This document shows positions 1 to 64,000 of a stretch of 64,000 nt of DNA, piece after piece. Origin of the DNA: a bacterium (GTDB lineage: Bacteria > Patescibacteriota > Andersenbacteria > UBA10190); NCBI GenBank assembly GCA_030698495.1, contig JAUYKA010000033.1, positions 7,840 to 71,839 of the forward strand. The letters are read 5' to 3'. The stretch's first letter is position 1; each line of letters begins with the position of its first letter. A program made the position numbers and the translations under genes. Below the pieces are notes generated by a model. That model saw only the letters and a list, made by a program, of their open reading frames with translations. It made no database searches and was not told the DNA's origin.

Positions 1-1005
1 AGAACCCGCTGCACCGCCGCAAGGATCATTCGAATCCGCCCCCAAATTACACGTATCAATATTCACCGAAGTCTCTACCGGATAACCGCAATTAGGTATC
101 CCATCCCCGAAATCACACCACGCACTACCGCAGCTCGGATCGGGATCACGCCCGATAACATGCGGCACGCAAAATTGAGGGTTGACTACATCAGGCAGCC
201 AGGCAATGACCTGACAGTTGTTGCGGGCAACGGATACCTGGCATATCTGACCCGCTCCACCACCCCCGCCACCGCCGGGCGGCTGGATATTAGGCACCGG
301 ATCCCCGAAGCCCGACCAGCCCGAATCGCACTCGCTGCTGCACGTCCAGCCGTCGGGCAGGTTCTCGTCCAGACAGGGCTCCACGCATTGTTCACTGCAA
401 CAAACATCCACCCCCGGACAATCACTGGAATCCGCGCAAGCCAGCGCGTCATCAGCCGAAATCCACCCCACTTGCACCGTTTGCTGCGTGGCCTTGGTGG
501 AAGGAATACTGACCGCCACTTCTCCCTGTTTATAGTCAGCCGTGGTTTCATCTAGCGTAGGCGTACTTTGAGCATGTGCTACCGACATCGGTAAGATTGG
601 CACGGTCTGCTTGGTCAGATAACCGTTCTCTTGATCATCCACCAGACTAATAATAGTGGTTACGGTATAAGTGACGTTATCACGAATAACATCCTCCGTA
701 CGCTGGATGATTCCGTCCGGCTCGCAGTAGTTATAGGTTATGCCGTTAGCTTCTTTATTCGCGCAATCGGCCGGCTCGGTATAGCCGACACTGTCATACG
801 GTAAAGCCCTGATGATTTCCGCTTTTTCGTTGGCAATGGCTTGCGCTTGCGCCAACAACTCATTATTAAACGCTGTTTTCGTACCTAGTGTAGCCAGACC
901 GACTACAGCCATAGTAAGAGTGGCCAGGACAAAAACGCCAATCAATAATTCTATTAAAGACATCCCCCTTTGCTCGAATAAAACCCGGCCAAGCTTGCTT
1001 GTCAT
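1..1005 (-). CDS. Type IV pilin/pseudopilin-like protein, 3' end runs off the window. N-terminus has a prepilin-type signal (leader MTSKLGRVLFEQRG | MSLIELLIGVFVLATL, Glu at +5). Cys-rich, Gly-rich C-terminal region.
   Basis: Own translation of the reverse strand from 1005 downward is open to position 1. The G/MxxxE prepilin cleavage motif and hydrophobic helix are classic class III signal features. An alternative internal ATG at 963 has a strong AAAGGGGG RBS. The C-terminus contains CCSEQC, CSSEC and a GGGGGGAG run. Confidence 0.6.
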   Translation of the reverse strand, partial: MTSKLGRVLFEQRGMSLIELLIGVFVLATLTMAVVGLATLGTKTAFNNELLAQAQAIANEKAEIIRALPYDSVGYTEPADCANKEANGITYNYCEPDGIIQRTEDVIRDNVTYTVTTIISLVDDQENGYLTKQTVPILPMSVAHAQSTPTLDETTADYKQGEVAVSIPSTKATQQTVQVGWISADDALACADSSDCPGVDVCCSEQCVEPCLDENLPDGWTCSSECDSGWSGFGDPVPNIQPPGGGGGGGAGQICQVSVARNNCQVIAWLPDVVNPQFCVPHVIGRDPDPSCGSAWCDFGDGIPNCGYPVETSVNIDTCNLGADSNDPCGGAAGS

Positions 1006-1048
1006 AGATTACGGCGGCATTAATATCGTTATTATACTGTATATCTTT

Positions 1049-1092
1049 ATATATATAAAAAAGTCCCAAGAGGTTTTTCTGCCTCTTGGGAC
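1049..1092 (-). terminator. Rho-independent terminator downstream of the 1100..2086 gene.
   Basis: Stem cccaagagg/cctcttggg followed on the minus strand by the run TTTTTTATATAT. Confidence 0.6.
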
Positions 1093-1099
1093 TAACATA

Positions 1100-2086
1100 C
1101 TACTCCTTAACAGCCACCTTCGGACTGCGACTCGCGGTTCTGGTAGTTTCCATCCTGACCGCAATGCAAGTTAGCGGATCTCCTTTCCAAACGAACAGCG
1201 GCACGAAGGTTCGTCTCTTCAGATCAACCAAGTGGAGATACGACCCTTCCTTGTGCTTGAAAGCCACGATGAAGTTTGTACCGCAAGGGGTAAGAAGACC
1301 ATCGTAAGACAGACGCTGACCTCGTCCGCAGTAGATGGTCATAACTTCTTTCGTGCCCTCAAACACATGTACGGCTTCCTTGCCGTCCTTCTGGTTTGGT
1401 CCGTACATATTCATGTGCTTTATCTGCGTGGCCGCCCAGCGATTCGTGCCGCGAATTGACGCCACGCTGCCGTCCCGCTCCAGCAACCTCTTGCGTTCAC
1501 GGGAAGCCGTGCCATCACCCAGCTTGACTGCATACACGCCGGGACGCGGGTACTCTGTCGCCACTAGCAGCAGTTCGTTGGTAATGGCAATGCTGATATG
1601 CTGATAAACTGTCCCGTCGCCACCCCGATTGGCAAAGTATTTGCGCGTCTTGCCATCGGCGGTCATCCCGGCCACGTAATCAGTCGTACCGTCCGCCATG
1701 AACACCTCGAAGGGATTTTCTCTGATCGCCATACTGCACGGGTCAGCCACGAAATTCCTGTCAAAGGAGAAAGTATACACCTCTCCTTCTTCGTTGATGC
1801 CGACCAACTGTCCTGTCTTGGGCAGCGAAGCCACCTTGCTGGTATTGGGAATGGCTACAAGCACCTCTCTGCCAGACACGCCAATAGCTGCCGGCACCCC
1901 CTCCAGCTTCACCTCTCGCAGCACGTTTCCTTTCCAGTCAGTGGTGTATAGCTTGCCGTAACCGATAACCGGATGCTTGATCCTCTCACCACACCCCAGA
2001 TACAGCAGCGTCTCCGAGTTGTCTTCGGCTCCCACCGCCACGGCGCAAGCCGCTAGTGTCAGCACCACCAAGATGAACCGTCTCAT
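1100..2086 (-). CDS. Secreted hypothetical protein with an N-terminal signal peptide.
   Basis: 328-aa ORF. N-terminus MRRFILVVLTLAACAVAVGA is signal-peptide-like. No motif recognised. Confidence 0.5.
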   Translation of the reverse strand: MRRFILVVLTLAACAVAVGAEDNSETLLYLGCGERIKHPVIGYGKLYTTDWKGNVLREVKLEGVPAAIGVSGREVLVAIPNTSKVASLPKTGQLVGINEEGEVYTFSFDRNFVADPCSMAIRENPFEVFMADGTTDYVAGMTADGKTRKYFANRGGDGTVYQHISIAITNELLLVATEYPRPGVYAVKLGDGTASRERKRLLERDGSVASIRGTNRWAATQIKHMNMYGPNQKDGKEAVHVFEGTKEVMTIYCGRGQRLSYDGLLTPCGTNFIVAFKHKEGSYLHLVDLKRRTFVPLFVWKGDPLTCIAVRMETTRTASRSPKVAVKE

Positions 2087-2213
2087 GGCTTTCTCCTCGT
2101 TCGTATTGTATTTGATTGTGGAAAAAACCGTCCTTGGAATCTACACCCCTACTATTTAGATAAAAATCAAATTTGTCAAGTGCCATTTTGTCAACTGTAA
2201 GTGTTAAATATTG

Positions 2214-2246
2214 ATCACGGGATTTTTGCTGGCGGTGCGGGGATAG
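2214..2246 (+). repeat. Short (33 bp) copy of the 68-bp repeat family (gatcacgggatttTgctggcggtgcgggg).
   Basis: Matches the 3' half of the elements at 16088-16163 and 22282-22355, with one extra T. Confidence 0.6.
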
Positions 2247-2257
2247 GGGCTATATAG

Positions 2258-2605
2258 TTATTTCCGTGAGTCAATTTGTTTGGCGGTAATATGGGCTTCT
2301 TTTTCTTGGTGAGTCATGTTTTTCACTTCATTTTCGTATTTTAGGTGAGTAATTTCGTGTTCAATTACCTGTTCCAGAAATTGCGGTGTTGCTTTTCGGG
2401 GACAAATATATATTTTATTGGGTAAGTAATAGCTACCCCATACTCCCCCGCTAATCCAGTAACAATCAATGTCTTCCGGAAACTGGTGTTTGATGGCAGG
2501 TTGTTTTAACACTAACCAGTTAAAAGCTATTTTTATTGTCTGCCAAGGATTAGGCCAAAATATCGCCAATTTTTGTTGTTTGTGCCAGCGTAAATGAAGC
2601 AACAA
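2258..2605 (-). CDS. Small HExxH zinc-metallopeptidase-like protein (HEITH motif; SprT/WLM/ImmA-like). The 5' end is embedded in repeat element B and has no ATG start (first in-frame start is TTG).
   Basis: 115-aa ORF containing ...ICPRKATPQFLEQVIEHEITHLK. The first 7 codons (LLLHLRW) lie inside the duplicated element. Confidence 0.4.
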   Translation of the reverse strand: MLLHLRWHKQQKLAIFWPNPWQTIKIAFNWLVLKQPAIKHQFPEDIDCYWISGGVWGSYYLPNKIYICPRKATPQFLEQVIEHEITHLKYENEVKNMTHQEKEAHITAKQIDSRK

Positions 2606-2830
2606 ATCCAGTTGTGTTTTTATATCTATGAAAAAATTGTAATGGTATTTAATCGTGCATTAAATGATAAAAGATTATTAAAGAAAAAACACGACATCCT
2701 TGTCGTGCTTGGGGGCGTTGGTGCACCGTGGCGCGTCCTTGCCGCGACATGGCGGAGGGGGACATTGGCACTTGCCGACGATCTTACCGTTCGTGATTCC
2801 TCTGGGTCGATTCGGTTTGTTTTAATTGAA
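2583..2830 (+). repeat. Repeat element B, copy 1 (about 250 bp, near-identical to 24420-24670). Contains an internal hairpin cacgaca-tcctt-tgtcgtg preceded by A6.
   Basis: Direct sequence comparison shows only 3 substitutions over about 250 bp. Confidence 0.8.
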
Positions 2831-2896
2831 TTTCAGTATACGTTCTTTTTAACTGCTGCTGGAGCCGTTATTGCGGGTGCTCTAGAAATAATTTTA

Positions 2897-3586
2897 TCAA
2901 TCAATGCTATTCAGATTCAAAGACTTAATGAAATCAGTTTCTGCTTTTGAAAGCTTAATCTTAAACACTTGTTGGAATGTTTTATCAAAATTTGGTGGGT
3001 AATAAATCCGATCGAGCTTCTTTAACAACGTTAAAAGCGTTTTGATGGAATAGCGTTTGATTAGGAAGTATACAAACAAACAGGCATACTTATAGGCTTC
3101 ATAATTCGCGTGCTTATCCCAGCCCTGTTGGGTGGAGATTTTCTCATAAAAACTCTTCTCAATATAGTAGTTAGCACTTGATGAGTAGTCTTGAACTTGG
3201 CCCGCTAAATACATAGCTAACCCCTCGTTAAGCCATAAAGGCACTGTCTTGCCTCTTGCCGGATGAGAAATGAAAATATGGGCGATCTCATGCTTTAATA
3301 TCGAAGTGAATTCAGCTCGGTTATGAGTACTATACTTTTCCATCGCATCTGGATGAAAAATATTTAATGTATTTTCTTGAGAAATGTTGCCCACTTCCCA
3401 TTCCTGGGTATGTCTCCCCAGTTGTTTATCAAAACTTTTTCGTGAAAAGTGTAGTCGAATAGTCATGGGTGCGTTGAGCTTAGTCTCAAATAGCTTTTGA
3501 AAATTTTTCGTAATAGAAAAAACTTCTTGCTCAAGAAGGTGCTTCTCTTCTCTGTTTCTAAATCCTAATATAGTTGTCTGTTGCAT
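2897..3586 (-). CDS. Peptidase MA-like (gluzincin) domain protein: HEIAH ... NEGLAMY.
   Basis: HExxH followed about 17 aa later by NExxAxY, the layout typical of the Peptidase_MA_2 family. Confidence 0.6.
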   Translation of the reverse strand: MQQTTILGFRNREEKHLLEQEVFSITKNFQKLFETKLNAPMTIRLHFSRKSFDKQLGRHTQEWEVGNISQENTLNIFHPDAMEKYSTHNRAEFTSILKHEIAHIFISHPARGKTVPLWLNEGLAMYLAGQVQDYSSSANYYIEKSFYEKISTQQGWDKHANYEAYKYACLFVYFLIKRYSIKTLLTLLKKLDRIYYPPNFDKTFQQVFKIKLSKAETDFIKSLNLNSID

Positions 3587-3766
3587 GAATTTGACTAAAT
3601 GAAAAGTGGTAAGGGCTACACACCTTTACCACTAAATCACACATCTGTCTGAAACACCAGTTACTTGTTGCAGCCAGTGTTTTGACATGATACGCACTGA
3701 CACGACTTGCAGCTTCGGCCTATCGCATCGTCCACGATCCTGGCAGGAGTGTTTGATTTACTCCTG

Positions 3767-4077
3767 TCATAGGCACGGTTCAATACCACGCTGGAATTCG
3801 TAAAGAACTCCTTCAGGGTTAACTTTGCCAAAGTTAGTAAAGACAATGACCGGAATTTTCTTGGTTTCTTCCTTATCTTCAATTCGCGCAGCACGTCTAA
3901 GCCGCTACGGTCTTATCAAGCAAGATAGCTTTAGGCTGTTTTTCGACTGTCTGCTTCACGCCTTCGTCGTCAGTTGAAACTGCCACTACCTCAAAACCCT
4001 TGCCTTGGAACTCCACCGTATACATTAGTATCTGGTCTGGATCGTCTTCGATGATAAGGATGAGGGGTTTATTGGGT
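3767..4077 (-). pseudogene. Frameshifted CheY-like response-regulator receiver domain.
   Basis: Three reading frames each carry a consecutive part of a receiver domain: KPLILIIEDDPDQILMYTVEFQGKGFEVVAVSTDDEGVKQTVEKQPKAILLD, then DVLRELK, then IEDKEETKKIPVIVFTNFGKVNPEGVLYEFQRGIEPCL. There are two frame changes within about 60 bp, and no in-frame ATG. Confidence 0.55.
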
Positions 4078-4177
4078 ATAGGTTCTTACCAATTTAGTGT
4101 AAACCGACTTGATTTTTACCGCAATTTACTTCAACTAACTTCATACAGCTCACAAAACACGATTATTAACTTATTAT

Positions 4178-4633
4178 CTAGATTTTACTTCTATAATCCT
4201 CGATTGCCGCTCTTAAAGCTTGATCGCCAAGCACACTGCAATGCACCTTTATTGCAGGCAACCCTCCCAAGCGAGACAAAATGCCCACAGGCCTTAACAT
4301 AAGAGCGTCGTCAATGTGCATACCTCCTTTTTCGGTCACAATAACACTCATCATGCTCGTACTAGCAATAGCCGATGCGCAACCAAATGTCTTCCACTTA
4401 CATTCGGCGATACGATTTTCCCTTACTACAATCCACACCTTCATAACGTCACCGCATTGCGGTGAACCGACTTGTCCTACACCTGAAGCCCGCCTAGCAA
4501 AATCATGCTCATCTTTGTCATTTGTAATGATATTCTGAGGATTGAAAAAATGAGATTTAACGGTATCCGTGTAAAACCAATCGAGACCATCTTCTGCGGC
4601 AGAGTTAACACTCATAAAACTTTTCTCTCTCAA
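4178..4633 (-). CDS. iscU: Fe-S cluster assembly scaffold, NifU/IscU-like.
   Basis: Conserved Cys-containing scaffold motifs (GSPQCGD, GCASAIAS, HCSVL). ATGA start/stop overlap with the upstream cysteine desulfurase. Confidence 0.8.
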   Translation of the reverse strand: MREKSFMSVNSAAEDGLDWFYTDTVKSHFFNPQNIITNDKDEHDFARRASGVGQVGSPQCGDVMKVWIVVRENRIAECKWKTFGCASAIASTSMMSVIVTEKGGMHIDDALMLRPVGILSRLGGLPAIKVHCSVLGDQALRAAIEDYRSKI

Positions 4634-5820
4634 ACATAAACATCCTTCAACTTAATATTTATAGGCGACATCTGACGCAACTTTTCTACGATACTCGGCA
4701 GTTTAGCTAGCAGGAAATCAAGGTGCTGTTGTTTGGTAAAACGACCTAGTGTAAATCGTATACTACCATGCACAGCGTCGCCGGAGACCCCTATGGCTGT
4801 TAAGACATGTGATGGTTTTAGTTTTTTGGAATTACACGCACTGCCTGTCGCAGCATATATTCCCAATTCATTCAGATGCAGTATAAGCGCTTCACCCTCA
4901 ATATCGAGAAAGGTAATATTCACGTTGTTAGGTAGCCTCTGTTTTACGTCTCCATTCAAAATAGTTTTTGGAATAGTCCGTATAACATCTTTAACAAGGT
5001 AATCTCTGAGAGTAGAGAGACGCTCATTTTCAGATGCACAATCAGCTTGCGCGATTTCAAGCGCTTTTGCTAATCCCACTATTCCGGCCACATTTTCCGT
5101 TCCACTACGAATCCCTCTTTCTTGGCCTCCCCCATGAAATATCGGCTGCAAAACAACTCCATTGCGAACATACAATAAACCAATACCCTTCGGTCCATAA
5201 ATCTTACTGCCATTAAGCGTCAGAAGATCAACCTGCAAGGTATTAACATTCAAATCGAGTACCCCGGCAGCTTGACAGGCATCGGTATGAAATAGAATTC
5301 TCCGTTTATGACATATCGCTCCAATTTCAGCGATGGGTTGGATTGTGCCAATCTCATTATTTGCATACATAACCGAAACTAGAATAGTGTCTGGTCGTAG
5401 GGCGGCCCTTATATCCTGCACATTAACTAAGCCACGCTGATCTGGTTTTATATACGTCACTTCAAAATTATTATGTTCCAAAAAACGGCATGTTTCTAAA
5501 ACAGAGACGTGCTCAATCGCTGTGGTAATGATGTGTCCGCTCATTTTTTGACGAGCTACCCCTTGCAAAGCCAAGTTAATACTTTCTGTGCCGCCGCTTG
5601 TAAACACTATTTCACTTAATTGGCACCGTAATATTGTAGCAATTGTTTCTCGTGCCTTCGTGATTGCTCGATAAGCTTCTAGCCCCTTAAAATGCAAGCT
5701 ACCCGGATTGCCATAAAAGACGTTTTCAAGAGGTCGTATAGCGTCTTGCACTTCAGGGTGCAACGGCGTAGCAGCGGCATAGTCTAGATATATATCTTCC
5801 ACATAACTACCATATACCAA
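4630..5820 (-). CDS. iscS: Cysteine desulfurase (IscS/NifS family, PLP-dependent).
   Basis: Aminotransferase class V motifs and the active-site region ATGSACNS. Operon partner of iscU. Confidence 0.85.
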   Translation of the reverse strand: MVYGSYVEDIYLDYAAATPLHPEVQDAIRPLENVFYGNPGSLHFKGLEAYRAITKARETIATILRCQLSEIVFTSGGTESINLALQGVARQKMSGHIITTAIEHVSVLETCRFLEHNNFEVTYIKPDQRGLVNVQDIRAALRPDTILVSVMYANNEIGTIQPIAEIGAICHKRRILFHTDACQAAGVLDLNVNTLQVDLLTLNGSKIYGPKGIGLLYVRNGVVLQPIFHGGGQERGIRSGTENVAGIVGLAKALEIAQADCASENERLSTLRDYLVKDVIRTIPKTILNGDVKQRLPNNVNITFLDIEGEALILHLNELGIYAATGSACNSKKLKPSHVLTAIGVSGDAVHGSIRFTLGRFTKQQHLDFLLAKLPSIVEKLRQMSPINIKLKDVYV

Positions 5821-5886
5821 GTTGCCAACAAGGCAAACGCTTGATTACGATGGTATTATATTTTGATTAATATCGTAGATATAAGG

Positions 5887-6624
5887 ATGTTTAAGCCACC
5901 ACGCCCCAAAATAGGCATCGCCAGCCAAATAACCTCAATTGAAAAGCACGGCAATCTTTTGTTCGTCGTTATAAAAAAGCCAGAAGGCTTTTCCTTTCTG
6001 GCCGGACAATACGTTACTCTTCGACTACCTTCGCTTGAGGGTAAAAGCGAGGGCGTTTGTGCTAGAGCTATGTCATTAGCATCTGCTCCGCACGAGAACG
6101 ACTTAGTCATTGCTATGCAATTAAGCGATTCATTATATAAACAAGAAATGCAAAAACTGTCTGATGGAGATTTAGTTGAAATAGATGGACCATTCGGCTA
6201 CTTCACGATGCATGAGACGCTCGAACCAGCTATATTTCTAGCCGGCGGAATAGGTATCGCCCCTTTTCGGTCTCTCCTGCTCGCAGAAAAAGCAAATGGC
6301 TGGCCGCATGACATTACTTTGTTTTACTCCGTCGGTCATCTTGAGAACGCCGCTTTTTTATCCGAACTCGCTTTATTACAGAATAACCGATTCCGGATAA
6401 TAGTTACCGTAACCCGTTCTCGAATAAATGAGAAATTCGGAGTCACTATGGAAAGCGGCCGAATTTGCACTGCCATGATACAAAAATACGTGTCAAATTT
6501 ACCGGATAATTTTTGTTATATTGTTGGGGCACCCTTGATGGTATCTGATATATATTGCCAATTGTGCGAATCAGACATTGATCCGCGTAAAATAATGACG
6601 GAGCTATTTACTGGATACGAATAA
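5887..6624 (+). CDS. Ferredoxin-NADP reductase-like FAD/NAD(P)-binding oxidoreductase.
   Basis: FAD-binding RxYS-like motif (RAMSLAS) and NAD-binding GGxGxxP (LAGGIGIAPF). Start assigned to the ATG with AAGGA RBS at 5887; the track ORF begins at a TTG at 5863. Confidence 0.6.
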   Translation: MFKPPRPKIGIASQITSIEKHGNLLFVVIKKPEGFSFLAGQYVTLRLPSLEGKSEGVCARAMSLASAPHENDLVIAMQLSDSLYKQEMQKLSDGDLVEIDGPFGYFTMHETLEPAIFLAGGIGIAPFRSLLLAEKANGWPHDITLFYSVGHLENAAFLSELALLQNNRFRIIVTVTRSRINEKFGVTMESGRICTAMIQKYVSNLPDNFCYIVGAPLMVSDIYCQLCESDIDPRKIMTELFTGYE

Positions 6625-6694
6625 TTAACTTAACAATTAGCAACATGCTTCACTAACCCAATACAACGCTATACTACGACACGCATGTAAGTCT

Positions 6695-8563
6695 CTACAT
6701 CTTCTCCGGAACGGCGATACTTAATAAAGCTAGTCCCTTTTTTATCACAAGAGCAACACCGTTGCTCAAAGCCAACCTTGATTCGCGCAACTGCTTGTCT
6801 TCGGTTTTTAGAATCGAAATCTCCCCATAAAAAGCGTTGAATAATTGAGATAATTCCTCTAGGTAAACACAAATTAGGTGAGGAGAGTTGGCTTGCTGAG
6901 CCCTAAGAACAGCCTCAGGAAATAACGCTAATTTTCTAGCCAGATCAAATTCGCTCCGATTTGTGAACGAGAATAATTGCTTAGCCAGGTTATTAAAATT
7001 GATTTGGCCATAGACCTCAACGAACTTCTTAAGCATCGAATTAATGCGGACGTAGGAGTATTGCAGGTAAACCGCACTTTTGCTCTCAAAGTCCAGCATC
7101 TTCTCCCAATCAAACGAGATGTTTTGCATCCTGGATTGATGCAGGTCGTTATAAACAATAGCCCCAATCCCGACTATCTCCGAAATCTTTTCTAACTCTC
7201 CTGGGTCTAAATCTGGATTTTTTTGCAGTAATATTTCCTTGGATTTTTGCACGGACTGGGACATCAGGTCTTCCAGCTCAATGACAGTACCCTGCCTAGT
7301 AGACATCTTTTTACCGTCACGCAACACCATGCCAAACCCAATATGTTTAGCTGTGACATTATCCGGCAAATATCCGGCGCGCCGACTTAACTCAAAAAGT
7401 TGCTGGAAGTTAAGACTTTGCTCATTACCAACCACATAGAGAATAACATCTGGTTGGAAGGTCTTAATCCTGAACCGGAGCGTGGCTAAATCGCGGGTTA
7501 AATAAAGACTAGATCCGTCTTGCTTTCTTAAAAGGAAAGATGGAATACCGCCCATCTGATCCACCACCACCGCAGCGGACGCCTCATCTTTTCTAGCCAA
7601 GCCTTTGGCCAGATATTCATCCACGATCCTATCTGCTTGCTCAACGAAGTAGCTTTCACCGATATTGGTGTCGAATTTGATGCCCAAACGGTGATAGATC
7701 CGCTCAAAATCTTTGATGCTCAAATCCCGAAACCGCTTCCATAGTGCGACTAGTTTAGGGTCTTTCTTCTCTAGTCTTGCGAATAACTCGCGAGCCTTGT
7801 CCTTCACTTCCGGATGTTCTTCGGCAAAATAGTGAAATTGAACATATAAATTTTTGAGCTCTTTGATGGGATTCTCTGCTACTTTTTTTTCGTCACCCCA
7901 CTGCTGGTAAGCGTAAATGAGGGAACCGAATTGCGTTCCCCAATCGCCCAAGTGGTTGTCTCTGATTACACTGTAACCGGTTGCGTGATAAATCTTGGCC
8001 AGGGCTTGCCCGATGATGGTGGATCGCAAGTGGCCAACCCCCAACGGTTTAGCTATATTGGGCGCAGAATAATCTATTAGAGCGACTAGACCAGCATTTA
8101 CATTGCTCTCTCCATAATGGTCGCCTAGTTCAAAAATATTGGCCAGAATGTTTTGATAAAAGATCTTCTGACGCACTTCAAGATTTACAAACGCTCCCAC
8201 AACTGAGGCTTTTTCAATAAAGATTGTCTGGTCTTCGCCAATACCCTTAGCAATTTTATTTGCCAGTACATTTGGATTCTCTCTGAGCTGCTTAGCTAGA
8301 CCAAATCCCCCTAATGCAAAGTCGCCAGGTATATGTGGCGGCGGTACTGATAGTTCTATTTCTGCCATCTCATGGATACCTGTTACTTCTTGCACGACCC
8401 TCCTTACTTCTTTTTTGAGTTGCTCAAGTGGATAGCTGGAAAAATCGATATATTTCCGATTTTCTTTTTCTGCCTGAAGATTTTTATCCACAACGTCAAC
8501 AGCTTGAGCCAATTCCAATCTGTATTGTTCAAACTCGTCCTGGTTGCTATCTTTTGTGTTCAT
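6695..8563 (-). CDS. argS: Arginyl-tRNA synthetase.
   Basis: Class I HIGH-region (SAPNIAKPLGVGHLRS), ArgRS-typical HLGDWGTQFG motif, 622 aa. Confidence 0.85.
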   Translation of the reverse strand: MNTKDSNQDEFEQYRLELAQAVDVVDKNLQAEKENRKYIDFSSYPLEQLKKEVRRVVQEVTGIHEMAEIELSVPPPHIPGDFALGGFGLAKQLRENPNVLANKIAKGIGEDQTIFIEKASVVGAFVNLEVRQKIFYQNILANIFELGDHYGESNVNAGLVALIDYSAPNIAKPLGVGHLRSTIIGQALAKIYHATGYSVIRDNHLGDWGTQFGSLIYAYQQWGDEKKVAENPIKELKNLYVQFHYFAEEHPEVKDKARELFARLEKKDPKLVALWKRFRDLSIKDFERIYHRLGIKFDTNIGESYFVEQADRIVDEYLAKGLARKDEASAAVVVDQMGGIPSFLLRKQDGSSLYLTRDLATLRFRIKTFQPDVILYVVGNEQSLNFQQLFELSRRAGYLPDNVTAKHIGFGMVLRDGKKMSTRQGTVIELEDLMSQSVQKSKEILLQKNPDLDPGELEKISEIVGIGAIVYNDLHQSRMQNISFDWEKMLDFESKSAVYLQYSYVRINSMLKKFVEVYGQINFNNLAKQLFSFTNRSEFDLARKLALFPEAVLRAQQANSPHLICVYLEELSQLFNAFYGEISILKTEDKQLRESRLALSNGVALVIKKGLALLSIAVPEKM

Positions 8564-8692
8564 GTCAACCTTTATATTACGACATTCTAAATGCTACCAC
8601 ATTATATACAACACCAATAAAGGTCAACGTGACGCAGTTCCTACCCGCCATTGCACCCGCCTTCTAGGAGATCCTCTATTAAAATATTCAGA

Positions 8693-9472
8693 TTACTTAT
8701 TGCTATATGTCCTTATCATATCTTGTGCGATTTTGATTTTTAAATTCTTATCTCTTTTATAGAATATGGAGCCTTTTGCTTGCTTTTCATCGCAATGCCT
8801 AACTTTTACCGCCCAGTTTTCGAAAAAAGCGATAGGAATGTTATTCTTAACAAATTCATTTGAAATAACATCCTCATAATTGCAATCATCTGTATACTTG
8901 GAAAAATTATAGATTCCATTGCTATGTGCAAAATCTAAAAACCTTTGATTGTGATAAACCAAAAAATGAGATGACACTCTATTAACGTCCCTAACATTTT
9001 TTTCTAGCGGACGACCAATATCTTCCAACTTCCACACCCAACAATCATAATCAATTACACTGGAAATTAAACATGTTTCTGGATGTCTATCAAAAAAAGC
9101 AGATATCTCCCCCAAGGCGTCATAATCATTTTTTTCCAAAACCGCAATAACATCACTTTCAATCTCTATCGTGTAGTCGCTTTTACCAGAAAGAGCATGA
9201 AAGTGAGCATTATTAGACGGATCTCCAGGACAAATAAAGTTCTTGTTCGCTTTATTTCGTATCCTTACTTCGTCAATATTGAGTTTGTCACGAAAGTGAA
9301 TAATTTGTTCTATAGAGCTGTCGGTTGCTCCGTCAACTTGCGCAATGACTTCGTATTTACAGCTTGAATTTTTAGTTAATGCATCTACGCTGATAGGCAA
9401 TGTTATATTCCAAAGATCAAGCTCATTTGCCACAATGGATATTATTTGAAATTTTGGTCGGTCATTCAACAT
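8693..9472 (-). CDS. GT2-like glycosyltransferase (GT-A fold), last gene of the AT-rich operon.
   Basis: N-terminal IISIV...EVIAQVDGATDSS resembles the DxD/DGSTD region of family-2 glycosyltransferases. Very low GC. Confidence 0.4.
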   Translation of the reverse strand: MLNDRPKFQIISIVANELDLWNITLPISVDALTKNSSCKYEVIAQVDGATDSSIEQIIHFRDKLNIDEVRIRNKANKNFICPGDPSNNAHFHALSGKSDYTIEIESDVIAVLEKNDYDALGEISAFFDRHPETCLISSVIDYDCWVWKLEDIGRPLEKNVRDVNRVSSHFLVYHNQRFLDFAHSNGIYNFSKYTDDCNYEDVISNEFVKNNIPIAFFENWAVKVRHCDEKQAKGSIFYKRDKNLKIKIAQDMIRTYSNK

Positions 9473-11400
9473 ACCGAAGAATCATAAACAGCATAATCTC
9501 CATCTTCGCTAAATAAGCTGGAGCTACTGTTTTTAATCCACAACGGAAAATATCTTTTATTTCTTTCACCAAAAACTACCGCTCGAGAAGGCATTGGATT
9601 GACTGTTGATTCTTCCCCATTTTTATTAAATGCAAGAATTCCAATAATCTCAGGCACAAGCAAACAAGATCTGTTTTTATCATTGATTGTTATATTAAAC
9701 CCGATTTCTTGCGTTCCTACTGGAATGGGGAATTCTAAGACATTTTCTTCTTTCACTATGCCAGTTGTATCGTGAGAAGCAGTGTCTTTAAATGGCACTT
9801 CTATAAAACCAGTATTTTGTTTGTGCTCATGAACAACTAAATCTCTTTTCTTTCTAAGCGTATATTTTTCATACTCAGCAACGTCTTTATAGAAACAAAT
9901 CTCATCCCACTGATATTTATGTTTGACACTCTTATCGATAAGAATATTTATTTCATCCAAATGATCACCCACAACTCTCACTCTCAACTTATGATTGCTA
10001 AAAGAAAGAAAGGTTGTATGTTCCTTCATCGTTACACAAACTTCTTCTTGTCCAATGCGGCCTATGATCCTTGGGGAAAACGCACCCCTCCCTTGGGGCG
10101 GGACTGCATTAATCGCACCGGAAAAATATGGATTTCCCAATTTTTCTAAAACACCTCTTCTTTTTTCTATTAGCTCAGATATAAAGTAAGACTGTAGTTT
10201 AATAAAATGTTTTATGAGTTGGCATTTTACACCGTCCGGTTTTTTAACAGTCTTATTCACAAGCCACCCCTGATAATAACAACCGCCGCCGCATAAATAT
10301 CTTGCCCAACATTTATTACATGGCTTCCTATTCTCAACGGTTTGGTTCATAAAGAGATCCTTTGCGGCCTCACTCACGCCTTCTTCTATACTGCCAATAT
10401 CTTGCCCTTTAGCCCCTACGAAATGAGCGCAAGGATACAATTTCCCATCCCAATCAACATATAATCCTGATTTTCCACAATTGCATCGATATCTCAATAT
10501 CGATCTATTTAATATTCTATAAAAATATCTGAAAAAATAATCCTCTGGGTTTATTGCTTTTAGATACTGCGCAAGCTCATCGTCAGAACTAGCGAGTAGA
10601 AAATCTATGAATTGGCTATATGCTTGTTTAAACTTCGGCAGATTTTCCTCATTCAAAGCAAAGCTTTCTTCGTGGCCGCTATTGACCGGCTTCATGTAAA
10701 TCGATGATTTTATGCCTAGATCAAAAATGTGTTTAAAATTTTTAGAGATATCCAATGTCTCCGCTGTTATAACAGAACAAGCGCCAATGTCGATTTTTTC
10801 CCTTATGGCAAATTGAATTAATTGAGCCAGATCATTATAAGTGCCCTTTTTATTCTTATATCTTCTAAATTTATCATGGTCTTCTTGCACTCCGTCGATA
10901 CTTATGTCCATTGGACTGCCTAAACGTTTTACCATTTTATCGGGAGTAAATATCAAACCGTTAGACATATTAGCTCCCACCCAAACAGTCTTATTGAATT
11001 TTTTACATAGCTTTTTAATGTGGTCTTTTAAGATTTTGTGATACCCCTCAGCGATAAAAGGTTCTCCGGCAACACCAAAATCAATTCTGGCAAACCTCTG
11101 ATCTTCCGATAAGCTCTTAAAAAACAAATCGATTGCCTCTATCGCGGTTCTCATGGTCATCATTTTCGTATTATTTTCCAGTTCTCGTTTCCGAAATACA
11201 CAATACCGACAATCCAAATTACATGACATTGATATACATAATTGAAGCTGTGGGCTTATTTCCTTGAATTCTTTTTTCCACTTAGAAGGCTTACTGTTGG
11301 GTAAATCTGGAATGCTTACACCAAAATCATCTATGCAAAAAACAGAGGATGTGTTTTCATCTATTGCGAATTTTTTATTCTTATGTGTAAATTTTTTCAT
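9466..11400 (-). CDS. Radical SAM enzyme with a SPASM domain and a roughly 230-aa C-terminal extension of unknown function (644 aa).
   Basis: CNLDCRYC (Cx3Cx2C) near the N-terminus. SPASM-type Cys clusters CNCGKSG...C and CNKCWARYLCGGGCYYQG. Confidence 0.8.
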   Translation of the reverse strand: MKKFTHKNKKFAIDENTSSVFCIDDFGVSIPDLPNSKPSKWKKEFKEISPQLQLCISMSCNLDCRYCVFRKRELENNTKMMTMRTAIEAIDLFFKSLSEDQRFARIDFGVAGEPFIAEGYHKILKDHIKKLCKKFNKTVWVGANMSNGLIFTPDKMVKRLGSPMDISIDGVQEDHDKFRRYKNKKGTYNDLAQLIQFAIREKIDIGACSVITAETLDISKNFKHIFDLGIKSSIYMKPVNSGHEESFALNEENLPKFKQAYSQFIDFLLASSDDELAQYLKAINPEDYFFRYFYRILNRSILRYRCNCGKSGLYVDWDGKLYPCAHFVGAKGQDIGSIEEGVSEAAKDLFMNQTVENRKPCNKCWARYLCGGGCYYQGWLVNKTVKKPDGVKCQLIKHFIKLQSYFISELIEKRRGVLEKLGNPYFSGAINAVPPQGRGAFSPRIIGRIGQEEVCVTMKEHTTFLSFSNHKLRVRVVGDHLDEINILIDKSVKHKYQWDEICFYKDVAEYEKYTLRKKRDLVVHEHKQNTGFIEVPFKDTASHDTTGIVKEENVLEFPIPVGTQEIGFNITINDKNRSCLLVPEIIGILAFNKNGEESTVNPMPSRAVVFGERNKRYFPLWIKNSSSSLFSEDGDYAVYDSSVC

Positions 11401-11407
11401 GTCTTAT

Positions 11408-13084
11408 TCAAATTACCTTATATCTAGTTTTTATATCCTGCAAAGCGCCGGCTAGTAATTCATATTTTCCTAATCCCTCAATCTTACTATTTCTAATACA
11501 AATTAAGTCATTTATAATACTCTTCAGTTCCAACCTCGCTTTGTCTGGACATATTTTTAGTTTCTCAAAAACCTCCGGAGAGGCAACCTCTTGGTTATTC
11601 ATAAGCGCTATCCTAGTAACTAGAAACCTCGCCTCTTCAAATAATGATTTAAAAGTTGATATTGTTCTTGTTTTCTCATATTCTGTTTGTTGCTTCCATA
11701 ACGCATCCTTGTAAACTATCCTTTTGTATCTCTCTAAATACTCAAGAAACAATTTGTTATTTCCAGAAACCAATCTTAACTCAAATACCTCAAAAAGATC
11801 CCTTGATTCACCATTTACTACTACGTCTTTTTCTACAGGCCTACCATGAGTCCCCTCGGATCTAACTCCGAGATACGCAAGTAATTCACATGTCAAATTT
11901 TCAATTGGAATAACTGGATAAGTTTTATTGCCTTTAAACATAACAATTTCAAAATCAAGATCGCTTTCCTTGGTTAAAACAAATTCTCCGTATGACCCCC
12001 TGGCTATAATATTTATCTCTGCATAATCTATGTCGACTAACCCACATACTGCTTTAACGATGCTTCTTAGAATGTCGTCATAAATTTCAGCGCTACAGTC
12101 TTTCTGTGCTTCTTTAATTGTATTGATCATTTTCTTATACCCCGCTTCATCGCCCAGAGCGACGATTAGGCTTGCTAAATGAAACTTTGCCTGGTTTCCT
12201 TTTTTAACAGCCATGATTTTTTTCGTTATGCCTAATAATACCCTGAGATCGTCAATACTATTTTGTCTTTTTTTGTACATCAGTAGCGTCCACGTGAAGG
12301 ATATTCTTGCGGAAACTAATTCATCTACAAAATGTCCAACCTCGAATGGTCTCGAATCTTTGTTGATTAATGGTTTTTCTGCATCAATAGTCAATTGGTC
12401 AAAATAATTGAAAAATTTATTTCTGTCTTGATATGCCATGGTTTTCCATCCAACCTTTTCAACTCTGTCCATCTTTCTAGCTTTATTGGAAAAACAATAC
12501 TTGCGTTCAAGAAGTTTGACATATTCCTCGACCAAATCTTCTTCAAAGGATTGAAATAAATTGATTTTCAAAAATAATAGATACCTTCGATCTATACCCG
12601 AATCTTCAACCTTAAATAATTTCTCAAAATCTATTAAGAAGTATGTTTTATTCAAGTAAAACATATTACGTAGCGCTAACCCCCTCCAAAGATAACCGTT
12701 TTGAAGAAAATGATTGTTTATACGAACCACATCTTCAAAAAGCAACTCCTTGTTCATCAAAGGATTCTGGTTCAATGGAAGCCCTAAATCCTCAAAAATA
12801 AAGAAACTATCTGCCCTGCTAATAGGCATTAAGACCTTAGCATCTGTTACATTATTCTTACGCAATAGCTGGTCTGCTAACTTTAGATTTTCTATTTCTT
12901 TCTGTTTGCATTTTTTAATGATATAACTTTTGTTTTTAATCCTAGAATATATTTTAATTACATCATTTTTAAATGGATTAACATTTTCTAGTTCAAGAAC
13001 TCGTAAATCATTTTCTCTTGTTATAATGCCTTTCCTTTTTAATAACTTGATAATTGCACTGTTCATAAAATTTAACTCCAGCAA
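11408..13084 (-). CDS. Two-domain protein: N-terminal aminoglycoside/choline-kinase-like fold (IDFE Brenner-type motif, non-canonical catalytic loop) followed by a Pol-beta-type nucleotidyltransferase domain (GS-x10-DLDFE).
   Basis: Motifs YLWRGLALRNMFY...FLIDFEKLF and ARGSYGEFVLTKESDLDFEIV read from the translation. Confidence 0.5.
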   Translation of the reverse strand: MLELNFMNSAIIKLLKRKGIITRENDLRVLELENVNPFKNDVIKIYSRIKNKSYIIKKCKQKEIENLKLADQLLRKNNVTDAKVLMPISRADSFFIFEDLGLPLNQNPLMNKELLFEDVVRINNHFLQNGYLWRGLALRNMFYLNKTYFLIDFEKLFKVEDSGIDRRYLLFLKINLFQSFEEDLVEEYVKLLERKYCFSNKARKMDRVEKVGWKTMAYQDRNKFFNYFDQLTIDAEKPLINKDSRPFEVGHFVDELVSARISFTWTLLMYKKRQNSIDDLRVLLGITKKIMAVKKGNQAKFHLASLIVALGDEAGYKKMINTIKEAQKDCSAEIYDDILRSIVKAVCGLVDIDYAEINIIARGSYGEFVLTKESDLDFEIVMFKGNKTYPVIPIENLTCELLAYLGVRSEGTHGRPVEKDVVVNGESRDLFEVFELRLVSGNNKLFLEYLERYKRIVYKDALWKQQTEYEKTRTISTFKSLFEEARFLVTRIALMNNQEVASPEVFEKLKICPDKARLELKSIINDLICIRNSKIEGLGKYELLAGALQDIKTRYKVI

Positions 13085-14733
13085 GCTGGACTATTACCCC
13101 CGGAAGTGCAAACTTCCGTTTCTTTGGCCCCACCTAAGTTTATCAGACTGTCTATCTCATTATTATACTTATTGATAGTCTCCTCTATGGCTATAGCCAA
13201 TAGTTCATTAGACTGCCACAGACTTTCCTTATCAGTTGAAGGATTACCAATAGTTGTACCAATCACTGTATATGTAATTTTTTCATCATTAGTAATTTTC
13301 CGATTAAAATCATTCAACTTAAACTCATCCATGCAGACATTACCTGCTTTATACAATCGGTCAGAAACCATACTTGTATACTTGCTCACCAAAGAACTGA
13401 TTGCGTTTTTGTCCTTAACGCGCTTAATATCATCTAGTCTTCTTTTGGGAAATACCACAAAAGAAATTCTATAAAAATCTAGATCGTTAAAAACTATAAC
13501 ATTTTCATTTTTCATTAAAATTTGATACCAATAATTTGCTAAATACTGCCTCCGTTCAATTAACTTACCGATAGCTCTCAATCCGATCCCCTTGATTGTT
13601 AACCAGAGCTTCAGAGACTCAAAGCCTCTTGACCCCATGAATGGCGTAGCTAAACCTAAATCCAAATACTCTTTAGCATTAACCTTATCGGGGTACCTAG
13701 AAAAAACATTTGTGGAATTAGGATTTTTAAACAAAACATAACTGCTAGAGTAGGGAATAAACAATGACTTGTGAGGATCTAACGACACTGAGTCTGCGTT
13801 CTCTATGCCTTTTAATAGGTGTTTGTATTTTTCTGAAAACAAAAAACTACCGCCATGGCATGCATCAACGTGCAACCAGACATTATACCGCTGACACATG
13901 CGAGAGATAGCTTCCAGATCATCTAAACCGCTAGTCCTACAATTTCCCGCGACCGCCACGACAAAAAATGGGATTTGATCTTTTGCAGAATTCTCAATAG
14001 CGTTTTTAATATTCAGCACCGAGGATGTGTAATTTTTTCCTGGCTCAGCCCAGATAATCGAATTAGATCCTAGTCCCAACCATGAGCAAGCGCTTTTATA
14101 GGAATAATGCTCAATACCCCTAGTCATTACGATGACTGGTTTTTGCTCAACAGAATGAATGCCCCGTTCCTTGATTGAAGGAAATCTATTATTTAACGCA
14201 GTCAGTAAGGCCACATAGTTAGAAAGATTGCCCCCCGTAGTCCACATACCACCAACCTTAGAAAGGGAATTAATCTCTGGCAGTGGTATAGTTTGATATC
14301 CTATTAATTCTCTTAACCAGTTTATAAGCTGGATTTCTATTATTGTTCCTATAGGAGCACTCCGATCAAAAGCTATCTGATTTTGATTTAAAAACTGAGA
14401 ATATATTGCTCCACCAATTGCATATTTCGAATTTCCGCCATCGGGAAAAGCAAGATATTTCTTATCAGCTTGAAGAATCGAGTATTCACCGATCATGTCT
14501 AATAATTTATCCAGATCATTGTCTGAAATTGAATTCTGCGGAATATGTTCGTCAAGTAAAAAGCGCAGCTCTTTGGGGCTCATATAATTAAACACTTTAT
14601 TTTTTCGTAATTTACCCGAATAGAAGTCCAGGCCTTTCCGAATAAACTTATGAAAAAAATCTTCCTCCAATAATGCTTTTTCGGAAGGATCTAGCAAGTA
14701 TTGTGAAACAAATTGGGAGTCTATTTTTCTCAT
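13072..14733 (-). CDS. Group II PLP-dependent amino-acid decarboxylase.
   Basis: MWTTGGNLSNYVAL, HVDACHGGSF and SLDPHKSLF (PLP-lysine) motifs. 553 aa. Confidence 0.75.
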   Translation of the reverse strand: MRKIDSQFVSQYLLDPSEKALLEEDFFHKFIRKGLDFYSGKLRKNKVFNYMSPKELRFLLDEHIPQNSISDNDLDKLLDMIGEYSILQADKKYLAFPDGGNSKYAIGGAIYSQFLNQNQIAFDRSAPIGTIIEIQLINWLRELIGYQTIPLPEINSLSKVGGMWTTGGNLSNYVALLTALNNRFPSIKERGIHSVEQKPVIVMTRGIEHYSYKSACSWLGLGSNSIIWAEPGKNYTSSVLNIKNAIENSAKDQIPFFVVAVAGNCRTSGLDDLEAISRMCQRYNVWLHVDACHGGSFLFSEKYKHLLKGIENADSVSLDPHKSLFIPYSSSYVLFKNPNSTNVFSRYPDKVNAKEYLDLGLATPFMGSRGFESLKLWLTIKGIGLRAIGKLIERRQYLANYWYQILMKNENVIVFNDLDFYRISFVVFPKRRLDDIKRVKDKNAISSLVSKYTSMVSDRLYKAGNVCMDEFKLNDFNRKITNDEKITYTVIGTTIGNPSTDKESLWQSNELLAIAIEETINKYNNEIDSLINLGGAKETEVCTSGGNSPACWS

Positions 14734-14815
14734 AATAATTCATCGAAACTGTATTGACGTTGGACTTACACAAAAAACAGTTTGCACGTAAACATAGCCA
14801 ATGATTCAATATATG

Positions 14816-15913
14816 TCAATAATATGTTTCGCCAAAAGAGATGTTATCCCCCTCTATCGATATTAAGGCTGCCCTTTGCGGATCAATAATTGGCGTTGTC
14901 ATATACATGTCTCGACCATTATATCGACCACTAGTTATCCTAGCAGCCATACGACAACCACCCTCGCATAACATCAAGGCGTTGCACGTTCGACATTCTT
15001 CTGGAAGCATTTTTGGCGATGCCCAAGATTTCATCCTCAGCCAAGTACTCAAAAATTTATCTGGTAAAACGTTGCCAAAGACAACGTCAGAATGGACGCA
15101 TGGTCTCATCGTTCCCGCTGATGAAACAACACAAGACGATACTGCGGCTGAGCAAATTCTGTTTCCGAAGAAACGAACAAACTCTGCTTCTTCGCGCTCA
15201 CCAAAAAGACACCTAGCGACCGGTTCAAGAACATCAACTTTGAGGGACAACTCCTTGTCTATGCGCATCAACTCTCTTAAGCAACGCTTACACTCTACCC
15301 CCGAAAGACAAAGGGGTATATTCGCTCTACATGACGGTAACATGGGGCCTGCACAGAAAGTGCTAACCCCGAGACGCTTTAAGGCCAGAGCTGTATCAAA
15401 TATGAAGTCTAGATTCATTTTTGATACGACCATATTAACGGCAACAGAAAGGTTAACCGCCAATAGACTTTCTATGCCCTTGATAGTTCGGCCGTAATTA
15501 CCACCAGCCCCGGCAATAGTGTTGTGTATGTCCTCTGGACCAAGCACTGAAACCAAGACATGCTTTAAGCCTTGCTCCTTTAGCGCTCGCGCATCTTTGC
15601 ATTGAATTAGAGCCGCATTTGTGTTAAGTCCCGTTTCAATTCCATATGACGTTGCAAGAGCAATGAGCTTAAGCAAGATTTCTTTTCGAAGCATCGGTTC
15701 GCCACCCGTAAACGTTACTAAGCCCACTTTAGCATCTCGCAACTGATCAATGACCATGCTATAGTCATTCATCCCTAATTCGTCTTGGTCTTTTACGAGA
15801 CTATGCCTCCAATAGTTGTAGCAGTGTCTGCATTCTTGATTGCACTGCGAAGTCAATTCTATTTGTACATCTAATGGCGCTGAGAGCCTTTCCATTGCTT
15901 GTCCTCCAAACAA
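14816..15913 (-). CDS. Radical SAM/SPASM-domain maturase-like enzyme (365 aa), first gene of the operon.
   Basis: CNQECRHC radical-SAM motif. C-terminal CSAAVSSC...C and CRTCNALMLCEGGCRMAA SPASM clusters. Confidence 0.8.
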   Translation of the reverse strand: MFGGQAMERLSAPLDVQIELTSQCNQECRHCYNYWRHSLVKDQDELGMNDYSMVIDQLRDAKVGLVTFTGGEPMLRKEILLKLIALATSYGIETGLNTNAALIQCKDARALKEQGLKHVLVSVLGPEDIHNTIAGAGGNYGRTIKGIESLLAVNLSVAVNMVVSKMNLDFIFDTALALKRLGVSTFCAGPMLPSCRANIPLCLSGVECKRCLRELMRIDKELSLKVDVLEPVARCLFGEREEAEFVRFFGNRICSAAVSSCVVSSAGTMRPCVHSDVVFGNVLPDKFLSTWLRMKSWASPKMLPEECRTCNALMLCEGGCRMAARITSGRYNGRDMYMTTPIIDPQRAALISIEGDNISFGETYY

Positions 15914-16087
15914 ATAAACAAGTTTTTAAAAGAACAGCAAGTAAGTGTACAACTATTTTTTACTAATGCAATCAGTAGAACCAACAATATGTCAATTTGC
16001 ATTGGCATACATAGTCATTCTGTTTCCTACCTGCAAACCTAACGATGTGACTAGCCATGCCATCTTAATTTGGTTTGTTATAGATCG

Positions 16088-16163
16088 TCTGAACAATGCC
16101 GACGAGTGGGAGTCGCAGGTGCTGGATTTTGATCACGGGATTTTGCTGGCGGTGCGGGGGTAA
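16088..16163 (+). repeat. 68-bp repeat (gccgacgagtgggagtcgcaggtgctggattttgatcacgggattttgctggcggtgcgggggtaa), copy 2.
   Basis: Direct repeat of 22282-22355, with 3 substitutions. Confidence 0.8.
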
Positions 16164-16309
16164 GGACTACTTTTAAAAACAAGATCGAACTCGAGCTGCT
16201 GCTGTTTGACTAAATGTGACTGTTTGCAGATAATGGAAAGTGCTGTAAACTCTAGTGTTTGGGGTTATTGTTGACTGTTCTTCACAACAACTGATAAAGG
16301 GGTACGGCA

Positions 16310-17380
16310 ATGAGCTGCACAGCTGAAGCGACCGAGGAGGTTGGCCATCACGAGACAAAACGAGACTATTTGCTGGTGATGGACCTGCCGGAGATGGTGC
16401 ACGGTCTGCGCCTGACCGGGCTGAACGTTCCGCCGCGAAACCATGACATCTTTGCCAAGATCAAGGAAGATCTGGCGAAGCTGTTCGGTGTAGTGATGCC
16501 CAAGTACGTCGGTGAAAGCGAGATCACCCTGAAGGTGATCGATATGCAAGAGCTGTCTGATCAGATACTGGCCAAGGCGGTGCAGATGGTCGACAGCATG
16601 AAGCAAGGCTACATTGTGAGCACTTGCATGGATATCGCAAGCATTGTGCTTCACGGCAAAGTCTTCGAAGCTAACCGGCTGATCGACAATACTGGCTCGG
16701 TATTGGGTATCGGACCTAGGCCGGGGCACTATAGCCTGCGGAAGCAGGTGGAAAGCGTGATCACGGACGCGGCTGGTCAACCCATTATCCTGGTGGAAGA
16801 CGGGTTGTTTACCGGGACGACGATGTACGAGGTGATCCGCGAGTTTCAGGCGCGCGGTGCGGAAGTCGAAGCGGTGGTGCTTGGCTTCGCGTTTCCGAAA
16901 GCGAAAGATAAGCTGGCGTCGCTTGCCATGGCACCGAGTGTTCATACGGTCGAGACGGTTCATAATCCGCTCGACTGGGTGCCCGATCACGACTTCTTCC
17001 CGTTCGTGCCCAATTGCGGCCGGGTACTGGGAACTCGTATCAATGGCCAGGTTCATCCGATTTACTCGCATCTGGGGTTCTCGTACAGCGTGCCCTATCT
17101 GTACGGATTCTGCCCCATGGGCGATTGGATCGGCCTGTCGTTGTCGGAGGCACAAGCGAGGGAGCTGACTTGGAACATCCTTCATCTGGACTGCGAGCTG
17201 TTCAGGGTCATCGATGCGATGAACGGTGGAAAAGGCTTCAAGCTCCATGAGTTGGGCAACGCCAGGCCACGCGTTTCCATCCCCTACCGCGTCAATCAGA
17301 AGCATCTGCCGGAGAACGAGAACGATATGACTATCGGCAGGCATCTGGCGGAAGAGACGATGCGCGCCAGTCCGCACTAG
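16310..17380 (+). CDS. Phosphoribosyltransferase-domain protein with a C-terminal extension.
   Basis: PRPP-binding motif ILVEDGLFTGTT. GC-rich. The antisense ORF 16265..17389 is judged an artefact. Confidence 0.55.
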   Translation: MSCTAEATEEVGHHETKRDYLLVMDLPEMVHGLRLTGLNVPPRNHDIFAKIKEDLAKLFGVVMPKYVGESEITLKVIDMQELSDQILAKAVQMVDSMKQGYIVSTCMDIASIVLHGKVFEANRLIDNTGSVLGIGPRPGHYSLRKQVESVITDAAGQPIILVEDGLFTGTTMYEVIREFQARGAEVEAVVLGFAFPKAKDKLASLAMAPSVHTVETVHNPLDWVPDHDFFPFVPNCGRVLGTRINGQVHPIYSHLGFSYSVPYLYGFCPMGDWIGLSLSEAQARELTWNILHLDCELFRVIDAMNGGKGFKLHELGNARPRVSIPYRVNQKHLPENENDMTIGRHLAEETMRASPH

Positions 17381-17389
17381 CGACAACAC

Positions 17390-17425
17390 AGCCGCTTTCT
17401 AACAAAAGAAAGCGGCTTTTCAATA
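17390..17425 (+). terminator. Rho-independent terminator after the PRTase gene.
   Basis: agccgctttct/agaaagcggct stem followed by a TTTT run. Confidence 0.6.
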
Positions 17426-17482
17426 TATGAAAAACCGAATTCATATGGGTGAATATGAATTCGGTTGATGGCTTGCATGGTG

Positions 17483-18130
17483 TCAGCCGGCAAGAACGGT
17501 TCTGTTGTTTGGGGTGACATGCTCAACGAAAGAGAGAACATCGGAGAAGCAGAGATCCGCGTCGGCGCAATCGCTTCCAATTATAATCGTGCGCATGCCG
17601 AGTGATTTGGCGGGCAGGAGGTCTGTGTTCCAGTTATCGCCTATACTGTAGGCGTTGGTCGGAGAGATTTTATACCGGCGCAGACATTCGAGAAAGACTC
17701 TGGAGGTGCACGTCCATTTTACGGGACATGTTTCCGGTTCTCGCCAACCAATGACATCGTCGAAGTCGGAAGAAAGATATCCCAGCTTGGCCAACATCGC
17801 ATGCGCCATATACGTTGGCGAGCCGGTGTAGACCACTTTTTTCCCGGATAGCGACCGGGTTGCGGCTACAATATCAGGCTGCGGAACGATAAGTTCCAGG
17901 GGAGCGGCACAGAGTCGTTTCGCCCAGGCGCTAAAAGGGATGTTCAGGGCGGACAGCGCCAGTTCTCCCCGTCCTTGGCAGGCTTGTCGAAAGTAGGCAA
18001 GCATAGTCATGCCCTCATCTCCGCTGAATTCTTTAATCAATTGTTCCAGCGTCCTTGAATAAACGGTGGTATAGAACTCTGGATTTCTATTGAGAGTACC
18101 GTCTAGGTCGAACACGAAAAGACGTTTCAT
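17483..18130 (-). CDS. HAD-superfamily hydrolase.
   Basis: Motif I FVFDLDGTL. Confidence 0.7.
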   Translation of the reverse strand: MKRLFVFDLDGTLNRNPEFYTTVYSRTLEQLIKEFSGDEGMTMLAYFRQACQGRGELALSALNIPFSAWAKRLCAAPLELIVPQPDIVAATRSLSGKKVVYTGSPTYMAHAMLAKLGYLSSDFDDVIGWREPETCPVKWTCTSRVFLECLRRYKISPTNAYSIGDNWNTDLLPAKSLGMRTIIIGSDCADADLCFSDVLSFVEHVTPNNRTVLAG

Positions 18131-18209
18131 CGTTTTCTCCACTCAAAGTTGTAAGGAACATCTTTTAGGCAACCAGAAGTATGATAACTGTCAAATGATG
18201 ATTATCGCG

Positions 18210-18923
18210 CTACTGATTGTCTAAAAATTCGGTGGTTTTAGTGGTGGCAAATCGCAGGCATTCTTCTGCCGGTTTTTGTCGCAGATAGTTGATTATGTAG
18301 TAAGCAAAAAAGGTGTCGCCGGCGCCGATGGAGTGGTTAAATTCAATTTTGGTATCAGGTGCGGAAATATATTTTTTACCTTTGGCAAAGAGGACGCTTC
18401 CTTTATCTCCATTGGTAACGATGAGCATCTTTTGTTTCAATGTGTCTACTGCCTCTGGCGGCAGATATTCAATTTCTTCCGCCGTTGCTTTCAAGCAGCT
18501 AATGGCATTAATTGTGTCTGAAGTAATATTCCATTGATGTTTTTTGCCATGGGTAATTCCTTCTCGCACATACCCCTGAATATCAATAAATACTAGACCC
18601 CGGTATTCAGATAAACCGGTAAGACTGATTTCGTTTAGAACGGAAGAAATAATTAGTGCCCGATTTTTGATGGCAGCAAAGTTTACCGACAATACGGGCG
18701 GCTCGTAGGTAATGCGGCCGAATTCTCCGTCTTTAGTAATTTTAACTTCTACCTCGGCTGTTGGGGGCGCCATGACATCAAAAGCGCAGTTTTCTTTTTT
18801 AAATATGTTAGACAGGAAAAAGGCAGGGCCGCCGGGCTGTTCTTTTAGCAATTTGCCGGTTTCGTCCACCAGGCGATCGTTAGCAAAGGTCGCCAGGAGA
18901 GCAATGTCTTTAGGCTTGTTCAT
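18210..18923 (-). CDS. PfkB-family (ribokinase-like) carbohydrate kinase.
   Basis: C-terminal NHSIGAGDTFFAYY signature (GAGD anion hole). Confidence 0.6.
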   Translation of the reverse strand: MNKPKDIALLATFANDRLVDETGKLLKEQPGGPAFFLSNIFKKENCAFDVMAPPTAEVEVKITKDGEFGRITYEPPVLSVNFAAIKNRALIISSVLNEISLTGLSEYRGLVFIDIQGYVREGITHGKKHQWNITSDTINAISCLKATAEEIEYLPPEAVDTLKQKMLIVTNGDKGSVLFAKGKKYISAPDTKIEFNHSIGAGDTFFAYYIINYLRQKPAEECLRFATTKTTEFLDNQ

Positions 18924-19461
18924 ACTGTTGACGGGCTGATTTAACGGCCATTTTGACTGCTTCCTCACTGTTAGTTGCTGATTGTACTTGAATGCGTTTT
19001 CTACTGTCTAAATACTCTCCAGCTAATTTGTCAGCCCAACCGCCTGTTCCAGTCAGGGCAATTATGGGTATACCGGCTTGATAGGCAATGGCTGCCTCCG
19101 TGAGTGTTCCGGATCCGCCGCTGATTAGAATTATAGCGTCGCAACTTAGAACTAGCGTTAGTTCTCTGCCGCCGCCACGCTCAAGACCAGTAGCAATAAC
19201 CACGTCGGTGTTTTTTTCACGAATGTTTAGTCCCTTTCCGTAAGTAACACCAATGGTTAACCCACCGGATTTTTTAGCACCGCGGGCGGCGGCAGTAGAC
19301 AAGGAATCAACATCTTTTTCCGCACCAAAGACCAATACGGCACCAGCTTTAGCTAGACGAGAGCCGATATCTTCCGCAATTTCAGCGATTTTCTGGGAAT
19401 ATTTTTGATCGGCAGCTGATCCCATAACGCCTATTTGTAGTTTTCGTTGATTGGTATTCAT
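18910..19461 (-). CDS. LOG-family (TIGR00725-type Rossmann) protein, cytokinin riboside 5'-monophosphate phosphoribohydrolase-like.
   Basis: PGGxGTxxE motif (ISGGSGTLTEAA). 183 aa. Confidence 0.7.
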   Translation of the reverse strand: MNTNQRKLQIGVMGSAADQKYSQKIAEIAEDIGSRLAKAGAVLVFGAEKDVDSLSTAAARGAKKSGGLTIGVTYGKGLNIREKNTDVVIATGLERGGGRELTLVLSCDAIILISGGSGTLTEAAIAYQAGIPIIALTGTGGWADKLAGEYLDSRKRIQVQSATNSEEAVKMAVKSARQQYEQA

Positions 19462-19757
19462 CCGATTTTAGTGGTTAAGAAATAAAAAATCCTTCGCGTA
19501 AGAAGGAAATAGTATATTGTTATAAAAATACTATTTCCTTAAGAAGGATGGTTATGATGATGTAAATTGTGGATGTTTTGAATCATTGCGAATACCGGTT
19601 TTGTAAAGTTGTTTTGTTTGTTAAAGTGTACTTTAAATAGGCTGTGTGTCAAGGAGAGTGATTGACGGCACATGTTTTGTATATTAGCTTTAAGTGTTAT
19701 GACAGTTTTTGTTCGAACGTTGACAACCACAATATCTTCTGGGAAAGGGGTGTCGTT

Positions 19758-21164
19758 ATGAGTACGCCATCACAAACCGTCAAGCCGGAACTGGTAGGAG
19801 GAACAAGAGACCTGCTGCCGGCGGAGGCGTTGGCACAGAACACCGTGATTGCCAGGGTACGGAAGGTCTACGAATCCTTCGGCTTCGTGCCCTTGGAAAC
19901 GCCATGCCTGGAGAGATGGGATGTGTTGACCGGCGGCGCGCCTGACTTCAACAAGAGCCTGTTCAGAACGACTATCGTCAGGGGCTCTGAAGATGCCGGC
20001 ATTGATGCGGAGGAGCTGGGCAGCAGTGATTCAACGCTGCGTTTTGACTTGACGGTGCCTTTGGCCAGAGTTGTGTCCGCTTATCCGACTCTGCCGCGGC
20101 CGTTTAAGCGCTACCAGATAGGCCGGGTGTTCCGCGGTGAACGGCCGCAGGCGGGTCGCTTTCGGGAGTTTACTCAGTTTGATTTTGATATCGTTGGTTC
20201 CCGCTCTATCCTGGCTGACGTGGAAGTCATCCAGGTAATGTACGCGGCCATGCGCGCGTTGGGAGTTGAGGATTTTGTGATTCGTTTCAATACGCGCAAA
20301 GTCCTAAACGGATTGGCCGACTTGGTTGGTTGCACGAACGCCAAAGAGCTTCTTCGCATCATTGATAAGTTGGACAAGAAAGGTTTTGATGGCGTAGCGG
20401 AGGCTTTGCGACGTCAACCGGTCAATGAGTTTGATGATGCCGCTCTGGCTTTTTCTGATGCGCAAGTGGACCGGGTTCTCGGTTTCCTGAAACTACAGGG
20501 TGCGGATACACAAACCACACTGGCGGGATTGAAAGACCTGTTTGTCGGCACGACCAGCGAAGCGGCGGTTGAGGGTATCAAAGAGCTGACTACTATCGTG
20601 GAAATGTTGAAAGCGCTCGGTATCCCCCAAGCAAACTGGTCAGTGGATCTGTCAGTCGCCCGCGGGTTGGATTACTACAACGGTCCCGTTTTCGAGACTA
20701 GTCTGACAGACATGCCGGAATTGGGCAGTGTTTTATCGGGCGGACGGTTCGACGGACTGATGGACCGCTTTGTGCCGGGAAGCAATATTGCCGGTGTTGG
20801 CGCTTCCGTAGGCATCGACCGCATGGTAATCGGTCTGCAGAAGCTAGGCTTGTTGCCAAGCGTGAACTCGGTTACGCAAGTCCTGGTGACGGTATTCGCC
20901 GAAGAGCTGCGTACGGTGTCGCTGGTACTGGCCAGCGAGCTGCGCGACAAAGGAGCCAAGACTGAAATCTACTTTGGCGAAGACCGCACTTTGCGAGCCC
21001 AGCTGGCATACGCGACCAAGCAGGGAATCCCTTATGTAGTGATTGCCGGCCCGGAAGAGATTGAGAAAGGAACGGTGCAGCTGAAGGACATGAGCGCAAG
21101 AAAGCAGGAGGTGTTGACAAGAGATGCTTGCGCGGATACGATAATGGCCAAGCTCAATTCTTGA
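19758..21164 (+). CDS. hisS: Histidyl-tRNA synthetase.
   Basis: Class II motifs including FREFTQFDFDIVG and LSGGRFDGL. Start at the ATG with GAAAGGGG RBS at 19758. Confidence 0.85.
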   Translation: MSTPSQTVKPELVGGTRDLLPAEALAQNTVIARVRKVYESFGFVPLETPCLERWDVLTGGAPDFNKSLFRTTIVRGSEDAGIDAEELGSSDSTLRFDLTVPLARVVSAYPTLPRPFKRYQIGRVFRGERPQAGRFREFTQFDFDIVGSRSILADVEVIQVMYAAMRALGVEDFVIRFNTRKVLNGLADLVGCTNAKELLRIIDKLDKKGFDGVAEALRRQPVNEFDDAALAFSDAQVDRVLGFLKLQGADTQTTLAGLKDLFVGTTSEAAVEGIKELTTIVEMLKALGIPQANWSVDLSVARGLDYYNGPVFETSLTDMPELGSVLSGGRFDGLMDRFVPGSNIAGVGASVGIDRMVIGLQKLGLLPSVNSVTQVLVTVFAEELRTVSLVLASELRDKGAKTEIYFGEDRTLRAQLAYATKQGIPYVVIAGPEEIEKGTVQLKDMSARKQEVLTRDACADTIMAKLNS

Positions 21165-21185
21165 ATTTGTTCTCTATATGAAGGT

Positions 21186-21259
21186 GGGTACGTGGCTCAA
21201 TTGGTTAGAGCGCGAGGTTGTGACCCTCGAGGTTACGGGTTCGAATCCCGTCGTACCCC
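21186..21259 (+). tRNA. tRNA-His (anticodon GTG), immediately downstream of hisS.
   Basis: Cloverleaf read manually. Acceptor GGGTACG/CGTACCC, D-arm GCTC-AATTGGTTA-GAGC, anticodon arm CGAGG-TTGTGAC-CCTCG, T-arm ACGGG-TTCGAAT-CCCGT. CCA is not encoded. Confidence 0.8.
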
Positions 21260-21269
21260 CTTCTCTTTC

Positions 21270-21295
21270 AACTCGCCTTGTGCGAGTTTTTTTGT
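21270..21295 (+). terminator. Terminator after tRNA-His.
   Basis: aactcgc-cttgt-gcgagtt followed by a T7 run. Confidence 0.7.
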
Positions 21296-21300
21296 TTATA

Positions 21301-21338
21301 TAAAAAGAAAAGCCGTAAGTAGGGTTTTACTTACGGCC
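21301..21338 (-). terminator. Terminator for the minus-strand amidohydrolase gene.
   Basis: gccgtaagta/acttacggc stem with a T-run on the minus strand. Confidence 0.6.
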
Positions 21339-21349
21339 ATGAAGGTCGG

Positions 21350-22189
21350 TTATCGGTCGAATAGCAAGGTTGCATTTTCCCAAAATACTAATTTCTGCTC
21401 TCGCTCGTTCATCGGCAGTGTTTTCACTGCTGCCAGATATTCCTTTTGGCTGTAGAGAGGCCAATCAGTGCCAAAAAGGCACTTGCTGAACCCTCCGGCA
21501 ATGTTGGCAAAAGTAGTCATAGCTCCTTGAAATTCTACGAGTTCCGTTGATAAGACTGTCTTGTATTCCGTAAAGAAACCAGACAAGTCAACATATAGAT
21601 TATTGTGTTTCGCAATAGCTTTAGCGGTTTCTTGTACCCACGGGTTACCAAAGTGCGCCATAATTATCTTAAGATCAGGATGTTGTTCGGCTAGTGCTTC
21701 AATGTTTCTTGGGTGTGTTTGCTCTTGGTTGCCAAGTGTTCCTTCTTGGAGAAATCCTGTGTGAAAAATGACAGGAACCCGCAATGTAGCGCAGAGCTTG
21801 TAGATTGTTTGCGGTCTTTGGTCGACAGGAAAGTAGTTTTCGTATCCAGGATAGAACTTTACGCCACAAATAGCTTTGGTTTCAATTTGCTGACATATCT
21901 CGTGCTCTTGTTGGGCCGCTTCGCGTCTTAGGGAAAAATTGCCTACAACTTTAAGACGAGGATTATTAGCGCATTGTTTGATGGCTTCGTCGGAAGATAC
22001 ACCTTGCCAGTCGTCCCCGCTGTCAAAATCGTCTGAAACTACAATAGAAATTGCAATTCCCGCATTATCCATTGAGTCTTGTAAGTCTTGTGCGGTTACT
22101 ATTTGATAATCCTTGCCAATTGCTCCTATATGCACATGAGAGTCAATAACGAGAGTGGGCGCTTTTTTCTCTTGGCTTGATAAATCCAT
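21350..22189 (-). CDS. Amidohydrolase-2 family metal-dependent hydrolase (TIM barrel).
   Basis: IDSHVHIG motif. Paralogue (about 55% identity by eye) of 35389..36201. Confidence 0.65.
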   Translation of the reverse strand: MDLSSQEKKAPTLVIDSHVHIGAIGKDYQIVTAQDLQDSMDNAGIAISIVVSDDFDSGDDWQGVSSDEAIKQCANNPRLKVVGNFSLRREAAQQEHEICQQIETKAICGVKFYPGYENYFPVDQRPQTIYKLCATLRVPVIFHTGFLQEGTLGNQEQTHPRNIEALAEQHPDLKIIMAHFGNPWVQETAKAIAKHNNLYVDLSGFFTEYKTVLSTELVEFQGAMTTFANIAGGFSKCLFGTDWPLYSQKEYLAAVKTLPMNEREQKLVFWENATLLFDR

Positions 22190-22281
22190 GGTATTTCTCC
22201 ATGTGTTTCGGTTTTTTGTTGTGAACGTACAGAAATAAATATTTACAGCCAGTTATGATAACAAGTTTTTAAAATAATACC

Positions 22282-22355
22282 AATGGCAATGCCGACGAAT
22301 GGGAATCGCAGGTGCTGGACTTTGATCACGGGATTTTGCTGGCGGTGCGGGGGTA
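22282..22355 (+). repeat. 68-bp repeat, copy 3.
   Basis: Direct repeat of 16088-16163. Confidence 0.8.
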
Positions 22356-22361
22356 AATCAA

Positions 22362-22883
22362 TTAGCGGTAAACGGCTATCAGTTGCTGGATTATCATGTC
22401 TTCCCATGTGGTGATTTGGTTTGTTTTGAAGTCAAACCAGACACGCAGGAAGTCGGCGCGGGTGATGGCGCGCATTTTGCCTATTTCCGGGTCCTGTAAA
22501 TAAATTTTCTGATCATCGAGACCGACAACGACCGAATAGTGGCCGTCGGGTACTTCGGAATCGCCGTAGTCGGAGCGGCCGCGAGTGAACCAATTAACGA
22601 TAACCGGCACTTTTTTGTCGAGCCAGTGTTGAATGTCGTCAAACGAAGCCTCGTTCTGAATGGTTACTGTGAAGCCGTAAGTCTCGGCGGTTTGTCTGAT
22701 AGCCGCGTCATCAATGCCTATCTCCGGATCGCGGCCGCAGAGCCGGGCTAATTCTTCTTCGCTTTTGGCTACGCCATAGTAGTCTAATACCATCTTTAAA
22801 CTGGCCGGACCGCAGTAACTACCATGCAGGGTTTCCTGAAAGGGTTTGACTGTAAGTAGTGGTGTTTTGAGACTCTTTGCCAT
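22362..22883 (-). CDS. Peptidase C39-like (papain-fold) domain protein.
   Basis: HGSYCGPASLKMVLDYYG active-site Cys region, and a downstream DGHYSVVVG His. Confidence 0.6.
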   Translation of the reverse strand: MAKSLKTPLLTVKPFQETLHGSYCGPASLKMVLDYYGVAKSEEELARLCGRDPEIGIDDAAIRQTAETYGFTVTIQNEASFDDIQHWLDKKVPVIVNWFTRGRSDYGDSEVPDGHYSVVVGLDDQKIYLQDPEIGKMRAITRADFLRVWFDFKTNQITTWEDMIIQQLIAVYR

Positions 22884-22919
22884 ACTTTAATATTAACTTA
22901 AGACTATTATAACAAAATT

Positions 22920-23240
22920 ATGGAATTCGCAGACATAATTGCCAAGGCCAAGGATATTCGGGCGGCATACGAAAAGTACGAGAAAAAGACATATGGTAAA
23001 ACATGGAGTGAGGCGAATATTGCCGAGGGCTTTGTCGGCGATGTCGGCGATTTGATGAAATTAGTGCTGGCTAAGCAGGGCGTGAGGCAGATAGAAAATG
23101 TTGATGAAAAGCTGGCGCATGAATTATCTGATTGCTTATGGTCTATTATTGTTTTGGCTGATTTGTACAGTGTTGATTTGGAAGAGTCTTTTTTAAAAAC
23201 TATGAACGAAGTGGAAGCGAGAATTGATGATAACGGCTAA
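22920..23240 (+). CDS. MazG-like nucleotide pyrophosphohydrolase (small all-alpha NTP-PPase).
   Basis: 106 aa with EGFVGDVGDLMK and AHELSDCLW acidic motifs. Confidence 0.55.
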   Translation: MEFADIIAKAKDIRAAYEKYEKKTYGKTWSEANIAEGFVGDVGDLMKLVLAKQGVRQIENVDEKLAHELSDCLWSIIVLADLYSVDLEESFLKTMNEVEARIDDNG

Positions 23241-23270
23241 TTTTTTTATTAAGCGTAAACATCTATACCT

Positions 23271-23855
23271 ATGAAACAAAGCGGAAGTTCCAAGAAAACA
23301 ATCAGACGCTGGCGGATTAAAAGCTCGAAATATATTTTAAGAGATCGTTGGTTGAAAGTTCGCGCCGATGAATGTATTACCGATGATGGTGTTGTTATTT
23401 CGCCATATTATGTTCTTGAATATCCGGATTGGATTCACTTGGTCGTGCTGAACGATAAAGATGAAATCATGATAGCCCGGCAATATCGGCACGCTCTCGG
23501 TAAAATTAATTATGAGTTGCCTTGCGGTACTATTGATGCGACTGATAAAACGCCAATAGCGGCCGCTAAAAGAGAGTTATTAGAGGAAACCGGTTTCGCC
23601 GGAAAGTTTATAAAGGTTGCTAAAATGTCCGCAAACCCCGCAACACACGCCAATTTTATTCATATTTTTCTAGTCACCGATCCGGTAAAGAAATCGCGTC
23701 CGCAAGAAGACCCAAAAGAAGTGCTTGATTTTGAGTTTATGAGTCTTAAACGGGTTCTTGATTTAATAGACCGGGGCAAATTTAGTCAGGCTTTGCATTT
23801 GAATAGTATCGTGCTAGCTATGCGCAAGGCAGGTAAAACTACTTTGAGTTTGTAA
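23271..23855 (+). CDS. NUDIX hydrolase.
   Basis: Nudix box GTIDATDKTPIAAAKRELLEETGF. Confidence 0.8.
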   Translation: MKQSGSSKKTIRRWRIKSSKYILRDRWLKVRADECITDDGVVISPYYVLEYPDWIHLVVLNDKDEIMIARQYRHALGKINYELPCGTIDATDKTPIAAAKRELLEETGFAGKFIKVAKMSANPATHANFIHIFLVTDPVKKSRPQEDPKEVLDFEFMSLKRVLDLIDRGKFSQALHLNSIVLAMRKAGKTTLSL

Positions 23856-23863
23856 TACAGACT

Positions 23864-24256
23864 ATGAAAAAGAGCGTAAATACAATTATGCAAAATGGCG
23901 AGGGGAAGTATTTGCTGCAGATGCGGGACGGGGTAGAGGGTATTTGTAATCCACTGAAGTGGAATTTCTTTGGCGGCGGTGTTGTTGGTGGAGAGAAGCC
24001 GGTTGCGGCCGCGGCGCGGGAGACGCAGGAGGAGTTGGGAATTGAGGTAAAACAGAATGATTTTGAATTATTGGGTGAGCTGCGGCCGCGGGATGATCGG
24101 TTGGTGTATGTGGTTCGATATAAGCCGAAATTGGAGTGGAGTGACTTTACGGTAAAAGAAGGCGCGGGAGCCGGGTTTTTTGCCCAAAACGAGCTGCTGC
24201 GAATCGATATTACCGACGTTACGCGAAGGCTGGCGGAGAAGTTTTTGCGAAATTAG
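23864..24256 (+). CDS. NUDIX hydrolase.
   Basis: Nudix box GGGVVGGEKPVAAAARETQEELGI. Confidence 0.8.
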   Translation: MKKSVNTIMQNGEGKYLLQMRDGVEGICNPLKWNFFGGGVVGGEKPVAAAARETQEELGIEVKQNDFELLGELRPRDDRLVYVVRYKPKLEWSDFTVKEGAGAGFFAQNELLRIDITDVTRRLAEKFLRN

Positions 24257-24311
24257 CAAAGAATAAGCACTGCAAGCTAGGTTTAACCTATGTTGCAGTT
24301 CTTCTTTTGAG

Positions 24312-24670
24312 AGTTGGATAATTTCTGTTTCGCCGGATGCCGGCTCTTCGGACCGGAATGACATAATGCGTTTGGCAACAAGTTTGGCTTGGTATAGACT
24401 AAAATTGCATTTTTGTTTCTGGTGCCAGCGTAAATGAAGCAACAAATCCAGTTGTGTTTTTATATCTATGAAAAAATTGTAATGGTATTTAATCATGCAT
24501 TAAATGATAAAAGATTATTAAAGAAAAAACACGACATCCTTGTCGTGCTTGGGGGCGTTGGTTCACCGTGGCGTGTCCTTGCCGCGACATGGCGGAGGGG
24601 GACATTGGCACTTGCCGACGATCTTACCGTTCGTGATTCCTCTGGGTCGATGTTTGGGCACAATCTTTGT
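24312..24670 (+). repeat. Composite repeat: element A (24312-24420) joined to element B (24420-24670).
   Basis: The A part recurs at 27107-27215 and the B part at 2583-2830. Confidence 0.8.
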
Positions 24671-24814
24671 GCTCATTCTGGTGGTTAGTACCCTCCTTTC
24701 AACGAGGGTTGTTTTGTTAAGACTTAAAGTACGCTTCGGCCGGCGTCCGGTAATTAAGGGATTGGTGCAGCCGCTCGTGGTTGTAGAAGCGGCTACACTA
24801 TACGGGAGTCTCAT

Positions 24815-25585
24815 ATGTATCTGAACTTAGGCGCCCCACTAGCTTTCTTTCGTGTAAAGGCTAGAATGTTAGTGGGTTTTATTGCTATGAAATATCCGAT
24901 TATTAACTTTAAATTTGATCAATCGCTAGACCAAGACGTTGCTTGGATGTTTTACAATAATCAAGAATTCGGAGGCACCCATTTTTGGAGCGAAAGAGCC
25001 CTGGTATATCATCCGGTTCTTCAAAACATGGATAGGGTTAAGGGCCCCAAAAAATTTCTTAATCAATATATTGCTGATTTTTACAGTTCTCACGCTAATG
25101 AGCTTAAGCTATTAGGCGATGATATTGTCGAGGGTTTTCAGCAAGTACAAGATAGCTACTTTTCATTAGTTGATAAAATTTTTAAGGGTTATCCTTGGCC
25201 AAGAAAAGAATTTACCGGCTGTTTTTCCATATTTGATTTTTGCCCTCGCTTTCTTGATTGGGGTGGGTTTCAAGTCAGTCTTTTTGATAAAAAAGAACAT
25301 CAGTTATATGTGATTTTTCACGAGATGGTGCACTTTATTTTTTATGATTACGCGCAAATAAATTTCCCTGACACGCTAGGACAGATGGATACAGACGAAG
25401 GTAAGTTTTGGGATTTGGCAGAAGTATTTAATGTGGTAGTACAAAGCTTGGATGATTTTAAGCGATTGCAGGGCAAAGTTGACTCTATGGGATACCCTGA
25501 CCATAAATCATTGATACTGAAAGGCAAAAATTTATGGGCAAAGAATCCAGATGTGCGTCAATGGATTTTGGATATGATGGCATAG
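24815..25585 (+). CDS. Hypothetical protein with an HExxH motif (IFHEMVHFIF).
   Basis: 256-aa ORF with GGGAG RBS. No family recognised beyond the putative zinc-binding motif. Confidence 0.45.
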   Translation: MYLNLGAPLAFFRVKARMLVGFIAMKYPIINFKFDQSLDQDVAWMFYNNQEFGGTHFWSERALVYHPVLQNMDRVKGPKKFLNQYIADFYSSHANELKLLGDDIVEGFQQVQDSYFSLVDKIFKGYPWPRKEFTGCFSIFDFCPRFLDWGGFQVSLFDKKEHQLYVIFHEMVHFIFYDYAQINFPDTLGQMDTDEGKFWDLAEVFNVVVQSLDDFKRLQGKVDSMGYPDHKSLILKGKNLWAKNPDVRQWILDMMA

Positions 25586-25639
25586 CATTACACTCGCCGA
25601 TAACGCGGTGGATTACGGCCCCCTGATGCAAGACTTTAT

Positions 25640-25730
25640 CGACCGGCTTTACTAAAGAAGAGTTGCTAAAGCTGGATATTACGGACGCTACGCGGATGCT
25701 GGTGAAGAAATATTTGTAGGATTTGCGGCA
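25640..25730 (+). pseudogene. Remnant of a NUDIX-hydrolase C-terminus.
   Basis: Translates to TGFTKEELLKLDITDATRMLVKKYL*, homologous to the C-terminus (AGFFAQNELLRIDITDVTRRLAEKFL) of the NUDIX gene at 23864..24256. No upstream body. Confidence 0.55.
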
Positions 25731-25812
25731 TAAAGCACTCCTTTACTTTTTTGTGGCAATATGATAATATTAGAACTGTAATCTAGGTTTAAACTATACT
25801 ACAGTTCTAATT

Positions 25813-26397
25813 ATGAATAAAGGAGACTATATTTCAGCAATATTACGGGCCAAGGGGACGGTTTTTACGGCTAGTGAGATAATGCTGATATGGAACGAGA
25901 CAGGAAGTGCCGCGGCCAGAGCAAGGATAAATTATTATGCTAGGAACGGCGATATTTACCGAATTCGACGCGGTATTTATGCAAAAGATAAGGATTATAA
26001 CCGCCGCGAGCTGGCTACTAAAGTTTATATTCCCTCTTATGTTAGTTTCGAGACGGTGCTGGCAGAAGCGGGTATAATTTCTCAATTTTACAAGCAGATT
26101 TTTGTTGCTTCATATTTGTCGCGTGAATTGGAAATTGGTGGACAAAAATATGCATACAAGCATATTAAAGACGAAATTCTTACTAATCCGTCCGGTATTG
26201 TTAATGACAGCACTTTTTCGACAGCTTCCGCAGAACGGGCTTTTTTGGATGTACTTTATTTAAATGTGGATTATCATTTTGATAACCTGCGCCCGTTGAA
26301 TTGGGAAAGGGTGTTTGAATTGTTGCCTATTTATGGCGGCATACGCCGCATGGAAGAAGTAGTGAGAAAAATTTACAAATCGTATCAGACGGAATAA
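25813..26397 (+). CDS. AbiEi-like antitoxin/transcriptional regulator (type IV TA / abortive infection).
   Basis: N-terminal wHTH-like region. Immediately upstream, same strand, of a DUF1814/AbiEii nucleotidyltransferase. Confidence 0.5.
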   Translation: MNKGDYISAILRAKGTVFTASEIMLIWNETGSAAARARINYYARNGDIYRIRRGIYAKDKDYNRRELATKVYIPSYVSFETVLAEAGIISQFYKQIFVASYLSRELEIGGQKYAYKHIKDEILTNPSGIVNDSTFSTASAERAFLDVLYLNVDYHFDNLRPLNWERVFELLPIYGGIRRMEEVVRKIYKSYQTE

Positions 26398-26401
26398 AAA
26401 T

Positions 26402-27103
26402 ATGTCTCTTGATATTGCCATTCATAGAAGCGTGTTAATAAAGATACTGAAGGATATTTATACGGATTCCTCTTTGGGCCCCAGTTTGGGTTTTAAGGGG
26501 GGTACGGCGGTATATTTGTTTTATAATCTAAATCGCTTTTCGGTTGATTTGGATTTTGATTTGCTGACTGTTGATGAAGAAGGTTATGTTTTTGAGCGTG
26601 TGAAGAAAATTCTAAAAAAGTACGGGTTGGTAAAAGATGCGGTGAAAAAAAGATATAACTTGTTTTTTATGATGGCTTACGATGATAAAGTCCCCGGAGC
26701 ACAGAATATAAAAGTGGAGATTAACCGACGGGATTTCGGCTCAAAGTATGAGTCAAAAAGTTATTTGGGGATTCCGGTAAAGGTAATGGTGCGGGAAGAT
26801 ATGGCGGCACACAAGTTGGTGGCGATGCTGGAGCGCATTGGCCGGACTAATCGTGATATTTATGATGTTTTTTTCTTTTTGCAAAACGATTGGCCGATAA
26901 ATAAATCAATAGTGGAGGCTCGCACCGGGCTTGGATGGAATGAATATCTGAAAAAGGTGATTGATAAATTAGAGAAGTTGGCGAATCGCAACATTTTGGC
27001 CGGCATGGGCGAATTACTGGACGAAAAGCAAAAAGCATGGGTTAAGGAGAATTTAAAAAGAGAGGTCGTTTTTCTATTGAAGTTGAAGCTGGAGAAGGAG
27101 TAA
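26402..27103 (+). CDS. AbiEii/AbiGii-family nucleotidyltransferase toxin (DUF1814).
   Basis: GFKGGTAVYLFYNLNRFSVDLDFD motif. Confidence 0.65.
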   Translation: MSLDIAIHRSVLIKILKDIYTDSSLGPSLGFKGGTAVYLFYNLNRFSVDLDFDLLTVDEEGYVFERVKKILKKYGLVKDAVKKRYNLFFMMAYDDKVPGAQNIKVEINRRDFGSKYESKSYLGIPVKVMVREDMAAHKLVAMLERIGRTNRDIYDVFFFLQNDWPINKSIVEARTGLGWNEYLKKVIDKLEKLANRNILAGMGELLDEKQKAWVKENLKREVVFLLKLKLEKE

Positions 27104-27106
27104 AAT

Positions 27107-27215
27107 TTTCTGTTTCGCCGGATGCCGGCTCTTCTGACCGGAATGACATAATGAGTTTGGCTAAACGTTTGGCTTGTTATAGACTTTAATTGCATTTTTG
27201 TTTCTTTGACAATTT
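27107..27215 (+). repeat. Repeat element A, second copy, ending in TTGACA just upstream of the lectin gene.
   Basis: About 90% identical to 24312-24420. Confidence 0.75.
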
Positions 27216-27229
27216 GCGGAGGAAGAGCG

Positions 27230-29086
27230 ATGAAACGCTTCTTGGCGATTGTGGTTTTGGGTGTTTTGCTTTCCGTTGACGTCGCGCAGGCACAATACAT
27301 CGGACGAATCGCGGAGAATCCCGTTACCGGGCATACCTATTACAGCATCAGAGATGCCGACGGGTGGAGTGGCGTGTATTGGCCGGTGGCCGATTACTAC
27401 GCTCGGAACTTGGGCGGACACTTGGCAACCATCAACGACGCGGCCGAAAACGCTTGGATTACGCGTGCTTTCCCGGGTGAGCCATATTTGTGGATTGGGT
27501 TGAACGATGTGGAGCAAGAAGGTCGTTTTGCGTGGTCGAGCGGTCAATCAGTGACGTATACAAACTGGGCGCCGGGAGAGCCGAATAACTATGGGGGTAA
27601 CGAGGATTATGTCCGGATGCGCAATTACACAGGCGCGCAGTCGAAGTGGAACGACTTGGGTTTGACCACACAAGATGATCCGAATTGGCCGATTTGGGGG
27701 CTGGTGGAGGTGCCAACGCAACCGTCAAACACACGAGTAATCATGACGGCGTTGAATCCGGCCAATTGGCACACTTATAAGCTGATTGGATCCGACGGCG
27801 GTTCGGGCGGTGTGAGTTGGTACAAAGCAGAAATGGCGGCGAAGCAGTTAGGCGGACATTTGGTGACGATTAACAACCAGAAAGAGAATGATTGGGTTGT
27901 GTCTAAGTTCGGCTCGCACAGTAATTTGTGGATAGGTTTAAGCGACCCGGACCATGACGGACAATTTACGTGGTCGAGCGGTGCGCCGGTGACATACACC
28001 AACTGGGAGCCGGGGGAGCCGAATAACTATTTCGACAACGAGGGATTCGCGCATGTGGATGCCAGAGTTACCGGCGGCGTTTGGAACGACACCAGTGGCG
28101 ACTTGTCGTACATGCTGGATCATAACGCGTTCGGCGTGGTGGAAGTGGCTTATGACGCGCCGCAGTTTCTGTTTCGGGATTCGGGAGATGATATGCCGTG
28201 GATCGATCATGTCGGGTTCTACCCTGGCGGAAATCAGAAGGTGTGGGAGGCGCATTTATGGGGTTATGCTACTGGTGTATATGTTGATCCCGATACTGAT
28301 CAGGGTGTTTCTGTTGATCGCGCATCTGGTGTGCAACAGCAGCATACATTGGCTTCGTTCTATGAAAATCGACTGACTTCGTCTGGCGGAAGTAGTCCTA
28401 CGGTCGCTGAACATTCGACGAGCGTTGCTATTTCACAAAGTGATGCGGATCAGATCAATGACTGGATCATTGAAAATGCACAGGGGGCGGGATATATTAT
28501 TGGTTCCGCTAATTTACAGAAGGGCTATTATCTCAACAGATATTCGTGCGTTGGTCTACTGGAGCGAGCTGCAGAAGAAGTTGGTGTCCACAGTGGCCAA
28601 GGTTATATACCCAACAGTATGGAAGGGCTTTCTATAAGAGACAAGAACGTCTTCAGCCCCAGTCTGCTGTATTACTGCCTTGTGTATCCGGAAGTGTGGG
28701 ATGAAAACTATCTTGTCGGGCAAGTTGACCCTGTGGATTTTATTCTGACAGATCCGCTAGGACGACGCCTCGGTCATGTTCAGGGAACTGTTTTTGATGA
28801 GATTCCTAATGCTGATTTGGTGGTAGAGGATGAGGATTACGAGTGGTTTCTGATTCCGGAACGTGTGCCGGGGGTTTACAGGGTGGATTTTTTCGGACTT
28901 GGCGAGGAGTACGCAGCACAGTTTGACTTGATGGATCCGGTACACGGTCTGACGACATGGCAGTACTCCGGGTACCTGGCCGAAGGTGAGTTGTTCAGTG
29001 TGTCGCTCGTGCCGGAGCCGACAACATTTGTTCTCTTCGTGCTTGGTGCTTTGAGCTTGTTGGCTTGGCGTCGAAGAAGGCGCTGA
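27230..29086 (+). CDS. Secreted protein with two tandem C-type lectin-like domains and a C-terminal PEP-CTERM sorting signal.
   Basis: Signal peptide MKRFLAIVVLGVLLSVDVAQA. Two WIGL...EPN...WND-containing CTLDs (GEPNNYGGNEDYV and GEPNNYFDNEGFAHV). C-terminus VPEPTTFVLFVLGALSLLAWRRRRR. Confidence 0.75.
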   Translation: MKRFLAIVVLGVLLSVDVAQAQYIGRIAENPVTGHTYYSIRDADGWSGVYWPVADYYARNLGGHLATINDAAENAWITRAFPGEPYLWIGLNDVEQEGRFAWSSGQSVTYTNWAPGEPNNYGGNEDYVRMRNYTGAQSKWNDLGLTTQDDPNWPIWGLVEVPTQPSNTRVIMTALNPANWHTYKLIGSDGGSGGVSWYKAEMAAKQLGGHLVTINNQKENDWVVSKFGSHSNLWIGLSDPDHDGQFTWSSGAPVTYTNWEPGEPNNYFDNEGFAHVDARVTGGVWNDTSGDLSYMLDHNAFGVVEVAYDAPQFLFRDSGDDMPWIDHVGFYPGGNQKVWEAHLWGYATGVYVDPDTDQGVSVDRASGVQQQHTLASFYENRLTSSGGSSPTVAEHSTSVAISQSDADQINDWIIENAQGAGYIIGSANLQKGYYLNRYSCVGLLERAAEEVGVHSGQGYIPNSMEGLSIRDKNVFSPSLLYYCLVYPEVWDENYLVGQVDPVDFILTDPLGRRLGHVQGTVFDEIPNADLVVEDEDYEWFLIPERVPGVYRVDFFGLGEEYAAQFDLMDPVHGLTTWQYSGYLAEGELFSVSLVPEPTTFVLFVLGALSLLAWRRRRR

Positions 29087-29107
29087 TGTTAGCTTTGCGT
29101 GTTCGTT

Positions 29108-29141
29108 CCCCTAGGTAGTTATGCCTAGGGGATTTTTTTGT
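29108..29141 (+). terminator. Terminator after the lectin gene.
   Basis: cccctagg-tagttatg-cctagggg followed by a T7 run. Confidence 0.75.
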
Positions 29142-29764
29142 TTGCTGGTATTATTAAGGCATTAGCGCAATTTAATATAGTTATGAAGTACTATCTGGGT
29201 TTGTTTCTTTCTTTTTTGTTGATGCTTGGTTTTCCTAGCTTGGCATTTGCTGATGTTGGTATCCCAATGATTGTTTATACGTGGCCGGCAATGATTCTAG
29301 CTTTAATTCCTGTTGTTCTGATAGAAGCTTATGTTATATCTGATTTATTACGTGTTGGCTTTAAAAAAACGGTTATTCCTTCGAGTGTTGCCAATATAGT
29401 TACAACAGTTGTGGGTATTCCTCTGTCTTGGGGCTTGCTGTTTGTTTTTGGATTGTTAATAATGCTTTTTGGCTCCTCGTTTGATATTTCAAGTATTAGG
29501 CAGGGTATTGTATCGGTCTTAGTGATAGCATCTTGGGTTGCGCCAATGGGCGGGCAAACTTTTTGGTTTACTTTCTATTCTTTAGTCACTTCTTTTGTCG
29601 TTGCCTTCTTGGTTTCCGTGCTAATGGAATATTGGATCTTGAGGTTGTTTTTCAGGGGGGCTGATAAAAAACTAGTTAAGAAGACTGTTTGGATAGCAAA
29701 TGCTGCGTCGTACGCCTTGTTGATTGTTTCAAGCTTGATACTCTTTTACTTTTTTCTGGATTAA
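29138..29764 (+). CDS. Polytopic membrane protein of unknown function.
   Basis: About 6 hydrophobic segments; no motif recognised. Confidence 0.45.
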   Translation: MFAGIIKALAQFNIVMKYYLGLFLSFLLMLGFPSLAFADVGIPMIVYTWPAMILALIPVVLIEAYVISDLLRVGFKKTVIPSSVANIVTTVVGIPLSWGLLFVFGLLIMLFGSSFDISSIRQGIVSVLVIASWVAPMGGQTFWFTFYSLVTSFVVAFLVSVLMEYWILRLFFRGADKKLVKKTVWIANAASYALLIVSSLILFYFFLD

Positions 29765-29828
29765 GGAGTAGTTTTACCAGGTTAGCACAGCTGTACAAAA
29801 GCTGTTTTTTTGACGTATCTTTACATTT

Positions 29829-30944
29829 ATGAGCAGTGAGTCCCCTACTATACGAACGTTGGCCGCGGAGGCGGTGGCGCGGGGCGCGGTAGATTTGTCG
29901 CAGGGCGTGGTGCACGCGACGCCGCCGAAGGTGCTGTTTGATTTGTTCGGCAAATTAAGCGATGACCAGCTGGTAAACGGGTACGGACCGTCGCAGGGCG
30001 ATCCCCTGTTTTTGCGGGCGGTACTGGAAATAGTTCAAGGGGAGAATAAGGCGGTTGAACAGGAAAACTTGTTGGCAACTATCGGGGTTATCGGCGGAAT
30101 TTTTTCGGCGCTGGAGTCGTATTGCGAGCCGGGTGATGCCGTGTTAATGCTGGAGCCATGTTTTCCTGGTTATCCGTGGGTGGTGGAAGCGGCGGGTTTG
30201 AAACCGGTGTACGTGCCGCATCAAAAAGATGGCTGGGGTGTTGATTGGGTCGATTTTGAGAACAAGGCCAAGACTGCTAAGGCGGTTTTAGTGGCCAGTC
30301 CGGGAAATCCGTCGGGGTATTTGTGGAAAAAAGATGAGCTGGAGAAATTATTGGTTGTGGCGGCGAAATATAATCTGTTAGTTATTGCCGACGAGATTTA
30401 TGATCGGTTTATCTGGGAAGGCGAGTTTGTTTCTCTGATGGATGAAGCGATAGAAGATAGCCGGATTGTGGTTCTGCGCGGTTTTTCCAAGAGTCTGGCC
30501 ATGGCCGGCTGGCGAGTTGGCTGGGCGGTGGCGACGCCCGATAGAATTGCGGCGATGCAAAAGGTGCATGACAAGGTTTGTCCCGGCGGGGTGTCTCCTC
30601 TGCAACGCGTGGTGGGTATGGGTTGGCTGGAAAAAGCATCGGAATTAAGGGCTTTTACAGCTAAATTAACGGCTCAAGCACGGATGAGCCGTTTAGCGCT
30701 GGCGGATATTTTTAAGAAGCTTGGCATGGAGCCGATAATGCCCGATGGGGCGATTTACATGATGGTGCGGCACAATAGAAATGACGATATGGCCGCGATG
30801 CGGGAATTACTTGATAAAGGCGTGGCGGTAACGCCGGGCCGGATATTCTACGGGGACGGTAAAAAGGGAACGGATTTTATCCGGGCGCATTTTGCGCTGA
30901 CTGACGAGGACTTGCGGAAGGTGAAGGAAAGGCTTTTGGGGTAG
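29829..30944 (+). CDS. Class I/II PLP-dependent aminotransferase.
   Basis: RGFSKSLAMAGWRVGW (PLP-lysine) region. Confidence 0.7.
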   Translation: MSSESPTIRTLAAEAVARGAVDLSQGVVHATPPKVLFDLFGKLSDDQLVNGYGPSQGDPLFLRAVLEIVQGENKAVEQENLLATIGVIGGIFSALESYCEPGDAVLMLEPCFPGYPWVVEAAGLKPVYVPHQKDGWGVDWVDFENKAKTAKAVLVASPGNPSGYLWKKDELEKLLVVAAKYNLLVIADEIYDRFIWEGEFVSLMDEAIEDSRIVVLRGFSKSLAMAGWRVGWAVATPDRIAAMQKVHDKVCPGGVSPLQRVVGMGWLEKASELRAFTAKLTAQARMSRLALADIFKKLGMEPIMPDGAIYMMVRHNRNDDMAAMRELLDKGVAVTPGRIFYGDGKKGTDFIRAHFALTDEDLRKVKERLLG

Positions 30945-30979
30945 GTTAAGAATGCCTTTTACCCCACCCCGTCCTCCCC

Positions 30980-32236
30980 TTATGAAGGGGAGGAGGCGTT
31001 TCCCCAGCCAATCATTTTCAAGAACGCTTCGATGTTGGCGTTGTATTGTTTGGTGAATTCTTTAGTGTCTTTGGCTCGCTTCTTTACATCAGCAGGACTG
31101 TCGTAATCGGGAATGAGCCAGGAAGAAACAGACGCTACGGCACGATTGTCTATGAGCGGCTGGCCGGTGAGGATTTTGCGGACTGCGGCTGATACAATGA
31201 CACCGTTAAGCAGGGCGGCGCCGCCCAATTGCGGCCAAGTGGGAATAGTTTTGCCTATTTCCAGCAGGGATTCTTGTAAACGCGGTTCGGTGACGTCATA
31301 GCCGATCAGTTTTTCGCCGATCATTTGGCCGATGAGCGGCAAAGGCAAGTTTTTATCAAGCACTTGTTCGGCGATATCCTCCCCCGCCCGGCCGTGGAAG
31401 TAGGGAATGTTATCGTCGAGGTCGTGGCGTTCGATATCCAGAATGCCGCTGTCGCCGTTATCGGCGGCCATGACGACAGGGATTTTTCTTTTTTTGGCTT
31501 CCTGACGAATACGAATTTTCATACCGAGCTGGTCGATTTCGTCGATGACAACATCGAGCCCGTCAAAAAAATCGTTGATATTGTCTTCGGTGAGGCCGTC
31601 GGGATAAAAAGTAATGTCGGCGTAAGGGTCGAGTTCATATATTTGGCGGGCGGCCATGTAGGTTTTAGGTTCGGTTAATTCGGATATACTGCCGCGGATG
31701 CGATTTAGGTTGGTTAGTTCTAATGTGTCCGGATCAGCTAATTTTAGATGTTTGCCGCCGCCGGTTAAGACAATGGATAGGGCAACGCTGTTGCCCACCG
31801 ACAGGCCGGCAATGCCGATGGTGCTGTGGTAATATTTGGTTTGCTCGTCGGCGGGAATGATGTTGCGGTTGCGTCCGGTTCTGACTTGCTGGTAGCCGTC
31901 GTCGTCTAAAATATGCAGTAAGATATGGCGCCAGGATAAGTAAACCCACTTGCCGGCTTGCCATGGTTCTTGCTGGCCGTAGTGTTCTTTGGCGTGTTGC
32001 TCAAATTGCTTGTCGCGCTCTGGCGGATTTACGTGCAGGGCTGGATTGTTTAAGACAAAAAGCTCTTTGAGTTGGGTAGCATAAGTATCAATGATTTTTG
32101 TGTGGGGTTTTTGGTCGAGCAGATCTTTGATTTTCTGCTGATCGGCTTCCTGTTTTAAATCAAAGAATACTGGTTTTGGTGCCACGACCGCAGTGGATTT
32201 AGTTGGCTGTAAACGATTAGACAGGTCGTCTAACAT
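30980..32236 (-). CDS. ThiF/MoeB/HesA-family E1-like protein with a roughly 120-aa N-terminal extension.
   Basis: Rossmann motif IGIAGLSVGNSVAL, and LADPDTLELTNLNRI. Confidence 0.6.
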   Translation of the reverse strand: MLDDLSNRLQPTKSTAVVAPKPVFFDLKQEADQQKIKDLLDQKPHTKIIDTYATQLKELFVLNNPALHVNPPERDKQFEQHAKEHYGQQEPWQAGKWVYLSWRHILLHILDDDGYQQVRTGRNRNIIPADEQTKYYHSTIGIAGLSVGNSVALSIVLTGGGKHLKLADPDTLELTNLNRIRGSISELTEPKTYMAARQIYELDPYADITFYPDGLTEDNINDFFDGLDVVIDEIDQLGMKIRIRQEAKKRKIPVVMAADNGDSGILDIERHDLDDNIPYFHGRAGEDIAEQVLDKNLPLPLIGQMIGEKLIGYDVTEPRLQESLLEIGKTIPTWPQLGGAALLNGVIVSAAVRKILTGQPLIDNRAVASVSSWLIPDYDSPADVKKRAKDTKEFTKQYNANIEAFLKMIGWGNASSPS

Positions 32237-32608
32237 AGTTTTTTTGAGGTGGATTATTAATTTAATGTATCAATTGATGGGGGTCAGATCAAATTGCCAT
32301 TGTTTCTCGGCTGCCGAGATTGCCACGCCCGTCAATATTTTGCTGAAGCAAAACATAGGCGGGTTCCAGCCGTCGCACAAGGCTATGGCCGGCACGGCGC
32401 AATGACGGCGACTTTCACGTCAGTGAGAAATTACATGTATTTGACGAAAATGGGTTATTGGTGCTATATATAGATTATATGGAACAACTATATATGCAGC
32501 CGAAGAGTTTGTTTATCACAGTCACTAATCGTGACGCGAATTTCGGTTGGTCTAACCAGGGCTGCTTAAGTGTAAATATAGTGTAAAAATATCTAATTAC
32601 TTTTACTT

Positions 32609-32648
32609 GAACGCCTTGGTGAGATGAACCAAGGCGTTCTTTGTTTAT
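32609..32648 (+). terminator. Orphan rho-independent terminator with no annotated gene upstream.
   Basis: gaacgccttgg-tgagatga-ccaaggcgttc followed by TTTGTTTAT. Confidence 0.6.
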
Positions 32649-32759
32649 CTCAAAAGTTCTTTGTTAATTCATGGATTACCCGACTGGATCAGGCAATAAC
32701 AAGTGGTGTGGATCCCGGGTCAAGCCCGGGATGACCCAAAGACACGAAAGGAGAAAATC

Positions 32760-33989
32760 ATGGCCACAGAAATCTTACAACTGAAAAGCGAGGGGATTAG
32801 GAAAGCTGTTGGCGGCGTGCGCGGCAACATCTGGAAAATGTACGCGATTGCGGCGGTAAATGATGCGATGTTTCTAATTCCTGTCATTGTCCCCTTCTTC
32901 CGGGAAAACGGACTGACTATAGGGGATGTTTTCTGGTTGCAGGGAATTTTTGCTCTGGCAATAGTGGTGCTGGAAATACCGTCAGGATATCTGTCGGACA
33001 GATGGGGGCGGAAAAAAACCATGCTGGTCGGCTCGGTAATGGGCGTGACGGGCATGTTGTGGTATGGATTGTCGTTTAGTTTCTGGGGCTTTGTGGTTGG
33101 CGAAATTATGCTGGCCGTGGGAAACAGCTGCTTTTCCGGAACTCAAGAAGCAATGATTGGCGATACTCTGTTGGAACTGAATGAAGGAGACGATTACCGA
33201 CGAGTAGCCGGACAGCAAAGGTTTTACGGTTTTTCGGCAGAAGCGGTTGCCAGTGTTGCCGGCGGTTTAATCGCGCTGGTTTCTTTGCGGGCAACAGTAT
33301 GGGCAACAATAATTCCTTTCGCGATTAGCCTAGTGCTGGTTACCCTCCTGCAAGAGCCGAAACGCCATAAGCTGCAGGAAACGCGTCACTTTCGGGCAAT
33401 GTGGGATATAACCACGCATACGTTGGTGCGGAATATCCCCCTGCGAAGCGTTGTTGTGATAAACGCGGTGATATCCTGTTTAACGCTAACCCTGGTGTGG
33501 TTTACCCAGCCGTATCAGACGCTGGTCGGTTTGCCCCTGGTGCTTTTCGGTGTAACGCACGCGGTGATAATGATCTGTGCCGGATTGGCGTCGAAGTGGA
33601 CGCATAAATTCCAGGGAAGAGTAGACGATCGGATAATACTGATGTTAATAGCGGGTGTAGTGGTCGGCAGTTACGTTGCTCTGGGAGCAGTGACATCGCT
33701 TTGGGGTCTGGCCTGGCTGTTCACGGGTCGGGTGATGTGGGGGTTTTTAACGCCCATAACCAGCGACATGGTGAATCGCATGACCGTGTCCAGCGTTAGA
33801 GCCACTGTTCACTCGGCCAGCTCGTTCGCTAGAAGCTTGCTATTCGCGGCGGTGTCGCCTATGGTCGGGTACATTGCCGATGTGCTGACACTGAATCAGG
33901 CATTGATGCTGACAGGCGTGGTAAGCGGGGTGGTTGTAACGATTGTTTTCTTGCTGACGGCTCCCGTGTGGCGTTTGATGCCGAAGTAG
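32760..33989 (+). CDS. Major facilitator superfamily transporter.
   Basis: MFS motif A GYLSDRWGRKKTML, about 12 TM segments, AAAGGAG RBS. Confidence 0.75.
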   Translation: MATEILQLKSEGIRKAVGGVRGNIWKMYAIAAVNDAMFLIPVIVPFFRENGLTIGDVFWLQGIFALAIVVLEIPSGYLSDRWGRKKTMLVGSVMGVTGMLWYGLSFSFWGFVVGEIMLAVGNSCFSGTQEAMIGDTLLELNEGDDYRRVAGQQRFYGFSAEAVASVAGGLIALVSLRATVWATIIPFAISLVLVTLLQEPKRHKLQETRHFRAMWDITTHTLVRNIPLRSVVVINAVISCLTLTLVWFTQPYQTLVGLPLVLFGVTHAVIMICAGLASKWTHKFQGRVDDRIILMLIAGVVVGSYVALGAVTSLWGLAWLFTGRVMWGFLTPITSDMVNRMTVSSVRATVHSASSFARSLLFAAVSPMVGYIADVLTLNQALMLTGVVSGVVVTIVFLLTAPVWRLMPK

Positions 33990-34189
33990 TGGGTTATAAG
34001 CGGTGCGAGTATCTTGCGCCGCTTTTTCTTTTTTTTGACATCTTTGCCGTATGTCTGCTATGGTTTTGATATGAGTTTAGTAAAAAGCAACCGCATATTG
34101 GCGAATTTAAACTATTGGCACAGCATGGTTGGTTTTTGCTATAACCTGCATGTTGTCTGATACCGGAGATAAATAGGATTTAGATTGGC

Positions 34190-34228
34190 AAAAACCGACC
34201 CGCGAAAAACGGGTCGGTTTTTTATTTG
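34190..34228 (+). terminator. Terminator downstream of the MFS gene.
   Basis: aaaccgacccg/cgggtcggttt stem followed by a T-run. Confidence 0.65.
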
Positions 34229-34316
34229 TCTTCAGGCACAAGGAAACCCCTTCTGCGTGGAGATAATAAAAACTCCATTTTGTTCTTTACAAACAAGTCG
34301 TTTAAGGAGAGTCGCT

Positions 34317-35306
34317 ATGTACGTGAACAGCAGGGCGCGGTTGGCGGAGTTGCTGGAGGAGCGCAAGGGAAATCGCGAGCGGATTCGGCAGAGGATCAAT
34401 GAGTTCGCGGCCGGTTTGTACGGCATAGAAGATTTTATGTCGTTGGTGCAAAAGCATTTCGGAAGTTTTCGCGCGGAAGATATTTGCTACGGAACTTTGT
34501 GCCGGCAGGTGGTATCTATTATGGCGGAAGATGTCGCTACCTACCTCGCTTGTCCCCTGTTGGGACTGCGCCCGCTGGCGATGCAGTTTGTCCGTGATGT
34601 TTTTATTAAGGACAATCCGGATAAATTGCGGCGGATTAAACTGCCGTGGGTGTCGTGGTCGAAGAAAGGCAATATGGTAATGCGGCACGAGCGGGTTGTG
34701 TCGGAGACGAACGAGGAGTTGCAGAGCAAAGCGTTTACGCACATAACCACGACGGGAGGCGAGACGCTGCTTGATTATCACGGCCGGCTGCGGCGTCGGG
34801 TTTTCGGCGACAGTTATGATACGGGCGATGTTTCCGCTTTTTGGCGCGATTGTATGTTTTCGGCCGCCCGTAAGCCGTCTGGCGTATATCGTCTTTTGCC
34901 GGACGGCCGCGAGGAGAAGGTTGGCTGGGATAGAGCGGATCCGGTTCGGGACGATTTGCGTCCGGCGGCCAGTTGGTATTACCCCTTGTTTTGCTGTCTG
35001 TTTCTGGACGGCGATTGGGTGCTGCTGGAGACGTATGAAGATCTCGGCAACAGTGCAAAAGGCAGAGAGATTAAACAGGGGTTCGAGCGGTGGGCGTCAA
35101 TTCTGGAACAGACGGTGGGTTATTCGCCGTTGGTACTGCAGTTGCCATGCGATACCAAGACGATGTACTATAACCGGCACTTGTTGGATGACGGGATGTC
35201 GCTTCCCCGGTGCGCGAAAGAGTTGGCCGGAGAGGATAATATTCCGGAAAGCTTTAAGAAGGCTACGGATCTTGTTCTCAACATTGGCCGGACCAAACTC
35301 CTTTAA
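34317..35306 (+). CDS. Hypothetical protein (330 aa).
   Basis: AAGGAG RBS 8 nt upstream of the ATG. No motif recognised. The upstream part of the track ORF overlaps a terminator and was trimmed. Confidence 0.5.
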   Translation: MYVNSRARLAELLEERKGNRERIRQRINEFAAGLYGIEDFMSLVQKHFGSFRAEDICYGTLCRQVVSIMAEDVATYLACPLLGLRPLAMQFVRDVFIKDNPDKLRRIKLPWVSWSKKGNMVMRHERVVSETNEELQSKAFTHITTTGGETLLDYHGRLRRRVFGDSYDTGDVSAFWRDCMFSAARKPSGVYRLLPDGREEKVGWDRADPVRDDLRPAASWYYPLFCCLFLDGDWVLLETYEDLGNSAKGREIKQGFERWASILEQTVGYSPLVLQLPCDTKTMYYNRHLLDDGMSLPRCAKELAGEDNIPESFKKATDLVLNIGRTKLL

Positions 35307-35318
35307 TTGACCATCGCA

Positions 35319-35355
35319 GCAGGGTGAGAATTTTCACTCTCACCCTGCTATTCTT
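35319..35355 (+). terminator. Terminator.
   Basis: gcagggtgaga/tctcaccctgc stem followed by a T-rich tail. Confidence 0.6.
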
Positions 35356-35388
35356 AATTTATAAGATATTAATAAGTAAGAGATTATT

Positions 35389-36201
35389 ATGATAATTGAC
35401 GCTCACACACATATAGGCAATATCAGCCAAAGATCGGGTCAGTCAGTCTCAATGACTGATCTGTTACGCTCCATGGATGAAGCGGGCATTGATATGTCTT
35501 TGATTATCGCGGATGCTATGGATTTGGGAGACGGGCGACAGGGTCTGTCGGCGAATGATTTGGTTAAACAGCGCGGGGAGAATAAGCGGCTAAGAGTAAT
35601 CGGAAATGTTTCGATCAACCGAAATCTTAAGAAGCAATTACGGGAACTGGGTAGAATGGCAGAAGCGGGTGAAATTGTAGGTATTAAGCTTTATCCGGGT
35701 TATGAAGATTACTATCCGATTGATAAGCGATTGTGGCCGGTGTATGAATTCTGTCAATTAAATAATCTGGCGGCGGTTTTTCATACCGGTGTATTAATGG
35801 AAGGCACTAATGGGGTATTACAGCAGGTTCATCCTTTAAAAATAGACGAGGTGGCGGTTAAGTTTCCGGGGCTGTGCATAGTGATGGCGCATTTGGGCAA
35901 CCCGTGGCTATTGGATGCCGCCGCGGTTATATTAAAAAACAAGAATGTTTACGCCGATTTGTCCGGGTTTTTTGCCGAATTTGAGACGATAAAGGAGGAG
36001 GACGTGGACAGATTCAAGCAGCGCGTGAAAAAGGAGTTTACCGATTTTGCCGGCAATTTGAAGAAGTGCATGTTTGGGACGGATTGGCCGCTTTACAGCC
36101 AGCCAGAATATTTGGATGCGGTGAAAGCTTTGCCGATGAGCGATGAGGAGCGAGAATTGGTGCTGGGCGGAAACGCGATGAAGGTTTACGGGCTGGAGTA
36201 G
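35389..36201 (+). CDS. Amidohydrolase-2 family metal-dependent hydrolase, paralogue of 21350..22189.
   Basis: IDAHTHIG, and shared blocks KLYPGYEDYYP, MAHLGNPW, YADLSGFF, FGTDWPLYSQPEYL. Confidence 0.65.
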   Translation: MIIDAHTHIGNISQRSGQSVSMTDLLRSMDEAGIDMSLIIADAMDLGDGRQGLSANDLVKQRGENKRLRVIGNVSINRNLKKQLRELGRMAEAGEIVGIKLYPGYEDYYPIDKRLWPVYEFCQLNNLAAVFHTGVLMEGTNGVLQQVHPLKIDEVAVKFPGLCIVMAHLGNPWLLDAAAVILKNKNVYADLSGFFAEFETIKEEDVDRFKQRVKKEFTDFAGNLKKCMFGTDWPLYSQPEYLDAVKALPMSDEERELVLGGNAMKVYGLE

Positions 36202-36273
36202 GGTGCAAAATAGATACCCCGATCCCAACTTCGCATAAAGCTACGCTGGGCATGGCAAGTCGTGGTATGACGT

Positions 36274-37218
36274 TTACGCTTTGGTAAATTGTATCGGTTC
36301 ACCCCAGAATTTGGCGGCTTGAGCTGAAACTTTTTGCGGGTCACCGGAAGTAACAAAACGGCGTTGACCTGTTTTGTCCAGGCTTGTGGCTATGGCTGAA
36401 TGACGGTTAAGATAGTCAGCCAGTTTGGCGGCGACTATTTTGGGTTGTTCATATAGAGTGACGCTTTCGGGTAAGAGAGAGTGAATCTGGTCGGCAACTA
36501 GTTCGTAATGAGTACAGCCGAGGAGTAAAGATATTTTTTCTGATGTAGAGATTGCCGCGCCCGACTTTTTAGGAAAAAGTTGGCCTCGCAATGACGTTAT
36601 GCAGTTCTGAAGTATCTTGTTGATGTTTTGTTGAGAACTGTTGTCTTCAATAGCTTTAACTAACCCCGGGCAGGCTTGTTGGTAAACTTTGATATTGGAA
36701 TTACGCTTGTGGATTTCGTGCTCATACGCTTTTGAGGCAACGGTTTGCGGAGTGGCAAGTACACCTAGCACCAGCGCAGAAGTCTGCGCTGGTGAATTTT
36801 CAATTTTCAATTTCCAATTTTCAGAGTTTCGCCACGAGACTCCAGTGATCTGTTCGATTGTTGGCACAATTATGCCTAAAACTTTTTTGTCGGGATGAAG
36901 GCGTGGCAGCCATTCCTGCTGTAAGCGACGAAGGGCCACAGCTGAAGCAGTGTTGCAGGCTAAAATTACTAGCTGGGCGCCTTGTGAGAACAGATATTCT
37001 ACGCCCGTAATAGTGTGCTGGTATATTTCTTCCGGTTGACGGGAGCCATAAGGAGCGCGAGCGTTGTCGCCAAAGTAAATGTATGAATATTGAGGCAGTT
37101 GATGGCTGATTTCTTTGAAGATTGTCAGGCCGCCATAGCCGGAGTCAAAGAGGCCGATCCAGCCGGCGGCATCGCTGTTGGGTTTTTTGTCAGAGTCTGA
37201 CATTATTTGCGCAAGCAA
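36274..37218 (-). CDS. murI: Glutamate racemase carrying an in-frame insertion encoded by a heptamer tandem repeat.
   Basis: GLFDSGYGGLT, ILACNTAS and GCTHY motifs. Insert WRNSENWKLKIENSPAQ corresponds to (gaaaatt)n at 36794-36824. Confidence 0.75.
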   Translation of the reverse strand: MLAQIMSDSDKKPNSDAAGWIGLFDSGYGGLTIFKEISHQLPQYSYIYFGDNARAPYGSRQPEEIYQHTITGVEYLFSQGAQLVILACNTASAVALRRLQQEWLPRLHPDKKVLGIIVPTIEQITGVSWRNSENWKLKIENSPAQTSALVLGVLATPQTVASKAYEHEIHKRNSNIKVYQQACPGLVKAIEDNSSQQNINKILQNCITSLRGQLFPKKSGAAISTSEKISLLLGCTHYELVADQIHSLLPESVTLYEQPKIVAAKLADYLNRHSAIATSLDKTGQRRFVTSGDPQKVSAQAAKFWGEPIQFTKA

Positions 37219-38174
37219 TCCCGGGCAGTGCGACGCGGCGTGGCTTTGAGGTTGTGGCGCAGGCTGTGTCCAATACGTAAAATAGCGTGGGGCAGTAAAT
37301 TGGTGCCCAGGATCTGTTGGGTTTGGTGGCGGTATTTATCCCCCGCTTCGATGGCGGCGGCCATAGGGGCGGCAGCCAGACCGGCTTTGGTGGCTTCCAG
37401 CCAGAGGGTTTCCATGTCTATACCAACGCGCAGCCAGTCTTGAGGTGAGTCGGCCGAAGTGGCAAAGACGGCAATAGTAGAGGCGCTGGCTATTTGTTTG
37501 GCAGTGTTGGTTTGTTCCTGTTTGTGAATAGGCAGAATTAAGACCGCCCAGGGTAAGACGGGAGTAAGCGGCGCGGGAATAAGCATGGCGTAACCGGGCA
37601 TGCCGTCGGGCTGTCTGGTCCAGTTGCTGCGCACCCAATGAGAGAGTTCACGGCGAAAATCTTTGCGGGCCAGGGTGGCGTATGAACCGGCTCCGGTTAT
37701 GGCAGCCAGTTTATCAATTTGCTCGTGTGTTTCTACGGGAATGACTGCGAGAGACTGAAGGGACGGTAAATGATTTTTTTCGTCAGCGGTTAGCGGTTCT
37801 TTATTGTATTCGGAACGATCGGTTCGTCGTTGATTTATGACCGGGAAGAGTGAAGCAAGGTGAGAATCGGTGCCGGAATTGTTGAGGCGCAGACGGGCTA
37901 TTAGCATATTTTCTCCTTCACCATCAGGGAAAAAATCTATATCGGTATGGTGGTTATGGTGGGCGGCGGCAATTAGACAGTTGGCGATAAGACAACCAAG
38001 ACTGGTGTAAAGCTGGCGATGGGTGGGGTCTGATACCATTAAATGCCGGCGGTGATCAATGTATATATCGATAGTGTTGTCGCTGATATTAAAGAGCCAG
38101 GGTTGGGTGTTGTGCGCGGAGGGAGCCAAGACTGCCGCCGGGAGAATTTGTTCGATTATTTGATGGCTAGTCAT
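37203..38174 (-). CDS. Nitroreductase-family protein.
   Basis: APSAHNTQPW motif. Confidence 0.6.
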   Translation of the reverse strand: MTSHQIIEQILPAAVLAPSAHNTQPWLFNISDNTIDIYIDHRRHLMVSDPTHRQLYTSLGCLIANCLIAAAHHNHHTDIDFFPDGEGENMLIARLRLNNSGTDSHLASLFPVINQRRTDRSEYNKEPLTADEKNHLPSLQSLAVIPVETHEQIDKLAAITGAGSYATLARKDFRRELSHWVRSNWTRQPDGMPGYAMLIPAPLTPVLPWAVLILPIHKQEQTNTAKQIASASTIAVFATSADSPQDWLRVGIDMETLWLEATKAGLAAAPMAAAIEAGDKYRHQTQQILGTNLLPHAILRIGHSLRHNLKATPRRTARDCLRK

Positions 38175-38202
38175 GTTTTTGTATTTAGTATCTTGTATTT
38201 CG

Positions 38203-38634
38203 TTACGAGGCGTTGACGATGAGGTTAAATAGGCTGGGGTGGGAAGGCTGATACTGACCGGTCATGTATTCCTGCTTGTTAATCCAGACATATTCTTCGA
38301 TGCGTTCGTTGGTAGGATTGGCCGTAAGATCGATATTCATATGCAAAGGATGACAACGGAAAAGGGTGGAGATTATTTGATTGCTGTCTTTTACCCGGTA
38401 AAAATACCACATGCCTAAAGGCGCTTGAATTTCGACATCAAGATTGGTTTCTTCTTTTACTTCCCGATGCAGAGCGTCATAAGGCGATTCGCTGTGCTGG
38501 ACCTTGCCGCCGGGAACATCCCAGAAGATGAGCTCGCCTTCGTCCATGTTAATGATCTGCTTGATAAGTAAAAATTTGTCGTCGTCAAAAATGAGGGCGT
38601 GGACGGCAGGCAGAATCTTTTTTTCTTCAGCCAT
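38203..38634 (-). CDS. NUDIX hydrolase.
   Basis: GGKVQHSESPYDALHREVKEETNL. Confidence 0.8.
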   Translation of the reverse strand: MAEEKKILPAVHALIFDDDKFLLIKQIINMDEGELIFWDVPGGKVQHSESPYDALHREVKEETNLDVEIQAPLGMWYFYRVKDSNQIISTLFRCHPLHMNIDLTANPTNERIEEYVWINKQEYMTGQYQPSHPSLFNLIVNAS

Positions 38635-38677
38635 AAGTTTAAAAGTGTTTAGTATTTAGTATCTTGTATTTAGTATG

Positions 38678-39682
38678 TTACTGGCCACTTTGTTTGTACA
38701 TTTTTTCGCTTTCTGCCTTCAAAGGACGCCACCAGGATTCGTTGGCTCGATACCAATCTACAGTTTTTTGCAGCCACTGGGCAAATGTATGTTGCGGTTC
38801 CCAGTCAAGGTTTTTATTTATTTTACGCCAATCAACGGCGTAGCGGCGGTCGTGACCGGGACGGTCTTTAACATATTCAATTTTATCTTCGCCGAGATTC
38901 ATGTATTCAAGCAGTATTTGAGCCACGGCAAGGTTGTTGACATCATCGGTCATGCCGCCGATTAGATATGTCTCCCCTATTTTCCCTTTTTGCAGTACGG
39001 CATCAATGGCGCGACAGTGGTCGGTGACATAAAGCCAGTCGCGGACGTATTTGCCATCACCGTAGATTTTAACCTTATCGCCGTCGATAAGGTTGGTGAT
39101 CATGCGGGGAATAAACTTTTCCGGATGTTGATATGGGCCGAAATTGTTGGAACAGTTGGTGATGGTAATCGGCAGATCGAAAGTTGTGTGATAAGCGCGG
39201 ACAAGATGGTCTGATCCGGCTTTGGAAGCGGAATAGGGGCTGTGGGGCTCATATAAAGTTTTTTCGGTAAATTTTTCTTCGGAATCAAGTGGCAGGGCGC
39301 CAAATACTTCATCCGTAGAAACGTGGTGAAACCGCTTATTGTGTTTTCTGGCAGCTTCAAGCAAAACAAAGGTGCCTTTAACATTAGTCTCAACAAAAGC
39401 TTCGGGACCCAGAATTGAACGGTCAACATGAGATTCGGCGGCAAAATGAACGATTATGTCGGCTGCCTCCACCAGTTCGTCCACTATTTCCGGATTACAA
39501 ATGTCGCCTTTGACGAAGGTGTAGTTGGAGTTGGCGGCTATTTCTTTTAAATTATCAAGATTACCGGCATAGGTTAGGGCATCCAAGTTGGTGATTTGAT
39601 CGTCGGGATGCTCTTTGAACCAGTAATGAATGAAGTTACTGCCGATGAATCCCGCCCCGCCGGTGACTAGTAGTTTGCTCAT
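38678..39682 (-). CDS. rfbB: dTDP-glucose 4,6-dehydratase.
   Basis: GGAGFIGS, YSASKAGSDHLVRAY and ITNCSNNFGPYQHPEKFIP motifs. Confidence 0.85.
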   Translation of the reverse strand: MSKLLVTGGAGFIGSNFIHYWFKEHPDDQITNLDALTYAGNLDNLKEIAANSNYTFVKGDICNPEIVDELVEAADIIVHFAAESHVDRSILGPEAFVETNVKGTFVLLEAARKHNKRFHHVSTDEVFGALPLDSEEKFTEKTLYEPHSPYSASKAGSDHLVRAYHTTFDLPITITNCSNNFGPYQHPEKFIPRMITNLIDGDKVKIYGDGKYVRDWLYVTDHCRAIDAVLQKGKIGETYLIGGMTDDVNNLAVAQILLEYMNLGEDKIEYVKDRPGHDRRYAVDWRKINKNLDWEPQHTFAQWLQKTVDWYRANESWWRPLKAESEKMYKQSGQ

Positions 39683-39763
39683 GAGGTAAGTATTTAGTAT
39701 TTATCTATTAGGGGCAAGTATGGCGCGGTGGTATTTCCAATTGTATAAGGGTACAGTGTATTT

Positions 39764-40174
39764 ATGACTAAAGTGATAAAATTATCTGCGGATGCGGATG
39801 ACAAAACCGCTTTGCGCGGGGCAGGAGTAAGTTTGATGGTTATGTTTGGTTCCCACGTGACGGGCAACCGACATCCAGGCAGTGATATTGATATTGGCGT
39901 GCTGTTTAAGGATTTGAAGCAAAAAGAAGCGGATCCGGTGGATGTTTACGGCACTTTATCTGATGTCTTGGCGCGGATTTTCCCGGGTAAGCGACTGGAT
40001 ATAGTGTATTTACATGAGGCGCCTTTGAGCTTGCGGTTTCGAGCAGCAATGGAAGGAGAGCTTTTATACGCCGAGTCGCCAACTTTGGCGGCTGATTTTA
40101 AAGAATACGCCATGAAAATGTATTTTGATTTTAAGCCTGTGGAGGAAGAATTTAAGCAAGTAATATTCGGATAA
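39764..40174 (+). CDS. MntA-like minimal nucleotidyltransferase (type VII TA antitoxin).
   Basis: GS...GSDIDIGV motif. Followed by a HEPN/DUF86 gene. Confidence 0.65.
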   Translation: MTKVIKLSADADDKTALRGAGVSLMVMFGSHVTGNRHPGSDIDIGVLFKDLKQKEADPVDVYGTLSDVLARIFPGKRLDIVYLHEAPLSLRFRAAMEGELLYAESPTLAADFKEYAMKMYFDFKPVEEEFKQVIFG

Positions 40175-40203
40175 TTGATAATCGGTAACAATGTTTCAAC
40201 TAT

Positions 40204-40659
40204 ATGATGGTAGTGAACGCTCCTCTTGATGAAGAGAAACTAAAGAATCTCCTGGCGGAAGTACGAGAGAATGTGGAATCTTTGCGGCCGTTTGCTGATA
40301 TGACGGAAGCAGATTTTCGAAAGGAAGGAAATAATTACGCTATTACCGAGCATCATTTCCGCCGGGCTTTGGAAGGAGTTTTAACCATAGGAACACACTT
40401 ACTGTCGCGTTTGCCTGCTAAAACAAACGACTATCAAGAGGTGATTGTGTCGCTGGGGAAGCACGGCGTTGTGCCGGAAGAATTCGCGGCACAAAATCGC
40501 AAATTGGCCGGCTATCGTAACCGCTTGGTGCATTTATATTGGGAAATATCCGATAAAGAATTGCATGATGTTATTAAGCGGCACTTGGGCGACTTAGAGC
40601 AGTTTTGTGCGTATTTTGTGAAATATATTGGCGAGAAGAGGAATCTTGGAGAAAAATAG
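40204..40659 (+). CDS. HepT-like HEPN (DUF86) toxin.
   Basis: Rx4HxY motif YRNRLVHLYW. Confidence 0.65.
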   Translation: MMVVNAPLDEEKLKNLLAEVRENVESLRPFADMTEADFRKEGNNYAITEHHFRRALEGVLTIGTHLLSRLPAKTNDYQEVIVSLGKHGVVPEEFAAQNRKLAGYRNRLVHLYWEISDKELHDVIKRHLGDLEQFCAYFVKYIGEKRNLGEK

Positions 40660-40668
40660 ATAGGTAAG

Positions 40669-41079
40669 CTATGAAGTCAGGAGCAAATCTTTGAGTGGTT
40701 TTATGGCTTTGGTAAATTTTATGTTGTCCAGATCCGGCGCGGAGAAAAAATCGTAGCCAACACATTCATCGGAATCTATAAAGTTGAAGCTTGGTAGTTC
40801 AATTTTAAAACAGACATAAACTAAATGTGTATCGGTTTTTTCCCAATAGGCGGTCCAGGCGAAGCGCGGGTTTTTGTCGATAACATTGCAATCGACTCCC
40901 ATTTCTTCCTGACATTCCCTTTTTAGCGCTTCGGAAAATGTTTCGCCGTGCTCCAGCCTGCCTCCGGGTAGGTCCCATTTTCCGTTCGGTTCTTCAAGAA
41001 GCATTACTTGGCCTTTTTTATTAAAAACAAGGCCCTTTACGTCAACATGAAATTGCTTGCTATTTTGTTTTGTTGTCAT
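40669..41079 (-). CDS. NUDIX hydrolase.
   Basis: LPGGRLEHGETFSEALKRECQEEMGV. ATGA overlap with metG. Confidence 0.8.
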   Translation of the reverse strand: MTTKQNSKQFHVDVKGLVFNKKGQVMLLEEPNGKWDLPGGRLEHGETFSEALKRECQEEMGVDCNVIDKNPRFAWTAYWEKTDTHLVYVCFKIELPSFNFIDSDECVGYDFFSAPDLDNIKFTKAIKPLKDLLLTS

Positions 41080-42521
41080 GATTTGCGGGCGAATAGCGGC
41101 TCTTGGGGTTTTTTGATAGGACGGGCTTCCAGGAGCTTGGTTAGTTTGGCGTGAGTTTCAGGGAGAAAGGGGGCGATTTGATTATTAACTGCAACCAATA
41201 TAGAGAAAATTCCTGCAAGCGTTCCTTCTATTTCTTTTGTTTTATTCTGTTTTGCCAATTCCCAAGGCTTGTTGTCTTCAATCCATTTGTCTGCAACTCC
41301 AAGTGCCTGCCATATGTTTTCTAATGCAGAACTAAAATCAAGATTTTCAGTTAATATCCCGGCTTCGTAGAGTAATTTCTGAACTAATGTTGAAGATGCT
41401 ACTGGCAGATCCGGATCAAGCTCTGGTGTAAACCTCTCAATCATATTAAGAGTGCGGGAAACAAGGTTGCCGAGGCCGTTAGCCAAATCGGCGTTGTAGC
41501 GTTCCTTTAAGCGTTCGGGGGAGAAATCACCGTCTTTGCCGAAGGGAATGTCGCGCAAGAGAAAGTAGCGAATGGCGTCGCTGCCGTATTCTTGGGACAA
41601 CTCAACCGGATCAATGGCGTTGCCCAAGGATTTACTGATTTTTTGGCCGTCGATGGTAAAAAAGCCATGGGCGAAAACCTTTTTAGGTAATTTTTCACCG
41701 ATAGCCTCCAGCAGCGCCGGCCAGATAACGCAGTGAAATTTAATAATGTCTTTGCCGACAATGTGAACGTCGGCCGGCCACCATTTGTTAAATTTGGCTT
41801 CATCTTTACCGTAGCCAATGGCGGAGCAGTAGTTAAAAAGCTCATCCAGCCAGACATAGATGGTTTGGCTGGCATCCCAAGGCAAGGGCAGAGCGAATTT
41901 GGCGGTGCGCCGGGAGATGGCGATGTCTTCTAGACCTTGTTCTATAAAAGACAGGACTTCGTTTTTGCGCTCAACCGGTTCTATTTGTAGTTGGCCGCTG
42001 GTGATTTTTTCTTGGAGAAAATCACCGTATTCGGAAAGCTTAAAAAACCAGTTTTTCTCTTTTGTTTTTTCCGGCGGTTGGCCGTGATCGGGGCAGTTGC
42101 CATGTTCGTCCAGCTCCGATTCTTTAATAAACGCTTCGTGACCAACACAGTAAAGACCGGCATATTCGGCTTCGTATAGCTGGCCGGATTCTTTTAGTTT
42201 TTTAAAAAAATTGGTGACAGCGGCGGCGTGGCGCGACTCGGTGGTGCGAATAAAGTCATCGTATTGAATGCCCAGGGTCTCCCAGGCGGTCTTGAAATAT
42301 TCAGAGTTGGTATCGACAAAAGATTGGGGAGCTTGTCCGGTGGCTTCAGCGCTGTTGGCAATTTTGGTGCCATGTTCGGCAACGCCGGTAAGAAAGAAGG
42401 TGTCGTCCCCTTTTATTTTATGCCAGCGCGCCAGAACATCGGCGGCGATAGTAGGATAGGCCGAGCCGATGTGCGGTTTGGCGTTGACGTAGTATATGGG
42501 GGTGGTGACGTAATACTTCAC
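41076..42521 (-). CDS. metG: Methionyl-tRNA synthetase (short form), GTG start.
   Basis: HIGH region PHIGSAY, KMSKS as KISKSLGN. Confidence 0.85.
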   Translation of the reverse strand: MKYYVTTPIYYVNAKPHIGSAYPTIAADVLARWHKIKGDDTFFLTGVAEHGTKIANSAEATGQAPQSFVDTNSEYFKTAWETLGIQYDDFIRTTESRHAAAVTNFFKKLKESGQLYEAEYAGLYCVGHEAFIKESELDEHGNCPDHGQPPEKTKEKNWFFKLSEYGDFLQEKITSGQLQIEPVERKNEVLSFIEQGLEDIAISRRTAKFALPLPWDASQTIYVWLDELFNYCSAIGYGKDEAKFNKWWPADVHIVGKDIIKFHCVIWPALLEAIGEKLPKKVFAHGFFTIDGQKISKSLGNAIDPVELSQEYGSDAIRYFLLRDIPFGKDGDFSPERLKERYNADLANGLGNLVSRTLNMIERFTPELDPDLPVASSTLVQKLLYEAGILTENLDFSSALENIWQALGVADKWIEDNKPWELAKQNKTKEIEGTLAGIFSILVAVNNQIAPFLPETHAKLTKLLEARPIKKPQEPLFARKS

Positions 42522-42633
42522 AAATTTTTAATTAATAATTTTTAATTTTTAATCAATTTATAAATGACTCAATTATTAATTACTCTACATTTTTTCTGTT
42601 TCGGAGGTTACTAAGACTATAGCAGGATTTTCT

Positions 42634-42708
42634 TTAGTAGTAAGTAGTCAGTAGTAAGGGGACGGTGACGAGCAGTTCTTACTGCTAGCTACTTACTGCT
42701 AGCTACTA
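42634..42708 (+). repeat. Imperfect long palindrome containing a TAGTAGTAAGTAGTCAGTAGTAAGGGGACG-type motif (family with 43954-43990).
   Basis: ttagtagtaagtagtcagtagtaagggg...cttactgctagctacttactgctagctacta. Confidence 0.55.
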
Positions 42709-43231
42709 AATCTTTCAAATCGTAGATGTATACGGCGCCGGATTTGGGAGTACGCACGATTTGTTCCGGGGCAACATCTTTAAAGGGGAAAACATAAGAG
42801 AGAAGGTATTTGGCGCGGGGAAGGTTTTGTTTGGCCAGGTAGGTTTTTAAGCGCGGCATATTGTCCGGCATGAGGAAAGCGAAGACTACTGTGGTTTCGG
42901 GGGGAAGTTTTTGCTTGTAGAAATTGCGGAGGCGGATTTTAATTGTTTCATTGTTTTTCACTACGCGCAGCCAAGAGACAAACCACATAATAGGAGAAAG
43001 TTCATAACCGACAGCTTTGGCGCCGACAGAGTTGGCTGATAATAAGACTTTGCCGTCGCCGGCGCCCAGGTCAATTACAAAGTCGTCTTGTCCGAGGCCG
43101 ATTAGTTTGAATGCTTTATTAATGGCCGGCTGGCGCGTGGGAGCGTAGGGCGCGCCGATAAAACCAGCATAAGCGGTGGGAATAAGCAGGGCGACGCCGA
43201 AGAGAATTAAAAGGAGAAGAAACAAGGGCAT
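42689..43231 (-). CDS. Class I SAM-dependent methyltransferase with an N-terminal hydrophobic segment.
   Basis: Motif I VIDLGAGDGKVL. Confidence 0.6.
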   Translation of the reverse strand: MPLFLLLLILFGVALLIPTAYAGFIGAPYAPTRQPAINKAFKLIGLGQDDFVIDLGAGDGKVLLSANSVGAKAVGYELSPIMWFVSWLRVVKNNETIKIRLRNFYKQKLPPETTVVFAFLMPDNMPRLKTYLAKQNLPRAKYLLSYVFPFKDVAPEQIVRTPKSGAVYIYDLKDLVASSK

Positions 43232-43325
43232 GTTTTAGTCATTAGGGCATTAGTTATTAGGCATTAGTACAATGTAGCTTTCGCCTGCGGGCGAAAGCTA
43301 CTATTTACTAAGACTAATAGTTTAA

Positions 43326-43872
43326 CTACGTCGCCTTAACTTTTAGTTTGCGCGTGACAGCGGCGTTGGCCTTGGGTATGCGAATAGTTAAGACGCCATT
43401 TTTAATTTTGGCTTCGGCGCGGTCCGCGTCTATTTCCACCGGTAAAATAATCGAGCGGGAGAAAGTTCCCCAGTAACATTCCTGATAGAAGTAATCTTCC
43501 GGATCAATGTCATATTGCTGGCGACGCTCACCGCGAATAGTGACCATGTCGTTGGTGATAGAAACATCAAGGTCGTCGGGAGAAACACCGGCGATAGTGC
43601 TTTGCACGACAATGTTTTGGTCGTCTTGAAACACGTCAACAGTCAACTGGCCTTCCTGCTCTTCTTCATTACCGGCGTTTTCGTCGGAGTATGTTTCTTC
43701 CGGCTCGGCTTCAGTTTCTTCCATTGTTTCCGCCAGCTCCTCATCAGGTTCCGGTTGAACGGCAACGGTTTGGTCGCCGTTGTCTTCATATTGCACTTCT
43801 TCCTGACCGGAGCTACCTAATAAACGGGCGCCGGTAATGCGTTCAAAAAAGCTGCGTGGTTCTTGTGGCATA
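43326..43872 (-). CDS. Small heat-shock protein (Hsp20/alpha-crystallin).
   Basis: Alpha-crystallin domain ...GVLTIRIPK. AAGGAGG RBS upstream of the ATG at 43872. Confidence 0.75.
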
Positions 43873-43953
43873 TGTTTTATCCTCCTTTGAATTAGTGTAG
43901 CAGATATTACTGGAAATAGTATAGCAATATTTTTTACATGTGCACATACCGAA

Positions 43954-43990
43954 TTAGTAGTAGGTAGTAGGCAGCAAGGGACGAGACGCA
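43954..43990 (+). repeat. Second copy of the TAGTAGTAGGTAGTAGGCAGCAAGGGACGAGACG motif, upstream of hsp20.
   Basis: Aligns with 42634-42672. Confidence 0.5.
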
Positions 43991-44016
43991 TTACAGACCG
44001 ATAATGTATTTTTTTG

Positions 44017-46578
44017 CTATTGCAGAAGTGCTTTGCTGACAATCATCTCTTTCAGCTTGGCTTGACTGTCCGCAATGAGGCGCTTTTTGGCAGTAACAAT
44101 TTCCTTCGGCGCCTTGCCTTTCATTTGCGTCAGGGATTCAGACTGGCGTTTTACAAATTGTTCCAGTTTAGTTGTTTCTTGGAGCAGTTTTTGGCGCGCT
44201 TGACGGATAACGTCGTCAGTTAGTTCGTCAGAGGCGATGGCGATGGTTTCTCCACCGGCAAGAGGCAGTTTGGTCATGTTTTCCCGCGCCTTTTTAAGCA
44301 GGGACACTTTTGCCAGTGATGATAGAATCTCGGGCATGATGGCGTCAGAAACATAGAGATCAATGGTAACACTGGGTGAGATACCAAACAGCGCTCGGGC
44401 GCTGCGCACGGCCGCGACTATATTTTGAAAACGGGTTATTTTTTTGTCCGCCTTTTGGTCCGGTTTGGTTTTGGCTTCAGGCCAAGGAGAAGTAATAAGC
44501 ATGTCTTTGTTGCCAAACTGCTGCCAGAGAACTTCGGTGATGTGCGGCACGAAGGGATGGAGCAGAGAAAGAATTTTGGTGAAAACAGACCGGGCGTTGG
44601 CCGTTGATCCTTTTATTTTAAGAACTTCCACGTACCAGTCGGCGTAATCTTTCCAGATAAAGTCGTAAATCAGGCGGGCGGCTTCGCCGAAGCGATACTG
44701 ATCGATAAGTTCTCCGGTCTGTTTGATAACGGCGTCACAGCGACGGTTAATCCATTGGTCAAAGATGGTGGCTTCGTCGCGAGAAGGTAAGTTTTGTAAA
44801 AAACGCGCCAGATTCCAGATTTTGTTGGCAAAGTTGCGCGCGGAGACGATAGCGTTCTCATCGAACTTAATGGCCTGGTTGTCGTAACTCATCTGATACA
44901 TGAGACCGAAACGGGTGGCATCAGAGCCGTATTTGTTAATTAATTTCAGAGGGTCAACGCCGGTGCCTAAGCTCTTGCTCATGCGCCGTCCGTTTTTGTC
45001 CAGAACGGTGGGGTGGATGAATACATCCTTAAAAGGAATACGCTGTTCGATTTGGGGTCGTTGATATTCCTCCCCTTTTAACAGCTCCAGGCCGGAGAAA
45101 ATCATGCGCGCCACCCACAGATATAAAATGTCGCGGGCGGTAACCAAAACAGAAGTAGGGTAGAATCGATGCAAATCGTCAGCGGCGTCCGGCCAACCTA
45201 GTGTAGCAAATGGCCACAGGGCGGCGGAAAACCAGGTATCAAGAACATCAGGATCTTGTTCATAGTCCCCCGCCGGCTTATCTTCCGCCACAATAAAGTT
45301 ACCTTCTTCATGATCGGTGCCGTGGGTGTCTTTTTTCCACCAAACCGGCAAACGATGTCCCAGCCAGATTTGACGATTAATATTCCAGTCACGGATATTA
45401 TGCATCCAATCCAGAAAATGTTTTTTCCAGCGCGGTCCGTAAAAGCGGATGAGGTCGTCTTCGACGACGGCGATCGTTTCGTCTTTTAGTTTCTGCATAT
45501 TCAGAAACCACTGACGGGATATTTGCGGTTCGATTAAGCCTTTACCGCGGTCGTTGCGAGCGACATTGTGGACGTAATTGGCGTTTACATGCACCAAAAG
45601 ACCTTTTTTCGCCAGTTTGGCGACAATTTTAGGCCGAGCTTCTTCGATGTCCATGCCGGCAAATTCAGCGGCAATAGGCATTAGTTTGCCGTTGAAGTCG
45701 ATAATTTGTTCCCGGTCCAGGTTATGCCGTTCGGCAATATCAAAATCAGTCGCATCGTGCCAGGGCGTGATAGTCATAACGCCGGTACCGAAGGAGGGGT
45801 CGATTGATTCATCTTTTATAACGGTGGCGTTGACGGGTCCGTTTATCCATTCGCAAGTGAATGTATCGCCGTGTTTGTATTGAGCATAGCGTTTATCGTC
45901 CGGGTGCATGACGACGTATTTGTCGCCGAATTTTGTTTCCGGACGAGCAGTGCTTATTTGGAAATGACCATATTGAAAGGTGTAATAAGGAGCGGTTTCT
46001 TCGTGCCAATCTATTTCTATGTCAGAAACGGTGGTTTGGGATTTGGGATCCCAATTAACCAGGCGCCGGCCGCGATAAATTAATCCTTTGGCGTAATAAT
46101 GGATGAAAGCTTTATTAACGGCTTGAACATATTTTGTGTCCATAGTGAAGCGCTCGCGGCTCCAATCGCAGGAGGCACCGAGACGTTTCATTTGATTAAT
46201 AATGGCTTTGCCGGTTTTGTCATACCACTCATCGGCGCGTTTCATAAATTCTTCCCGGCCAATGTCGTAGCGGGTTTTGCCTTCTTGGTGCAGTTGCTCT
46301 TCCAGCACTTTGTTGGTGGCAATAGCGGCATGGTCCGTACCGGGTAACCAAAGCGCGGGGCGGCCCAGCATGCGGTTATAGCGCATAAGAATGTCCATAA
46401 TGGTGTCCTGCAGGGCGTGCCCCATATGGAGCGTGCCGGTGATGTTGGGCGGCGGAAGCATGATTACATAGGGATTATTCCCGTTTTTTGGCGGCGTGAA
46501 GGCGCCGGATTCCTCCCATTTCCGGTATACTTCTGCTTCATACTCGGCGGGATTGTATTGTTTGGGTAGAGATAGCAT
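44017..46578 (-). CDS. valS: Valyl-tRNA synthetase.
   Basis: HIGH (PPNITGTLHMGHAL), KMSKS (RMSKSLGTG), 853 aa. Confidence 0.9.
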   Translation of the reverse strand: MLSLPKQYNPAEYEAEVYRKWEESGAFTPPKNGNNPYVIMLPPPNITGTLHMGHALQDTIMDILMRYNRMLGRPALWLPGTDHAAIATNKVLEEQLHQEGKTRYDIGREEFMKRADEWYDKTGKAIINQMKRLGASCDWSRERFTMDTKYVQAVNKAFIHYYAKGLIYRGRRLVNWDPKSQTTVSDIEIDWHEETAPYYTFQYGHFQISTARPETKFGDKYVVMHPDDKRYAQYKHGDTFTCEWINGPVNATVIKDESIDPSFGTGVMTITPWHDATDFDIAERHNLDREQIIDFNGKLMPIAAEFAGMDIEEARPKIVAKLAKKGLLVHVNANYVHNVARNDRGKGLIEPQISRQWFLNMQKLKDETIAVVEDDLIRFYGPRWKKHFLDWMHNIRDWNINRQIWLGHRLPVWWKKDTHGTDHEEGNFIVAEDKPAGDYEQDPDVLDTWFSAALWPFATLGWPDAADDLHRFYPTSVLVTARDILYLWVARMIFSGLELLKGEEYQRPQIEQRIPFKDVFIHPTVLDKNGRRMSKSLGTGVDPLKLINKYGSDATRFGLMYQMSYDNQAIKFDENAIVSARNFANKIWNLARFLQNLPSRDEATIFDQWINRRCDAVIKQTGELIDQYRFGEAARLIYDFIWKDYADWYVEVLKIKGSTANARSVFTKILSLLHPFVPHITEVLWQQFGNKDMLITSPWPEAKTKPDQKADKKITRFQNIVAAVRSARALFGISPSVTIDLYVSDAIMPEILSSLAKVSLLKKARENMTKLPLAGGETIAIASDELTDDVIRQARQKLLQETTKLEQFVKRQSESLTQMKGKAPKEIVTAKKRLIADSQAKLKEMIVSKALLQ

Positions 46579-46624
46579 ATATAATAACTTTGTTTATATT
46601 GGCATAAATTTGCGGGGATATAAA

Positions 46625-46768
46625 GGGCTGTAAGCAATTTTCAATTCTCAATTTTCAATTTCCATAGAATACTCAATTATTCAATGATCAAATGCACGAA
46701 ATAATGTGTGTTTGGTGCTTTTTAATATTGTTTATTGAAAATTGAATGGAAATTGGTAATTGGAAATT
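46625..46768 (+). repeat. Inverted pair of caattttcaattctcaattttcaatttcc heptamer-repeat blocks upstream of valS.
   Basis: 46625-46653, and its reverse complement at 46748-46768. The same heptamer occurs inside murI. Confidence 0.6.
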
Positions 46769-46902
46769 ATAATTTAACTAAATAGTTACTATGATTCCCT
46801 GCGGATATTCGTGCCTACTAACATAATATCTGGCTAACAATGCATATCCGACAACGTTTCTCGAGAAAATCAATATGGCGCTAGGGGGTAGGATGCGGTA
46901 GA

Positions 46903-47352
46903 GTGATAAAAGTTATGTCTTACGTGCTTACTGTCGGCTCGCTTCACTTTTTGCCCGGTGAGGCTTTGCGCGTACAAGAAGAATGCTCCTGTGAGGAGGC
47001 ACGACAAGGGTGTTTGCCTAGTTTTGTTTTTAGCCTGGAAGGACAAATAAGGTTTCGGACAGCTCTGCGGCACTTGGCTGTTTGTGAGAAAAGCCAGTGC
47101 CGGAAGCTGCGGCGTTATGTATTGGGCGGTATGCGGGACAAGTTGAGTTGGTTAATGGACGAGGAGTGTTTATTGGGGTGTGTGTTAGTTCAGCCGTCTT
47201 TGTACGGCGCCAAGCGGGTTATTCTGCAAAATAAGGATTTTGTTTCCGTCGCTCATCATTTAGCCAAGTGTCCCAAGGAAAGCTGCGCGCAGCTGCGCCG
47301 GGCACTGCTTTTGACAGTCAGAGACGAAGTGCGGGTGACGACGATAGAGTAA
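46903..47352 (+). CDS. Cys-rich hypothetical protein with an internal duplication.
   Basis: Two repeats of HLAxCxKxxCxxLRR. The 3' end overlaps the tsaD 3' end. Confidence 0.35.
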   Translation: MIKVMSYVLTVGSLHFLPGEALRVQEECSCEEARQGCLPSFVFSLEGQIRFRTALRHLAVCEKSQCRKLRRYVLGGMRDKLSWLMDEECLLGCVLVQPSLYGAKRVILQNKDFVSVAHHLAKCPKESCAQLRRALLLTVRDEVRVTTIE

Positions 47353-48556
47353 AATCTTCAATGCTTATACGAGCGGTTGCGTCTATTGCACGCCAAGTGG
47401 CGGTGCGTTTTTTGGTATAGGCATAACAAGCAACTTGGCCGATCATAATGGCATTGTCGCCGCATAGTTCTGTCGGGGCAATATGGAGGGGTGTTTGGTG
47501 TTCATCCGCCATACTTTGCATCTGACAACGCAAGATTTTATTGGCAGCCACTCCGCCGGCTAAAAGAAGCGTGCGGGGTTGGAATTGGTCAATAGCCTGT
47601 TTTGTTTTACCAATGAGTACATCAATAACTGTTTGCTGAAAACCGGCGGCGATGTCAGTTTTTACCGCTTGGGATAAGGACTCTTTTTTCTCCAGATCGC
47701 GAACTTTGTAGAGCACTTCGGTTTTAAGCCCGGAAAAACTGAAATCCAGATCACCAGAGTTGAGCATGGGGCGGGTGAATTTAAAGATGTTCGGATCGCC
47801 TGTTTTGGCCAGTTCGCTTATAGCCGGACCGCCCGGATAAGGCAGCCCGAGCAAACGCGCTACCTTGTCAAAAGCTTCTCCCGCAGCGTCGTCTCTCGTT
47901 GAACCCAAAACTTGGTATTGCAGGTGGTCTTTAACTAAAACCAATAAGGTGTGCCCCCCGGAAACGATGAGCGCAAGAGCGGGAAAGGGTTTGAAATTTG
48001 GGTTTTGGGTTTTGTTTGGGATTTGGGATTTGGGATTTGGGATTTTCGAGGCATGCGAGAGCAATGCCGAGTAGATGTGTCCTTCAATATGATGAACGGG
48101 AACAAGCAGCTTGCCCCACGCGTAGGCTAGTGTACGGGCGGCGTTAACACCAATAACGAGGGCGGGCATGAGCCCGGGGCCGACGGTGACGGCGATGGCG
48201 TCTATGCCAATTTTTGACCTTTGCCTGCCCCGCGCCGTGCCGGCCATAGCTCGGAGGGAGCGACGGCTGGTAGCCTTCCTCGGACCCTGGGCTCGCAAGT
48301 TCAGGGTGGCGAAGTGGGGACATTTGACCTTTGACTTACGAATAACATCAAAAATCATCGGGGAGATAATAGAAGCATGTTCTCTGGCGGCTACTTCGGG
48401 CACTACACCGCCGGTAAGGGTATGAATATCAACTTGCGAGGACACGGCGGAGGCCAGCACTTCCGGGGGTTTACCGGCCTGTTGTTGCACGACGGCAACG
48501 CCCGTTTCGTCGCAGGATGTTTCGATGGCTAAAATAGTGATTGGTTCTTTTGGCAT
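47318..48556 (-). CDS. tsaD: tRNA N6-adenosine threonylcarbamoyltransferase TsaD (Kae1/YgjD family) with two in-frame insertions.
   Basis: ILAIETSCDETGVAVV, HIEGH, LIVSGGHT and GGVAANKILR motifs. 412 aa against about 340 typical. Confidence 0.8.
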   Translation of the reverse strand: MPKEPITILAIETSCDETGVAVVQQQAGKPPEVLASAVSSQVDIHTLTGGVVPEVAAREHASIISPMIFDVIRKSKVKCPHFATLNLRAQGPRKATSRRSLRAMAGTARGRQRSKIGIDAIAVTVGPGLMPALVIGVNAARTLAYAWGKLLVPVHHIEGHIYSALLSHASKIPNPKSQIPNKTQNPNFKPFPALALIVSGGHTLLVLVKDHLQYQVLGSTRDDAAGEAFDKVARLLGLPYPGGPAISELAKTGDPNIFKFTRPMLNSGDLDFSFSGLKTEVLYKVRDLEKKESLSQAVKTDIAAGFQQTVIDVLIGKTKQAIDQFQPRTLLLAGGVAANKILRCQMQSMADEHQTPLHIAPTELCGDNAIMIGQVACYAYTKKRTATWRAIDATARISIEDFTLSSSPALRL

Positions 48557-48700
48557 ACCAAGAGCTTGTCATATTGCAACGGTTTTGTCATGATTTGTTT
48601 TCATTATGTTGCTTTAGGTTGGAATTTTATGTATAAATGATGCGCAGCAGCGCATACCATTATTTTGAGTTTTGCGTTTTGCATTTTACATTTAATTTAT

Positions 48701-48772
48701 GGCTCCATCGTCTAACGGCTAGGACGGTGCCCTTTCAAGGCGCAAATAGGGGTTCGATTCCCCTTGGAGCTA
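48701..48772 (+). tRNA. tRNA-Glu (anticodon TTC).
   Basis: Manual fold: anticodon loop CTTTCAA, T-arm GGGGT-TCGATTC-CCCCT, 3-bp D-stem, G1-U72 wobble. Confidence 0.65.
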
Positions 48773-48832
48773 CTAATCAAAACTTTATAATACTTGCATA
48801 ACTTTATAAAGTTTGGTAAAATAAGCTTATCT

Positions 48833-49756
48833 ATGAACTACGTAGATAAGTTGGTAATATTGCAGAAAGTAACAGAGAAGACCCAGACCGAACTGGCGGA
48901 TTTTTTAGGTGTATCATTTCCCACGCTTAACAGCTGGTTGAACGGGAAAAGCATACCGCGCAATAAAGCGCAGGAAAGAATTGACTTGCTATATCAGGAA
49001 TATACCGGCGTAGATCGTGTTGATGAATCGTCGCTATCAGCAAAAAAGCAAAAAATTGCAGCTTTACAAAAAAAGTATCCGGATCCGCTTAACACAATAA
49101 TCAGACGCAAAGACCTATACGACACTTTCGTCCTGGAACTTACCTATCACACCAACAGCATTGAAGGCAGTACTCTTAACGAGCCGGAAGTAAAAGCAGT
49201 CATTTTCGATAATGCCGTTATTCCCGATAAAACCGTAATAGAACATCAGGAAGCAAAAAATCATCAGGCTGCCTTAGCTAGCCTGTTCAAACAGTTAAAT
49301 GACAATCGCGAAACCAGGATTTCTGAAGATGAAATCAAAAAAATGCACGCCATCTTGATGAACGGTATTTACCCCAATGCCGGACAATACCGCACGCATC
49401 CTGTCAGAATAGTCAGTTCCCGAGTCGTCACGGCTAATTATATAAAAATTGAGGAGCTGATGAGAAAGCACGTAACAGAGTTAAAGAAAAAACCCGCCGA
49501 TGTTTTTACTCACCTGGTCCAAACTCACGCGCACTTTGAACAAATCCATCCGTTTTCCGACGGCAATGGCCGCGTCGGCCGCTTGCTCCTGCATGCTCTT
49601 GCTGCGCGCTACAGCCTGCCTCCCGTCTTAATTAAACGCGAGAAGAAACAGGCATACTATACTTATCTTGAACGGGCTCAGATTAAAGATGAGTATATGT
49701 TTCTAGAATCATTCATCTGCGACGCAATTCTTGAGGCGTACAAACTGCTGAAGTAA
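48833..49756 (+). CDS. Fic-family protein with an N-terminal HTH.
   Basis: Fic motif HPFSDGNGRVGR. XRE-like HTH QTELADFLGVSFPTLNSWL. Confidence 0.8.
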   Translation: MNYVDKLVILQKVTEKTQTELADFLGVSFPTLNSWLNGKSIPRNKAQERIDLLYQEYTGVDRVDESSLSAKKQKIAALQKKYPDPLNTIIRRKDLYDTFVLELTYHTNSIEGSTLNEPEVKAVIFDNAVIPDKTVIEHQEAKNHQAALASLFKQLNDNRETRISEDEIKKMHAILMNGIYPNAGQYRTHPVRIVSSRVVTANYIKIEELMRKHVTELKKKPADVFTHLVQTHAHFEQIHPFSDGNGRVGRLLLHALAARYSLPPVLIKREKKQAYYTYLERAQIKDEYMFLESFICDAILEAYKLLK

Positions 49757-50011
49757 ATTAAAGGCAATAAAAAGAGGAGTTTTTGATTTAGCTTCTCAAA
49801 GATAGTTCTAATCTCCTGTACTACGGGTCTGCCATGAAGTGTCCCCCAAAAGGTGGCCACACAAAGATGAAGCGACTGTTGTATGAAGGAAAACTACAGT
49901 AGCCACTTTTTGGTAGTGGTGGATTATGAAGACTACGTAGGCGATAAACACACGACAACATTTCATCTCGATTCTTGATACAACGACGGTTTCAGGATTG
50001 GTTGATTTGCG

Positions 50012-50059
50012 ATAAAAAAATCCCCGCCATAGACTCACTTAGTGTGAATCTTGCGGGGA
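50012..50059 (-). terminator. Terminator (ccccgc...gcgggg with T8 on the minus strand) after the fusion gene.
   Basis: One of three similar AAAAAATCCCCGC-type terminators, at 50012, 51654 and 53131. Confidence 0.65.
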
Positions 50060-50068
50060 GAACTGGCG

Positions 50069-51577
50069 CTAAGCAGCTGTAAGCGCTGCCAGCAACAAGG
50101 ATACAAGAGAGACATCAATGCCCCACTTGGCCAGCCAGTGTCGTTCTGGGTGCATTAGAAGCAACGCAAACGTGGCTTGCGTAACGCCTAAACTGTACCC
50201 GGCTGATTGAAGTGCTTGCACCGGGATCATGGCCAGAGGAACAACTACCAAGGGGCACAGCCCGATCAGCACAAATACGCTCATCGCGTGTCCATATCTC
50301 ACAACAATTGTTTCCTTGTAACCACGATCATGTTCAACGTCTGCCATGTCCTTAACGATTTCTCGCATGAATACAATCAGTGTTAGCGCTACAAAAAGTA
50401 GCAACGGTGCCATCGACAATTTCATTTGATACACCGCCCCACACAGTACGGGAGCAGCAGAGCAAAGAGCAACGATAACAGCCTGTCCAATGTACCAACG
50501 CCGAACTGGGGGTAATGAGTAACAGATACCTGTGACCCACACCAATACAACGAACAACGCTAGCCAGACTTTTGAGAGGGCGAGAGAAACCAGTAGTAAT
50601 ATGAACGTGAACACACCAAAGGCCAGGCAGAGTTGCATCACACTCCATGTGTGGGTAATGGCCACAGCACCCGGTTTCCACGTGTCGTGCTGCCTATCCA
50701 TAATGTCGTTGAACAACATTATGCAGGCTGCAACACAAGAAAAAGCGCTTGCAGTCACAAAAGCCAGAGCTGGTACGCTTCCGGACAACTTGAAACCCGC
50801 AATCACAACCGCAAAAGCGTACAGCGCCGTTAACAAACGAGGCGCTTTCACAAACTGACCTAAGGTAAGTACAGTCCCCTGCAATTTGTTACACGTATGT
50901 TGGCACCACCAACCAATGAGACTGTAAATTGGCGCGCGAACAACAAGGTCTCGGAAGAACTTACTGTTTATGAACTCCTGCACTTCTTTTACATATTGCT
51001 CATGGTCGGCGGTAAGAAAACAGTTTTTCTCACCACGTTGCCGATCCCTAGACAGATCAAGCAGGTCGTCCACCATTTGCAGTTTGCGACCGAATAAGGT
51101 GAGTTGGTCATCTGGATATTCGGCAAGCCAAACGCTGCCTATGACGATGCGGTAGAACTTAAAGGCAATAACGCCTCGCTCAAGTCCATCTTTTGACAGG
51201 TTGCCACTCAGATCGGTCGCGAAGAGGCTATACGCCTGTTCACGTGCTTCCGCACTTTCTACATAGCGATTAAGGAGAGTAGCAAAGAGCGACTGTTTCG
51301 CGTCTTTAGCGTGACACCAGTCTGTTTCGTAATCATAAATTGCCGAGAGAAAGGCGGCGACCATAGCCAAACGCAACTGACTTGCAGGCTTGCCAACGTC
51401 CGCAAACCCCAACAGACAACTGTAGAGGTTCACAGACTTAACCCACAAACGCAGACGATCTAGCGCCTTTATGGTTTTGAGAGACCACAAGACGGACAGA
51501 CAAAAGCAGCACATCCGGATATGTTGGAACATGTGATTACCCTTTGAATTGGGAAGTAACAATCGTTTAAGCCGCAA
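50069..51577 (-). CDS. Fusion protein: N-terminal squalene/phytoene-synthase-like domain plus C-terminal UbiA-family prenyltransferase domain.
   Basis: N-terminal DYETD and DLLDLSRDRQRGEKNCFL (DxxxDxxxGRxY-like) Asp-rich motifs. C-terminal NDIMDRQHD and KDMADVEHD UbiA motifs, with multiple TM helices. Confidence 0.6.
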   Translation of the reverse strand: MRLKRLLLPNSKGNHMFQHIRMCCFCLSVLWSLKTIKALDRLRLWVKSVNLYSCLLGFADVGKPASQLRLAMVAAFLSAIYDYETDWCHAKDAKQSLFATLLNRYVESAEAREQAYSLFATDLSGNLSKDGLERGVIAFKFYRIVIGSVWLAEYPDDQLTLFGRKLQMVDDLLDLSRDRQRGEKNCFLTADHEQYVKEVQEFINSKFFRDLVVRAPIYSLIGWWCQHTCNKLQGTVLTLGQFVKAPRLLTALYAFAVVIAGFKLSGSVPALAFVTASAFSCVAACIMLFNDIMDRQHDTWKPGAVAITHTWSVMQLCLAFGVFTFILLLVSLALSKVWLALFVVLVWVTGICYSLPPVRRWYIGQAVIVALCSAAPVLCGAVYQMKLSMAPLLLFVALTLIVFMREIVKDMADVEHDRGYKETIVVRYGHAMSVFVLIGLCPLVVVPLAMIPVQALQSAGYSLGVTQATFALLLMHPERHWLAKWGIDVSLVSLLLAALTAA

Positions 51578-51653
51578 TGCTTATGTTAGGATAGTTGTTC
51601 GCTTATGACTAGAAGCGCTGAAATCTTACGCGGTCCGCAGAAATAACTGTCTT

Positions 51654-51702
51654 AAATAAAAAATCCCCGCAGAGACTCACAAGTTGTGAATTTCTACGGG
51701 GT
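51654..51702 (-). terminator. Terminator after the 51734..52711 gene.
   Basis: ccccgc...cgggg stem with an A-run on the plus strand (T-run on the minus strand). Confidence 0.6.
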
Positions 51703-51733
51703 TTGTGATCGATGGAGCACGAGTTTACTCGAG

Positions 51734-52711
51734 CTACATGACCGAGACTTTTTCGTCTGACTTGAATGCGTCGCGCAATTCCGGCTGTTCATTCCACAGC
51801 TTCACGACCGTGTTGGTGAGATTGCGAAGCTGAGGCAGTGTGCCTCCCATTCCGAGCACATACATACTCTTTGAGTCAGGACGCAACTGGAAAGAGATCC
51901 AGCTACTAGCGTCTTGGAGCATCACGCGCTCATATCCGCACATTTCGACGCACAGGACTTTGACTGGACCGAACTGTCCAGACGCGCCACGATATTCACC
52001 CTTAACTCGGATGTCCATCATGCCGTTGAAGTAGACCTGCTCCTGAAAACGTTGGCATAGCTCGGCGAGACGACCGTCGATAGAGAGCAGGTCAGTATTC
52101 CCGTCGAGCGCACCATGCATCAGGATGTCGCTGCTGAGAAAGAGGTTGTCGTAAACACTGGACTCCTCCTCTAACTTGTAAAAACCGACATCAGGCTTCC
52201 CGTAAACCGTCACGCAGACAGAGCGGTCACAGAACTCACCGAAAACGTTGTGACTGTCCCCTGAGCTCTTGTGATAAGCCTCGACCGTAACCCAAACTAG
52301 ACACTTGACCTGATCGTGCATGGCGCCCGAGAGAGAATCGCCATCTTCTTGTGCCCAAAGAGCACAGTGAGCGTAACGTGGCTTATATCCACGTTGTTGC
52401 TTGGTCGGCCACTCGACCGACTTGGCAATAGTATCATCTTCGTTGATTGCGAAGAGGTACTCGCCTTGGCGCATTACTTGGTCCTTGCGCGGGCCTTTGG
52501 TAAAGCCGACCCAAGAGGAATCGTTGGCAAGACCGACGTTATCGGCGAGGCGGTACATCAGGTCTCCGTCTGCCTTTTGCACTTTGATCGTGAGGTCGTT
52601 GATGGTGGCACCACCCTTGCCGTCCAAAGGTTCTAGTTTCAGTGCGAGAAGCTTTCCTAGGCAAGGAAACTGCTTTAGTAGCTTCTGATTCTTTCTGGCG
52701 TTAGGTCTCAT
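51734..52711 (-). CDS. Hypothetical protein (325 aa).
   Basis: Long ORF with typical coding composition. No motif recognised. Confidence 0.45.
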   Translation of the reverse strand: MRPNARKNQKLLKQFPCLGKLLALKLEPLDGKGGATINDLTIKVQKADGDLMYRLADNVGLANDSSWVGFTKGPRKDQVMRQGEYLFAINEDDTIAKSVEWPTKQQRGYKPRYAHCALWAQEDGDSLSGAMHDQVKCLVWVTVEAYHKSSGDSHNVFGEFCDRSVCVTVYGKPDVGFYKLEEESSVYDNLFLSSDILMHGALDGNTDLLSIDGRLAELCQRFQEQVYFNGMMDIRVKGEYRGASGQFGPVKVLCVEMCGYERVMLQDASSWISFQLRPDSKSMYVLGMGGTLPQLRNLTNTVVKLWNEQPELRDAFKSDEKVSVM

Positions 52712-53130
52712 TCTAGGGCTCCCTACGTTCTGTAGATTGGCAAAGAACTAGCGTTCCGCTAGTTTTGTGAGCGGAATTGCTCACGGCTTATATCTAGCAT
52801 GTAAACATCAATATGTCAATGGTTAGCGATTCGAGGGGTTCGACACTGGTCGCAGCAATAGCCATATTGGGCTTTTGGGCTATATAGCAACTGCTGCCGC
52901 ACGTGTCTCTAGCTGCGCCATTCGGCGTATTGCGGCTGTTATAGGGTTCCACTGGTTTAACAGCTGGGCTACTCGAGAATCGGTTACCGAAGGTAACCTT
53001 ATATAATAATATCTTCCTTGAATTCGAGAACTCCGAGAGAAGCGCCAACCAGGCGCTGGTTCGAGGAGCTACCTTAATATAGGCCGTGTAAGCGACTATT
53101 AGCCGCTTCGTCAACGGATATATTTGATTC

Positions 53131-53163
53131 ATAAAAAATCCCCGCCGATCATAACGGCGAGAG
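53131..53163 (-). terminator. Terminator after the toxin gene.
   Basis: cccgccg-atcataa-cggcgag stem with a T-run on the minus strand. Confidence 0.55.
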
Positions 53164-53172
53164 GAAAATATA

Positions 53173-53346
53173 ATTATTGTAGCTACAGGCGTTTCGGGGC
53201 CACGTCGTAAACACGAGAGCAGTGTTGGATTATGAGAATTTTTACAGCATGACCGGCAATCCGAAAGATAACGCGATAATCTCCTACGTGTAGTTTCCGG
53301 TATCCTTTTAAAGACCGCCGGAGCGGTTTGCCATATAGATAAACGA
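53173..53346 (-). CDS. RelE/ParE-family toxin, short (57 aa, possibly N-terminally truncated).
   Basis: Own translation MFRVVYLYGKPLRRSLKGYRKLHVGDYRVIFRIAGHAVKILIIQHCSRVYDVAPKRL. The (K)LxVGDYRVIFRI...ILxIxHCxxVY signature is characteristic. Absent from the ORF track because under 60 aa. Confidence 0.55.
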
Positions 53347-53348
53347 CA

Positions 53349-53545
53349 CGAAACATCACTACCAGGCTTTATCGTGGGAAAGATAGCGGGCGTTATTAGT
53401 ATCCCGCTTGCGGGCAATGGCATTCCACGCCTGGTCCTCTTCCAGCTCAAGGGCAATTTCAAGCAGACGAGTTGCTTGCGTGGCTTGGGGTACCCTATCG
53501 CGACGGGCCAGCTTATCTAAGGCGATGCTGACGTCGGGGGGGGCA
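53349..53545 (-). CDS. Ribbon-helix-helix antitoxin-like ORF directly upstream of the toxin. The start is unclear and a G8 homopolymer lies at its 5' end.
   Basis: Translation ...PPDVSIALDKLARRDRVPQATQATRLLEIALELEEDQAWNAIARKRD. A 4-bp gap separates it from the toxin start. No in-frame ATG; a TTG start would come into frame with a 9-G tract. Confidence 0.4.
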
Positions 53546-53641
53546 AACTTATGTTCAAACGTTTTTTGGATGTAGGTATGTTATACGTGTATCACTTGTG
53601 TCAAGGCGTGAATCGGCATAAAAAAACAAAGCCGGCTAGTT

Positions 53642-54223
53642 TTACCTAGACCGGCTTATCGGCAGATATCCTGCCAGCGTGGCATGCAGTGCCGCGGTAA
53701 GGGTGGACGGTTCGGTGATTTGGCCAGTGCGTACAAGATCCCAGAACTCTTGAGGTTCGGCTTCCAGCACCTCGATGGTTTCATCGGCATCCAGGCGGCG
53801 TTTGCCGGTGAAGGAACAGTCTAGCGCCAGAAATACCCGGAAGAAGCTTGGCGACTTTCTCGTGCTGATATGGTGCCGGTGAAGTTTTAACATACGACCG
53901 GCACGGAAACCGGTTTCTTCCTCAAGCTCTCGAGTAGCTGTTAACTCAAGGTTTTCTCCCTCTTCCGCCGTGCCAGCCGAAAACTCGATCACTATGTCAT
54001 GGACACCTTGTTTGTACTGACGCACAAGTATGAGTTTCCCTTCGGTGGTGATAGCACACACGATAGCGAAATTTCTCCCGCCGAAGAGCGAAAAATCATG
54101 TTCTTGGCCGTCCGGGTCTCGAAAGACTTGTTTCTGAAGATAGGCACCAAAGAGTTTCGCGAGTTGTTCAGGAACACCTACCTTACTCCAGGGCTTAATA
54201 TTGGCGGCAATAATTGTTTTCAA
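53642..54223 (-). CDS. NUDIX hydrolase.
   Basis: GTAEEGENLELTATRELEEETGF. Confidence 0.8.
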   Translation of the reverse strand: MKTIIAANIKPWSKVGVPEQLAKLFGAYLQKQVFRDPDGQEHDFSLFGGRNFAIVCAITTEGKLILVRQYKQGVHDIVIEFSAGTAEEGENLELTATRELEEETGFRAGRMLKLHRHHISTRKSPSFFRVFLALDCSFTGKRRLDADETIEVLEAEPQEFWDLVRTGQITEPSTLTAALHATLAGYLPISRSR

Positions 54224-54326
54224 AGGACATCTCCTTCTAGCTTTAGGACAGAAGGGTACATAGCTACGCTAATGGCAGCTATATACAATAGGGTATTTTT
54301 TAAAAAATATCAAGGCAAGATGTTTT

Positions 54327-55805
54327 CTAGTTGTTTTTAGCGTCAAGCGCGTAGTGCGGTCCCAGTTGGGCTAATTCTTCTTTGATTACTTCGTGACCAT
54401 TGTTGTTGGGATGATAACCATCAAAGCTTATTAGGTTTTGTTGGTCGGGGTCGATAGCGCCGCTTGAGCCGTTAAACGCCCGGTGAACTTGAGCAACGAG
54501 GATTCTTCCGGGATTGCTAGTGTTTATATGGTGGTTCACAAAGTTTAAATATTGATTAAGAATAATAAAATCATTACCAGCGTCATTGGGCCAGGTATCG
54601 ATGCGGCTATCTGCGGCGACAAAAGGATTGTAGATATCCATAGTAAATGAGATGGCGTCTAAGCCCCTTAGTTGTGATATGGTGGCGACAATTTTGTCCC
54701 AGTTATTATTAAAAGTGGTGACCGTTTCGCGCAAGCATTGCTGGTTGTCTTCTCCTCCGCATTTTTTATTTTTATAGAGTTCGCGGGCTTTTCTTAAATC
54801 GTTACCCCCAATGTTCCAGGTGATGACATAAGCAGATGCTACTTTATCCCTTAAGGAAGTGTTGTTTTGCAGGGTATGGAGTAGGTCGGCGCTATCTGAT
54901 CCACTTCTACTTTGGTTGTCTAATCTAATATTTGTATCAAAGAAGGTAGCCAGGTGGCTGCGGTAGCGAATCGGATAACCACGCAGGGCTATGTATCCGG
55001 CGGCAACGGAATCACCCAAGGCGAGATAGGTTTTATCAGGCGCTGGACACCAAAATCCCAAGAAACAGTCGGGCGGGAGATAGGGCGGTAATGTCGGGGA
55101 CGGCGCGGGCTGTTTTTTGACGATTACAGTTACGGAGTTACTTGGTTGACCGGAGATATTGATAATGTGGAGAGAATAGTTTCCCGGCGGTAAAATACCG
55201 GGTACCGGCGTTTTAATTTCATTATCGGAGGCAGTGTAATATTGTTTATAAGCTTCCTGTTGGTTATTGGAAAAAATAACGCGGCCATAACCGGTAAAGC
55301 CGGAACCGGTAATGGTTAAGGTGTCGTTTATATCAACTTCAGGGGGCGAGACATTCGAAATAACTGATGGTGCAGTTGGAGAAGGTGTAGGGGTGAGGGT
55401 GGGAGCGGGAGGGGAAGAAGGATTAGCGGGAGGCAAAGGTGTGGCAGGAGGTAAAGATTGTGATTGTAATGGTTCGATGCGCAAAGACAGGCTGTTACTG
55501 ATATTGTCGCTCCCTTCGACAACGGAAATTTGGTAATTTCCCGGCGCTATGAAATTGGGTACGGGGACAGCAGAATTGCGACCGTCAGGGGAAGTAAAAT
55601 ATTTGTTGGCGGCGGTAGTATTTGATTGGAACTGTAAGGAGCCATAGTAGGGTAGGTTAGAACCGGTGATATTGATTTCTTGTCCAACGATAGCTATAGG
55701 GGGAGATACTGTTTGTAGAACAGGGTTGGCTTGAGCACGAACAAATACTGGGGGCACAATGAGCGCCAATAAACACAAAAAAATTGTGAGCTTTCGTAAT
55801 AACAT
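54327..55805 (-). CDS. Secreted SGNH/GDSL-family hydrolase with two N-terminal Ig-like (IPT/TIG-like) repeats and Pro/Ser/Thr-rich linkers.
   Basis: Signal peptide. GDSVAAGY (block I), WNIGGNDL (block III) and DGYHPNNNGHEVI (block V). Confidence 0.65.
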   Translation of the reverse strand: MLLRKLTIFLCLLALIVPPVFVRAQANPVLQTVSPPIAIVGQEINITGSNLPYYGSLQFQSNTTAANKYFTSPDGRNSAVPVPNFIAPGNYQISVVEGSDNISNSLSLRIEPLQSQSLPPATPLPPANPSSPPAPTLTPTPSPTAPSVISNVSPPEVDINDTLTITGSGFTGYGRVIFSNNQQEAYKQYYTASDNEIKTPVPGILPPGNYSLHIINISGQPSNSVTVIVKKQPAPSPTLPPYLPPDCFLGFWCPAPDKTYLALGDSVAAGYIALRGYPIRYRSHLATFFDTNIRLDNQSRSGSDSADLLHTLQNNTSLRDKVASAYVITWNIGGNDLRKARELYKNKKCGGEDNQQCLRETVTTFNNNWDKIVATISQLRGLDAISFTMDIYNPFVAADSRIDTWPNDAGNDFIILNQYLNFVNHHINTSNPGRILVAQVHRAFNGSSGAIDPDQQNLISFDGYHPNNNGHEVIKEELAQLGPHYALDAKNN

Positions 55806-55858
55806 GATTTTAGGTAACTGGATACCCTACATTGCCAGCGGGATAATAGCAAGTATCG

Positions 55859-57025
55859 TTATGTCAAAAATTCCAGAAAATTGTTTTGGTGGATGGTTTG
55901 GGGGGCGGTGCGGTAGAGATTATAAAAGGCGCGGGAGGGTTTGGCATCGAGTTCCTCGAAATGCGTATCGAAGGCATGAAGCGTATTCCCCTGCTTGACG
56001 ACTAGATCTACGGTACTGCCGGCGCGCGATTGCCAGAAGTATAAGTCTTCCTGGCGATTGTAGGTGCGGCTTTGTTTAAAAATTTCCGCCATAACCCAAT
56101 TTTGCCACAACGCCTTAATGTCACTGCGATTGGTCGAGACAACCCATTCGCGCTGGAGGGCGTTTTTAACACCGTTATCCCAGAAGTAATATTTGCGGCC
56201 TTTGTTTATTTCTTTGTCGCCATTGGTGGAATAGGCTGGCACGCTAAAGATGACATAAATGCCTGCCAATAAATCCAGGTAGCGATTAACGGTCTGGCGG
56301 CTTAGTTTAAGCCGCGCGGCCAGTTGATTGATTGATATCGTTTGGCCGATGGCTTGGGCTAATTCCACCAAGAGGCGGCGGACATCTTCAGGTGAACGTA
56401 CCAGCGAAGCAGTAAAGATGTCTTTGAGCAGATAGTCGCTGATTAGGTTGGTTAAGTATTGCCGGGGATCTTCGGCCAAGTAGCTTTCCGGATAGCTGCC
56501 GAAGATAAGGCGGTTGAGCAGAAGCGCGTTAATTTGGTCGCCGAAATCTTGGTGCATACTGGCGGGTTCGAGGGAGTCGCTGTACCATTTTTGGTCGGCC
56601 AGAATTTCAGAGAATAAGAGCGGCGTCAGCCATAGCTTTTCGTTGCGGCCGGTAAGGTCGGCGGCGGCAGTTTCCAGCAAGGTATGACTGGATGACCCCA
56701 GGAGAATTATTTTGGGCTCGACTTTAGCATCGTACCAGCCTTTGCAAATGCGGCCGATGTCTGATTCGCGCTGGGCTTCGTCTATTATGAGGAGATGAGC
56801 AGCGCCCAGGCTGCGCATGGCGTCGGGCGGAGAAAGTTTGGCGGCGGCTTTGACGCGGGCGCGGTCAATATCAATGTCCATATTGAGCAGGATCCCTTGG
56901 CTATCAGAGATAATGTGCTCAATAAGAGTGGTTTTGCCGACCTGGCGGGCGCCGAGTAAAAAGAGGACTTTCTTGTTCTTGAGGGCAAGTTCGACTTGCG
57001 ACTGGATGATGCGATTAATATACAT
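55859..57025 (-). CDS. AAA-superfamily ATPase (DUF4143-type).
   Basis: Walker A LGARQVGKTT. The 388-aa architecture is typical of PF13173/PF13635 proteins. Confidence 0.6.
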   Translation of the reverse strand: MYINRIIQSQVELALKNKKVLFLLGARQVGKTTLIEHIISDSQGILLNMDIDIDRARVKAAAKLSPPDAMRSLGAAHLLIIDEAQRESDIGRICKGWYDAKVEPKIILLGSSSHTLLETAAADLTGRNEKLWLTPLLFSEILADQKWYSDSLEPASMHQDFGDQINALLLNRLIFGSYPESYLAEDPRQYLTNLISDYLLKDIFTASLVRSPEDVRRLLVELAQAIGQTISINQLAARLKLSRQTVNRYLDLLAGIYVIFSVPAYSTNGDKEINKGRKYYFWDNGVKNALQREWVVSTNRSDIKALWQNWVMAEIFKQSRTYNRQEDLYFWQSRAGSTVDLVVKQGNTLHAFDTHFEELDAKPSRAFYNLYRTAPQTIHQNNFLEFLT

Positions 57026-57135
57026 ATTGATATGTATAGTTTACAAAATATGTAGGTAAATTGTAAAGCTGGTTAATTAAATTATGTATTCCTAGCTCTT
57101 TTGGCTTTACGGTTGATACAAGCTAAACTGGGATT

Positions 57136-58170
57136 ATGTCCGGTAATAATTTTAGGGTTGAGATTGAACGGGGCGGCGTGCTTTTGTGGGTTAATCAAGA
57201 CGACCGATATGAAGCTGACGGTATTTTTAATCCGGCCGTGGCGGGTGATTATTTACTGTATCGTGCCGCCGGATCTGGTAATTATTCTCGGATAATGGCG
57301 GCGCGTTTGTCTTATGATAAGCGGCGGGGAGACGTGAACGCCGACCGTTTGCAGCGGATAATATTGGAACCCATGACGGCATATGAAAAAATGAGTGAGG
57401 AGAACGGAGGTGTGGAGGATCCGCGAGTGACCCGATTGGCTGACGGAAAATACGTAATGCTGTATGTTGGCTATGGGTATCAAAAAGAAACCGATGCTCA
57501 AGAATCAATGATAGCGGCAGCAATTTCAGAAAATGGATTAATATGGGAACGCTTGGGGCGGATTATGTTTGAGCCGCTGCACTGGCAGGGACACATGATT
57601 GATTTGAATAGAGTACCCAACAAAGACGCGGTGCTATTCAGTGAAAAAATTGGCGGCCGTTATGCTCTTTACCACCGCCCGATGTTTTCCGCGGAGAAGG
57701 CGAAAGTAACCGGTGTGCCAAGACGCGCCATCTGGTATGCAGAGGCAGAGCAATTAACCGGACCCTGGAGTAACCATAGGATGGTGGCCATACCGAAGTA
57801 TGACTGGGAGATTAGCGGCATTGGCAGCGGTGTTCCGCCGATTCGCATGGGTAACACTTGGCTGAATATTTATCACGGGTTCATCTATCAAAGAAAACAT
57901 AAGCACTACTGTGCCGGCGCCTTTGTTACTTCAGCTGATAAACCATACCAGATCACCTGGAGGCAGGCAGAGCCAGTTCTTGAACCAATTGTGTATGACG
58001 AGAAGAAGCACAGAAGCAAACACATTGTGTTTCCTACAGCTGTTTGGTCCGGCGCGGGAGAGAGACCGGTGATTATATGGGGCTGCGAAGATAGCAGTAT
58101 TATGTGGGGCTGGTTGAATCTGCGATCGGCACAGGCAGGACCGTCTGCATCTTTGCGGCTGCCTGCTTGA
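57136..58170 (+). CDS. GH130-like glycosidase/phosphorylase (DUF377 beta-propeller).
   Basis: GVEDPRV motif and overall length. Confidence 0.55.
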   Translation: MSGNNFRVEIERGGVLLWVNQDDRYEADGIFNPAVAGDYLLYRAAGSGNYSRIMAARLSYDKRRGDVNADRLQRIILEPMTAYEKMSEENGGVEDPRVTRLADGKYVMLYVGYGYQKETDAQESMIAAAISENGLIWERLGRIMFEPLHWQGHMIDLNRVPNKDAVLFSEKIGGRYALYHRPMFSAEKAKVTGVPRRAIWYAEAEQLTGPWSNHRMVAIPKYDWEISGIGSGVPPIRMGNTWLNIYHGFIYQRKHKHYCAGAFVTSADKPYQITWRQAEPVLEPIVYDEKKHRSKHIVFPTAVWSGAGERPVIIWGCEDSSIMWGWLNLRSAQAGPSASLRLPA

Positions 58171-59200
58171 TAGCGGCAGGTGCGGTGCGCATAAGCAGGT
58201 CAGCGTGCAAATAAGCCAGCATTGACTCCGCCCCGCAATTTGGGTTGATTTGAGTATGATTTAAACCGTCCCGGCACCAGCCTTTCTCGGGATTAACCAG
58301 AGGTTGTTTAAGAGAATTGTGACCAAAAAACCATAAATATGGCGCGGCAACCGTGGCTGGTGAGACGCGATCCGGAAATTCAGCGTGATATTCCAGTAAG
58401 AATTCAAACATGGTTCCGGCTTCGATGGGTTGTTGGTCATACCGCGCCGCCGGCCGGCCGGACTGATACCAGCCTTTATTACCGATGGGATGAAACATGT
58501 CGCCGGTAATAGTTGCTTCACACAAGAAAGACGCGCTGGCGTGGAGAGCGACAAGGTAGTGCGAGCTACGGTTAGACGATCGCACATAACTCAACAAAGC
58601 GTGGGGCAGGAGGGCGTTGGCGTAAGTCAGGCGGTTTTCAAACCAGGGCCAGTCGGTGCGGCGATTAGATGCAAACAACTTAAGAAGCCGGCCGGCCAGT
58701 TCGTTTTGCGCAGACGTTAGAGACGCGGGTATTTTTTTCACCGGCGGCAAAGACAGGGCGATAATGCTTTCCGCTATAGCGCGTTGATGGTGAAGCTGTT
58801 GTAAATGCGGCGTCAGCGCTATCAACCAGTCGCGGGCTTGCCGGCGGCGGACGGATGTTTTGGTTTTAAGTAGTACGGTGGCCAGACTGCGCGCCGTATG
58901 AGCCAGGGTATCTTCAGTGCCGATTTGGTCGAGCCACTTACCATCCGCCTGACGAAAATTACGGAAAACGCCGTTTGGCCGGCGCGCTTGCGTCAAAAAT
59001 TGCCAGCAGGAGTTTAGGAGGGTGTTAGCTTCAGCTGAAGGCTGGTACTGTTCCAGTGATACTAAAAACCGTATCGCCCGGCTATTGTCGTCGGTGCAGT
59101 AGCCTTCCGCTAGAAGCGGTTTTATGCCTTGGGCGTGTTGATACAGTCCGTAGGGACCCATCATGGTGCTAAAATGTCGCAATGAGATTGTGGCTTGCAT
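58100..59200 (-). CDS. Hypothetical protein, possibly (alpha/alpha)6-barrel glycosidase-like.
   Basis: Long ORF convergent with, and overlapping, the GH130 gene. Weak resemblance only. Confidence 0.3.
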   Translation of the reverse strand: MQATISLRHFSTMMGPYGLYQHAQGIKPLLAEGYCTDDNSRAIRFLVSLEQYQPSAEANTLLNSCWQFLTQARRPNGVFRNFRQADGKWLDQIGTEDTLAHTARSLATVLLKTKTSVRRRQARDWLIALTPHLQQLHHQRAIAESIIALSLPPVKKIPASLTSAQNELAGRLLKLFASNRRTDWPWFENRLTYANALLPHALLSYVRSSNRSSHYLVALHASASFLCEATITGDMFHPIGNKGWYQSGRPAARYDQQPIEAGTMFEFLLEYHAEFPDRVSPATVAAPYLWFFGHNSLKQPLVNPEKGWCRDGLNHTQINPNCGAESMLAYLHADLLMRTAPAAIKQAAAKMQTVLPVPIADSTSPT

Positions 59201-59318
59201 GAATGTGTATTGTTGTAGTATTATTTCGGATATCTGTCAAGAAAGTTTTTTTCTTGGGATTAAATTAACTCACGGTTCCGATTGGGGGTAGGATACAAGT
59301 TCTTGGAGAATAGTCTAT

Positions 59319-60422
59319 ATGAACATTGTTCTTATTGTAGCAGAGCACGGATATAGTTTCGTTAATCAGGCTGAAGCCTTAATGAAGGGTTTAAAGCAGA
59401 TTGGCGTTAATTCTAGCCTGGTAAAAGTCAGCGGCGGCCATGTTGATGCCAGTCAGCTTCAGGAAGCCCGGCCTGATATTGTAATAAGCGTCGGCGATTG
59501 GCATGATTATGCTCCTTTAGTAGAAGCACCAATGGTAGCAGGATTTGTGGTAGTGCCTTGGGTAGTTGCCGATGAAGCAAGTGATTTATGGATCGAACAG
59601 TACAATAAATTGCCTCTTATTTTAGTACCCAGCCAGCACGTTAAAGAACAATTAACCAGCAATAAAGTTACGGATAAACTTATCGAGGTTTTGCCCGAGG
59701 CGGTGGACGATGATTTATGGAAGCCATGGGAGGAAAAGCGCCTGGTATCTTTTTTGGAATTGCTTTCCGTGCAAAATGAGATGATAAGGGCTGATTTGCC
59801 CAAGCGGTTTGATTTAATGCAGGCACGGCAAGAAGGCGTGCCGATTATTTTTACGACCGGCGGTTACGCTACGGCTAAAGGCGCACAAGAGGTTATGCGC
59901 GCGCTGGCTACATTGGAAGAAGATTTGCCGTGGATTTATGTTATTAAGACGTGGCCGGCAATAGAAAGTTTGAAGTATACCCAAGAGGAGTTAACTCTGG
60001 CGGAAGAGCTTGGTCTGGCTGACCGGATGCGATATATTATCGGAGAATTTTCCCGGGATTTCATGGTGGGATTGATGAACGCATGTGATATGTACGCTTC
60101 GCCATCGCGGCACGAAGGATTTGGCTTGCCCTTAGTGGAGGCTCAAATGTGCGGCAAGCCGGTAGTAACGGTAGCCGGTACGGCTACTCAAGAGACGGTG
60201 CGCGACGGAGTGACCGGATTCCTGGCGACGAGAGATACCAGTGCAAAAGATATGCGCGCCGATGTGTCCAGTTTGGCGGGCCACCTGCGAGAACTTTTGA
60301 CTAATACCGACCGACGCGCGGAACTGGGGCGCCAGGCATTGAAACTGGCGCGCGCTACCTATCGGCCGGCGGCCATTACGCGACGTCTTTTGAATACGCT
60401 GGCTAAGCACAAACTGCCATGA
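59319..60422 (+). CDS. GT4 (group 1) glycosyltransferase.
   Basis: SPSRHEGFGLPLVEAQMCGKPVV motif. Confidence 0.7.
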   Translation: MNIVLIVAEHGYSFVNQAEALMKGLKQIGVNSSLVKVSGGHVDASQLQEARPDIVISVGDWHDYAPLVEAPMVAGFVVVPWVVADEASDLWIEQYNKLPLILVPSQHVKEQLTSNKVTDKLIEVLPEAVDDDLWKPWEEKRLVSFLELLSVQNEMIRADLPKRFDLMQARQEGVPIIFTTGGYATAKGAQEVMRALATLEEDLPWIYVIKTWPAIESLKYTQEELTLAEELGLADRMRYIIGEFSRDFMVGLMNACDMYASPSRHEGFGLPLVEAQMCGKPVVTVAGTATQETVRDGVTGFLATRDTSAKDMRADVSSLAGHLRELLTNTDRRAELGRQALKLARATYRPAAITRRLLNTLAKHKLP

Positions 60423-61660
60423 AAAATTCATACGCTGAAATACTGGAGTACCAGCAGGAACCATTAAATGTTATTTATATTGCTTCTTATATACCGCGCA
60501 AGTGCGGTATTGCTACTTATACCAAAGACTTAACGAACGCCATTAATTTGCTGAATTCGAGGTCAATGGCGGAAATTCTGGTGATGCATCGCGCCGATAG
60601 TAAGACCGATTATCCCTGGGAGGCCAAATATAAGGTTGATGATACTAACTTGGCTTCTTTTTTAGGAGCGGCAGACTATATCAACAAATCGCACGCCAAC
60701 CTGGTTTCGTTGCAGCATGAATTTGGCCTGTATGGCGGCAATGGCGGCGAATATATTGTACCTTTGGTTGAGTCTCTAAAAGTACCGCTGGTGACGACTT
60801 TTCACACGGTTGTGGCTGATCCGGACAGTAACTACGGCATGGTGCTGCGCCGGATTGCCGCAAGGTCGGAGGCTATTGTCGTAATGATGAATCAACCGGC
60901 TGACCGTCTGGTTAAATACTACGGCGTGCCGCGGAAAAAAATAGTAGTTATCCCCCATGGAGTACCCGATCTGCCTTTTAACAATTCAAGGGCCAGCAAG
61001 AGCAAGAGACGGCTGACCGACCGGTTGGTGTTGGGTAATATTAATCTTTTGTCGCCGGGAAAAGGGATTGAGTACGCGCTGGAAGCGGTGGCGGAAATAT
61101 CCCGACAGTATCCGGAAGTGCTTTATTTGGTTATCGGCCAGACACACCCCGATCTGCTAAAAGCGGAGGGAGAAAAATACCGAAATTATCTTAAAAGGCG
61201 AGTACGGGAATTGGATATTCGTAATAACGTGCGGTTTATTAATGAGTATTTGTCACTTAACGATCTCATAGACTGGCTGAAGACTATTGATATATACGTT
61301 ACACCGTATTTAGATCCGCAGCAGGTTACTTCCGGAGCTTTGGCATATGCCATTGGCGCCGGTAAAGCATGCGTGTCCACATCATATATATATGCCACTG
61401 AAGTTTTAGCCGACGGCCGCGGTGTGTTAGTGCCATTTCGTGATCCGGGCACGATTGCCAAAGCAGTGATTGGGTTACAGAAAAATAATACGCGCCGCAA
61501 AGATATGCAAAAGAAGGCTTATGAGTACGGTCGATTAATGACATGGCCAAACGTGGCCCAGAGCCATTTGCAGTTATTCAGGAGTGTTTTGCACCGGCAT
61601 GCTTGTCAACAACCTGCTGATATACACGAAGATAATTTTGTGCCATCCGTGCAGCCGTAA
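60419..61660 (+). CDS. GT4 (group 1) glycosyltransferase.
   Basis: GT-B C-terminal domain features. ATGA overlap with the upstream GT. Confidence 0.6.
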   Translation: MKNSYAEILEYQQEPLNVIYIASYIPRKCGIATYTKDLTNAINLLNSRSMAEILVMHRADSKTDYPWEAKYKVDDTNLASFLGAADYINKSHANLVSLQHEFGLYGGNGGEYIVPLVESLKVPLVTTFHTVVADPDSNYGMVLRRIAARSEAIVVMMNQPADRLVKYYGVPRKKIVVIPHGVPDLPFNNSRASKSKRRLTDRLVLGNINLLSPGKGIEYALEAVAEISRQYPEVLYLVIGQTHPDLLKAEGEKYRNYLKRRVRELDIRNNVRFINEYLSLNDLIDWLKTIDIYVTPYLDPQQVTSGALAYAIGAGKACVSTSYIYATEVLADGRGVLVPFRDPGTIAKAVIGLQKNNTRRKDMQKKAYEYGRLMTWPNVAQSHLQLFRSVLHRHACQQPADIHEDNFVPSVQP

Positions 61661-62630
61661 ATTTTTCTTCCACATGCTGGCGGCAGCGGGCGCGGTCAAT
61701 GGACGGTAAATGAGATACGGCTTCAATCGCCTCGGCAACATTGGTTACGAGAAAACCGGTTTGGCCGGAGATAATAATTTCCGGCATACTGCCGTGGTTC
61801 ATTGCGATAACGGGTGTGCCGCAAGCCATGGCTTCCACTACCGATAATCCAAACGGTTCGTTAAAGTTGATGGGGTGCAATAAAGCAGCGGCACCGCCGA
61901 GTAAGCGGTTACGTTCGGTCGGACCGACGTTGCCCACATATTTCACCTGATTATTATCAACGTGCGGGGCTATTTTTGAATCGAAGTATTTATCATCATA
62001 AACGCGTCCGGCCATAATAAGCCGGCGTTTGGCCGATCGGGCGATATTAATAGCTTCCGCCGCACCTTTGTCGTTATCAATTCTGGCAAAGAAAAGAAGA
62101 TAATCATCCGGCTGGTCCTGAAAGGTAAACTGCGCGAGGTCAATGCCGTGATGGACGGTGGCAATGTAATCAAGGTCGGGACGGCGGTCGGCTTGGCTGA
62201 TAGCCGCGTAGTACACCCGTTGGTTGTATTTCCTATACACCGGGAGAATGTCGGGTGAAGATATGCCGTGAATGGTGGTTAATACCGGCGTGTTAATTAA
62301 TCGGGAATAGGTTAGCGGCAGGAAATCAAAGTTATTGTGAATCACGTCAAATTCAGCCGCGTGTTCAAAGGCTTCCGAGATGTGCAGGCATTCCCATACC
62401 TTGGCGTTCATTTTGGCGTCTTCGCCATAGCCGTGCGGCGCTACCGCCTGCAAGCGGGCGGAGGTGAGCGAGTCACCGGTAGCAAAAAGGGTGACATCGG
62501 CGCCTTGGCGCACCAATTCTTCGGTTAATACGGAGACAACTTGTTCCCACGGCCCATAGTTGCGGGGCGGGGTACGCCAGGCAATGGGTGAGAGCATGGC
62601 GATGCGCAAGGGTGAAGGGGAATTAGACAT
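61578..62630 (-). CDS. GT4 (group 1) glycosyltransferase.
   Basis: NEPFGLSVVEAMACGTPVIA...GQTGFLV (E-x7-E). Confidence 0.7.
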   Translation of the reverse strand: MSNSPSPLRIAMLSPIAWRTPPRNYGPWEQVVSVLTEELVRQGADVTLFATGDSLTSARLQAVAPHGYGEDAKMNAKVWECLHISEAFEHAAEFDVIHNNFDFLPLTYSRLINTPVLTTIHGISSPDILPVYRKYNQRVYYAAISQADRRPDLDYIATVHHGIDLAQFTFQDQPDDYLLFFARIDNDKGAAEAINIARSAKRRLIMAGRVYDDKYFDSKIAPHVDNNQVKYVGNVGPTERNRLLGGAAALLHPINFNEPFGLSVVEAMACGTPVIAMNHGSMPEIIISGQTGFLVTNVAEAIEAVSHLPSIDRARCRQHVEEKFTAARMAQNYLRVYQQVVDKHAGAKHS

Positions 62631-62653
62631 GGGTTACAAGTACGAAGTTAATT

Positions 62654-63607
62654 TTAAGAACGCAGACTATCAAGGGGGAAAACCGCTCGCCCGATAACGC
62701 GGTCGGCTGCGCCGTAATAAATCCAAAGTTCATTGCCGCGGATAATGGCGCCGCAGGAATAGACAACGTTGGGAATAAAACCTTCTTTTTCGTAAACTTC
62801 TTCCGGCTCCAAAATAGGGCTGGAGTACCAAAGAATGCGGGATGGGTCGCGGCGGTCAAACATCATGAGTCCCAAGCGATAAACTCCATTGTTATCTACA
62901 GCGTGATATACCATAAGGTAGCCGATGTCGGTTAAAATAGGCGGCGATCCGGTGCCGAACTTATTGGCCTGCCACAATTTAGCCGGGGGCCGGGAAACAG
63001 TTTTTGTGTCTTGCCAGCGGTGTAAGTCCGAAGAAAAAGATAGGTTGAGCACGTCTCTTTCCCGATAGTAAACGGCAAACCGGCCGTTAATCTTTTCCGG
63101 CAGAAGCGCGCCGTTTTTGGCCGGTACGTCGGGGAGAAATACGCCATACCTTTGAAAAGTCCGAAAGTTTTGTGTAGTTTGCAGGCCAAGTCGAACACGC
63201 CAGGGAATAGCAGATAGTTCCTTGGGGCTGCTGACATCGGCCCTATGTCCTATCGGATGATAGGAGGAAGATGTGTGTACTATGTAGTATGTTTCGTCGA
63301 TTTTAGTAATTCGGGCGTCTTCGATCCCGAGGCGCTCATAAGGATCGTCCGGGTCGGTGTCGATGGCAGGTAAATTTTGCCTGGTAAAATTCATACCGTC
63401 TTCGCTGGTGGCAATACCCAGGCGGGAGATGCGAAATTCGTCATAAGCCCGGTATAACAGGACAACTTGTCCGTTATATTCAGCCACGCCCGGATTAAAG
63501 GTGCCTTTTTTCTCCCACCAGTAGGCATCACCGGTTCGCGGAGTAATTATTGGCTGGTCGGGCAGGCGCTTGGCGTGTGGTAGTTCTTTATAGACGGGTT
63601 GCGGCAT
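62654..63607 (-). CDS. GH130-like glycosidase/phosphorylase (DUF377).
   Basis: GIEDARI motif. Paralogue of 57136..58170. Confidence 0.55.
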   Translation of the reverse strand: MPQPVYKELPHAKRLPDQPIITPRTGDAYWWEKKGTFNPGVAEYNGQVVLLYRAYDEFRISRLGIATSEDGMNFTRQNLPAIDTDPDDPYERLGIEDARITKIDETYYIVHTSSSYHPIGHRADVSSPKELSAIPWRVRLGLQTTQNFRTFQRYGVFLPDVPAKNGALLPEKINGRFAVYYRERDVLNLSFSSDLHRWQDTKTVSRPPAKLWQANKFGTGSPPILTDIGYLMVYHAVDNNGVYRLGLMMFDRRDPSRILWYSSPILEPEEVYEKEGFIPNVVYSCGAIIRGNELWIYYGAADRVIGRAVFPLDSLRS

Positions 63608-63659
63608 AGAGATGCTTTATATCTTAAGTTAGCTCAAAATTGCGGATAATCAAAAATGA

Positions 63660-64000
63660 TTACCGAAAAAGAAGCAGTAAAGCCGGCCAATGGGAGATCA
63701 GAAGTAATATAAAGCTGATAATTACAGCGCCGCGCACCAGAAGGGTTTCCACGATGCTGTCGGTGGTGACGCGCAGTTCTTCCGGGCCGGGCGGTATTTT
63801 TATATTGATGTGTAGTGGCCAAAACCAGGGGACGCCGCGGTCGGTAATGGTGTCGGCGATAGGGTGGCTAATGTAGCCAATCATGAAAGCGCGCCATAGC
63901 ACTAGCATTGACGGAACAAAGGCCGGATTAATAAATGTGGTTATTCCCTGGTGCAGTAGATAACCGATGAGAATAATGCCGATTAGAGAGTGGGTGACGT
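63660..64000 (-). CDS. Membrane-bound metal-dependent hydrolase-like (DUF457/YdjM-like) protein; the 5' end runs off the window.
   Basis: The frame is open to the window edge (…VTHSLIGIILIGYLLHQG…GYISHPIADTITDRGVPWFWPL…). Confidence 0.4.
   Translation of the reverse strand, partial: VTHSLIGIILIGYLLHQGITTFINPAFVPSMLVLWRAFMIGYISHPIADTITDRGVPWFWPLHINIKIPPGPEELRVTTDSIVETLLVRGAVIISFILLLISHWPALLLLFR

Follow-up and report, generated by a model that had tools for sequence, protein, structure and literature searches.

Genes and terminators of the 3.9-kb stretch

Within the 64-kb piece of DNA that was analysed (the window), we examined a 3.9-kb stretch that carries, on the minus strand, a gene for a two-domain protein, a gene for a 325-aa protein and a toxin-antitoxin remnant. 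In the two-domain protein, an N-terminal domain (X) is joined to a UbiA-superfamily domain. The features of the stretch and its flanks are as follows.

48701-48773: tRNA-Glu, just before the HTH-Fic gene
48794-49756, plus strand: HTH-Fic protein gene (Fic and HTH_3 domains), convergent with the fusion gene
50014-50059, minus strand: T1, intrinsic terminator of the fusion gene (hairpin and U7, -26.5 kcal/mol, z -4.8)
50069-51532, minus strand: X::UbiA fusion gene, 487 aa from ATG 51532, stop included
50069-50866, minus strand: UbiA-superfamily intramembrane prenyltransferase domain, 9 predicted helices, stop codon included
50867-51532, minus strand: X domain, ~222 aa, soluble, all-helical, class-I isoprenoid-synthase-like fold
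51657-51701, minus strand: T2, intrinsic terminator of the 325-aa gene (-24.4 kcal/mol, z -5.8)
51734-52711, minus strand: gene for a 325-aa cytoplasmic protein of a Patescibacteria-wide family, hypothetical in all sources
52712-52790, minus strand: structured 5' leader of the 325-aa gene, conserved at the DNA level with the leaders of homologs
52767-52784, 52748-52762 and 52723-52735, minus strand: leader helices P0, P1 and P2
52791-52819, minus strand: sigma-70-type promoter of the 325-aa gene (TTGACA, 17 nt, TAGATA), read from sequence
52820-53133, no strand assigned: non-coding hairpin-rich spacer of ~310 bp, no credible ORF
53134-53161, minus strand: T3, terminator after the ParE remnant (-14.5 kcal/mol, z -2.5; terminator scan)
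53183-53359, minus strand: truncated RelE/ParE-type toxin remnant, 58 aa, C-terminal half only
53359-53580, minus strand: antitoxin-like open frame, 73 codons, stop overlapping the toxin start
53619-53657: terminator of another type, of the NUDIX gene
53642-54223, minus strand: NUDIX hydrolase of ADP-ribose-pyrophosphatase/NudE type, not IDI (PF00293, E 1.7e-13)

The initial annotation had described three minus-strand terminators of one type that occur nowhere else in the window, and we found this to be real. The 13-mer AAAAAATCCCCGC is present in three exact copies (50015, 51658 and 53133) and nowhere else in the 64 kb, and T1, T2 and T3 each consist of a GC-rich hairpin followed by a U tract, 10 to 35 nt past a stop codon. 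When 0 to 2 mismatches were allowed, nine matches were obtained in the window against 4.65 expected. T1 and T2 are alike through the loop and inner stem over ~45 nt and are thus copies of one sequence; T3 has just GCGGGGATTTTTTAT in common with them. These terminators close three separate transcription units, so that the 3.9 kb consists of three independently terminated units: the fusion gene, the 325-aa gene and a decayed toxin-antitoxin pair.

The 325-aa protein has at least 158 full-length homologs (45-60% identity among the 120 listed), with no Pfam domains and no match in PDB, PHROG or PADLOC. Its gene has different neighbours in every genome examined. In an alignment of its leader from six loci, P1 and P2 were 100% paired with four compensatory pairs, and the covariation score was reached by none of 500 shuffles. 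The 3' arm of P2 runs into the SD GGGAG at 52719-52723. The leader had no match in Rfam, and its covariance model, searched across 353 kb, matched these leaders alone. Upstream, the TTGACA-17-TAnAnT arrangement of the promoter aligns in loci L006 and L010. The spacer that follows had no Rfam match and no similarity to any locus compared. As had been reported for a hairpin-rich non-coding gap of ~430 bp, positions 52712-53130 contain no credible ORF and fold better than 100 of 100 shuffles (z -3.3), to which the spacer contributes.

The gene pair previously described as RelE/ParD-like was upheld only for its RelE/ParE-type toxin, whose ORF matches positions 53-89 of the 89 in PF05016 (ParE; E 7.4e-6). 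The antitoxin-like frame has no ATG, GTG or TTG start and no Pfam match, is absent from the ORF list and contains a C8 run (53537-53544); the pair, judged from its sequence, is a degraded ParE-type remnant and not an intact system. The adjacent NUDIX protein gave no IDI match, and its best NCBIfam model was NudE, below cutoff. On the other flank, the HTH-Fic protein matched PDC-S04 (8e-41) and SoFic (1e-27) in PADLOC.

That the 3.9 kb as a whole forms a single mobile island, with genes working together and imported terminators in common, is an unlikely reading. In its favour, tRNA-Glu adjoins the patch, GC skew and AT skew are both inverted between 49 and 53 kb, and the coding-strand GC3 skews of the Fic, fusion, 325-aa and NUDIX genes are unlike those of all neighbours. 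In addition, defence-type genes lie on the flanks (a PDC-S04 Fic and a PDC-S01 ATPase by PADLOC), the terminator family is local to the stretch, and the fusion is patchily distributed across species, with a transposase and an integrase adjoining it in locus L002. However, searches here turned up no integrase, transposase or att repeat, the GC content of 0.43-0.52 is unremarkable beside the mean of 0.47, and both the fusion family and the 325-aa family were absent from the viral contigs searched. Furthermore, the 325-aa gene and the fusion co-occur at no other locus examined, and the order NUDIX (29% identity), toxin-antitoxin, X/UbiA recurs in locus L022 without the 325-aa gene. The single island of the initial annotation is not one functional unit: the 325-aa gene stands apart from the fusion at every other locus examined, its family is widespread in Patescibacteria, and it is unrelated cargo, not functionally tied to the fusion. 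In composition the patch is distinct from the DNA around it, and a tRNA gene adjoins it. These results show a compositionally odd, variable patch beside tRNA-Glu, for which a mobile origin is plausible.

The fusion protein and its UbiA half

The fusion ORF had been placed at 50069-51577 (502 aa from TTG). ATG 51532, giving 487 aa, is the likely start instead, as indicated by the alignment of homologs and an AAAGGG motif 8 to 13 nt upstream. The fusion itself withstood scrutiny. Its architecture is kept in 18 full-length homologs at 34-46% identity and in at least 45 cluster representatives of 474-535 aa (about 485) with a continuous linker. AlphaFold gave pLDDT 91.8 and pTM 0.82 for the full-length protein, which suggests a fixed arrangement of the X and UbiA domains, and pLDDT 86-94 over the junction (residues 210-240). 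Although locus L023 has a split form (X of 230 aa and UbiA of 246 aa, overlapping by ATGA) and L022 a disrupted one, this conservation and the confident junction leave almost no probability that a frameshift or an assembly error merged two adjacent genes into this ORF; we conclude that one protein genuinely joins an isoprenoid-synthase-like domain to UbiA.

The architecture was found in nine GTDB species. All carriers with a lineage name are Patescibacteria, two others being labelled Gammaproteobacteria and one just 'bacterium', and within Patescibacteria the fusion gene is rare. At the loci examined there, it had no conserved neighbours, which counts against the function that we favour below.

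All motifs claimed for the protein were found: NDIMDRQHD and DMADVEHD in the UbiA half, DYETD and DDLLDLSRDRQRG in the N-terminal half. The C-terminal half passed the PF01040 comparison that the initial annotation had proposed for it (E 2.1e-16; 60.4 bits against a cutoff of 34.2). The closest known proteins were archaeal DGGGP synthases, both in a PDB profile search (6m31, E 2e-9) and with Foldseek (7bpu/6m31, E 2e-5, TM-score normalised to target 0.65). Like them, the UbiA half has two Asp-rich motifs and nine helices, and it superposes on DGGGPS, ApUbiA and AfUbiA. In contrast, identity to DGGGP synthase is ~20%, the score against the DGGGPS NCBIfam model is 34.9 against 296 bits, far under every equivalog cutoff, the protein carries an extra N-terminal catalytic-looking domain, and neither a GGGPS nor a G1P dehydrogenase was seen as a partner. 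A genuine UbiA prenyltransferase, nearest to archaeal DGGGP synthase, makes up the C-terminal half.

The N-terminal X domain

Modelled alone with AF2, X gave pLDDT 94.2 and pTM 0.90. Foldseek returned a class-I diterpene synthase, MoeN5 and FPPS/GGPPS as best matches, every E-value being at least 0.013 with TMq ~0.5, and the top match was a terpene cyclase, not a chain-length synthase. Searches of Pfam and NCBIfam assigned X to no family, and no curated threshold was passed. The sole recurrent sequence signal was to trans-polyprenyl diphosphate synthases: they made up ~55 of the top 60 matches of the X profile to PDB sequences, at the second Asp-rich motif (SARM; best E 0.0033), and 13 of 55 X family members touched polyprenyl_synt, all below threshold.

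Across 76 diverse X sequences, K32, D67, R119, Q152, D155, D156, D159, D163 and N170 are invariant (numbering of the 487-aa form) and D71 is kept in 75. The motifs are D67xxxD71 (YDYETDW), DGLER119G, G148xxLQ152xxD155D156xxD159xxxD163 and N170, of which YDYETDW and G..LQ..DD..D...D are two putative Mg2+/diphosphate-binding Asp-rich motifs. The latter has the pattern of the SARM of trans-polyprenyl diphosphate synthases (PF00348; FPPS, GGPPS, hexa-/octaprenyl-PP synthases), whose [F/L]G..LQ..DD..D recurs letter for letter in X and whose fold class is the same. However, the first motif of X is DxxxD (DYETD), whereas the trans-IPPS carry DDx2-4D, which counts against our preferred reading. X also differs from PF00348 enzymes in having no match up to the gathering score, no recognised IPP-site motifs and ~220 aa against ~300 aa. 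The two Asp motifs of X are 88 residues apart compared with ~125-160 in characterised class-I enzymes, so X may be missing IPP-site elements. On these models, X is best read as a cut-down member of the superfamily with the class-I isoprenoid-synthase fold.

The X family comprises ~190 clusters and has no family name. In other bacteria X also occurs as a stand-alone gene, and we inspected four such loci. In L012 (Acidobacteriota) and L015 it lies in a cassette of UbiA, a membrane protein, type-1 IPP isomerase and X; in L014 it overlaps a UbiA gene; and in L013 alone no UbiA was found near it. The UbiA genes beside stand-alone X share their best NCBIfam model, NF009523, with the UbiA half here. 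X also occurs fused to genuine PF00494 (SQS/PSY) domains in other proteins. Since UbiA and SQS/PSY partners use allylic prenyl diphosphates as substrates and IDI is a source of DMAPP, we counted these associations in favour of a supplier role for X.

Proposed function of the fusion protein

Our preferred reading, to which we give about an even chance, is that the 487-aa protein is a bifunctional isoprenoid enzyme, whose X domain produces or activates a prenyl diphosphate for transfer of the prenyl group by the UbiA half, and that the 3.9 kb is not one unit. X would add IPP to DMAPP or to a short primer and so build an allylic prenyl diphosphate; in a weaker version, it would at least bind and ionise an allylic prenyl diphosphate. 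Its product would then go directly to the active site of the UbiA half, on the cytoplasmic side of the membrane, where the prenyl chain would be joined to an acceptor to yield a prenylated product that stays in the membrane. The reading calls for IPP and DMAPP, and the mevalonate pathway is missing from most Parcubacteria (PMC6107057), which we counted against it. We also counted against it the failure of X at every curated threshold, the Foldseek E-values and top match, the short distance between the two Asp motifs, and locus L013 among the four stand-alone loci.

A possible though clearly less probable alternative is that X is a terpene synthase/cyclase or another prenyl-diphosphate-ionising, non-elongating enzyme that acts before or after UbiA transfer; it might, for instance, cyclise or rearrange the prenyl group. 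The enzymes that X most resembles in structure are indeed MoeN5 and bacterial class-I terpene synthases, small all-helical prenyl-PP-ionising enzymes. The top Foldseek match is the class-I pimarane-type diterpene synthase 7e4o (E 0.013, TMq 0.53), hydropyrene and biformene synthases are also among the matches, and MoeN5, a non-elongating prenyl-coupling enzyme of the same fold, holds many top ranks. The D155-D156..D159...D163 spacing also suits the metal-binding motif (N/D)Dxx(S/T/D)xxx(E/D). However, identity to these enzymes is 11-16% with no sequence-family link, the sequence-level signal goes wholly to chain-elongating synthases, and IDI adjacency and fusion to prenyl-diphosphate consumers suit a supplier role better.

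We consider it improbable that X lacks catalytic activity and serves to bind substrate or to regulate, tuning the UbiA half in the manner of the small subunits of heteromeric prenyl synthases. X has ~80-100 aa fewer than known class-I enzymes and passed no family threshold, both of which would fit such a role, but its six acidic residues (all invariant except D71) and the invariant K, R, Q and N are shared by X domains of different phyla and architectures, which argues for an active metal and diphosphate site.

Still less credible is the initial proposal that the N-terminal half is a head-to-head squalene/phytoene synthase module on a CrtEb-like carotenoid elongase. The second motif of X does resemble that of PF00494 enzymes in spacing: Q152 (0), D155 (+3), D159 (+7), D163 (+11), G167 (+15) and N170 (+18) parallel QxxNxxRDxxxDxxxGRxY, the consensus of phytoene synthases, and hhalign gave a weak local match there. 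However, PF00494, the test that the initial annotation had itself set, matched neither the N-terminal half nor any of 55 X family members. In addition, the profile-profile probability against real SQS/PSY domains was 9.6% (hhalign), and squalene synthase ranked only 39th and 49th among Foldseek matches (TMq 0.34-0.37), so that X departs from these enzymes by HMM, profile comparison and fold rank. X is fused elsewhere to a separate true SQS/PSY domain and is thus a different module. CrtEb lycopene elongase is a UbiA enzyme too, but the UbiA half here is nearest to DGGGPS, and crtI, crtB and crtY were not found nearby; the claim that no other isoprenoid genes are near was confirmed between 41 and 64 kb.

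For the bifunctional reading, eukaryotic and fungal prenyltransferase-terpene synthase fusions offer a parallel in which one polypeptide makes and uses a prenyl diphosphate. Unlike in those fusions, here a UbiA transferase integral to the membrane forms the second module, and a new minimal domain the first. With the fusion, a single protein may provide a route to a membrane isoprenoid.

The two-domain gene and its UbiA half

The window derives from a Patescibacteria (CPR) metagenome-assembled genome. The gene of interest encodes an N-terminal domain of ~222 aa, called X here, followed by a UbiA prenyltransferase half, and it lies in a patch that adjoins a tRNA-Glu gene. This protein and the 325-aa protein encoded beside it each have a 100% identical NCBI entry.

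Layout of the patch (position in the window, strand, feature)
48701-48773, plus strand: tRNA-Glu
48794-49756, plus strand: HTH-Fic gene
50069-51577, minus strand: two-domain (fusion) gene in its 502-aa TTG form
51734-52711, minus strand: 325-aa gene
between the 325-aa gene and the ParE-like ORF: non-coding gap of 420 bp
53183-53359, minus strand: short ParE-like ORF
beside the ParE-like ORF, before the NUDIX gene: antitoxin-like frame without a start codon
53642-54223, minus strand: NUDIX gene

The two-domain architecture was common to 18 full-length homologs with 34-46% identity (alignment A1), and those with a source name were all from Patescibacteria. An exhaustive profile search returned ~45 fusion cluster representatives of 474-535 aa. 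In addition, AlphaFold modelled the whole chain with a pLDDT of 91.8 and a pTM of 0.82, without a dip at the junction. These results collectively indicate, by homology and predicted structure, that the fusion of a synthase-like domain to UbiA noted in the initial annotation is genuine. Alignment of the homologs placed the start at ATG 51532 (MFQHIR..., 487 aa, the numbering used below for X), with an AAAGGG motif 8 to 13 nt upstream; the ORF of the 502-aa protein first described thus stands, while its TTG start makes it too long compared with the homologs. The 454-aa form of NCBI begins at residue 34 of the 487-aa form, which is too far downstream, so that the invariant W30 and K32 of X are lost. 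The public annotation of the protein reads merely "UbiA family prenyltransferase".

The gene was found in only 9 of 185,579 GTDB species representatives and is therefore rare and patchy. The named carriers include Magasanikbacteria and Buchananbacteria; of the nine, two bear the label uncultured Gammaproteobacteria and one just "bacterium". The modules are separate genes with an ATGA overlap in locus L023, and they are disrupted or split in locus L022. Comparison of 10 fusion loci revealed no conserved neighbours, save an upstream NUDIX gene and toxin-antitoxin genes in L022. The fusion protein matched nothing in PHROG or PADLOC, and neither its family nor that of the 325-aa protein was found in viral contigs.

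The C-terminal half scored 60.4 bits against PF01040 (gathering cutoff 34.2, E 2.1e-16, residues 260-475 of the 502-aa form). It carries both Asp-rich motifs that UbiA enzymes have in cytoplasmic loops (NDxxDxxxD and DxxxD), here NDIMDRQHD and DMADVEHD; N275, D276, D283, D395 and D402 were invariant and D398 nearly invariant in the 18 homologs. The model placed nine helices within residues 233-485, which fits the 8-9 transmembrane helices of UbiA, and the fold superposed on solved UbiA structures (7bpu, E 1.8e-5 and target-normalised TM-score 0.65; 4od4, 0.70). Taken together, the profile, the motifs and the predicted helices bear out the UbiA prenyltransferase assignment of this half. Its best solved relatives were archaeal DGGGP synthase, ApUbiA and AfUbiA. 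The score on the DGGGP synthase equivalog NF009521 was 34.9 bits against a cutoff of 296, and every other NCBIfam equivalog cutoff was also missed by far, so the acceptor is not readable from the sequence. Within 41-64 kb of the window, neither of the partners of DGGGP synthase, GGGP synthase or G1P dehydrogenase, is encoded.

The N-terminal domain X and its relatives

X had no match in Pfam or NCBIfam. The initial annotation took this half for a squalene/phytoene synthase (SQS/PSY), an identity that fails: PF00494 matched neither the N-terminal half at E ≤ 0.1 nor any of 55 stand-alone family members, hhalign against true SQS/PSY domains (PF00494 halves) gave a probability of 9.6% over 45 columns only, and squalene synthase appeared in the Foldseek search just at ranks 39 and 49 (TMq 0.34-0.37).

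Modelled alone, X was all-helical with a pLDDT of 94.2 and a pTM of 0.90. Foldseek against the PDB returned no match at E ≤ 0.001, but its top matches all had the class-I isoprenoid-synthase fold (pimarane-type diterpene synthase, MoeN5 and FPPS/GGPPS), the best, though weak, being the pimarane-type diterpene synthase 7e4o (E 0.013, TMq 0.53). The X profile searched against PDB sequences hit almost solely trans-polyprenyl diphosphate synthases (best E 0.0033); these weak matches always fell at the second Asp-rich motif (SARM). PF00348 did not match the window protein, and it matched 13 of the 55 stand-alone relatives, all below threshold (best E 0.0044, cutoff 27 bits).

The first Asp motif of X, Y-D67-Y-E-T-D71-W, is a DxxxD and not the DDx2-4D of trans-polyprenyl synthases. 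The second, F-G148-R-K-L-Q152-M-V-D155-D156-L-L-D159, corresponds to GxxFQxxDDxxD, is invariant in the family and aligns to the SARM of many solved synthases. The two are just 88 residues apart. Relative to the class-I terpene synthase motifs (DDxxD and NSE/DTE), the spacing is compatible and the residue identities differ. Across 76 diverse members K32, D67, R119 (DGLERG), G148, Q152, D155, D156, D159, D163 and N170 were invariant, and D71 was kept in 75 of the 76. This residue pattern is active-site-like, with two acidic clusters predicted at the C-terminal ends of long helices. We are highly confident in the architecture and the superfamily assignment, that is, a class-I isoprenoid-synthase-like X joined to UbiA. 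A literature search found no description of the architecture and motifs, and we regard the protein as a familiar type of membrane enzyme that carries, in addition, a minimal class-I domain without a family name, in an architecture that is new as far as the literature was searched.

An exhaustive search at E ≤ 1e-3 yielded 191 X clusters in three architectures: fused to UbiA, stand-alone (204-268 aa), and in proteins of 486-594 aa whose other half is a genuine PF00494 domain. The last group (P0187, P0203, P0210, P0225, P0234, P0257 and others) joins X and SQS/PSY in either order, and its SQS/PSY domain is true but divergent, weakly HpnC/HpnD-like. Given the low hhalign probability between X and these fused halves, X is a different module that teams with SQS/PSY and not a copy of it.

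The gene neighbourhoods of stand-alone X were inspected in four loci, L012, L013, L014 and L015, three of which hold a cassette.

X cassettes outside CPR (locus, position; membrane protein 296-322 aa)
L012, 4355-7615
L015, 4492-7687
L014, 5270-7744

In L012, from an Acidobacteriota MAG, and in L015 the cassette consists of UbiA, a 322-aa membrane protein, a type-1 IPP isomerase (176-180 bits on NF002995, cutoff 127) and X. L014 has overlapping genes for a homolog of the membrane protein, a UbiA enzyme and X, and in L013 X stands alone amid transposases. The UbiA genes of the cassettes and the UbiA half in the window have the same best NCBIfam model. The L015 cassette adjoins TniQ/TniB/Mu-transposase (Tn7-like) genes and is possibly Tn7-like cargo. 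The cassette of L012 is near-identical to it (membrane proteins 93% identical) but has different flanks, and this combination suggests mobility.

The surrounding patch and the 325-aa gene

The 13-mer AAAAAATCCCCGC occurred in exactly three exact copies across the 64 kb, all within the patch. Each belongs to a minus-strand element (T1, T2 and T3) in which a stable GC-rich hairpin is followed by a U tract just past a stop codon, as in intrinsic (Rho-independent) terminators. The hairpin energy was -26.5 kcal/mol for T1 (z -4.8), -24.4 kcal/mol for T2 (z -5.8) and -14.5 kcal/mol for T3 (z -2.5). T1 terminates the fusion gene, T2 the 325-aa gene, and T3 follows the ParE remnant. The distinctive terminators of the initial annotation are thus real. 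T1 and T2 are alike in inner stem and loop across ~45 nt, which marks them as copies of one sequence; T3 has in common with them just the 3' arm and the U tract. In other genomes the genes for 325-aa homologs are not followed by a conserved T2, so this terminator family is restricted to the present genome or patch. The terminator of the NUDIX gene is of a different type. The stretch thus comprises three units, each with its own terminator, and is not an operon.

The initial annotation further proposed an island of mobile origin. The GC content of the patch is ordinary, and its composition stands out by skew: GC skew ranges from -0.08 to +0.01, compared with a mean of +0.17 (sd 0.07), and GC and AT skews are both reversed over 49-53 kb. 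Coding-strand GC3 skews are off-trend for Fic (-0.13), the fusion (+0.08), the 325-aa gene (-0.15) and NUDIX (-0.11); all other minus-strand genes have -0.27 to -0.54, and plus-strand genes +0.20 to +0.27. HTH-Fic (48794-49756) matched the PADLOC defence candidate PDC-S04 (8e-41) and SoFic, and an AAA_14/DUF4143 ATPase (55859-57025) matched PDC-S01 (5e-95); these genes on either side place the patch in a defence-type variable neighbourhood. Skewed composition, tRNA adjacency, local terminators and the flanking defence candidates, together with the patchy distribution of the fusion, speak for the island. Against it stand the ordinary GC content, the lack of an integrase ORF in the patch and the lack of an att repeat of tRNA-Glu, the 3' 20-mer of the tRNA being unique even at 3 mismatches. 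In our reading the stretch is variable, was recently rearranged or acquired, and is made up of unrelated units rather than forming a coherent island.

Elsewhere in the window, a low-GC block (0.33-0.38) occupies ~8000-16000; at its end, ~15-16 kb, the cumulative GC skew stops falling and begins to rise. The genes at this switch encode HisRS, a PRTase-like protein, radical SAM, HAD, PfkB and a PLP decarboxylase, and dnaA was not found near it; the feature may be a landmark of replication or a further block of foreign DNA. The tsaD gene (47318-48556), whose closest counterpart in the metagenome collection is 46% identical, encodes TsaD with low-complexity insertions (PNPKSQIPNKTQNPN... plus an Arg/Ser-rich stretch). 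Repeats of the GTTTGGGATTTGGGAT type encode them (47989-48043, within tsaD), and the adjacent gene for a class-I tRNA synthetase contains a copy as well (46034-46049). Downstream of the patch, two GH130 phosphorylase-like genes and three GT4 glycosyltransferase genes are clustered at 57136-63607.

At the far edge of the patch, the RelE/ParD-like pair reported earlier survives as a ParE-like remnant. Only profile positions 53-89 of 89 of the ParE-type toxin are present; the ORF lacks the N-terminal half, MFRVVY being joined straight to the C-terminal beta-sheet part. An ATG, GTG or TTG start is missing from the antitoxin frame, which also matches nothing in Pfam, and a C8 homopolymer in this region (53537-53544) could hide a frameshift. 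As read from these ORFs, the toxin-antitoxin pair at 53183-53580 is decayed. The adjacent NUDIX protein is NudE/ADP-ribose-pyrophosphatase-like, which, with a BLASTP E of 7.6, rules it out as a counterpart of the isomerase in the Acidobacteriota cassette. In L022 (4627-7463) a NUDIX gene (29% identical to that of the window), an antitoxin-like ORF, a ParE/YafQ-type toxin, X and UbiA follow in the same order as in the window, minus the 325-aa gene; X is interrupted there, by pseudogene formation or sequencing error. We regard the shared order as no more than a lead.

Full-length homologs of the 325-aa protein number at least 158, with 45-60% identity among the 120 listed; all are hypothetical and spread over Parcubacteria-type lineages, and nothing in Pfam, PDB, PHROG or PADLOC matched the protein. 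The neighbours of its gene differ in each genome examined, and in no other locus examined does the gene adjoin the fusion. It is not the 322-aa membrane protein of the Acidobacteriota cassette (BLASTP E 0.67), the similar length being coincidental. The 75 to 80 nt adjoining its start codon are conserved in DNA sequence between the window and the leaders of homologs with a protein identity of only ~50%, and a promoter with a three-hairpin 5' leader was present upstream of every family member examined.

Leaders of the 325-aa family (position)
Window, 52712-52819, minus strand (promoter and leader)
L006, 5945-6003
L008, 5950-6003
L010, 5946-6003
L030, 3016-3072
L032, 2949-3003

The promoter is TTGACA-17-TAnAnT in at least three of the six aligned loci. 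It is followed by hairpin P0, hairpin P1 (CUAGCG-GAA-CGCUAG), a conserved GUUCUUU and hairpin P2 (CUAC-AGAAC-GUAG), whose 3' arm reaches into the Shine-Dalgarno sequence and covers part of the ribosome-binding site. P1 and P2 were 100% paired in the six loci, with compensatory changes at four pairs, and the G-U wobbles fit the sense strand only. None of 500 shuffles reached the covariation score, and slid controls paired at 20-46% compared with 94%. A covariance model recovered exactly these six leaders in 353 kb; a match in L021 (E 0.15) was discarded because the downstream gene is unrelated. A pseudoknot between GUUCU and the P2 loop was rejected, as it is not conserved in L030 or L032 (79% paired). 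Rfam returned nothing for the gap and the terminators, apart from a meaningless 21-bit anti-hemB match at T1. The element has the appearance of a cis-regulatory leader of a new kind and is a candidate for a novel regulatory RNA of Patescibacteria that acts in cis. Its P0 hairpin (GTGAGC..GCTCAC) is similar to a lac-operator half-site palindrome. The hairpin-rich gap described earlier is indeed present: besides the leader, ~310 bp of non-coding sequence between T3 and the 325-aa promoter (52820-53133) contain several long hairpins (e.g. 52852-52898) and show no similarity to any fetched locus.

A possible role for X

UbiA and SQS/PSY enzymes both use up allylic prenyl diphosphates, and IPP isomerase (IDI) provides DMAPP. 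Because X is fused or adjacent to UbiA, SQS/PSY and IDI, the simplest role for it would be that of a supplier. X would then be a compact domain akin to the trans-prenyl synthases that makes a prenyl diphosphate or, at the least, binds one and ionises it, and the UbiA half would move the prenyl group onto a membrane acceptor. Several observations weigh against this, namely the DxxxD form of the first Asp motif, the spacing of only 88 residues between the motifs, the weak fold matches with a cyclase on top, and the absence of the mevalonate pathway from most Parcubacteria (PMC6107057). We put the chance that X acts as a supplier slightly below even.

If X is catalytic, it would represent a new, unusually small branch of the terpenoid-synthase fold, of interest to enzymologists and genome miners. 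The ~190 X clusters, which have no Pfam or NCBIfam name, are repeatedly tied to UbiA, IPP isomerase and squalene/phytoene-synthase domains. In the catalytic case X would be a hitherto unrecognised minimal (~200 aa) family of the class-I superfamily, a portable prenyl-diphosphate module that pairs with UbiA or SQS/PSY across phyla. The joint reading, in which X is a new minimal catalytic family, the UbiA fusion a self-contained isoprenoid route and the leader a new class of cis-regulatory RNA confined to Patescibacteria, is rather doubtful as a whole. The conserved leader RNA offers an experimental handle on the Patescibacteria-wide 325-aa gene. Patescibacteria are generally regarded as host-dependent in their lipid supply. 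If the proposed route holds, lipid-scavenging, pathway-poor cells of the Parcubacteria type would gain a membrane isoprenoid of their own, possibly an ether-type prenyl lipid, and an enzyme that makes and transfers the prenyl chain in one protein would be relevant to the way Patescibacteria build or modify their membranes.
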